IMG/VR virus record: IMGVR_UViG_3300027969_000065 | Origin: an uncultured virus (IMG/VR IMGVR_UViG_3300027969_000065) | Lineage: Duplodnaviria; Heunggongvirae; Uroviricota; Caudoviricetes; Demerecviridae | Reading direction: 5' to 3' (one strand) | Length of the DNA: 34,634 nucleotides | Part shown: in pieces, positions 1 to 34,634 of the stretch | How the letters are laid out: the number at the start of each line of letters is the position of its first letter | Position numbering within the stretch: position 1 is the stretch's first letter | Position numbers and translations under genes: made by a program | Notes under the pieces: model-generated | What the model was told of the DNA's origin: nothing | What the model saw: the letters and a program-made list of their open reading frames with translations, nothing else | Databases searched by the model: none

Positions 1-1510
1 CCTCTATGGTAAAAGCACCACTACCAAAATTAAACGATGTATTAGTTGGCACAGTCAAATAATCTGAAGTACCATTAAAATACCCAGAACCATACGAGGC
101 TAGTCCTGCAGGTAAGTTGAATGGATTGCTTGAGACTACTTTGGGATTGCCGGAAGTAGAAACAGTTGCTGCAGTAGTGCTGGAATCAAAGAAACGGCTG
201 GACTGGCAGGTTAGTAAACTTGTATTGGTGATTGCGGTTAAAGCAGTTGTTGGTGGCGTGAATGCTGTAGTATATAAACATGTGCCATTAACTATCCGTA
301 GATTAGATACATATCCATTGACATAATAAGTAGAACCCCCTACAGCACCATTATAATACTCTATACCTATACGTATAATATTAGAAAATGTAGCAGTGGT
401 AGTCCAAGTACTACCAACTTGATTGCCATTCAAAAATAGTCTAGTTACATTACTAGCATCTCTAGCTAATGCAATATGCATCCATTGATTTAATGATAGT
501 GTAGGTCCACTTAACTGATAGGCATTATTAGAATATATGGCTAAAGTAGTGGCTAAAGTAAATTCAATACCAGTTGAATTTATAGAGTCGCCAATACTTA
601 TAGCTCCAGTAGCAGCATTTTTGTATAACCAAAATTCAATTGTAAATAATCCTGCTAAAGAACTAGTGGTAGCTGTTAAATATGATAAACTGCCATCAAA
701 ACTATTCCCGTAATATCCAGCCGTTAAAGGGCTAAAAGTGGTAGACTGAGGAGCACCTGCAGGAGTAATTGCAGCCGCATTACTGCTGGCATCAGTGATC
801 CAAGTAGGATTACTGTCACCGGTTACATGCAAATTGGTAAATCTATAGTAAGGATCACTCACCACCAGTGTATACACAATGCTTTGTGATACGTTTTGAT
901 TTTGTGCATCGGTAACTGCCACAGTAAACGTATAGATGGTGTTGGCAGTTACGCCTGTGATTGTACCACTTAGTAGACCTGAGCTGCTAATACTACAGTT
1001 AGGTGGTAGAGTGCCGCTGACAAATGTGTACACAAGAGGCGCATCTCCAACTGCTACAAGCTGTGCACTAACAGCAAGACTACTTCCTGTTAATGCGCTG
1101 GTAGTCCAGCTTGGGAAACCAGAGTACGAGATACCAGCTGCCCAGATTGATCCCACTGTGGCACCGTTGAAAACTATCAAGGAGGCAACAGTGCCGGAAA
1201 CAGCAGCAGGCACTGTGGCAACAATTGTAGTGCTGTTTAAATAGCTCCATACAACTTGCACGCCGTTTATGTATACTTTTGTAGTACCGCCCACAAAACC
1301 ACTGCCGGTTATCTTTACAAATCCACCCGCAGTGTTAACTGCTGTGTCGTCGCCTAAACCGCCATCTGTGCCGTTAATATCAGCACATGGATTAACAGCA
1401 GTAATTGTTAAAGCTGTAGAATTCTGTAGTTGCTCAACAGCACTGTAAACACCAGTGGCGTTAGCTGCAGGCACCACAGAAGAAATTAGTTTCTTTGTAA
1501 ACTTTGACAT
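1..1510 (-). CDS. Tail fibre/adhesin with IPT/TIG-like, Ig-like and LamG/concanavalin A-like domains (3' end outside window)
   Basis: Not in the ORF track because its stop lies outside the window. The ATG at 1510 overlaps the upstream stop (TAATG). Manual translation: MSKFTKKLISS...GGFVKITGSGFVGGTTKVYING (IPT-like), YTFVSGTLPP...SSSGLLSGT...YTFTVAVTD (Ig-like), FTIEFWLY...NQWMHIALAR...RLFLNG...GYVSNLRIV (LamG-like). A second LamG start (FNFGSGAFTIE) lies at the window edge. Confidence 0.85.
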   Translation of the reverse strand, partial: MSKFTKKLISSVVPAANATGVYSAVEQLQNSTALTITAVNPCADINGTDGGLGDDTAVNTAGGFVKITGSGFVGGTTKVYINGVQVVWSYLNSTTIVATVPAAVSGTVASLIVFNGATVGSIWAAGISYSGFPSWTTSALTGSSLAVSAQLVAVGDAPLVYTFVSGTLPPNCSISSSGLLSGTITGVTANTIYTFTVAVTDAQNQNVSQSIVYTLVVSDPYYRFTNLHVTGDSNPTWITDASSNAAAITPAGAPQSTTFSPLTAGYYGNSFDGSLSYLTATTSSLAGLFTIEFWLYKNAATGAISIGDSINSTGIEFTLATTLAIYSNNAYQLSGPTLSLNQWMHIALARDASNVTRLFLNGNQVGSTWTTTATFSNIIRIGIEYYNGAVGGSTYYVNGYVSNLRIVNGTCLYTTAFTPPTTALTAITNTSLLTCQSSRFFDSSTTAATVSTSGNPKVVSSNPFNLPAGLASYGSGYFNGTSDYLTVPTNTSFNFGSGAFTIE

Positions 1511-1881
1511 TAGCTGATCGTTTCGTAGCTGGTTACGTATTCAACTGCACTGCTGGTACCACTGGTTACTACAAGGCTTTTATCTTCTGTTAAGTATACA
1601 AAGTTGCCTTTGTCGATGAGTTGCAGTGAACTGTTTGCAGGTACTGCAATTTGATATGCCAATCTATACGCTGTACCAGCACCTGCTGCACTGCTTGTAA
1701 TCGACACCGTCACGGTAGCTGAAGACCCAGTTACGTTAGTGCAGGTAAGTGAATTGATTTTCACGACCGCAGCAGAACTAGCAGCATTGGATACCATTAC
1801 GTTGGCAGTAGTATTTGCAGGTGCTGCAACAGCTAAACCTGCCGTAATTGTTGTAACATTTACAATATTTGGTGCTGCCAT
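1510..1881 (-). CDS. Small beta-rich virion/fibre-associated protein
   Basis: 123-aa ORF tightly coupled to both neighbours; MAAPNIVNVTTI start; A/T/S/V-rich; lies in the fibre cluster. Confidence 0.7.
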   Translation of the reverse strand: MAAPNIVNVTTITAGLAVAAPANTTANVMVSNAASSAAVVKINSLTCTNVTGSSATVTVSITSSAAGAGTAYRLAYQIAVPANSSLQLIDKGNFVYLTEDKSLVVTSGTSSAVEYVTSYETIS

Positions 1882-1882
1882 A

Positions 1883-2401
1883 TTAACCTCCGAATATCAT
1901 TGCCATAGCAATGACTTTACCAACACCCTGAGCGGGGCCCACAGGACCTTGTGGCCCGATGTTTGAAGCGACTTGCCAGGTGCTGCCGTCATAAATCAAC
2001 TGTACCATCAAACCTTTAACGTCTAATACTAAATTTTCTGCAACAGCTTCAATTGTCGACCCGTTGCGGGCTATGGTCAAGTTATTTGTTGCCCAATTTC
2101 CTGCGTCCATGAAATACACGTAGTCGCCTGCTGCTGGAGTTGCAGGTAGTGTAACTGTGAATGCGCCGCCTGTAGTATCTGTGATGTATTGTTTGCCTGT
2201 GGTGGCAGTAGTTGCACTGGTAATCTTTGTCCAGACTCCGCCGCCGCCGCCTCCACTAATACTCTGAATAGTATTATCAGATTTCTTATAGTAAATCTTA
2301 CCATCTGCGTAGTTTAAAGCAACTTCTCCGTATACCAAGTCTGTGGTCAGCGGCACTTTGGCCGCTACAGAGGAGTTCTTTAATTTTATTGTTTGTGCCA
2401 T
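1883..2401 (-). CDS. Tail fibre segment: Mtd-N-like head plus T4 gp34-N-like repeat
   Basis: MAQTIKLK...GEVALNYADGKIYYK N-terminus; DTTGGAFTVTLPATPAAGDYV...NNLTIARNGSTI repeat; short GPQGPVGP collagen-like run. Confidence 0.75.
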   Translation of the reverse strand: MAQTIKLKNSSVAAKVPLTTDLVYGEVALNYADGKIYYKKSDNTIQSISGGGGGGVWTKITSATTATTGKQYITDTTGGAFTVTLPATPAAGDYVYFMDAGNWATNNLTIARNGSTIEAVAENLVLDVKGLMVQLIYDGSTWQVASNIGPQGPVGPAQGVGKVIAMAMIFGG

Positions 2402-2442
2402 AGCAAGTTCCTAAAAAGGAGAAATCTGATAAACTAAAAAGT

Positions 2443-4239
2443 TTAGAATGTACCGCCGTCGATGGTGGTGGTAGGACTTAAATAGTCAGTGCCGTCTACT
2501 GCAGCTGTAAACGCCGAAGTACCGTTGCCTTTGACCAAGCCAGTTAAAGTTGTAGTGCCTGTGCCGCCGTATGCTACTGCTAGTGTAGCAGAAAGACCTG
2601 CTGCAGTACCGGTGGTGTTTTGATTGAACGTAGGCCAAGTAAATGTGCCGGTGCTGAAGTTACCGGAAGCAGGTGTGCCTAGAGCCGGAGTAATTAGAGT
2701 GGGAGAAGTTAAAGTAGGAGTAGTTAAAGCAGGTGAAGTATTAAGTACTACAGAGCCGGTTCCAGTACTAGTAGTTACTCCGGTACCTCCGTATGCTACA
2801 GCTACTGTGGTGGCACTCCAAGTACCTGTATTAATTGCACCCAGTGTAGTAATAGTAGACTGTCCAGCATAGTTACCAGCAATATCAATGCTGTCCGCAT
2901 TAACCGTAATACGATTTGCAGTACCAATTACATCAATACTATTACCTGTTTTGGTAAGACCTGTGCCTGCAATAACTTGGCCTGCACCTGAAAACTGTGT
3001 AAAAGTTAAAGCAGTTGTGCCTACTAATACTACGCCGTCATTGGTACATACCCAGCCAGTATCAGCATTAAGTGTACCTTCTTGCACAAACAAGAATGTG
3101 CCGCCGGTGATTTCTGAACTACCGGCATCTGCATCTGTAGCGCGTGCCCAAGATCCAGAAGCAACTACATAAATACCGTTTTCAGATTGAATAGATTGAT
3201 TCTTAACTAGTACGCGGTCATTGGCAACTAAAGATACCGAATCGATGGTTTGTAAACCACTCAAAGTAATATTAGATGCTGTTGTTGCTGCGCGAACTGC
3301 GTCTTTTACTGACAATCCCTGACGCGTAGCGTCAACATATGCTTTGGTTGCCGCATCTTGCGCTGAGGTAGGATCTGCTACACCTGTGATTTTTTGACCG
3401 TTGAAAGCTACTGCAGAATTAGGCAAAGCAAATTGATCTAGCCTGCTGGTGCGTACCTGAGTATCAAAGTCACTGATCTTACTTGCTGTAAGAGTTGGAA
3501 TATCTCCGGCAATTAAACTAGTACCTGAGGTCGCTAAACCCTTGGCATTAATTGTTACTTTTGGATATGTACCTGCTACCGCAACTGTTGCTAAAGTAAG
3601 GGCAATTGAGGTAGTACCAGTGCCTGTGGCATCGCCGCTAACACTGATGCTTTGATTAGCTGTTAAATAGGTATTAGTATCTAAACTCCAAGTATCTAGT
3701 GCTGTTTTCTTTAGCAGTCCACTTGTACCTGCAAGCGATCCAATTGCAGTTAAATCTGCGTCTAGTGGTTGAGCATCTGTAATTCCGAAACCACTTAAAG
3801 TTGTAGGATTAGTACCTGCGGTAACTAATCCTTTGGTATCCACTGTTACAGACTTATAAGTACCAGCAGTAATTGCACTATTTGATACTAGGTAGTTTTG
3901 ATTTCTAACATACTCAGTAGTAGCTGCTCTAGTACTACTATCTGAAGTTAACTGAGTAGTAAAGGTATTAATACCACTAAATGTATTATCACCGCTATGA
4001 GTATTATTAGCACTAAAAGTTTTTGTTCCACTAATGGTTTGGTTGCTGGTAAGTGTAACAAAAGCACCTGAGCCTGCAATAGCATCTACAGTAGTTGCTG
4101 TGCCTCCTGCTCCGCCAGTGCCTTTACCATAGTAAAGAGTATTATCTACTTCATTGAATGCTAGTTCAGCATTGGCTAGACCTGTGGGAGCACCTGTGGC
4201 CCCTGTAGCTCTACGTTTAATACGGATTGTATTTGCCAT
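2443..4239 (-). CDS. Long tail fibre protein
   Basis: ATG at 4239 follows AGGAG. Mtd-N-like start (IRIKRR...AELAFNEVDNTLYYG); fibre repeats (AGTYKSVTVDTKGLVTAGTNPTTLSGFGITDA); YadA-stalk-like KITGVADPTSAQDAATKAYVD; VRAATT...LQTIDSV...DRVLVKNQ...ENGIY fibre domain; ends IDGGTF. Confidence 0.85.
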   Translation of the reverse strand: MANTIRIKRRATGATGAPTGLANAELAFNEVDNTLYYGKGTGGAGGTATTVDAIAGSGAFVTLTSNQTISGTKTFSANNTHSGDNTFSGINTFTTQLTSDSSTRAATTEYVRNQNYLVSNSAITAGTYKSVTVDTKGLVTAGTNPTTLSGFGITDAQPLDADLTAIGSLAGTSGLLKKTALDTWSLDTNTYLTANQSISVSGDATGTGTTSIALTLATVAVAGTYPKVTINAKGLATSGTSLIAGDIPTLTASKISDFDTQVRTSRLDQFALPNSAVAFNGQKITGVADPTSAQDAATKAYVDATRQGLSVKDAVRAATTASNITLSGLQTIDSVSLVANDRVLVKNQSIQSENGIYVVASGSWARATDADAGSSEITGGTFLFVQEGTLNADTGWVCTNDGVVLVGTTALTFTQFSGAGQVIAGTGLTKTGNSIDVIGTANRITVNADSIDIAGNYAGQSTITTLGAINTGTWSATTVAVAYGGTGVTTSTGTGSVVLNTSPALTTPTLTSPTLITPALGTPASGNFSTGTFTWPTFNQNTTGTAAGLSATLAVAYGGTGTTTLTGLVKGNGTSAFTAAVDGTDYLSPTTTIDGGTF

Positions 4240-4251
4240 CAAAGGCTCCTT

Positions 4252-4509
4252 TTAAAAATTGCCGCCTTCGGTCAATAGTTCTTGTGCTTTGTTGATCCAG
4301 TTAAGTCCATTATATGTTATTAGGTCATTAGACCTTAAGTCCGTTATTAATATAGGACTACCTGCAATAGTACTCTCGCCGCTTGGCCCCCTGGGGCCGA
4401 CTGCGCCGGCCATGATAATATTGCTGGTAGGAATATCTACAACTACATTACCATAAGTGCCTACATTAACAATTGTACTATTATCTTCGATAATATTAAT
4501 TATGTCCAT
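4252..4509 (-). CDS. Small fibre adaptor protein
   Basis: 85 aa; GAVGPRGPSG collagen-like triplets; NDLITYNGLNWIN; ends EGGNF; lies between the putative collar and fibre genes. Confidence 0.65.
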   Translation of the reverse strand: MDIINIIEDNSTIVNVGTYGNVVVDIPTSNIIMAGAVGPRGPSGESTIAGSPILITDLRSNDLITYNGLNWINKAQELLTEGGNF

Positions 4510-4511
4510 TT

Positions 4512-5096
4512 TTACCTCGTAACCTCTGCTTCTAGAGTAAGATTACCGTAAATGAAGGGAGTAACTACACTGCCTCTGACTAGTTCTAAACTATATACTG
4601 CGGTTTTAAATGTAAACGCAGCAGTATCCGTTGCAGAAATAGTAATTGTAATGCTTTTATTAATGTCGTCAATTACTATTCCACCGTTGGTTGTAGTTAA
4701 TTCTTTGATAAACGTTGTGCTAGAAACTTTTTCACGAATCTGCATACGTGCTGAATAATTGTCCAGCGGTACTGGTTGATTGTACTCCATTACGCCGGCG
4801 CTGGTATACGCAGTGTATGCTAGCGCATTTATTTCGTTGAATGTAACACTGTTAGAAGTTACGGCTGTAGCCAAGTAGTAATTGTCGCCTGAATTAATTT
4901 CTTTCATGCCCAGCACGCCGGATACTTTTACTCGCCAATTTAAAGGAATTCCGTGATAGTTAGATAATACAACTACTGGAGCAGTTCTGGTAATACCTGA
5001 AATAGGAGCATATACCTTAGTACTAGATTCCCAGCGAAGAACTTCTGTAAAGGTGCTTCCCTGGAATATTTTTAGGTTTAACTTACTTGGTGCCAT
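4512..5096 (-). CDS. Fibre collar/anchor protein (T5 p132/LtfC-like) with inserted beta domain
   Basis: Start moved to MAPSKLNLKIFQGSTF because the longer ORF overlaps a promoter. IxQGSTF...YSARMQIR...ITISATDTAAF...YSLEL pattern typical of the p132-like fold, with a HGIP...VKVSGVLGMKEIN insertion. Confidence 0.7.
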   Translation of the reverse strand: MAPSKLNLKIFQGSTFTEVLRWESSTKVYAPISGITRTAPVVVLSNYHGIPLNWRVKVSGVLGMKEINSGDNYYLATAVTSNSVTFNEINALAYTAYTSAGVMEYNQPVPLDNYSARMQIREKVSSTTFIKELTTTNGGIVIDDINKSITITISATDTAAFTFKTAVYSLELVRGSVVTPFIYGNLTLEAEVTR

Positions 5097-5142
5097 GATT
5101 ATCCTTGGAAGTAAAAATGTGGATACGTCTATAATTTTGTCT

Positions 5143-5171
5143 ATTATACCATGCAGGCATAGTCTAGTCAA
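5143..5171 (-). promoter_or_regulatory. Sigma70-type promoter for fibre genes
   Basis: TTGACT-N17-TATAAT with TG extended -10 (TGGTATAAT). Confidence 0.85.
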
Positions 5172-5174
5172 ACC

Positions 5175-5206
5175 AAAAAAATTCCAACCCGAAAGTTGGA
5201 ATTTTT
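5175..5206. terminator. Intrinsic terminator, probably bidirectional
   Basis: AAAAATTCCAAC-CCGAAA-GTTGGAATTTTT hairpin with T-tracts on both strands, just after the stop at 5209. Confidence 0.8.
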
Positions 5207-5208
5207 AA

Positions 5209-5655
5209 TCAAGGACGTTCTTCTGAACGTATAGGATCAGTTAAAATTTTAGTAGCACGTGTTTGGGTGAGTAAACCTTTATTTACAAGCATGGAAAATC
5301 CAGTTATTACTTTATTACCATCTTTTAGGTCAAACGTAGCTGCTGCATCAAACCTAGTTTTCCAGAGATCTACTTCTGCATCTGTTTTAGCAGCATTGAT
5401 AACGCCAATAAACTCAGCATCAGTCATGCGATTTAACATAGCAGTTTTGGTAATTACATCAGGTATGACAGGTAGCGGTGGGGGTACGACTACTGGTTTA
5501 GAAGAAACAAATTCTCCACCAGTATAAGTACTTCCTATTACTGTATACTGATCTGGTGCTTCTACCCAGTTTCCGATTACGTGTATAGTTGGTTTTTCTT
5601 GTTGGAATACCAGAGTAGTAACTATGCTATTATCTATTAATGCCCAAAATTTCAT
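5209..5655 (-). CDS. Tail tip/fibre accessory protein
   Basis: Likely start MKFWALID next to the upstream stop; Pro linker followed by an ITKTAMLNRMTDAE...AxKIL domain common next to fibre genes. Confidence 0.6.
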   Translation of the reverse strand: MKFWALIDNSIVTTLVFQQEKPTIHVIGNWVEAPDQYTVIGSTYTGGEFVSSKPVVVPPPLPVIPDVITKTAMLNRMTDAEFIGVINAAKTDAEVDLWKTRFDAAATFDLKDGNKVITGFSMLVNKGLLTQTRATKILTDPIRSEERP

Positions 5656-5656
5656 A

Positions 5657-6277
5657 TCAGTACTCCACAACTATGATTAAACCAAGAGCCCCAGAACCAC
5701 CGGCATTATAAACATAAGTATCATAACTACTTAAAGGTAATCCTGTAGATCCACCGCCTCCGCCAGCTCCATAACCTTGTGCAGTACCCCCGCCTGCACT
5801 TCCGCCTGTGCCAAACAAACAAGATTCTCCTTGCATAGGTTGGTCAGTATACCAGTATCCATTACTACCTTGTACAGTTTTACTTCCATTGCCGCCATTT
5901 TGACCGCCTAAAGCATATAGCTGTCCCAGTGTACCTGCACTACCTGTATTCCAAACAGTATTAAATGCACTATATGAACCGCATGTATAAGTATATGAAG
6001 ATATAGGAGTACCACTTACGCTTTCTCTTTGATACCATTTTGTTACTAGCTGACCACAACTACCGCCTCTGCCACCAGAACCATAAACATTATAGGTACT
6101 ACCACTTGAACTAGTCAAATTACCTGCCGAACTACCTCCGGCTCCACCTGCTCCTATCATAGTAAGATAGAACCAAGTAGTATCTGTTAGTGGTGTAAAA
6201 GTACCGGTAGAAGCAGTCAGAGTTGTACTGCGCAGAGGAGTTCCTCCGCCACCAGTAAACTTACTCAAAGACATCAT
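5657..6277 (-). CDS. Glycine-rich tail fibre/adhesin protein
   Basis: ATG overlaps the upstream TGA; STGTFTP...MIGAGGAGG...GYGAGGGGGS...GGSGALGLIIVVEY glycine-rich domain. Confidence 0.7.
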   Translation of the reverse strand: MMSLSKFTGGGGTPLRSTTLTASTGTFTPLTDTTWFYLTMIGAGGAGGSSAGNLTSSSGSTYNVYGSGGRGGSCGQLVTKWYQRESVSGTPISSYTYTCGSYSAFNTVWNTGSAGTLGQLYALGGQNGGNGSKTVQGSNGYWYTDQPMQGESCLFGTGGSAGGGTAQGYGAGGGGGSTGLPLSSYDTYVYNAGGSGALGLIIVVEY

Positions 6278-6951
6278 ATGAATCTCCATCCTATTGTTGC
6301 GTTAAAATATCGTAAAAGTACCGAAGCGTACTTTGAATTAAGCGTTATGTCATCAGCAAAACCCATGATAGGTTTGCCGTTTCTAGATACTACATTAGTT
6401 GTTAAGTCATTGCCAACTGTAATAAATACTAAGTCTCCTAAGATAGGGGAACCCGGCAAAGTAACTGTAGTAGCTGCAGCATTAGTTAAAATATAATGTG
6501 CGCTAGATGCTGCACTTACTGAAGTAGCTGTAACTATAATTGCTGTGGGAAAGTAAACAGATCCTAAACTTGACCAATTAGTAGGATCAAGCGACGGATC
6601 TGTAGTTCCCCCTCCTGCAGTTAATCTGCGATAAATACCATAATTAATTGGAGACCAGACTGCAGTTCCTATTGTGTAAGTAGTACCACTTACCCAACCT
6701 GGTGCTCCCAGAGCACTAATAGCATTGGTAGAAGCTGTAGAAGCTATAGCAGCTTGTGCTGCTGCTGTTGCGGCACTGTTGTAAGCATCTAAGGCATTAC
6801 CATAATTCACTGTACTAATAGCGTTAACTTCTGATCTTAGTCCAGGTAAAGCACCTAGAAATGCATCTGCTCTGGCATCGAAATCTGAAGGAGAGGAAGT
6901 ACTAGGCGGGTTAGGAAGTGCACTTATTGCGGTGGGCGAAACTATTGCCAT
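6274..6951 (-). CDS. Tail tip/fibre base protein
   Basis: ALPNPPS...FDARADAFLGALP N-terminus; WVSGTTY CBM5/12-like motif; C-terminal TVTLPGSP.GD...SRNG gp34-like repeat. Confidence 0.7.
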   Translation of the reverse strand: MAIVSPTAISALPNPPSTSSPSDFDARADAFLGALPGLRSEVNAISTVNYGNALDAYNSAATAAAQAAIASTASTNAISALGAPGWVSGTTYTIGTAVWSPINYGIYRRLTAGGGTTDPSLDPTNWSSLGSVYFPTAIIVTATSVSAASSAHYILTNAAATTVTLPGSPILGDLVFITVGNDLTTNVVSRNGKPIMGFADDITLNSKYASVLLRYFNATIGWRFI

Positions 6952-6952
6952 A

Positions 6953-7855
6953 CTATATTTCCTCTAGTTCTAAATTAATAGTAATCGCTATTGGATTATC
7001 TATGTTGATTGTAAAAGTCTTGTAAAATCCTAAAATTAACAAAGACTCGTAGTAGATATCCGAAACTGATTGATTTAATCCACTCCATACAGCAGGCTTG
7101 GCATTTAAATATTCTCTTAGTCGGCCTACTTTGTTTATAATGCTTTTATCTGCTATTAAAGTAGCACTAATTTTAGGAATATTACGACGCTGAATTAAAG
7201 TAGCATTGCCGTATAAATCTCGTTCTACGGTAGAGAAGTTAACAGCATCTGCTGCAATACCTTTTTGAATGATACCTATATTTTGATATATACCTGCTAC
7301 TATGTTGCCGCATTTAATGGTGCCAGTACCAGTCAATGTAATAGTAATAGTTACATTATAGTAAGGCGGAATATCTAATGTTATGCAGCTGGCGTAGTAC
7401 GATGTTGTACCATTCACAGTATACGAGTTATCTTTGTCTACAATTGTAGTAGCAGGAACTGTACCATAGCTTGTGGTAACTGTAATATGAGAAACATTTT
7501 CCAAGCCCAGCAGCGCCAGTGCATCTATGCGTTGAGTGGGGTTCAGTACTACTACTATGCTGTTGGTTGCGTAAGATTTGACGTTTCTAAGAGTATCAAA
7601 CATAGCGTATTTATTTGTACTGGAAACTTCAACCCATTTAGGCGCTGTGGTATAAATGCTCAGTTCTGGTACTACACTGTCTATGGTACTGACAACACTG
7701 CTTGACTCGTAAATTTTATGAGTTTCTGCTCTGTATACTCTGGTTGGAGCAGCATAGCTGGTAGCTGGATTCCACAAAGTTTCTCCGGTACTAGGCTCTG
7801 CTATACTAGAAGTAACCATGGCCGCAGTAATTGTAACAGGAGGAATAACTATCAT
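6953..7855 (-). CDS. Distal tail-like protein, paralog 2
   Basis: MIVIPPVTIT...; WNPATSY motif; C-terminus NFSTVERDLYGNATLIQRRNIPK...INIDNPIAITINLELEEI closely matches the upstream gene. Confidence 0.7.
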   Translation of the reverse strand: MIVIPPVTITAAMVTSSIAEPSTGETLWNPATSYAAPTRVYRAETHKIYESSSVVSTIDSVVPELSIYTTAPKWVEVSSTNKYAMFDTLRNVKSYATNSIVVVLNPTQRIDALALLGLENVSHITVTTSYGTVPATTIVDKDNSYTVNGTTSYYASCITLDIPPYYNVTITITLTGTGTIKCGNIVAGIYQNIGIIQKGIAADAVNFSTVERDLYGNATLIQRRNIPKISATLIADKSIINKVGRLREYLNAKPAVWSGLNQSVSDIYYESLLILGFYKTFTINIDNPIAITINLELEEI

Positions 7856-9402
7856 ATTTCTTCCAGCTCTAAGTTAACAATAACTCCGATGGGATTATCT
7901 ATGTTTATAGTAAAAGTTCTGTAGAATCCTACAATTAGTAAAGTTTCAAAATAAGTTTGATCTGGTATGTCGTCTAAGCCTACCCAAGCTGCAGGTGTAG
8001 CATTTAATTGATCTCTTACCAAACGCACTGCATTTATATATGATTTATCCAAGTATAGTGTTTGATTGGTTTTTGGAATATTGCGACGTTGAACCATGGT
8101 AGCATTACCAAATATATCTCGTGTTACTGTGGAAAAATTAATAATTTCACTGGTAGCTCCACGTTGCAGACTGCCAAGCCACTGAGCTCTACCAAGAATT
8201 AAACCTCCACAGCCTACATTGGCACCTGTTAATACTATACTTACTATGGCATCCGTATACGGAGGCAAATTAGAAAATACAGCAGACTTAATTGTACCGC
8301 TGGAAGTAAAAAAGTAATCATACCAAGTTGTAGATGATTTAGTAGTTAAATTTCTACCAGTATTATAGATAGTTGTACCCGTACTAGGAGAGTATACTGT
8401 GACTACTGCATTTCCTACTTCGGTTAGTCCTACCAACACTGCTGAGTCTACTCTGCTGCCTGTGGCAACAGAAATAATCATTTGGTCTCTGACTTTAGAA
8501 GTACTATTACGCAAGTAATCAAATGCTCCCCAACGATTGCTGGGGCCTACGTCAAACCAGTATGTGGGACTAGTTGACGTAGGTAGTGTGGTGTTTACTG
8601 TGGTAGTTGCAATTATTTCGTATGTTCTGTTGTTGTAAGTTACTTGCACTGGACTAGCTGCTGAGTACGTGTAAGTAGTACCGCTTACCCAAGGCAGTGC
8701 GTCTAGTCTTACCCAATACGGAATATCTAGTAGTATAGATGCTTCTGGTAAAATTGTACTGTTTGTACTCGACACAATAACATCTTTGATACATTGATAA
8801 ACACAATTTGTAGTTGCTCTGTAGACTTTGGCGCCTGAAGCATACGCACTGCCGGAAACCCAAGCTGTTTGACTTGCCAAGTTTCCTGCATTTGTTACAT
8901 TTGAGTATACCACGCAAGGAGAAACCCCTGTGAAAGTATCTGCTGCTCTGGTGCCTTGTATAGAAGAAATATAACTTGTGACGAAGGCACCCGCTTCTAG
9001 CTGAACGTACTGCACAGTTCCAGTAACTGTTAAAGTTAAAGTACCTGCGGAAGGAGTAAAAGTTAAAACTACTCTGTTGGGAAATACTCCTGTGCCTGTT
9101 AAACTGCCGGTGTATGTACCAGATAGAGCGATTGTACCAGTTCCGTAAAAACTCAAAGTATACGCAGTATTGGTTACTGTTATGTTTTGAGTACCAGGTG
9201 AATCGCTGTTAACAACTACGTTAGTACGTGCTGGTTCATATAAAACTCCCTGACATGCTAAAGTTACTGGATTAAAAGTTACACGAGGGGTATTTACTGC
9301 AGCAGTTTGCATTGCCCCATATTTGTCAAAATATGTTGCTGCGGTACTGCGAGTAAAAGACCCCTCCGTATTACTTATCGTAATAGGAGGGATTACTTTC
9401 AT
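7852..9402 (-). CDS. Distal tail-like protein, paralog 1, with extra carbohydrate-binding-like domains
   Basis: Directly downstream of the tape measure gene; FTRSTAATYFD...EPARTN...QLEAGAFVTSY...TRAAD insert; two WVSG.xY motifs; C-terminus paralogous to 6953..7855. Confidence 0.7.
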   Translation of the reverse strand: MKVIPPITISNTEGSFTRSTAATYFDKYGAMQTAAVNTPRVTFNPVTLACQGVLYEPARTNVVVNSDSPGTQNITVTNTAYTLSFYGTGTIALSGTYTGSLTGTGVFPNRVVLTFTPSAGTLTLTVTGTVQYVQLEAGAFVTSYISSIQGTRAADTFTGVSPCVVYSNVTNAGNLASQTAWVSGSAYASGAKVYRATTNCVYQCIKDVIVSSTNSTILPEASILLDIPYWVRLDALPWVSGTTYTYSAASPVQVTYNNRTYEIIATTTVNTTLPTSTSPTYWFDVGPSNRWGAFDYLRNSTSKVRDQMIISVATGSRVDSAVLVGLTEVGNAVVTVYSPSTGTTIYNTGRNLTTKSSTTWYDYFFTSSGTIKSAVFSNLPPYTDAIVSIVLTGANVGCGGLILGRAQWLGSLQRGATSEIINFSTVTRDIFGNATMVQRRNIPKTNQTLYLDKSYINAVRLVRDQLNATPAAWVGLDDIPDQTYFETLLIVGFYRTFTINIDNPIGVIVNLELEEI

Positions 9403-9403
9403 A

Positions 9404-12400
9404 TTATGTCACACTCTTAGTTTGCATATATTCTCCACCAACAGTTACTAGCTGTAGCGTTTCCTTGGTTTTACGAGTGTTGTACTCATTCTGACTTGCA
9501 ATAACTCGTAACTTGGCTACTTCATTTCTTAGTTCTTTGATTTCATTAACTAATACCATGTTAGCCTCATTGCTGTTGCCGAAGTCAGGCATCTGAGCTG
9601 TTACACCTAATGAGCCGTCTGGACCTCTTGTCAGAGGCATGATTGCTTCTGGACCTGCTTCACCCATTAGACCCATGCGGAACTTGGTTGGTTTATCTAC
9701 TATTGAATTAGAGAAAGAATCTCCGGCAGCAAATTTCATCATGTTGCCGTAGTCAAAAGCACCACCTAGAGCAAAAGGCCCGCCAATTTCCATTTGATAG
9801 TAAGACCAGTATCCATCATCAGCATTAGGGCCAGTTTGATTCCAAGTGTAGTTTGAACCTGGTGCAGGAGGACGTTCATGCGTTTTAGTTACTGGACTGG
9901 TTACAGTTCCAGTTCCAGGAGTTGTAACTACTGGAACAGCAACAGGTGGTATTACTGGAACACCCGGTAAACTAATACTATTAACTAAACTTGTCATCCT
10001 ACCGACCCAGTCAGTTATTGCAGTATTAGCAGTATTAAATGCAGTTTGAGCAGTAGTAAACTTACCGGCTAGAGCAGTTAACCCTACGTCTGCTGGAGAT
10101 CCGTACGGTGTAAAAGATACTCCGAGTTCTTTAAGTTTATCGGCCCACTTACCTACTTCAATTACCGCATCATCATACTTCTTCTTAGCATCGGTTACAG
10201 TCGCATCTAGTGTTAATATATTGGTACGTTTTAATAGTTCGTCTGCACTAAATCCAGCTGTGGTTAATATTGTATTAGTACTTGCAATATATGTAACAAT
10301 TGCAGTTTCTGCATCTTTTATCGCCTTAACAGCTGCATCAAATTTATCTTTTGTGTTTTCTATAGTTAACGGGCTATCAGTACGCTTTAATATTTTATCT
10401 ATTTCTTCTGGACTGAACCCACCATTAGCTTTATCTGCTAAAAATGTTTTCATACCAGCAATATATGCAATTATAGCGTTATCAGCATCCTTTAACACCC
10501 CAACAGCTGTAGCTAGCTTATCTTTTGTGTTTGCTATAGTAAGAGGACTATCTGTACGTTTTAATATTTTATCTATCTCCTCTTGGGAGAACCCGTTATT
10601 TCTTAAAAATGTTGTAATATCTGTAATATACTTTGTTATTGCTGTTTCTGCTGCGTTTAGTACTAATACAGCTGCATTTAGTTTATCTTGTGTATTTTCT
10701 TTAGTTAAAGGACTTTCTGTACGCTTTAAAATTTTATCTATCTCCTCTTGGGAAAACCCATGAGTCGTTAGAAACTCTACAGTACCGCCAATATATTTAG
10801 TTAAAGCATCTTCTGAATCTTTCAAAGCTTTTACAGCTGCATTTATTTTATTACCTGTATTTTCAATAGTAAAAGGGCTATCTGTACGTTTTAGAATTTT
10901 ATCTATCTCCTCTTGGGAGAACCCGTGAGTCTTTAAAAATTCTGTACTACCATTAATATAGCTAGTTACTGCATTTTCTGCTGCAGTTAGTTTGCCAGCG
11001 GCTTCGACTAATTTATCTTTCGTATTTTCTTTAGTTAAAGGACTATCTGTGCGTTTTAGAATTTTATCTATCTCAGCAGGTGAAAATCCATTATTATTTA
11101 AAAACTCTGTAGTACCACTAATATATTTAATCAAAGCATAGTCGGCATCTTTTAGTGATTTTACAGCAGCATCTAATTTATCTTGAGTATTTTCTTTAGT
11201 TAATGGGCTATCAGTACGCTTTAATATTCTATCTATTTCTTCTGCGGTAAACCCACCACCCTCTTTAGATGCTAAGAATGTTGCTGTTTTAGCTATATAT
11301 CCAATTATTGCGTCGTCTGCATCTTTTAATATTTTCTTTAATGCATTTAATTTATCATTTGTATTTGCTGTAGTTAACGGGCTATCAGTACGCTTTAATA
11401 TTCTATCTATTTCTTCTGCAGTAAACCCACCACCCTCTTTAGATGCTAAAAATGTTTTAGTACCTGCAATATACCCTACTACTGCATCATCTGCATCTTT
11501 TAATAATTTTACAGTAGCAGCAATTTGAGTCTTTGTATTTGCAACTGTAAGAGTTACTGGTAGATTCTTTAATAAGTCTGTGCCAGTATATCCTGCGGTC
11601 TTTAATATTTCATTATTATCTTTAATATAAGTGTTAATAGTTGTATTAACATCTGCAATATTTGTACGTAGTGTTGCAAAAGTAGCTTTTAGTTCCGTTA
11701 AAGTTGCAGGATCTGTTTTTGTTAGTACAGCGGCAGCATCACTACCTATTAAATCTAGCCAAGTATTTAAACTTGTGCGTGCTGTATCCAATGCAGTAAG
11801 TGCTCCGCTTGCTGTTGATAGTTGTAGCTTGGCGTCTGCTTCAGCTTTTATTTCAACTGCAACTCCTGATTTCTCTATGGCATCAGTCCATTTGGCTAGT
11901 TCATCATTGGCTAATTTTAAAGCATCTGCTGTTGAAAGTGAAGAAGTTTCTAGTGCTGCTACTCCGTCTGCTGCATCCTTCTCTGCAGTTTGAATCTTAG
12001 TGTCTAATACTGCACTAATATCACCTAGTTGAGAAGTTACATCTGCAAAAGTTCTTGCATATTCTAGTTTAGTAGAAGATTGCTCCTTAGCAGCAGTTAG
12101 TAAGTCTTGAGATAATTGTGGTAACTTACCTAAAGCTATTTCATCTCCGGCTTTTGCTAACTTTAAAGTTTTATCAAACTCAGTACGTAAGGCTTTATAC
12201 TTAGTAGCTTGATCTGCTATTCCTAAATCACCACCAGCTACTGTCTTTAAGAAATCCTTGATTCCAGTACCAACAGTTTTTAAACTATCAATAAAAGCTT
12301 TACTAGCATTTTTCTGAGTTTCTACTGCTGCTTTATAAGACTCTTTAATCGAGTTCTTAACATTATCTACTCCGCCTTTAAGCTTATTGAATCCGTCTGT

Positions 12401-15400
12401 ACCTAGGGATTCTAGGTCGCTTTGTAGGCCCGTTAACTTTGTAGTTAGTAGATCAAAACCATTAAATATAGTATCTTTTAACTTATTTTTAGTGTCTTCT
12501 AATACTGCTTCGAATGCTCCTAAGCCCTTGGTAGCTAATTCTGCTATAGAAGCTTTGGCATCATTTGCTGCTGCTTCGAATGCTCGTAAACCATCAGTAG
12601 CTAGTGCTGCTATAGAAGCTTTGGTATTAGCTAACTCTGTTTCTAGTAATCTTAAACCCTCTGTAGCAAGGGATGCCAAACTATCTTTGAGTTCAATTAC
12701 TTTAGCTTCAAAGGCTCTTAATCCTTCTGTAACGGCTGATGCCAAAGCATTTTTAGCATCATTTACTGCAGTTTCAAAAGCTCTTAGTCCTTCTGTTGCT
12801 AGTACCGCTATTGCAGTTTTAGCATTAATTGCTTCGGTTTCTAATAATCTAAAACCATCGGCAGCTGTTTTAGCTGCTTCGGCTTTAAGAGTATTTAACT
12901 GATTCTCAAGGGCTTTTAAACCTTCGGTAACCAATGTTGCTAAAGCTGCTTTAGTTGCTTTAGCTTCTGTTTCTAAAGTTGCTAAGCCTGATTTAGCAGC
13001 AGATAATAAGGCTGCTTTAGCAGTATCTGCAGCTGTAGTAACATTCTTAAACCCGTCTAATAAAGCCTGAGTAGCTTTGTCTAAATCTAGCGAAGCTAGC
13101 TTTAAGGTTGTTATTAAATCAAATAAAGGTTTATTAGTTTCAGCAATTGCATCGCGTTCTTTATTTCGAGTAAAGATTAGTTTCTCGGATTCACTCATAA
13201 ACTTAGTTGCTGATTCTGTATTAGCGTCAGAAACTTGTTTAATTAAATCCTCATATTCTGCAGTAACCTTGATAAAAGATTCTGATACTAAATCTAGCTG
13301 ATGACGTAGTTCAATGGCTGCAGGGGTAGTATTTTGCGATAGTGTTAGATATAGTGATTTAAATTCTGTTTTAGTATCAACGATACCCTCAGCATCTTTT
13401 GCTATAAAGCCTTGCTCTTTAGCTATTCTTGTGATATCAGTCATGCTAGCAGTGACTTTAGCTGTAATGGGCGCTAAACGCTCTGCTTCTGTTAAAAAGT
13501 TATCTGCAAAGAATTTAACATGTTCTAAGAACTTGTCTAAACCACCTGCAGCATCTGCCATAGCTTGAGTAATAGCAATACTAGATTCGGTTAATACTCC
13601 TGAAGCATTAAGTCCGGCTAGTCCGATACTGTTTAAAGATAAGTTAATTTTTTCGTTGGTGTCAATTACTCGGGTAACTGTTTGCAGCATGCCTTCACCG
13701 AATTTCTGGAATTTGGTTAAGTTGGCAAATAGTCCTCTAGTTGTTTCATCTAGGATACCACTAACAATAGAATTGAACTCTTTTTCTAAATCTGCACCTT
13801 TTAATCCGCGTAAGCTTGCAAATTTATCGATATTAACAGTACCTAGTTTCTCTATAACTTCTACAGCAGTTTGACCTAGTTTAGCACCACTTTCAATGAA
13901 CAACTTACCCGCATTCTGAAATACTTCAGAAATGGATTTGGTTAAACTATCTTCTAGTACTACTGCTTGATCTGTAACACTTGCGCTAGTTGAGGAAAAG
14001 AATAAGAAACTATCTTTGCTAGTAGTTTTTACAGTTTCAAAACCTTGAATAGCACCTTTAAAATTTTCCATTATTTCTTTGAAAGTACCAGTGAACTTGA
14101 TTCCGCTGTCTAAAATTTGTGTAGTAGTAGAGCTACCAAATAATCCACCTAAGATATTGAAACCACTAGTACCTTCCTGAGTACCTAGGGCAGAGCCTTT
14201 GGTAAGACCTACCGTACCATAAATACCAATTGCTGCTTTACCTATATTTTGGTCAATCGAAGTCAATAGAGTTACCATCTTATTGTCATAAGATAAACCC
14301 TCTACTTGAGTAGCATTTAATAATTCAATAGAATTTTTAATGGATTCTGACTTAGCACTGGAATCTCCTAATACTCCGCCACCTGTATCTGTTTTAACAC
14401 CGTTTACATACGCTTGTCCAGCTCCGAGACTTTGACGATCTTCTGAAGTTTTACCGGCAGTAGATACTGCGGCAGTTCCTCCTGCTCCTAAAGCACTTAA
14501 TAAACCTCCTATAACTGCAGCGGTTGCTGCTCCCGCTACAAGATTCATTGGGAAAGGACCAGTAATAGCTGTTATTACTGCCTTACCTCCTGCTATAATA
14601 GCTTCGCCAATATTTGCAGATGTTCTGGTTGCTGAATTAGCAACCGACACACCAGTTTTAGTAGTATCAGATACCATTTCTGCTAAATCCATGCCTATTT
14701 TAAACATATGCATAGCTTTTTCTACTGCTGCTAGTGCTTTGTATGCGAAAGTTTTCTCAGCAAATAAGCTCTTAGCACTGCCTACTATTTTAGTATTCTT
14801 TTCAAGTTCAGTTTTTGCAGAATCTGAAGCATACTTCTTGTCCATTGCTAGCTTTTTATCGTTAGACTTCTTTTGGTCGCTTTCGTCTCCGAAAGATGAC
14901 ATAAAAGAAATTTCTTCTTCAACTGCTGCTTTGTCTTTGGCGTATTTAGTATCTAAACCTAGTTGCTGTTTTCTAGCATCTTCTACTGCAGTTACTCCAG
15001 CTTTTAAACCTGCTCCAAGCTTGGTACCAAAGTCTCCGAAAGCGCCTGATAAGCTAACTCCTAGGCTGTCTATTTTCTTAATTAAATCGTCGAAAGCTCC
15101 GACTTGTTTGCTTACATCAATAGAGGCTTGCGCAGCTACCATATTGGCTTCAAAATTAGTTTTTGCTATTGCTGCTGCTGCTGAGGCTGTATCTGAAGTT
15201 TCTCTTAATGCTTTTTGATAATCTTTTTCAGCTTGAATTCGGGCATCACTGCGTAACTTTTCTGCTTCTGCTAATTCCGCTGGACCTATTGTACCTGCAG
15301 CCGTAAAACCAAAATCTCCGAATGTAGCTTGACCTGGTTTAGCTACAATTGCTGCTGCTGCTGCTTCTGCTCTTTGTTTTTCTGCAAGCGCAGCCCTACT

Positions 15401-18400
15401 AGCAGCAGCTGCAGCGCTTGCTATATCAGAAGTTTCTTTTGCGTAGTTACGCTCAAGTTTAGCTAATTGGTTTCTTCCGGATGCAACAGCATATTCTTCA
15501 TTACTAATTGCAAGTATATTCTTTCTTGTATCTAGCTCACTTTGATTAGCGTCTATTCTGGCAATTTCTAGCTGTAGTCTTTGATCCGCTAGATTCTTTA
15601 GTACTGTTGCGGCTTTAGTTTCAATGTCCGCTTGCTTAGTAATATCAGCAATATTTCTACCTAGTTTAGCTGCTACATTTGATAATTCTTGCAACTTTAC
15701 TTTTCTGTCTAAAAGTTCATTTTCTAATGCTTGATTCTCTGCGACTTTGGTTTGATCTTGTGTCGCATCTTTTCTAAGTCTGGTAAATTTTTCAGCTAAC
15801 TGTGCGCGTTCATTATCTAATTGTAAAGATTTTTCCCCTTCTATCTGTTCAGCAGCTGCATTAGCAAGACGTTGAAAGAACATTGAATCACTAGCACTGG
15901 ATAACTGTTGCAGTACTTTTAAGTTATGTTCATTAAAAGTAATACTATAGTTAATTAAATCATTAATATTTGTATATTTTTGTTTAATTTCTTCTAGTGC
16001 AGTATTAAGTATAACTACTTTTTTATTATATGCTTCTTGAGTATTTGCAGTTTTTAGCGCTTCACCAGATATAGCTTGAGTTCTAATTAAGGCTGCTTTA
16101 TCCCTATCTTCTTGGTCTTTACTCAGCTGTAATTTCTTGTACTGTGCCATATCTACTTTTCCTGCAACAGTCAAGTCTAGGGCACCTCTAGTGGCAGACG
16201 TAGCACGAGTAAGATTTGGCTTTTCTTCATTTAATCTTTGTAATTCTAGCTCTAATGTTTTAACAGCTGCGGGCGATTTACCTAATCTGGCCTCTCTTAA
16301 ACGCATTTCAGTAAGCTGTATCTGTTGTACATTAGTATTTTCTGCAGTAGCAGCAGCCTGTAACTTACCCATCAAAGTTACTTCTTCTTGAGATCTTATT
16401 AGCTGTAACATTATGTTGTTACTAGCTATTCTTAAATCAATTTCTTTTACCGCTACCTCACCTTTTAATTGGATACCTTGAATATTAGTCAAAGCATTTG
16501 CTACTGCTCCACGTAGTTTTAGTGCTGCTTCTGCTGTTTTTAACTCAAATCCTTTACCAATTAATTCTAATCCGTTTTTAAAAGCATTGAACCCTAAGTT
16601 ATTATATTTCTCTACTTGTTCTGCTTGTAATGCTAATAAAGATATGGCCGCACCTTTTCTTCTTAAAATTTCATTGTCTACGGCGGCTTTATTGTCTTGT
16701 ACTTGTTTTTGTTTAGCTTCTGATAGTTTAGATAATGACTCTGAACTTAAATCAGCTTGTCGGGCACCTTGAGCACCTACTACCCTACCTGTACCTTCCC
16801 CCAGACTTCCAGTTCCTGGGCCACTAGCTTGTTTTTGTATTTCAACAAATTTTTTCTGATTACTAGTTAAAGCTATTAAAGCTTTATCATTTTCGTTATA
16901 TTGAATTTGTAGATCTTTAAATATTTTGGAGTTTTTTACTAGTTCTGCACCTTGACTACCAAATGCTTTGGCTGCATCTGGGTTACTAGCAATTCTTACT
17001 AATTCTGCAAAAGCAGTAGAAGCATTTTTAAATGTTCTATCTAAACCCTCTCCGACTGCTATCAGTGCCAGTCCATACTTAGTAATAGGATCGCCAGGAA
17101 TTAAACTAGTAGATAGTTCTTGCCCTGTTTTAGCTAGGGCCTCTAGTGCTGCTTTTGAGGCTCCTGCATCTGATGCTAGATTTGAAAGTTTAAGACTAGA
17201 ACTTTTTTCTGCGGCATTTAACGCAGTAATGGTTTCAACAGAATATGTTTTAAGATTGGATAGTGCTTCTTTGGTTACTTCTTTTACACCAGTAAGTTCC
17301 TTAACTTTTTCAATATACGCTTCTTTTAAGTTACCAGTAGGCATAGCTTCGATATTGGCAAGAATAGAGGCATTTAAAGTCTTACTTAAAGTATCTAATC
17401 TAGATTTACCAAAAACACCTGCAAAAGAATCCAGTAAATTATCCCAAGCATTGGAAACTAATTCTATTTCTTTGAATTTTTTTACTGATGCATCTACTGA
17501 ATCAGTAATCCCTTTCATAGCATTAGCACGTGCAGTTAAACTTTCTGCACTCATCCATTTAGAAGTATCTTGCTTAGTTAAAGCATCTAATGTTTTGGGC
17601 AAAAATGCAATATTTTCTTTAGCCGCAGCTATCGAAGAATCAAATAATCCTATGTCTTTATTAGCAGCACTTAACCAGTGATCTAATAATTCAAAACTAC
17701 CTACAACTATTCCTAATACTTGACCGGCTGTTCCTAAAGCACTTATTGCATTTGATATACCTCCTACAAGCAAGGAGAATCCGCCTTTTGTTAAAGTAGT
17801 TGCAGCGTCTAGTGTACCCATTTTTTGGGTTACATTGGTAATTACCTGTTCCATTTTTTGCGCACCGGAAGCATCAAATACAGGTTTACCTGTTTTGTCT
17901 ACTACTCCTTGCATAGTTTTAACTTGTAATACCCCTGCTTGGGCATCTCTTACATTCTGTCTTAGTTCCGCGAATGCAGCTATAGGCCCCTTAATTGCTG
18001 CAGTTTGGCCTTGCATGGCTATAATACTATTCTTTGAAAACTCTGCTGTTGCTTTGTCAGACTCTCTTACTAGTCTTTGATAGTTACTAAACCTATTGTT
18101 ATCAGAGAGCATAGCAGCTTTACCTGCTTCGGCTCCTGCGTTCAGCATGCCTTGATTAAAATCTTTACGCATGGCTATAATTTGATCATAGTGTGCAGCA
18201 TACGCTGCAGCATCTTTACGCTGGGTAGAACTTAAACTACTAGACAATTTATCTCTTTGCGCTGCTAAAGCGGACATTTCTGCATCTGTTAAAGCTTGAG
18301 GAGCTTTCTTTAATAGCGCTCCAATATCTGGGCCGCCTTTGGAACCAAGATATGATCCGCTGCCGAATTTAGCTTTGGCATCTGCTATTACTTTTTCACC

Positions 18401-19612
18401 TTTTTCTGTAACTGCTCTAGAAGTCTCATAGTACTTCTGTGCTTGCAAGGTAAGCCTGTCATCATTTTTAGCCCCAGCTGCTAACTGGGCTGCTGCAGCT
18501 GTATTCATTTTCACCATGGACTCAGCTTGTAACTGATCCATGGTACTTCTAAATTTGCCTATAATAGGAATGGTACTTTTAATGAAAGTAGCCCCTATTA
18601 AGCCTATAATTCCTAATAGTGCTGTAGGGCTTTGTGATAAAAATCCAACAAGTGGCCCAAGTACTTTATTAACTAGTTCTAAACCACTTTGAGTTAAGTT
18701 TGCTAAACTAGCAGCAAGTTTAGCGTACGGATTAGCAATTAAGTTAATTTCTCCAAACTTATCAATACCTTCTTTTAGTACTGCGTTGGCGAATGCTTGA
18801 CGTTTTTCAAAGTCAGTAAGTGAGGTTACGCTCTTACCCATTTTTCGAGCATATTCTTCTGTGGCTGGACCGATTTTAGTGAATATGCCTAATTCATCCA
18901 ATAGTTCAGGCTCTAGTTTAGTTACACCTCTACTCAATCTATCAAATGCAGTACTTAAATCTAAACCTAGTGCTTGAGATGCCTTCTTTGCTACAGTGGC
19001 TAAATCTTCGATATTTTTTGTAGACAGTCCTGCGGAACTGGCTGAGGCAACCGACTTCATAGCATCTGATGCAGACAGTGATCCTTCAGTAATATCTACT
19101 AAGCGTTTGGCTAAATCACTTAAATTTTTACCAGAAGATGCACCTAGTTGATCTAGACCTTTGGTAAGATTGCTTAAATCTCCAGCTTTGGACAAAGCAG
19201 TAAATGCAGCAGTTGCTGCGTAAATATTAGCTGCGAAGGTAGCATATAGACGTACTAATCCACCCAATCCTTGAGATTGTTCTGCAAAGTTGCTTGCTGC
19301 AGATCCGGTAAGGCCTGCAGTTCCGCGTAGAGCACCGTACTGTGCTTGTTCTCCAAGAGCACGACTACTTGCAGTTCCGCCTTGAGGTGCAATTGCGGTA
19401 GTGCCTCCGGCAACGGCTGCGCGAGGTGTGCGCGCAATACCTGCGGATCCACCCATGCCAAAAGGCATGCTGTTTCCGCCTACATTAATTTTAGCAGCTA
19501 TTGCAGCAGTGTTTACTAATAAGTCTCGTAAGATTTCTACATTCTTTGTTACTTTTGCTGTGGAACCATTGTCTGATACGTTAATACCAATATTTACTGA
19601 ATTATCTGCCAT
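9404..19612 (-). CDS. Tape measure protein (~3,400 aa)
   Basis: Start MADNSVNIG at 19612 follows AGGAG. T5 pb2-like N-terminus (GLGGLVRLYATFAANIYA...RGVTKLEPELLDELGI); helical Ala/Lys-rich body; C-terminal GLMGEAGPEAIMPL motif; follows the tail chaperones. Confidence 0.92.
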   Translation of the reverse strand: MADNSVNIGINVSDNGSTAKVTKNVEILRDLLVNTAAIAAKINVGGNSMPFGMGGSAGIARTPRAAVAGGTTAIAPQGGTASSRALGEQAQYGALRGTAGLTGSAASNFAEQSQGLGGLVRLYATFAANIYAATAAFTALSKAGDLSNLTKGLDQLGASSGKNLSDLAKRLVDITEGSLSASDAMKSVASASSAGLSTKNIEDLATVAKKASQALGLDLSTAFDRLSRGVTKLEPELLDELGIFTKIGPATEEYARKMGKSVTSLTDFEKRQAFANAVLKEGIDKFGEINLIANPYAKLAASLANLTQSGLELVNKVLGPLVGFLSQSPTALLGIIGLIGATFIKSTIPIIGKFRSTMDQLQAESMVKMNTAAAAQLAAGAKNDDRLTLQAQKYYETSRAVTEKGEKVIADAKAKFGSGSYLGSKGGPDIGALLKKAPQALTDAEMSALAAQRDKLSSSLSSTQRKDAAAYAAHYDQIIAMRKDFNQGMLNAGAEAGKAAMLSDNNRFSNYQRLVRESDKATAEFSKNSIIAMQGQTAAIKGPIAAFAELRQNVRDAQAGVLQVKTMQGVVDKTGKPVFDASGAQKMEQVITNVTQKMGTLDAATTLTKGGFSLLVGGISNAISALGTAGQVLGIVVGSFELLDHWLSAANKDIGLFDSSIAAAKENIAFLPKTLDALTKQDTSKWMSAESLTARANAMKGITDSVDASVKKFKEIELVSNAWDNLLDSFAGVFGKSRLDTLSKTLNASILANIEAMPTGNLKEAYIEKVKELTGVKEVTKEALSNLKTYSVETITALNAAEKSSSLKLSNLASDAGASKAALEALAKTGQELSTSLIPGDPITKYGLALIAVGEGLDRTFKNASTAFAELVRIASNPDAAKAFGSQGAELVKNSKIFKDLQIQYNENDKALIALTSNQKKFVEIQKQASGPGTGSLGEGTGRVVGAQGARQADLSSESLSKLSEAKQKQVQDNKAAVDNEILRRKGAAISLLALQAEQVEKYNNLGFNAFKNGLELIGKGFELKTAEAALKLRGAVANALTNIQGIQLKGEVAVKEIDLRIASNNIMLQLIRSQEEVTLMGKLQAAATAENTNVQQIQLTEMRLREARLGKSPAAVKTLELELQRLNEEKPNLTRATSATRGALDLTVAGKVDMAQYKKLQLSKDQEDRDKAALIRTQAISGEALKTANTQEAYNKKVVILNTALEEIKQKYTNINDLINYSITFNEHNLKVLQQLSSASDSMFFQRLANAAAEQIEGEKSLQLDNERAQLAEKFTRLRKDATQDQTKVAENQALENELLDRKVKLQELSNVAAKLGRNIADITKQADIETKAATVLKNLADQRLQLEIARIDANQSELDTRKNILAISNEEYAVASGRNQLAKLERNYAKETSDIASAAAAASRAALAEKQRAEAAAAAIVAKPGQATFGDFGFTAAGTIGPAELAEAEKLRSDARIQAEKDYQKALRETSDTASAAAAIAKTNFEANMVAAQASIDVSKQVGAFDDLIKKIDSLGVSLSGAFGDFGTKLGAGLKAGVTAVEDARKQQLGLDTKYAKDKAAVEEEISFMSSFGDESDQKKSNDKKLAMDKKYASDSAKTELEKNTKIVGSAKSLFAEKTFAYKALAAVEKAMHMFKIGMDLAEMVSDTTKTGVSVANSATRTSANIGEAIIAGGKAVITAITGPFPMNLVAGAATAAVIGGLLSALGAGGTAAVSTAGKTSEDRQSLGAGQAYVNGVKTDTGGGVLGDSSAKSESIKNSIELLNATQVEGLSYDNKMVTLLTSIDQNIGKAAIGIYGTVGLTKGSALGTQEGTSGFNILGGLFGSSTTTQILDSGIKFTGTFKEIMENFKGAIQGFETVKTTSKDSFLFFSSTSASVTDQAVVLEDSLTKSISEVFQNAGKLFIESGAKLGQTAVEVIEKLGTVNIDKFASLRGLKGADLEKEFNSIVSGILDETTRGLFANLTKFQKFGEGMLQTVTRVIDTNEKINLSLNSIGLAGLNASGVLTESSIAITQAMADAAGGLDKFLEHVKFFADNFLTEAERLAPITAKVTASMTDITRIAKEQGFIAKDAEGIVDTKTEFKSLYLTLSQNTTPAAIELRHQLDLVSESFIKVTAEYEDLIKQVSDANTESATKFMSESEKLIFTRNKERDAIAETNKPLFDLITTLKLASLDLDKATQALLDGFKNVTTAADTAKAALLSAAKSGLATLETEAKATKAALATLVTEGLKALENQLNTLKAEAAKTAADGFRLLETEAINAKTAIAVLATEGLRAFETAVNDAKNALASAVTEGLRAFEAKVIELKDSLASLATEGLRLLETELANTKASIAALATDGLRAFEAAANDAKASIAELATKGLGAFEAVLEDTKNKLKDTIFNGFDLLTTKLTGLQSDLESLGTDGFNKLKGGVDNVKNSIKESYKAAVETQKNASKAFIDSLKTVGTGIKDFLKTVAGGDLGIADQATKYKALRTEFDKTLKLAKAGDEIALGKLPQLSQDLLTAAKEQSSTKLEYARTFADVTSQLGDISAVLDTKIQTAEKDAADGVAALETSSLSTADALKLANDELAKWTDAIEKSGVAVEIKAEADAKLQLSTASGALTALDTARTSLNTWLDLIGSDAAAVLTKTDPATLTELKATFATLRTNIADVNTTINTYIKDNNEILKTAGYTGTDLLKNLPVTLTVANTKTQIAATVKLLKDADDAVVGYIAGTKTFLASKEGGGFTAEEIDRILKRTDSPLTTANTNDKLNALKKILKDADDAIIGYIAKTATFLASKEGGGFTAEEIDRILKRTDSPLTKENTQDKLDAAVKSLKDADYALIKYISGTTEFLNNNGFSPAEIDKILKRTDSPLTKENTKDKLVEAAGKLTAAENAVTSYINGSTEFLKTHGFSQEEIDKILKRTDSPFTIENTGNKINAAVKALKDSEDALTKYIGGTVEFLTTHGFSQEEIDKILKRTESPLTKENTQDKLNAAVLVLNAAETAITKYITDITTFLRNNGFSQEEIDKILKRTDSPLTIANTKDKLATAVGVLKDADNAIIAYIAGMKTFLADKANGGFSPEEIDKILKRTDSPLTIENTKDKFDAAVKAIKDAETAIVTYIASTNTILTTAGFSADELLKRTNILTLDATVTDAKKKYDDAVIEVGKWADKLKELGVSFTPYGSPADVGLTALAGKFTTAQTAFNTANTAITDWVGRMTSLVNSISLPGVPVIPPVAVPVVTTPGTGTVTSPVTKTHERPPAPGSNYTWNQTGPNADDGYWSYYQMEIGGPFALGGAFDYGNMMKFAAGDSFSNSIVDKPTKFRMGLMGEAGPEAIMPLTRGPDGSLGVTAQMPDFGNSNEANMVLVNEIKELRNEVAKLRVIASQNEYNTRKTKETLQLVTVGGEYMQTKSVT
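10220..11600 (-). repeat. Coding tandem repeat, 55/58 aa (165/174 bp): 7 strong copies plus 2 degenerate
   Basis: The EIDxILKRTxSP core recurs at about 10371, 10545, 10710, 10875, 11040, 11205 and 11379 (spacings 174, 165, 165, 165, 165, 174). Confidence 0.95.
12335..13060 (-). repeat. Coding tandem repeat, 22 aa (66 bp), 11 copies
   Basis: Register xxG[LF]xx[LF]ExxxxxxKxx[LI]xxxx, e.g. TEGLRAFETAVNDAKNALASAV / TEGLRAFEAKVIELKDSLASLA. Confidence 0.9.
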
Positions 19613-19668
19613 ATATGCTCCTGGTGTTGCCAGTGTAAAAATTTTATGTGTCAATCACGTTTGCTACA

Positions 19669-19697
19669 ATTATACCATTGAGGGTAGCACAAGTCAA
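19669..19697 (-). promoter_or_regulatory. Sigma70-type promoter for the tape measure/tip operon
   Basis: TTGACT-N17-TATAAT, TG extension, A-tract upstream. Confidence 0.85.
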
Positions 19698-19720
19698 GCT
19701 TGTATTTTTCTGCGAGGCGT

Positions 19721-19749
19721 AAAAAAGCCTCCTACTAGAGGAGGCTTTT
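19721..19749. terminator. Intrinsic terminator
   Basis: AAAAGCCTCCT-ACTAG-AGGAGGCTTTT hairpin at the stop of the chaperone gene. Confidence 0.85.
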
Positions 19750-20053
19750 ACTTTTTCGGTTTGCTGTCAGCAATTTGTTTTGCTCTGATTCGATCAATAT
19801 TTAAAATCATTTCATATATTGATCTGTAATCAGCTTTTTCTACTTCGTATATCTCCAAGATATCCTTGAAACCTGCAAGATTCTTGCCTATATAGTTACC
19901 ACCCATATAGTCCCAGTTATCCTGCAAGCTACCGTAGATACGCAACGCATCTTGTACTTCTAATGCCAAGTCTTCAAATTCTATGGGAATCTCAGACTCT
20001 ATGGGTTCGTTGCCCAGCATTTCGCACATTTCAAGATACTGCTCGCGAGTCAT
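19748..20053 (-). CDS. Tail assembly chaperone, C-terminal (gpT-like) frame
   Basis: MTREQYLEMCEMLG.EP...LQDNWDYMGGNYIGK; the frame is open upstream back to the slippery site. Confidence 0.8.
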   Translation of the reverse strand: MTREQYLEMCEMLGNEPIESEIPIEFEDLALEVQDALRIYGSLQDNWDYMGGNYIGKNLAGFKDILEIYEVEKADYRSIYEMILNIDRIRAKQIADSKPKK

Positions 20054-20094
20054 ACCAACAGCGTTATTCTGGAAGTATGACTCTAACTGTGCAA

Positions 20095-20535
20095 TTACTT
20101 GGCTGCGCTGATCTTCTGAAAGTTTCCCAGTTCAGTTACATTTTCGCTGACCCATGAATCAAAGTTACTTGATGACTTCATTAAGAATAAGGCATTTTCT
20201 TCGCTGTATTCTAGTTCAGCTTCCATGTCTTGACCTGTTAGGTCAACCGGTGCTAGCTGCTCTAGATAAGATAGCTTGAAACCTGTCCATCCTTTGATAC
20301 TGGCAGCTACATATAGCTGTAGAAATAAATCATCATTTAATTCTTCTGTGGGTTGCCGATTCTTAAATGTAATCTTTGTAGCTTTCTTGCGAATACCTAC
20401 TAGGGTTTCACGAGATAGGAAAGAGAGCTGAACTTTAAAACCACTAAATCCGGGGAATTCTACCTCTACTAGCTTGCTGGGAACTAGAAGCGACTTTAGA
20501 GATAGGCTAGTGGCTGGAACTTTGTCAATTGACAT
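20095..20535 (-). CDS. Tail assembly chaperone (gpG-like)
   Basis: Lies between tail tube and tape measure genes; IKGWTGFK...YSEENALFLMKSSSNFDSWV...LGNF. Confidence 0.85.
   Translation of the reverse strand: MSIDKVPATSLSLKSLLVPSKLVEVEFPGFSGFKVQLSFLSRETLVGIRKKATKITFKNRQPTEELNDDLFLQLYVAASIKGWTGFKLSYLEQLAPVDLTGQDMEAELEYSEENALFLMKSSSNFDSWVSENVTELGNFQKISAAK
20122..20128 (-). other. -1 programmed ribosomal frameshift site G GGA AAC
   Basis: X XXY YYZ heptamer in the correct phase; the -1 frame reads ...LSEDQRSQVIAQLESYFQNNAVG-MTREQY without a stop. Confidence 0.85.
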
Positions 20536-20610
20536 GGATTGTATCCTTTGTTATATATAGAGAGAGAAAAAAGAGGAAGCGGTGATCAAGCCGCCTCCTT
20601 GTAAAACTAT

Positions 20611-22008
20611 TTAAGCTGAGAAGTAACGAATTGTTAGATCGTTGGTCTTGGTGATATCGAAGCTAGGGGTACTGGCTCCGTTTACATCGGGGGTGTAACC
20701 CTGAGCAACGAAGTTAATTGTAGTAGCAACGACGTCTGCAACGTTAACTGCAGGAATCTGTAGAACAACACCAGGCATATCAAATTCTAAGTGAATTGCA
20801 TTTGCCTTGCCGCCCATTTCAAGCTGTACACGATACTTTGGCTCAGTAACAGTAGCAGAACCTGTTAATAGAGCATTTAGTAGGGCACCAGCATCAGTAC
20901 TACCACCAGTACGTAGATAAGCTGTAACGTTACCGGTAACAGAACGTTGACCTGTGTAGTATCCGATAGCTGTATTAACAACACCTAAGTTTGTTGGAAT
21001 TAAGTAGTTAATGTTGTTGGCAATAGTGATGTTACCGCCAGTGATGGGGATAGCATAAGAAGTTGAGGCAACAGCAGTATTCTGTGCACCGCCGATATTA
21101 CTTTCCAGAGTCATTGTAGACAGCTTGTTTGTAATATAGTTAGCAGTGGTAGTTACCAGCTGTGCTACGCCTAGCATTGCTGTACCAGTAATGGTAGCGG
21201 CTTGCTTTAGTGCAGTGCCTTTACCAGTCCATGAAACCATAGAGATGGCGTCTAGTCCAAAGTCAACACTTGCTTGATCCAACGCGCAGTTGTCAACTAG
21301 GTATACTACGTTGTCAACTACGAAAATCATACCGAATTTTTGCAGCTGATTTCTGTTAGAGCCCATGGTTGAAACATAGCTGAAACTAGGACCTTGAGCC
21401 CACTGACCTGTGTAAACTTTCAAGGTAGTACCAGTAGCAGTTGTTCCGGATGCAACAGCGGGAGCTTTTGTCATCTCTACAGTGTAGGTTCCTGCAGTGG
21501 GAATAGCGGTAACAATTGCTGCTTGATTCCAGTCAAGAGCACTAGTAACACCGTTAATATTAACAACATCACCAACAGCCAGTGAAGCAGCAGTAATTAA
21601 GGTTGCAGTAGAAGCACCTGCACCTGTAGTAGCAGCACGGCTAAGACCTGTAAAGGTTGTGCCGGTTGCGTCTAGATCTTTTGAACCCATTAAAGCATTC
21701 CATAGTACCTTTTCTGCAGCACCAACGTTTGTGCTAAAGAAAGGACGTAGATAAGTAGAGAATGAAAACTCTACTGCATTTAGTGATGTGTTGAAAGCGC
21801 GCTGGCCGCGAGTGGGCGTGGCACCGGATTCAGCGATTTGAATTGTTGTTTGATTAGTACCTTGACTGAAAGAATAACCGTCTTGTACTTGAATTTCAAA
21901 AGTATTTGAAGTTGTAAACCCTGCATTGGCATCAGTGATAACACCTGTTGCTGCGTTTACGTTTGTGGTGAAGTATACTTTTGTATTTCTACTTAGATTA
22001 ATTGCCAT
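20611..22008 (-). CDS. Major tail (tube) protein, T5 pb6-like
   Basis: LSRNTKVY...FEIQVQDGYSFSQ...ESGATPTRGQRAFNTSLNAVEFSFSTYLRP; YITNKLSTMTL; YAIPITGG.ITIANNINYL; SD GGAG. Confidence 0.9.
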   Translation of the reverse strand: MAINLSRNTKVYFTTNVNAATGVITDANAGFTTSNTFEIQVQDGYSFSQGTNQTTIQIAESGATPTRGQRAFNTSLNAVEFSFSTYLRPFFSTNVGAAEKVLWNALMGSKDLDATGTTFTGLSRAATTGAGASTATLITAASLAVGDVVNINGVTSALDWNQAAIVTAIPTAGTYTVEMTKAPAVASGTTATGTTLKVYTGQWAQGPSFSYVSTMGSNRNQLQKFGMIFVVDNVVYLVDNCALDQASVDFGLDAISMVSWTGKGTALKQAATITGTAMLGVAQLVTTTANYITNKLSTMTLESNIGGAQNTAVASTSYAIPITGGNITIANNINYLIPTNLGVVNTAIGYYTGQRSVTGNVTAYLRTGGSTDAGALLNALLTGSATVTEPKYRVQLEMGGKANAIHLEFDMPGVVLQIPAVNVADVVATTINFVAQGYTPDVNGASTPSFDITKTNDLTIRYFSA

Positions 22009-22100
22009 AGATTTCTCCTAGATGGTGAAGTCTCGTCAAAGCACTGACTAGATATTTATCTGCGTATGCTTGTAAGAGACCAGGTAAGGCTTACGCCTTA

Positions 22101-22538
22101 TTACATTATTTGATAACGCACTTGAAGATTAATTTCTCCAATTGCATAAGGTGCTAAAAGGCCTTCGTCAGTGGTAATAGAAGTTACTAAAATCTCTGTG
22201 GTTTCGTAATTGTTGAGCGCGTCATATACCAACACACGATTCGCATCAATTACATTCTCTACGTCTTCTAATAGGTCTTCGAGTAACTGTTGCGAGTCTT
22301 CGCCTTTGCAGTATATTTTCAAGCTGATGCCTAAATACCCCCAAGTAAAAGCACTGGGATGATATTCTCTGGCTTCTGATCCGGCTACTACGAAGACCGA
22401 AGGGAAATCGTTGGTCTCATCCCAAAACTTTAGTTTTGCAAATGAGTTGTTAAAAATATTTGTTTTGTACCCTGTTGATCCATCAATGATTTTGAATTTT
22501 TCAGCAAGGGCTTTTACAATACTTGTTCTTCTGCTCAT
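22101..22538 (-). CDS. Tail terminator protein (T5 p142-like)
   Basis: MSRRTSIVKAL...KFWDETNDFPSV...SITTDEGLLAPYAIGEI; synteny. Confidence 0.85.
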   Translation of the reverse strand: MSRRTSIVKALAEKFKIIDGSTGYKTNIFNNSFAKLKFWDETNDFPSVFVVAGSEAREYHPSAFTWGYLGISLKIYCKGEDSQQLLEDLLEDVENVIDANRVLVYDALNNYETTEILVTSITTDEGLLAPYAIGEINLQVRYQIM

Positions 22539-24334
22539 ACTAATACCGCTCGCATTCTGTTTCCAACCATTGTGGCTCCGATTTCTCTAATTGACCTAGA
22601 TATCAGCAGTTTAGGGTCTCTGGTGGCTGGGCTCTCTTGAGCTCCACCGGTAGAGAAAGTAGCGTACGGGTTGCGCATATAACTATAAAAAGCAGTAATC
22701 ATACCTTCTCTGGACTGACTCATCTTTTCTACTTTAGCAGATTCTGCAAAGCGTCCGGTTTGATAATTTAAAACATCTCTGCGTAATCCTGTACCCATGT
22801 TCTTTTGAATCTGAGTATGCAGGTTCTGATTAAGTAGATTCTGTAAAGAAACTAAGCTAGTAAATTGACCGCCTAGGGTACGTAATTTTTTAGATATTGT
22901 TACACTAGGTGGCCTACTTATTTTTGTACTAGATTTAGTAGGTTTCTTAACAGTAGGGACTGATTGTTTAGGACTGATCTTAGATTTAAATAAATTAATA
23001 GAATCTTTAGAATTTGTTACTTCTTTTGCAGGTAAAGGTTTACCTGATAGTATACTACTAAAAGTTACTTTGAGGGCTTTTAGTACAGAGTCTGAGCCCT
23101 CAGTTTCTATTAACTTAGCTGCTATTTGTTTACTATTTGCTTGCAAATTAGCAGCTACTTTTTTACCTAAATCATCTAAGTAATTTCCACTTGTTAATTC
23201 TGTTCCTACTCTATCTATATAGTTTGCTAAAGTGGTAATACCGCTGAAAAAAGATATTAATTTATTTCTGAATACTTCTGTCTGTTGTTGTTTATCAATA
23301 TCTCTTTGAGGGCCGGGATTACTCACATGATTAATTAAAGCAGTAAGATTTTTACCTAATGTACTTAATTGGGAACCAGCAAGCTGGTTAGCAATACTAA
23401 GCTGGATTTCTATAGAAGATTCCCCAGTAGCTCCTGTAGAACTATCATATACTGTTTTCTGACTGATAGCATTTAATTTAACATTATTAATAAGGTTACT
23501 GGTAATATGGTCTGCATCTGACAAAATATGCAACATACTTTGAAATAACTCATTGATATACGCTTCATCCTCTGTAATATCAGAATTTGAAAAGAATTTA
23601 ATTTCTGGATTCTTAGGTATTGAAGGATCTCCGTGTACGTCAAGTACATTGGCTGTTAGTCCAAACGCTCTGATAAGCCTCTGATTGAAAATACCTAAAA
23701 AGTGTCCGGCATCTGTATTAATATAAATAAATTGTGAAATTACCTTACCATTTACTGATGCGATAAAATCTGCAAATCTTATATTAAATTCTCCGTGTAC
23801 TAAATTTTTAGCTATGAATTCTTTATCCTCTGTAATAATTACTGTATCATCATCTGGGAATGTTTTAGTATAGTAATCTACAAACTCGTTGTATAGAGAA
23901 TTTCTACCTAAAATTTTGGAAGCAAAAATTGCTAATTCTGATAATATCTCATTAACAGGTTTACCTAGCCCTATTAAATCAGTTATATGCTTAGCTAACT
24001 CGGGAGATTTTTCAGCAGCACTATTTTTAAGATATGTTTCTTTATTCAATCTTATCAATTGTTTGGCATTAGCATCCTTAGCTGCAATACTAGCCTCACT
24101 AAACTGTTTAGATAGTAGGTTTAATGATCCCGCGGTAAGAATGCCTTCCTGTTTAATGTCTGTTACTAATCTAACAGCTGCTCCAGATCCTGGGGTTATT
24201 CTATCAGCTCCTCTTCTATACGAAGTATCCTTAGCTAGAATAGCTTTTATAGTATGTTCTTGAGAAGCTAACTGTGATTGTAGTCTAGCCAATATTTGAT
24301 TAACTATAGTATCACTAAATTTACCCTTGCTCAT
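22535..24334 (-). CDS. Tail completion protein (T5 p143-like C-terminus) with long N-terminal extension
   Basis: C-terminal IQKNMG...LNYQTGRFAES...YSYMRNPYATF...RDPKLLISRSIRE; lies between head completion and tail terminator. Confidence 0.7.
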   Translation of the reverse strand: MSKGKFSDTIVNQILARLQSQLASQEHTIKAILAKDTSYRRGADRITPGSGAAVRLVTDIKQEGILTAGSLNLLSKQFSEASIAAKDANAKQLIRLNKETYLKNSAAEKSPELAKHITDLIGLGKPVNEILSELAIFASKILGRNSLYNEFVDYYTKTFPDDDTVIITEDKEFIAKNLVHGEFNIRFADFIASVNGKVISQFIYINTDAGHFLGIFNQRLIRAFGLTANVLDVHGDPSIPKNPEIKFFSNSDITEDEAYINELFQSMLHILSDADHITSNLINNVKLNAISQKTVYDSSTGATGESSIEIQLSIANQLAGSQLSTLGKNLTALINHVSNPGPQRDIDKQQQTEVFRNKLISFFSGITTLANYIDRVGTELTSGNYLDDLGKKVAANLQANSKQIAAKLIETEGSDSVLKALKVTFSSILSGKPLPAKEVTNSKDSINLFKSKISPKQSVPTVKKPTKSSTKISRPPSVTISKKLRTLGGQFTSLVSLQNLLNQNLHTQIQKNMGTGLRRDVLNYQTGRFAESAKVEKMSQSREGMITAFYSYMRNPYATFSTGGAQESPATRDPKLLISRSIREIGATMVGNRMRAVLV

Positions 24335-24336
24335 AG

Positions 24337-24966
24337 TTAATTGTAACTCTCAGTATACAAATCTAACACACGTTTAATATGAGCAGGCAGGTGAGTATTA
24401 AGAATATACTCAATCTGTACAGTGCTGGCACCAACGGGCTTCTGAGATTTAACAGCACCGTCACCTTTTAACTGATAAGTAATTAAATCCATTACAGCCA
24501 TCTTTAAATCGTACGGTAGAGTTTCATATCCTGCAGTGTAAGTAACTCTGTATCCATTAACACGTTTAGTAAACTCAGGATCAGGATTATACCGCATACT
24601 GGTATTAAGTCCACCGTAGTAATCAGCATAAAAGTTCATGTTCCTAATTGGAACAATCTGATTAGTTTCTTGATCTACAGCATAATCCGTGAATTCCGTT
24701 AACTCTGTATATGTATTGCCGTAGTCCAACGAGTACTCAACGCTGCTCACAGACAGCAAAGGAGTTTCAGCTAAATTAAACGCAGTGCCGCCTTTGAATA
24801 CTTGTACTTTACTATCGTTGACGTAATCTACGAAAGTTCTACGACAAATTTGTTTGACTAAATTACTAACTGCTGGAATAAGAGAATTTAAAACACCATC
24901 CTGCGTAGTACTGGTAATTCCTACGTGAGCCTTATATTCTGCGAGCGTTACTAGATTTAGTCCCAT
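24337..24966 (-). CDS. Head completion / head-tail connector
   Basis: LVTLAEYKAHVGI...VSNLVKQICRRTFVDY...VTYTAGYETLPYDLKMAVMDL...LPAHIKRVLDLY. Confidence 0.88.
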   Translation of the reverse strand: MGLNLVTLAEYKAHVGITSTTQDGVLNSLIPAVSNLVKQICRRTFVDYVNDSKVQVFKGGTAFNLAETPLLSVSSVEYSLDYGNTYTELTEFTDYAVDQETNQIVPIRNMNFYADYYGGLNTSMRYNPDPEFTKRVNGYRVTYTAGYETLPYDLKMAVMDLITYQLKGDGAVKSQKPVGASTVQIEYILNTHLPAHIKRVLDLYTESYN

Positions 24967-25003
24967 ATGTTTTCCTTTTATCTTTTCTAAAGCTCAGGCC
25001 TTA

Positions 25004-25029
25004 GAAAAAACAGGGAACCGAAGTTCCCT
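25004..25029 (-). terminator. Intrinsic terminator after the capsid gene
   Basis: AGGGAAC-TTCG-GTTCCCT-GTTTTTT on the minus strand. Confidence 0.88.
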
Positions 25030-25043
25030 ATCTTTAAGTTAGA

Positions 25044-27047
25044 TTAGCTCCAACGTAGAGTTGCTACGCCTTGACCTAGATTGGTAGTGACTTGAGTCAT
25101 ACCAGTACGTAGGCTAGCTACTAGAACACGACGTTGAGTCTCAACTAGTTCTTGAGTGTCAAAACGTAGACCACGCTGATTACCTGCTAAGAAGTTACCA
25201 GGAGCAATGCAAAGTGCACCGATGTTGGTAAAGACTGTGCCAGGAGTAGTTGTGGCTGCTGTAGGCTTAGAAGGAAACTCGCCAGATACTAGAACTGGAG
25301 TGTTACCTAGTGAACCAACTTGACCAGTTAGTAATGTAGCTTGTACACCAACTTGGTTCATTGTTTGGAAAGTAGTGTCGTCTAGTAAGTCGTAGTAGAC
25401 TTCGGTAGAAACGATATAAACTAACTCAGCAGGATCTAGACCCCATGCACCTAGGCTCTTACGTAGAGCACGTAAGTTAGCAATAGTTGCGGAACCGGTA
25501 TAAGTAGGAGTAACTGCAGCAGTAGCTTCGTACCGTGCTAGACCCTTAACAGGATCGGTACCAGAGCCAGCACCATATAGATACGCACGGTCAATAGCAC
25601 GAGCAACACGACGAACCATTGCGTCACGAACGATTGGTAAGAGAACAATTAAGCTGTCTTCTTCTTCTTCGTAGTTCATGTACTCGTTGGTAGCAACCTT
25701 GTATGCATTTAAGGTAACTTCTTTTAGCTGATGTGTAGCAGTAGTACCTGCTGAAGCAGTAGTACCAAAAGCTGTGCCTGACTGAGTAGCCCAAGTAGCT
25801 AGACCAGCTTCTGGGTTAACTGGAATAGTCATGACGTTGGTTTGCATCTGAATTGCACGAATATTAGGTGCAACTACTAAACGCCTACGAACTTCAGCTT
25901 CCATGTTCATGGAAACTTCTAGTTCCCAAGTACCGCTTGGAACGTGTGGGCTGCTGGTAGAAACAGTAGCAGTTTGGCTGCTGCTTGAATAGGAAGCTTT
26001 CTGAACTAGATCGCGGCCAAATTTGGTGCCTTCGATACCCTTGCCGGTGATTTTGCCTAGTAAGTAGGCGGTTTCACGTTCTTGATATGTAGTAGGTTGA
26101 CCAGACTTGTCGCCAGCAAATTGCATCTTGCTTGCTTGGATTTTGGCTAGTTCAGCAGTCTTTTCAGAGATAGCTGCTTCTAGTCCTGCTAGAGCGCTCT
26201 TTGAATCGTTGTGCTGGTCTTCGAAACGCTTGGTGACTTCGGCTAGCAAACGCTCGGCACCGGTGTCAACAGTTTTAATAGAGGCTTCAACAGCGCTCTT
26301 GATTTTGGTTTCTAGTTCTGCAGCAGCCTTGGCTTCTGCTAGAGCTTTTTCTGATTGAGCAGCTTGAGCTGCTAGTAGAGACTTGGTGGCTTGTTCGGCA
26401 GCACTGTTGGCAGCTTCAGCAAGCATTTGCTTTAGTTCTTCTGGATTCATTTTCCATTCCTTTTGAGTTGTGCTTTTTGCTTCCGTTGTGGATTCTAGCC
26501 CTTTAGCTGAATTGCCGTTGCGTGCAAATTGCTCTTTAAATTTACTGTAGTCCTCAGCACTATTAAATGCCTTGGATAGGTTAAATACAGTATTCTGATT
26601 GCATGGTACTGAAACGATTGAAATTTCAACTAACTCTAGCTCTTTAATCATAAAAACTTCTGCTGCTGAATTATATTCAGCATCCATAATTCTAAAACCA
26701 ACGCTAAAGGCTGTTAATACCTTGTCTTTAACTAAATTAAATATCTCTGCTGCTGCTGAGATTCTTGCTTTAATCCATAAACCTTTACTATCTATTCTGT
26801 GTTCAACCATGCGACCCACTGGATCGTCATAGTCATGTTGAGATAAGATAATAGGGTTAGTAAGATAATTCTGAATGCCTTTTTCCCAAACTGAGCTGGG
26901 AACTACATCTCCTGATCTATCAATATCTGTTGTACTTGCGTAACCTTCGATAAAAATAGAATCAATCTTGTCCCCTGCAGCCGGTAAGGCTCCCATATCT
27001 TTAATGGAAAAAGCACTATTCAAGTATAGTACTTTATTTTTTTCCAT
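25044..27047 (-). CDS. HK97-type prohead protease fused in frame to the major capsid protein
   Basis: Start MEKNKV follows GAGGAG. Protease motifs IEGYAST...DRSGDVV...ILSQH...AFSVGF...ELVEISIVSVPCNQ; no stop before the coiled-coil delta domain and HK97 capsid fold (EEEEDSLIVLLPIVRDAMVRR). Confidence 0.92.
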   Translation of the reverse strand: MEKNKVLYLNSAFSIKDMGALPAAGDKIDSIFIEGYASTTDIDRSGDVVPSSVWEKGIQNYLTNPIILSQHDYDDPVGRMVEHRIDSKGLWIKARISAAAEIFNLVKDKVLTAFSVGFRIMDAEYNSAAEVFMIKELELVEISIVSVPCNQNTVFNLSKAFNSAEDYSKFKEQFARNGNSAKGLESTTEAKSTTQKEWKMNPEELKQMLAEAANSAAEQATKSLLAAQAAQSEKALAEAKAAAELETKIKSAVEASIKTVDTGAERLLAEVTKRFEDQHNDSKSALAGLEAAISEKTAELAKIQASKMQFAGDKSGQPTTYQERETAYLLGKITGKGIEGTKFGRDLVQKASYSSSSQTATVSTSSPHVPSGTWELEVSMNMEAEVRRRLVVAPNIRAIQMQTNVMTIPVNPEAGLATWATQSGTAFGTTASAGTTATHQLKEVTLNAYKVATNEYMNYEEEEDSLIVLLPIVRDAMVRRVARAIDRAYLYGAGSGTDPVKGLARYEATAAVTPTYTGSATIANLRALRKSLGAWGLDPAELVYIVSTEVYYDLLDDTTFQTMNQVGVQATLLTGQVGSLGNTPVLVSGEFPSKPTAATTTPGTVFTNIGALCIAPGNFLAGNQRGLRFDTQELVETQRRVLVASLRTGMTQVTTNLGQGVATLRWS

Positions 27048-27059
27048 ATAACTCCTCAC

Positions 27060-28289
27060 TTATTGTGCCTTGCCACCTACTGGAGGTTTTGGGCTTGCCC
27101 CGTCTGACGAGGCTTTAGGTGGTGCTCCACCTACACCAGGGTTTACTGCAGAACCAGCAATATTTGCTGGAACTCGTAATTCATCAAATCCGGAAATAGG
27201 TCCGTAACGTAGTTCTTCCCGTGCTTCATTGGGTGTGATGATACCGCCGTTGACCAATGAAACATTGTATGCTGCTATGTCTTTTAACTCTGGTTGAAGT
27301 GCTGATACATTGTATGTAACTGGTGCAATATCATATCCAAAGTATCGCTCTAGCCCAGATACAAATTTCGTAACTATTGGAATTACTGTTTCTAAATAGA
27401 ACAAACGTAAGTTAGGGCTAATGTTTGCATTATTACCGCCTTCTAGTAAAATAGGCGGAACTCCCAACGCACGTAAAATCATGGCATTGTGACTTTGAAT
27501 AGAACTTTCAAAGTCCATTTCCGAAAATGTTTGTGTTAAGTTGCTGAACGGCTTCAAGCCACTGTCTAAGATCATGGGCTTGCGAGCACCGTTCTTTGGA
27601 CTGTAGCGAGCCTGCCAGTTGGCAATTGTTTTGTCTTTGGCGATCTGACTAAGCGTATTCTCGCTTGTAAAGATTAAACCTGCTACAGCTCCGTTTTCAA
27701 AGAACTGTTCTTGAAACTGCTGCATCTTGTACAAAATTTTGATGTTTCTGTCTGCAGATACTAGTCTGCTGGTACCACGATAAATCGACACACTGTTCAA
27801 GTCTTTTACGTGTATGATTTCGTCGGGTTTAAAAGAGATGGTTCTGTTGTAAGTATATAAACTTACAAAAGTTTTAGGGTCTGTTTCAACTGTGACATGC
27901 GAAGCAGGCAAATGGTATAAGTGAACACCATCGTGATAAATGAATATATTGCCTTCTAAGATAAAGTCAAGGAATAAGTTGTTTCTGAAATCTTGTGCTG
28001 ACTGGTACGGGTTAGGCGTGTAATTTAACAAACTGGTTAATGTTTTTTGTCTAATGCCTGTTGCTACACCAGGTGCTGTTTTATCTTTTACGTCGTAATC
28101 TAAACTACTCACTGCACTAACAATCATGTTAACGCCGCGATTTACAGATTCCAGCTTGTCAAATGCTTGCGCGTAATTAATAACAGCGTTGGTGTTGATA
28201 AACAACCCTTGCTCTCTGCTAATAAATTCCTGCGCTGGATTCAACTTCTCTCTATCTGCAAACCAAGTATTCGGTTTGTACCAAGCCAT
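27060..28289 (-). CDS. Portal protein (HK97/T5 type)
   Basis: EKLNPAQ...LLNYTPNPYQ...EGNIFI...EIIHVKD...FFENGA...ALGVPPILL...GIITPNEAR. Confidence 0.93.
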   Translation of the reverse strand: MAWYKPNTWFADREKLNPAQEFISREQGLFINTNAVINYAQAFDKLESVNRGVNMIVSAVSSLDYDVKDKTAPGVATGIRQKTLTSLLNYTPNPYQSAQDFRNNLFLDFILEGNIFIYHDGVHLYHLPASHVTVETDPKTFVSLYTYNRTISFKPDEIIHVKDLNSVSIYRGTSRLVSADRNIKILYKMQQFQEQFFENGAVAGLIFTSENTLSQIAKDKTIANWQARYSPKNGARKPMILDSGLKPFSNLTQTFSEMDFESSIQSHNAMILRALGVPPILLEGGNNANISPNLRLFYLETVIPIVTKFVSGLERYFGYDIAPVTYNVSALQPELKDIAAYNVSLVNGGIITPNEAREELRYGPISGFDELRVPANIAGSAVNPGVGGAPPKASSDGASPKPPVGGKAQ

Positions 28290-28297
28290 ATTATTCC

Positions 28298-28735
28298 TTA
28301 GTAGAATTGGCCGAAGTGAGCTATTGACTGGTGAACTTTAACGGGTTCCACATATCCACTCTCTGCTTTTGCCTTCTGGTCTTCAATCCACTTGCTTTGC
28401 TTGCTGGCACTTATGAGGCTGGGAGCTTTACCGTATACACCATGTAAAGATACGTGATGCCTATTACACAGAGTATAGACGTCTTCGTAAATTTCCTTGT
28501 GGTGGACTTCAATAAACTGATCCCGCACAGCTAAGATTCCAGCATCTGTGGAAATATCATAACCGCTTTTATTTGCCCAGTTGTTTAGCAGCACAGTAAG
28601 TGAATGCGTGTGATGTAATTCTAAGTCGGCTTGCGTGTTGCAGATGTAACAATAGTCCTTCTTGTCGTATGCTGCTTTCGCCCTGTCTCGGACCCATTTA
28701 ACCGGAATACGATTGTTGGTTGTGTTCTTAGCCAT
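28298..28735 (-). CDS. HNH endonuclease, T5 nicking-endonuclease-like
   Basis: Start MAKNTT (the longer ORF overlaps a promoter); CYIC...LELHH...TLCNRHHVSLHGVYGK; sits between TerL and portal as in T5. Confidence 0.82.
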   Translation of the reverse strand: MAKNTTNNRIPVKWVRDRAKAAYDKKDYCYICNTQADLELHHTHSLTVLLNNWANKSGYDISTDAGILAVRDQFIEVHHKEIYEDVYTLCNRHHVSLHGVYGKAPSLISASKQSKWIEDQKAKAESGYVEPVKVHQSIAHFGQFY

Positions 28736-28762
28736 TTTTACACCAAAGTTTTTAATTTCCTT

Positions 28763-28791
28763 ATTATAGCATGCAGGCACACCACTGTCAA
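28763..28791 (-). promoter_or_regulatory. Consensus sigma70 promoter for head genes
   Basis: TTGACA-N17-TATAAT with TG extension. Confidence 0.9.
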
Positions 28792-28851
28792 CACTTAAAA
28801 TTTCATAGTAGCAAAAGAAAAAGCCTCTGAAAACACAAGGCTTTCAAAGGC

Positions 28852-30156
28852 TTAAATGGTATAAGTATACAGTGCGTAGCGCAAAGCATCTGCAATGTGA
28901 GAGTTAATGTCGTGTTCGGGTTTTTCACGTATTAGTTGAGCGTTTTTACTCCACTGATACTGGTCTAACATTTTCAAAGTATGTGCGCAGTGTGGAGCTA
29001 CCAACAAACGTCCTTGATCCACAATTGTTTGAACATAAGCAATTCCTTCTAGTACTTGCTTTTTGGCTTTTATACTGGCGATGTTGTAAGTATAAGCCAA
29101 GTCGCCTGCAAACTGAGCAGCTGCTGAATCGATGAATATTGATTCAATGCCGTAACGCAAGACGAGTTCTCCAATTGCTTGAGCATGGCCTGAAGTTGTG
29201 GCTTCAGACTGTTGATACTCGTCCACGACATGAAATTTGTCCAGTTTAGGGTCGTACGCTACCACCACAAAAGCTGTAGGATCACGGTAACCTGGATCTA
29301 GTCCTGCAATGTATTCCACACCATCACTGTGCAAAAATTCCTGTATACAAGTCTGGGCGTCAAAGCTCGCAAAAATCTGACCTTCGAATGTATTGAAGCT
29401 GGCCAAATACTCTTGGTCGAATTCTGCTTTTGACATTGAGCGACGAGCTTCGGCAACGTCTTTTTCAGTCATGCGTTCGTTTTCGGTATAGTCTGCTTGC
29501 AAGCTAATCCACTCAGGATACTCCTCTGAAAACCCACGACTATAAAATGTAGAGAACCAATTGTGCTTGCCACGTGGTGTTGAAATGAAAATGGCTTTTG
29601 CATTGCTGCGGTCTAGTGTAGGACGCAGCGAAACATTAAAAGCTGCTTCACCGTCGGATCCCAGAGCTGCTTCATCGAATATGATTAAGTTGTAGGATCG
29701 GCCCACTGTGGAATCAACTGTGGACAACGATCCCATTCTGATTGTAGAGCCATTGGCAAGTTCTATTACTTTATCCTTTAGATTGTCTTTCTCCACTTCT
29801 AGGTCGAAGTGTTTGATTAGTTTGCGTTGCAGCTCAAAACTAATAGACGATAAATTATAGTTCGGCGACATAATCAGCACATTGGATCCGGGTATTAACA
29901 CTACCAGCTGACCAATGATGTTGGCAATGAATGTTTTGCCTAGACGTCGTGATAGTGCAGCGCAAATGAACCTGTACCTGGGATCATTGACTGCGTTGAT
30001 TAAAGCAATCTGAGGACGGTTCAGTTCGTCGTAAACATTTTTGTTTTCAAATGTGAGTAGTTTCAAGTAGTTTGCAATAGGCAGCTTGATAAACCGTTCG
30101 GCTGCATCGTACTCGGTTAAATTGATTTTATCCACATCTCTAGACACCAGCAACAT
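28852..30156 (-). CDS. terL: Terminase large subunit
   Basis: Walker A variant SRRLGKT, Walker B IIFDEAA, FISTPRG, RNase H-like GLDPGYRD, HIADALRYAL. Confidence 0.95.
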   Translation of the reverse strand: MLLVSRDVDKINLTEYDAAERFIKLPIANYLKLLTFENKNVYDELNRPQIALINAVNDPRYRFICAALSRRLGKTFIANIIGQLVVLIPGSNVLIMSPNYNLSSISFELQRKLIKHFDLEVEKDNLKDKVIELANGSTIRMGSLSTVDSTVGRSYNLIIFDEAALGSDGEAAFNVSLRPTLDRSNAKAIFISTPRGKHNWFSTFYSRGFSEEYPEWISLQADYTENERMTEKDVAEARRSMSKAEFDQEYLASFNTFEGQIFASFDAQTCIQEFLHSDGVEYIAGLDPGYRDPTAFVVVAYDPKLDKFHVVDEYQQSEATTSGHAQAIGELVLRYGIESIFIDSAAAQFAGDLAYTYNIASIKAKKQVLEGIAYVQTIVDQGRLLVAPHCAHTLKMLDQYQWSKNAQLIREKPEHDINSHIADALRYALYTYTI

Positions 30157-31381
30157 TTAAACCTCGTACTAGTGTTTGCATGTTTGACTTCCAGGATTCT
30201 AGCCGCCGCAGCTCTAAACGTGTGCGTACTTCTTCGAACACTTGAGCCCACGAACCAGGATTGCGAATTACTTTAACTGAGTCGTACCAGATATTTTTTT
30301 CGCCCATGGAATTGTTTCCCCATCTAAAATCAGTTTCTTTTAAAGGCTGCAACATCCAAGTTTCTTTACCCAGCGATCCGGCTAAATGCACCAGAGAAGT
30401 ATCCACGCTAATGATCAAGTCCAGTCCGTTTACTATTTCAGCAGACTCAGACCACGAACCAGAATTCAGCGCAGTGACTCCGCGCACTGAGGGAGCTCCA
30501 GGACGTATGCTGTATAAATCTCCGAATTCCAGTAAGTCTGAAAAATATACAGGCAATGTACTTCTGTAACGATTGTTCGCGTGAGTAGGCGAACCTGCCC
30601 ACTCAATGCCAATTTTCAGCTTGGTACCAGCAAATTTACGAGCACCAAACTTTCCACGCAGCCAATCATCTGGTGCCGAGTCAAATACGCTGGCTAAACT
30701 ACAAATGGGGATGCTGCAGGTAGCACCGCTGTCCTGCACGTCTTGACAAACTCTGAACTCTGAAAATACCGTTTCTAATTCCACTGGGCACTGAACCCAA
30801 ACTTCGTCGAAGTATTTTTCCAGCTGGTTTATGTATCTGCCAAACATAAACTTGTCGCCTAAACCCTGTTCTGCTAACACTACAATGGATTTGCCCGAGG
30901 TCACGCCGTCCCAGCGCGGAATGCTTTGATCTATGCGTGTGGCGTTGCTGCGTTTGAAGCGGTACTCGTACATTTTCCAAGCGGAGGCGACGTCGACGGT
31001 TTCTAAAGAACAGTGCTTGCGCAGCAAGGCATTTGAGTAATTCCAAATGGAATCAAAGTGCAGTGGATTTTTTTCCAGTGCTGCGGTGTAGTACGCAATG
31101 GCAGCGTCGTCGTTGCCGGACATGTACTGCAGCAAACCTAAATTGCCTAGTGCATTGTCGTATTCACCGAAAGTGTTGTCTGTGAAAGGAGTGTCCGAGG
31201 CGTTGGCTTTGATGTAACACTTTAAGGCTTCTGAGTCTTGACCCAGCAATCTGTAGCAGTTGCCCATGTTTAAGTAACATTCTTTGAAACCATATTCTCG
31301 AAGTTGACGTTTGTAGAACTGCAGTGCTTTTTCAGGATTTTGGTTTTCTAAGTACTTGGTTGCACGGTTATAGTTTTGCAT
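30140..31381 (-). CDS. TPR-repeat protein with GT-B glycosyltransferase (GT9-like) domain
   Basis: N-terminal TPRs (CYLNMGNCYRLLG..EALKCY; ALGNLGLLQY..AIAYYTAAL); AWKMYEYRF, EQGLGD, KIGIEWAGSPTH, LDLIISVDTSLVHLAGSLGKETW, DFRWG...WYDSV. Confidence 0.85.
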   Translation of the reverse strand: MQNYNRATKYLENQNPEKALQFYKRQLREYGFKECYLNMGNCYRLLGQDSEALKCYIKANASDTPFTDNTFGEYDNALGNLGLLQYMSGNDDAAIAYYTAALEKNPLHFDSIWNYSNALLRKHCSLETVDVASAWKMYEYRFKRSNATRIDQSIPRWDGVTSGKSIVVLAEQGLGDKFMFGRYINQLEKYFDEVWVQCPVELETVFSEFRVCQDVQDSGATCSIPICSLASVFDSAPDDWLRGKFGARKFAGTKLKIGIEWAGSPTHANNRYRSTLPVYFSDLLEFGDLYSIRPGAPSVRGVTALNSGSWSESAEIVNGLDLIISVDTSLVHLAGSLGKETWMLQPLKETDFRWGNNSMGEKNIWYDSVKVIRNPGSWAQVFEEVRTRLELRRLESWKSNMQTLVRGLNVAGV

Positions 31382-31392
31382 TTTAGTTTTGG

Positions 31393-31869
31393 TTAGATTT
31401 TATTCGAAATTAAGCGCTCAATGAGATTTCCATAATTGGAACCGCCTCCCTCGTTAATTTGCACATTAACCTGTGACTTGATAGAGTTTGAACGCAGCTT
31501 TTCAAGCTGCAGTTCTTTATCTAAGGTTTCCATTGTCATTTTGTGAGAAAGTGCTAAAATCTCGATGATATCTTTGTTTGATCCCACACCGGCTTCGTCC
31601 ATTTCCTGGAACTTTTTCGAGATAATGGCATCCATGGCTTTGCGGAGTGTAAAGCGATTGTTGAAGCCCATGTCGAAAAACACTTGGTCTACATAAGCTT
31701 TGACCTCGCGGCGGCCCAAAATTTGTGAAACTGTTTCCAACGGAACGTCCAGTTGATCTGCGACTTTTTGGGCATTTTGAATTGTGAGATACGCATTCGC
31801 TACTTCTAGTGCTTCAGGTGAGATCTGCAGCACTTCAGCTGGATGATGGGTGGCGAGTTGTCGGGTCAT
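31393..31869 (-). CDS. terS: Terminase small subunit, T5-like
   Basis: ISPEALEVANAYL...REVKAYVDQVFFDMGFNNR...QVNVQIN...NYGNLIERL; first gene of the late operon. Confidence 0.85.
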   Translation of the reverse strand: MTRQLATHHPAEVLQISPEALEVANAYLTIQNAQKVADQLDVPLETVSQILGRREVKAYVDQVFFDMGFNNRFTLRKAMDAIISKKFQEMDEAGVGSNKDIIEILALSHKMTMETLDKELQLEKLRSNSIKSQVNVQINEGGGSNYGNLIERLISNKI

Positions 31870-31903
31870 AGGTAAACCTTATTATTTTTCTTGTTATGCG
31901 TTT

Positions 31904-31932
31904 ATTATAGCAGTTTAGCACACGGACTACAA
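31904..31932 (-). promoter_or_regulatory. Promoter for the terminase operon
   Basis: TTGTAG-N17-TATAAT, TG extension, AAAAAATTT UP-like tract. Confidence 0.8.
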
Positions 31933-32011
31933 GTGTAAATTTTTTAAGCTTTTACGACGAGTTTTACCGACTAAACTGGTCGAATGATTACGGTTTAGAT
32001 ACAGTTTAGGG

Positions 32012-32461
32012 TCAGGTGGCTTTAAATAAGAAACTACCTCTTAATTCCTGCGCTTTTATAGTATAAGCATTACCTGCTTCCTCTGCTGTATCAAATCTGC
32101 CGAGATAAAATTCTTTTCTATTATACTTTATTTTAGCTTCAAATTTTCCACGATGTTCCCTTACTCCAACCGGTAAAGTACTCCTCTTTGTAAAGTTTCT
32201 ATTATTAGAATTAAGTAATCGTGTAGCTTCCCGCAAATTTTCTATTCTATTATTTAATTTATCTCCATCTATATGATCTATAACTAAATTATCAGTTATC
32301 GGGCCATTAAACATTTCCCAAATTATGCGATGCACTCTATATTCCTTACCCTCTATAACTACTCTGTTGTACCCATCTTTATTAATACTTGAATATATAA
32401 AATTCGTATTTTTTCTGTATAGTAATCCATCATCATATTTAAATAGACTATGCAAGTTCAT
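32012..32461 (-). CDS. Free-standing HNH homing endonuclease with C-terminal AP2 domain
   Basis: VHRIIWEMFNG...IDHIDGDKLNNRIENLR; GVREHRGKFEAKI...YLGRFDTAEEA; markedly AT-rich. Confidence 0.9.
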   Translation of the reverse strand: MNLHSLFKYDDGLLYRKNTNFIYSSINKDGYNRVVIEGKEYRVHRIIWEMFNGPITDNLVIDHIDGDKLNNRIENLREATRLLNSNNRNFTKRSTLPVGVREHRGKFEAKIKYNRKEFYLGRFDTAEEAGNAYTIKAQELRGSFLFKAT

Positions 32462-32486
32462 TGTAATCTCCTAAGTTATATTACAT

Positions 32487-32514
32487 ATTATATACTATTG
32501 AAAAATTTTATCAA
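32487..32514 (-). promoter_or_regulatory. Promoter of the HNH-AP2 gene
   Basis: TTGATA-N16-TATAAT upstream of AGGAG and the ATG. Confidence 0.65.
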
Positions 32515-32659
32515 GTATATTTTTAAGATGCCAGTAGGGGCTTAGGCACCGAAAGTAAGGTCAAATTTTCCAAAAATATACCGTGTGGGTGGGCCCCTAT
32601 TATATAGGGTAAACCCTGGTCTGATAACCCCCCATATACAGGGGTCAACATACTAGTCA

Positions 32660-32693
32660 ATTAATCAATAAGGGTTTCCCCTTATTGATTAAT
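32660..32693. terminator. Perfect 15-bp hairpin closing the leftward early genes
   Basis: ATTAATCAATAAGGG-TTTC-CCCTTATTGATTAAT (GAAA loop on the minus strand), overlapping the stop at 32689. Confidence 0.6.
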
Positions 32694-32961
32694 ATTCGCA
32701 TTCGTTGATATAATCGAATGCTTCGTCGACCATACTCTCGACAATATCGTCGAAATCTTCAGTACCAGTCAAGCGCATGAACAGCTGTTCTGCAAAACCC
32801 TGGGGCAAATCAAGGCTAGCCTTGATGGACAACAACGATTCGAAGCGGTTGATTGTGTCCAGCGCTTCCGCACTGGAGAATTCGTGGCCCTCGTCGAAAT
32901 CTTGAACCAGAATGTCGCTGCAAGCCTCAGCCCAATCTTGGATCATGTCGATGGTGTTCAT
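32689..32961 (-). CDS. Small highly acidic hypothetical protein
   Basis: 90 aa, about 23 D/E versus 3 K/R; has its own consensus promoter. Confidence 0.75.
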   Translation of the reverse strand: MNTIDMIQDWAEACSDILVQDFDEGHEFSSAEALDTINRFESLLSIKASLDLPQGFAEQLFMRLTGTEDFDDIVESMVDEAFDYINECEY

Positions 32962-32995
32962 TTTTTGCTTTCTGTGGTTGGTTGGTATGGTGTTT

Positions 32996-33030
32996 ATTAT
33001 AGGGGCTTGAGCATTTTTGTCAAGCCCCTA
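32996..33030 (-). promoter_or_regulatory. Palindromic promoter, cassette 1
   Basis: TTGACA-N16-TATAAT overlapping the inverted repeat TAGGGGCTTGA-N9-TCAAGCCCCTA. Confidence 0.9.
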
Positions 33031-33042
33031 CAGACTGTGGGG

Positions 33043-33261
33043 TTATTCGCGTGATGTGGCCCACTCCCACGCGCGCGTGAAGGTGAACAAGGCATCAGCC
33101 AGCGCATCACTGGCACGACTAAAAGCCTGCAAGGCGGCCGCATCCCGAACCAGCCCCTGGCTGTCATAGGCTGCAGCCTCAGCTGCAGCAAAGGCTGCGC
33201 GGCACTCGCGCACCTTCATCCCGGCGTTGCGCAGGACATTGATTCTGTAGGCTGCTGACAT
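33043..33261 (-). CDS. Small Ala-rich helical hypothetical protein
   Basis: 72 aa; AAAGG before the ATG; own promoter; stop codon lies within the repeated junction. Confidence 0.65.
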   Translation of the reverse strand: MSAAYRINVLRNAGMKVRECRAAFAAAEAAAYDSQGLVRDAAALQAFSRASDALADALFTFTRAWEWATSRE

Positions 33262-33313
33262 GGTAGACCTTTCGAGTCCGTTGGGGTTTGCGTTTTGCTG
33301 CCCCGATGAATGT

Positions 33314-33350
33314 ATTATATGCGATTTTGCAGGGGCTGTGCAAGCCCCTA
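33314..33350 (-). promoter_or_regulatory. Palindromic promoter, cassette 2
   Basis: TTGCAC-N18-TATAAT with AGGGGCT-GTGCA-AGCCCCT inverted repeat. Confidence 0.75.
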
Positions 33351-33362
33351 CAGGCTGTGGTG

Positions 33363-33683
33363 TTATACTGTTGTGTCGTCCCGCTCAAGCCAGACGCTGA
33401 CCCACGAGAATGACGCACCCTCTGGCAGGGTTGTTGTGCCTTCGGGCAGCCGTGGGCCTTTATACTGGGCAACATACAACCAATCGCTTTGCGTCAGCGT
33501 GACGCTCACTCGATTCATGGGCACGCCGATCAGGGCGGCCGTATCGGCATGTCCAACAGCCGACACGAATCGGCCGCTGTCGAGCACGCGTGCCGGACGA
33601 TCCACGGCCACCATGCGAAGGCGTGGCAGGTCAGCCGGGCTGACCATGTTGAGACTGAAGGCATTGGCGATGAATGTTGTCAT
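33363..33683 (-). CDS. DUF1874 / STIV B116-like protein, AcrIII-1-family ring nuclease candidate
   Basis: NAFSLNM, FVSAVGHADTA, NRVSVTL, VAQY.GPRLPEG motifs in the family's order and length; AGGA SD; own promoter. Confidence 0.82.
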   Translation of the reverse strand: MTTFIANAFSLNMVSPADLPRLRMVAVDRPARVLDSGRFVSAVGHADTAALIGVPMNRVSVTLTQSDWLYVAQYKGPRLPEGTTTLPEGASFSWVSVWLERDDTTV

Positions 33684-33716
33684 GATGTTTCCTGTCTGTT
33701 GGTTGGTATGGGGTTT

Positions 33717-33752
33717 ATTATAGGGGCTTGACGCCTGGTGTCAAGCCCCTAT
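33717..33752 (-). promoter_or_regulatory. Palindromic promoter, cassette 3
   Basis: TTGACA-N16-TATAAT overlapping ATAGGGGCTTGAC-N7-GTCAAGCCCCTAT. Confidence 0.9.
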
Positions 33753-33822
33753 TGTTTGTGAGGGCAATAGGCCAGGCCTATCGACGCCAGGCCGCCCATA
33801 GGCTTAGCCTATGGGGGCGCCA

Positions 33823-33852
33823 ATTTTACCATGCCCGCGTATGCGCTGTCAA
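33823..33852 (-). promoter_or_regulatory. Additional leftward promoter without an adjacent ORF
   Basis: TTGACA-N18-TAAAAT with TG extension. Confidence 0.6.
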
Positions 33853-33936
33853 TAGGTATATACCCTTGGACGCTCACCTGGCCCGATAATGGTATAAACG
33901 ATTTATACGGTACCTGGTCAAAGACCCTACAGCAAT

Positions 33937-33973
33937 TAGGGGCTTGACAAGCTGCGGTTTTCGATGGCATAAT
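33937..33973 (+). promoter_or_regulatory. Divergent rightward promoter with the same TAGGGGCTTGAC half-site
   Basis: TAGGGGC-TTGACA-N18-CATAAT with TG extension, about 30 nt before the ATG at 34003. Confidence 0.8.
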
Positions 33974-34002
33974 GCATTCATTGATTCAAAACAAGGGTTT
34001 AT

Positions 34003-34230
34003 ATGAGCAAGCTCAAAGACATTATCTCTGACTATGATGAAACTTCGACGGCGAGTATCATCGCGTATGCCCGAGATTATTTCAAGGATACTTTCGGCTT
34101 CAGGCCTGAAGGTATTCAAAGCGAATCGGATACTGATATTCGCGCACATTATATTCATATGATTATGACGTGCGATGATTATCTTATTAGAACCCGCGAC
34201 ACTCGCTATACTGATGGATGGGACGAATAA
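34003..34230 (+). CDS. Hypothetical early protein
   Basis: 75 aa, contains DYFKDTFGFRP; AAGGG SD; downstream of the promoter. Confidence 0.7.
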   Translation: MSKLKDIISDYDETSTASIIAYARDYFKDTFGFRPEGIQSESDTDIRAHYIHMIMTCDDYLIRTRDTRYTDGWDE

Positions 34231-34373
34231 TGGCACGCATGAATATGGCGAAAGCCATTTATCTCTATAATATTACTAAAGGGTTCGCATTATTGGAATC
34301 CGGTGATAAAGCCGCAGCGTCGGCATACTTTGTTCGCGCACAATATGCGCTTGATATAATGGAGGGATTCTAA
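34230..34373 (+). CDS. Hypothetical 47-aa protein
   Basis: TAATG coupling; MARMNMAKAIYLYN...DIMEGF; below the ORF track cutoff. Confidence 0.55.
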   Translation: MARMNMAKAIYLYNITKGFALLESGDKAAASAYFVRAQYALDIMEGF

Positions 34374-34374
34374 A

Positions 34375-34455
34375 ATGATTTGGGCGGTGTTGGGTTTCTT
34401 TTCGGTTCTTTTGATTGCCCTAGCGGGCATGTTTACTATTATGGGGGAATGGTAA
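34375..34455 (+). CDS. 26-aa single-transmembrane peptide
   Basis: GGAGG SD; MIWAVLGFFSVLLIALAGMFTIMGEW; one base from each neighbour. Confidence 0.55.
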   Translation: MIWAVLGFFSVLLIALAGMFTIMGEW

Positions 34456-34456
34456 T

Positions 34457-34634
34457 ATGTTGCACGATATCTGCGTGAATCCGGTTGACGGGCGCATATT
34501 GCCCGATGATATTCGAGAATTGCAGGATCAGTTTAACGTGAATTTGAATGATGCCGATGAATGGTTTGATTACTATTCGTCGGGATCGGGGCATGTTACT
34601 ATTATCGATGAAATTGAATTCTGGGAGCGATATA
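34457..34634 (+). CDS. Acidic hypothetical protein (truncated by window)
   Basis: GGGGGA SD-like sequence; MLHDICVNPVDGR... open to the window end. Confidence 0.55.
   Translation, partial: MLHDICVNPVDGRILPDDIRELQDQFNVNLNDADEWFDYYSSGSGHVTIIDEIEFWERY

Follow-up and report, generated by a model that had tools for sequence, protein, structure and literature searches.

A putative PeSL-like shuffling array of promoter-hairpin cassettes, with an AcrIII-1-family homologue, in an uncultured freshwater phage

Introduction

In an uncultured phage (IMG/VR record IMGVR_UViG_3300027969_000065; the whole stretch of 34,634 nucleotides that was analysed is called the window here), three small leftward genes follow one another in the interval that separates the terminase genes from the divergent early control region. 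Each has a near-consensus promoter of its own, and related palindromic sequences recur at their boundaries. Such a layout raises the question of whether the repeats are operators for a common repressor, leftovers of duplicated promoters, target sites of a dedicated recombinase, or junctions through which single-gene cassettes are exchanged, and of what the genes between them would do. An earlier note, made from the letters of this DNA, had proposed a recombination-shuffled and co-repressed array of early counter-defence genes.

The virion genes of the phage include a tape-measure-like ORF of 3416 aa, a major tail protein (phrog_3575), T5_p143 (PF25747) and a tail tube terminator. The phage, which is of freshwater origin, is siphovirus-like, and its tail-completion and tail-terminator proteins are of the T5 type. 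An N4-like phage, in which the 3416-aa ORF would be a virion RNA polymerase acting on hairpin promoters, was also considered and rejected, as the ORF matches the tape-measure family and the module is siphovirus/T5-like. Near and distant searches of the GenBank phage collection gave no match to the window DNA; in IMG/VR, L121-L124 come closest to the phage. The record nearest to the window, G001, is a fragment of 19 kb that lacks the array region.

Layout of the locus

The motif TAGGGGCTTG occurs in six exact copies, at 33000(+), 33021(-), 33341(-), 33721(+), 33742(-) and 33937(+), and none was found outside 33000-33946 when all 34,634 bases of the window were searched. With up to one mismatch tolerated, the count rises to 9, where 1.85 +/- 1.31 would be expected, and 0 of 100 shuffles reached 9. 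The motif is confined to one region in a 64.6-kb relative, which indicates a single hotspot and not a genome-wide system like that of the T4-like phages. Its final three bases provide the TTG of the -35 box in three leftward promoters and one rightward promoter. Two inverted repeats cover the -35 box and extend into TATAAT, one near P_A (arms 33000-33010/33020-33030, 11 nt, 100%) and the other at the promoter of gene C (arms 33720-33735/33737-33752, 16 nt, 94%). A 34-bp repeat of promoter and leader (32977-33010 and 33698-33731) differs in one base and forms the beginning of a longer repeat of 66 nt, 82% alike (family D1), and a junction repeat (33021-33046 and 33341-33366, 92% alike, D2) includes TTA triplets at 33043-33045 and 33363-33365, which are the stop codons of the ORFs 33043..33261(-) and 33363..33683(-). 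The earlier note had pointed out the motif next to four -35 boxes, the two inverted repeats, the single mismatch of the 34-bp repeat and a 25-bp junction repeat ending, in both copies, in the stop codon of the preceding gene; all of these observations were reproduced, and a hairpin at P_B, the upstream leftward promoter P_L0 and the raised G+C content of the block can be added to them. The array consists of three units that each carry one leftward gene, A (90 aa), B (72 aa) and C (106 aa), with a G+C content of 54-58% for the block and 48-62% for the cassettes, against ~40% for the phage.

Promoter-like sites number 20, compared with 6.6 +/- 2.7 in shuffles, and the sigma70 consensus is matched at 12/12 positions by P_A and P_C, at 11/12 by P_R, P_L0 and P_HNH, and at 10/12 by P_B. 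Each leftward cassette promoter (A, B and C) has its -35 box inside a GC-rich hairpin, with energies of -18.9 to -23.5 kcal/mol. In the case of the B-to-A junction, of type 1 (81 nt, 32962..33042, minus strand), the order on the minus strand is a stop-codon linker, TAGGGGC, promoter P_A (-35 TTGACA at 33023..33018, 16-nt spacer, -10 TATAAT at 33001..32996) and a CA-rich unstructured leader; the 11-bp palindrome surrounds the -35 box, reaches the -10 box and folds at -22.3 kcal/mol (z -6.2). The C-to-B junction (101 nt, 33262..33362, minus strand) belongs to type 2, the commonest among the relatives, and carries P_B. Here the stop-codon linker is followed by the hairpin TAGGGGCT-TGCAC-AGCCCCTG, with a 10-bp stem and a 5-nt loop, which contains the -35 box TTGCAC (33343..33338) and folds at -18.9 kcal/mol (z -3.2); the -10 box TATAAT (33319..33314) and a conserved leader, CATCGGGGCAGCAAAACGCAAACCCC...GAAAGGTCTACC-ATG, come next. 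The promoter and leader of gene C (33684..33752, minus strand) are again of type 1, with TTGACA at 33744..33739, a 16-nt spacer and TATAAT at 33722..33717, and the palindrome around the -35 box of P_C folds at -23.5 kcal/mol (z -5.6). Gene-to-gene junctions measure 78-82 or 101-104 nt (15 junctions in 9 arrays) and run from TAA/TAG to ATG, with AGGA or GAAAGG 6-10 nt ahead of the ATG and a conserved stop-codon linker, TAA-CCCnnCAGCCnG. No AT-rich UP region was found upstream of the promoters, the place being taken by the G+C-rich CCCnnCAGCCnG-TAGGGGC.

Upstream of the array, the leftward promoter P_L0 and its leader (33755..33852, minus strand; TTGACA-18 nt-TAAAAT at 33852..33823, TG present) are conserved in L121, L124, L237 and, at a greater distance, L169; the stems stand at the same site but differ in sequence. 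Downstream of P_L0, a stretch of ~70 nt with two hairpins (-34.7 kcal/mol, z -2.9) could possibly be a short RNA or a leader entering the array; Rfam gave no match in 31800-34634, this stretch included. The rightward promoter P_R (33937..33973, plus strand; TAGGGGC, TTGACA at 33944-33949, 18-nt spacer, CATAAT at 33968-33973, TG present) is oriented ahead of small genes starting at 34003 and has the left half of the palindrome only, with no hairpin (fold z -0.37); in this region (window 33994-33875) all 120 aligned columns are identical in L121. At the other end, an array-terminal hairpin (32660..32693, minus strand) with perfect 15-bp arms and a 4-nt loop overlaps the stop codon of gene A and is the last structure ahead of the terminase promoter region (RNA fold -20.4 kcal/mol, z -7.0), and hairpins of the same type close the arrays of L121, L124 and L123. 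An HNH-AP2 homing-endonuclease unit (32012..32545, minus strand; PF13392, E 4.7e-21; phrog_99) with ~30% G+C and its own promoter, TTGATA-16 nt-TATAAT (32514..32487), is an insertion that separates gene A from the small terminase gene; it is absent from L121 and L124 and is bordered by an inverted, degenerate version of the motif, TAGGGGCTTA at 32535.

Shuffling among relatives

Four of the array relatives (L121, L123, L124 and L234) carry the small terminase, with an identity of 97-99%. In the comparison of relatives that the earlier note had suggested, different ORFs lie between the same repeats: C-B-A-HNH in the window and L231, C-B-X-A in L121, C-B in L124, C-Y-A2 in L123, Y-A2 in L234, C-W-Y in L237, C-W-B-A* in L238, C-W.. 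in L235 and C-B.. in L239. The same note had named invariant gene content and order among relatives as the observation that would speak against shuffling; such invariance was not observed, since the nine related arrays that could be reconstructed give eight different orders, and shuffling is not refuted on this ground. Its analogy with the PeSL elements of T4-type phages, and the recombination it implied, were supported by the boundaries of the indels and replacements among the relatives, which fall within repeated sequence, be it promoter, leader or stop-codon junction. The 271-nt X indel is located within the P_A palindrome, and the B-to-A junction of the window is a chimera whose left part matches the B-to-X junction of L121 and whose right part matches its X-to-A junction, with the switch point within ~10 nt of the right arm of the hairpin. 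Gene C is found with three leader types, and the acidic genes with three promoter types.

The junctions are 92-97% identical while the dS of the cassette ORFs is 0.4-1.1, and the C-to-B junction shares 111 of 120 bases with that of L121, with values of 50-88% per 40-column block in the adjoining ORF bodies. The 80-100-bp junctions thus resemble one another far more closely than do the ORFs on either side, and would serve as portable homology. Taken together, these sequence comparisons support shuffling by exchange at repeated junctions. In L123 the array is inverted relative to the terminase gene, for which a simple repeat-mediated deletion or insertion offers no explanation, and this contig may be a mis-assembly. 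The contigs of four runs (X1-X4) are all in the gene order of the window, and neither cassette-skipping joints, excised circles nor ends were found in these assembled contigs, which cannot show rare forms.

A loose promoter pattern gave in IMG/VR mostly single chance matches among the matches listed, with 4 in L026 only, whereas a stricter hairpin-promoter pattern gave 27 stretches; 24 of these are single copies in AT-rich phages with no relation to this one and were taken as coincidence defined by the pattern. The leader 19-mer was found at 9 loci in metagenomes; L233 and L236 were set aside as chance matches within unrelated coding sequence.

Genes carried by the cassettes

Gene C (33363..33683, minus strand), the first gene in 8 of the 9 arrays, was compared with known families both by sequence and by predicted fold. 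As a single sequence it reached PF08960 with E 1.1e-5 and 25.9 bits (cut-off 26) and phrog_5063 with E 1.4e-11; its sequence matches in the PDB were 2x4i, 6scf, 2j6b and 2j85, and a profile of its homologues matched 2x4i with E 1.5e-6. Of the 4603 matches to gene C homologues, 120 were listed, and 119 of these carry PF08960. A structure model built from 47 sequences reached a pLDDT of 93.5 (an earlier one, from 7 sequences, was poor, with 58.8) and matched 2j85 (E 6.9e-7) and 6scf (E 1.8e-6) in Foldseek, where ranks 1-12 were all 2j85, 6scf, 2x4i or 2j6b (TM 0.59-0.73), followed by Crn2 fusions. Residue H45 stands, with the GH motif aligned, at the position of His47 of gp29 and does not vary among 7 close homologues, while it is nearly invariant in 47; N7, S10, T48, R58, Q73 and R78 are conserved as well, and the residues aligned with gp29 N8, S11, N13, T50, R66, Q81 and R85 are kept. 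A preprint gives His47 of gp29 as the general acid, with a rate lowered >2500-fold in H47A, and places the AcrIII-1 family in bacteriophages and archaeal viruses (bioRxiv 10.1101/778746). A later one doubts how generally its members act as anti-CRISPRs in native systems (10.1101/2023.01.10.523387). By sequence, conserved residues and predicted fold, gene C belongs to the DUF1874/AcrIII-1 ring-nuclease family, and its product is predicted to destroy cyclic tetra-adenylate, which would blunt type III CRISPR signalling. It has the size, predicted fold and catalytic histidine of the family of SIRV1 gp29, STIV B116 and AFV3-109, and its identity to the solved proteins is ~22-26% in fold alignments, its activity being predicted from sequence and fold.

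Genes A (32689..32961, minus strand), the last of the array, and B (33043..33261, minus strand), which encodes an Ala-rich protein, are orphan genes under purifying selection. The family of A comprises 7 protein clusters, with 6 representatives in the full HMMER search, and that of B 14 clusters, none of them named; dN/dS is 0.08 between gene A and its L121 counterpart, 0.25-0.46 in the B family and 0.08-0.46 in all six cassette families, which speaks for genuine genes. The gene A protein is very acidic (pI 4.1, 23 D+E vs 3 K+R). Neither A nor B matched any Pfam or PHROG family, NCBIfam gave nothing above chance, the ESM Atlas provided no usable lead, and hhalign indicated no relation between the A family and A2 (probability 0.2%). 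A function could be assigned to one of the three cassette genes of the window, and the proposal of counter-defence genes is supported for C, as a member of the AcrIII-1 family; for A and B, no family was detectable.

Alternative explanations for the palindromes

Dyads over promoters are the classical layout of operators, and the earlier note had read the palindromes as targets of an Aca-like protein. A dimeric repressor of the phage or its host, bound to TAGGGGC...GCCCCTA over the -35 and -10 boxes, would then silence the whole array, in agreement with the perfect 11-13-bp dyads that, at two promoters, lie over the -35 box and reach as far as the -10 box, and with the TAGGGGC half-site at the divergent P_R. 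However, the second half-site is missing at P_R, the gap between half-sites differs by junction (4, 5 or 15 nt), the arms range from 7 to 13 bp, and the Y-to-A2 junction has an unrelated palindrome, GGCTTTCGC...GCGAAAGCC, at the equivalent place. The proteins A, B, C, X, Y, W and A2 gave no match to an HTH or any other DNA-binding domain. Moreover, folding energies are -16.9 to -22.3 kcal/mol for all 15 gene-to-gene junctions of the 9 arrays, whereas 8 of the 9 first promoters reach only -5.1 to -14.6 kcal/mol and only one has a strong hairpin, a distribution that points to an insulator or attenuator. Co-repression through the palindromes is therefore an unlikely explanation, and an action of the hairpins on upstream transcripts or in recombination would fit better.

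The repeats could also be mere duplicates of strong promoters, with functionless hairpins and with ordinary illegitimate indels in a dispensable region as the source of variation. Phage accessory regions vary anyway, and the motif is restricted to one locus; nevertheless, the boundaries coincide with repeats and include one clean chimeric junction, the junctions are much better conserved than the synonymous sites of the ORFs, and four different stem sequences keep their pairing at the same position across junctions, the arms covarying with the -35 variant (TTGCAC/GTGCAA vs TTGAC/GTCAA), all of which makes this explanation very improbable. Imperfect palindromes at the boundaries of single-ORF cassettes in one orientation recall integrons, and the hairpins would in that case be attC-like sites for a dedicated recombinase. 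Unlike those of integrons, however, these cassettes are not promoterless, each of them having its own promoter; promoter, leader and ORF are swapped separately; the crossover falls in a long identity tract, as homologous exchange predicts; and neither integrase nor recombinase domains were found in the 29 window ORFs scanned. A site-specific system of this kind has next to no likelihood.

A model for the array

The explanation that we regard as probable is a PeSL-like shuffling array of self-contained monocistronic cassettes, with attenuating hairpins and accessory cargo. The locus would be a small hyperplastic region, in which every cassette has, in this order, a stop-codon linker, a GC-rich stem-loop around the -35 box, a near-consensus sigma70 promoter, a leader of one of a few conserved kinds and a small ORF. 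General homologous recombination between junctions would delete, insert, replace and re-pair cassettes, with promoter and leader modules also moving separately, through the mechanism described for the PeSL elements. From the quality of the promoters, expression would be early, with unmodified host RNA polymerase reading the cassettes at once after infection. As each hairpin precedes the transcription start of its own unit, only read-through RNA coming from the unit before it would contain it, and there the hairpin would most likely attenuate or end the transcript; by their position, the hairpins would also shield the co-directional late terminase operon. No U-tract was found after the hairpins on the coding strand, where CAAAAUCG or UAAUAAAC comes next, and they are thus not canonical intrinsic terminators. 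Of the leaders, type 1 is unstructured and type 2 shows no significant structure (z -0.96). The cargo would be accessory: the constant first cassette would encode a ring nuclease of the DUF1874/AcrIII-1 type, and the remaining ones small orphan proteins, two of them strongly acidic, for which a role as counter-defence factors is plausible.

A more speculative extension, which we consider possible but doubtful, is that the promoter-hairpin unit is a portable 'plug' through which a pool of freshwater phages trades immediate-early counter-defence genes ready for expression. If so, the orphans A/A*/A2, B, W, X and Y would be new anti-defence proteins beside the ring nuclease, the acidic A/A*/A2 perhaps as nucleic-acid mimics; the G+C richness of the array, due to foreign origin or GC-biased conversion, would be a footprint of frequent exchange; and the stem that sequesters the -35 box would be crossover hotspot and insulator together.

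In the probable model of a shuffling array, the PeSL principle, in which repeated promoter-hairpin junctions are the homology for cassette exchange, would be seen in a lineage unrelated to the T4-like phages. The tie between the array and a recognisable counter-defence gene allows a rational choice of anti-defence candidates, namely the small orphan ORFs that alternate with the AcrIII-1 homologue between identical junctions. The array would also provide, in a compact and natural form, expression units that are very strong and insulated, and the contrast between strong internal hairpins and weak ones at first promoters provides a directly testable prediction on the function of the stem-loop.

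Comparison with known systems

In acr-aca operons, the HTH protein Aca represses anti-CRISPR genes at inverted repeats in their promoter. The array resembles them in having strong promoters with inverted repeats ahead of small putative counter-defence genes, but it has no HTH gene (A, B, C, D, X, Y, W and A2 searched), its promoters serve single genes and not an operon, and the spacing of its dyads varies. The pre-early or first-step-transfer genes of phage T5 are small and have strong host-type promoters. The array phage has a T5-like virion module (PF25747), and its array is likewise formed by small genes annotated without function, under very strong host-type promoters, and lies past that end of the structural block at which the terminase is found; no homology of the array genes to T5 pre-early proteins was found in Pfam and PHROGs.

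PeSLs (promoter-early stem-loops) were described in the T4-type myoviruses RB49/phi1, T4/PST and KVP40/nt-1 (Arbiol et al. 2010, PMC2839356; Comeau et al. 2014, PMC4122927), and a literature search for PeSL as a phage term gave T4-like myoviruses only, in two dedicated papers, plus passing mentions. The array phage is not T4-like but has siphovirus-type tail genes with T5-type completion and terminator proteins, and its array differs from PeSLs in showing no sequence similarity to them and no AT-rich UP element, in being one locus of 2-4 cassettes instead of many regions, in the constant sequestration of the -35 hexamer by the stem, and in G+C-rich cassettes within a genome of ~40% G+C. Mini-circles and measured promoter and terminator activity belong to the description of the PeSLs; the promoters and hairpins of the array are predicted from its sequence. 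As far as the published accounts of PeSLs go, both systems have in common a promoter of sigma70 consensus with a G/C-tract stem-loop that overlaps the -35 and -10 boxes or lies between them, a hyperplastic region with small orphan genes, near-identical phages that differ by indels or replacements whose crossover falls within the stem-loop or next to it, and a proposed role in barring early transcription from downstream virion genes. By these features, the locus would be a PeSL-like shuffling array outside the T4-like phages.

Genome setting and promoter repeats

The window covers the half of an uncultured phage's genome that is given over to the virion and to packaging, encoding a tape-measure-like ORF of 3416 aa, a major tail protein, a protease-capsid fusion, a portal, T5-type tail completion, tail-terminator and head-completion proteins, and both the large and the small terminase subunits, all on the minus strand. 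The 3416-aa ORF (9404-19654, minus), unusually long for a tape measure protein, matches the tape-measure family phrog_3779 through its N-terminal 500 residues. The stretch between the two terminase genes encodes a protein that combines TPR repeats with a weakly glycosyltransferase-9-like C-terminus (30140-31381, minus); at this site the related contig L234 has an additional ORF, of about 230 aa. On the right-hand side of the small terminase gene (31393..31869, minus) come a homing endonuclease ORF of the HNH-AP2 type (32012..32461, minus) and the minus-strand cassette ORFs A (32689..32961), B (33043..33261) and C (33363..33683), followed by a divergent control region and by plus-strand small genes from 34003. 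G+C content is 54-58% in 33001-34000, against about 40% elsewhere in the window.

All the repeats, palindromes and stop-codon junctions listed in the earlier note were found in place. The motif TAGGGGCTTG has six exact copies in the window, all between 33000 and 33946; with up to one mismatch there are nine, a count reached by none of 100 shuffles. The minus-strand junctions before A and before C read TAGGGGC-TTGACA-16 nt-TATAAT (12/12 consensus positions), the one before B reads TAGGGGC-TTGCAC-18 nt-TATAAT, and the plus-strand promoter TAGGGGC-TTGACA-18 nt-CATAAT. The palindrome folds at the three leftward junctions with -22.3, -18.9 and -23.5 kcal/mol (z -6.2, -3.2 and -5.6), and RNA folding gave no hairpin at the rightward promoter. 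Each copy of the 25-bp junction repeat closes with a TTA triplet, which is the stop codon of B in one and of C in the other.

Several other elements surround the array. At 33755-33852 (minus), a conserved promoter (TTGACA-18 nt-TAAAAT) precedes TTGGCGC and two hairpins (-34.7 kcal/mol); this element, without any Rfam match, is retained in close relatives and in the distant L169, with stems that differ in sequence at an unchanged position, and could represent a structured leader running into the array or else a short RNA. The HNH-AP2 unit (32012-32545, minus), with its own promoter and about 30% G+C, is an insertion that separates A from the small terminase gene. The relatives L121 and L124 lack it, whereas L130, L155, L160 and L128 have homologues immediately upstream of their small terminase genes. 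Short palindromes of the type AGGGTAAACCCT / AATAAGGG(N4)CCCTTATT lie at 32590-32693, between the array and the terminase promoter, and are expanded to at least 12 copies in L123 (1200-1810), adjoining GCGTAAAGCGC tandem repeats; they may mark a packaging-recognition region or a terminase-binding array. On the other side, at 34200-34634 (plus), two sequencing runs (X1 and X2) gave assembled contigs that fork into alternative versions (e.g. two forms of 34416-34537 in X1), which indicates that the first rightward genes vary in the population too; the contig of L121 ends, and that of L124 begins, at or within the first of them.

Gene order and cassette exchange

A DNA search of GenBank phages gave no match to the window, and relatives were collected from IMG/VR through the small terminase (261 in total). 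In the four closest, L121-L124, this protein is 97-99% identical; the array is present in L121, L123 and L124, and in L122 the sequence stops too soon upstream of the terminase gene to be informative. A metagenome search with a 19-mer from the B leader gave nine loci, seven of this clade and two chance matches inside unrelated genes. In the direction from control region to terminase gene, the order is C-B-A-HNH in the window and the identical L231, C-B-X-A in L121, C-B in L124, C-W-Y in L237, C-W-B-A* in L238, C-W... in L235, C-B... in L239, Y-A2 without C in L234, and C-Y-A2 in L123. Gene content and order are thus not invariant among relatives; the assembled contigs of four runs contained the window's order only.

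The exchanges follow the junctions. All 15 gene-to-gene junctions (78-82 or 101-104 nt) open at the stop codon with CCCnnCAGCCnG, followed by a hairpin, a promoter and one of a few leaders. In the alignment of the window with L121, the extra 271 nt that constitute cassette X map within the palindrome of P_A, the promoter before A; the junction at P_B, before B, is identical at 111 of 120 positions, and the ORF bodies at 50-88% per 40-column block. A three-way alignment shows that the B-to-A junction of the window follows the B-to-X junction of L121 up to the loop and its X-to-A junction from the right arm onward, a chimera of the sort expected when the direct repeats on either side of X recombine. 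Judging from the sequences, modules also re-pair at a finer scale than whole cassettes: gene C occurs behind three different leaders, and the acidic gene at the array's end retains a CA-rich leader of its own under promoter-hairpins of three types. The cassette ORFs are real genes, since their dN/dS is 0.08-0.46; their dS of 0.4-1.1 marks them as old alleles and, set against a difference of only a few percent in the neighbouring terminase gene, implies whole-cassette replacement from a wider pool and not divergence in place. The differing orders, the breaks at junctions and the B-to-A chimera support the shuffling proposed in the earlier note.

In L123, a 6.4-kb contig, the region 1-3300 has C-Y-A2 in reverse, pointing away from the small terminase gene; in between lie many AATAAGGG...CCCTTATT palindromes, GCGTAAAGCGC repeats and, at 1828-2700, three additional G+C-rich ORFs. 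Either the segment was truly inverted between promoter copies of opposite orientation or the contig is a chimera of assembly; L234 and L237 show the usual co-directional layout. A short hairpin, TAGGGGC-TTGC-GCCCCTA (e.g. L169, 5371-5389), persists in more distant relatives with small terminases 59-68% identical (within L162-L199; 19 out of 80 terminase loci). It sits some 630 nt upstream of the terminase gene, divergent from it and flanked by two small genes, one of which looks like a DNA-binding protein. In addition, about 24 unrelated AT-rich phage contigs of IMG/VR (L205-L230) carry single copies of a very similar palindrome, TAGGGGCTTG...AGCCCCTATAAT, adjoining TATAAT just past a stop codon; this may be a GC-rich terminator stem that resembles it by chance, or a portable element that these phages share.

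Cassette genes

Gene C belongs to the DUF1874/AcrIII-1 ring-nuclease family, as indicated by sequence, fold and residues. It matches PF08960 at threshold, phrog_5063, and the solved proteins SIRV1 gp29, AFV3-109 and STIV B116; it has 4603 homologues, and 119 of 120 among the matches listed were already annotated as PF08960. Its model (pLDDT 93.5) retrieves only DUF1874 structures at Foldseek ranks 1-12, then Crn2 fusions. The histidine at the position of gp29 His47 is conserved, as are the residues aligned with gp29 N8, S11, N13, T50, R66, Q81 and R85, whose roles are described in the AcrIII-1 preprint (bioRxiv 10.1101/778746). Ring-nuclease activity is a prediction, and a later preprint (10.1101/2023.01.10.523387) warns against taking every family member for an anti-CRISPR in its native host. 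A (pI 4.1; 7 protein clusters) and B (14 clusters) are orphans with unnamed clusters only, and X, W, Y and A2 match no Pfam or PHROG family. A* is a relative of A (44% identical), and A2 has no detectable relationship to it. The reading of the array as counter-defence genes is supported for one gene, C.

Role of the hairpin

The -35 hexamer always lies within the stem, which takes four forms at a shared position: TAGGGGCT/AGCCCCTA, the extended TAGGGGCTTGA(C)/(G)TCAAGCCCCTA, TTGCAC/GTGCAA, and GGCTTTCGC/GCGAAAGCC. The right arm varies together with the -35 variant, which argues that pairing is kept and not a fixed word. Co-repression through the stems as operators, as the earlier note had proposed, is not supported: family searches gave a DNA-binding domain in no cassette protein, the distance between half-sites ranges from 4 to 15 nt, and strong stems occur at 15/15 internal junctions but at only 1/9 first promoters. 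Nor do the stems look like classical terminators, for which the U-tract that would follow them is absent. Since each transcript starts downstream of its own promoter's stem, the stem would be made only in RNA coming from the upstream unit, where it could act as an attenuator, an insulator or a 3′ end, the same region doubling as recombination homology. The kept pairing, the variable spacing, the mainly internal location and the presence in upstream RNA alone favour this combination of roles over an operator.

Comparison with PeSL regions

The same role has been proposed and partly shown for the promoter-early stem-loops (PeSL) of T4-type phages, including, as the PeSL paper (PMC2839356) describes, the shielding of downstream virion genes from early read-through. 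Such protection bears on this locus, since the array is directed into the terminase operon. The analogy drawn in the earlier note is supported: the locus works like a PeSL region and shows five of the eight features compared, though it lacks the AT-rich UP element and does not reside in a T4-type phage. In the literature searched, the term PeSL was not found in its phage sense outside T4-like myoviruses. The locus is taken to resemble the PeSL kind without being a member of it by descent.
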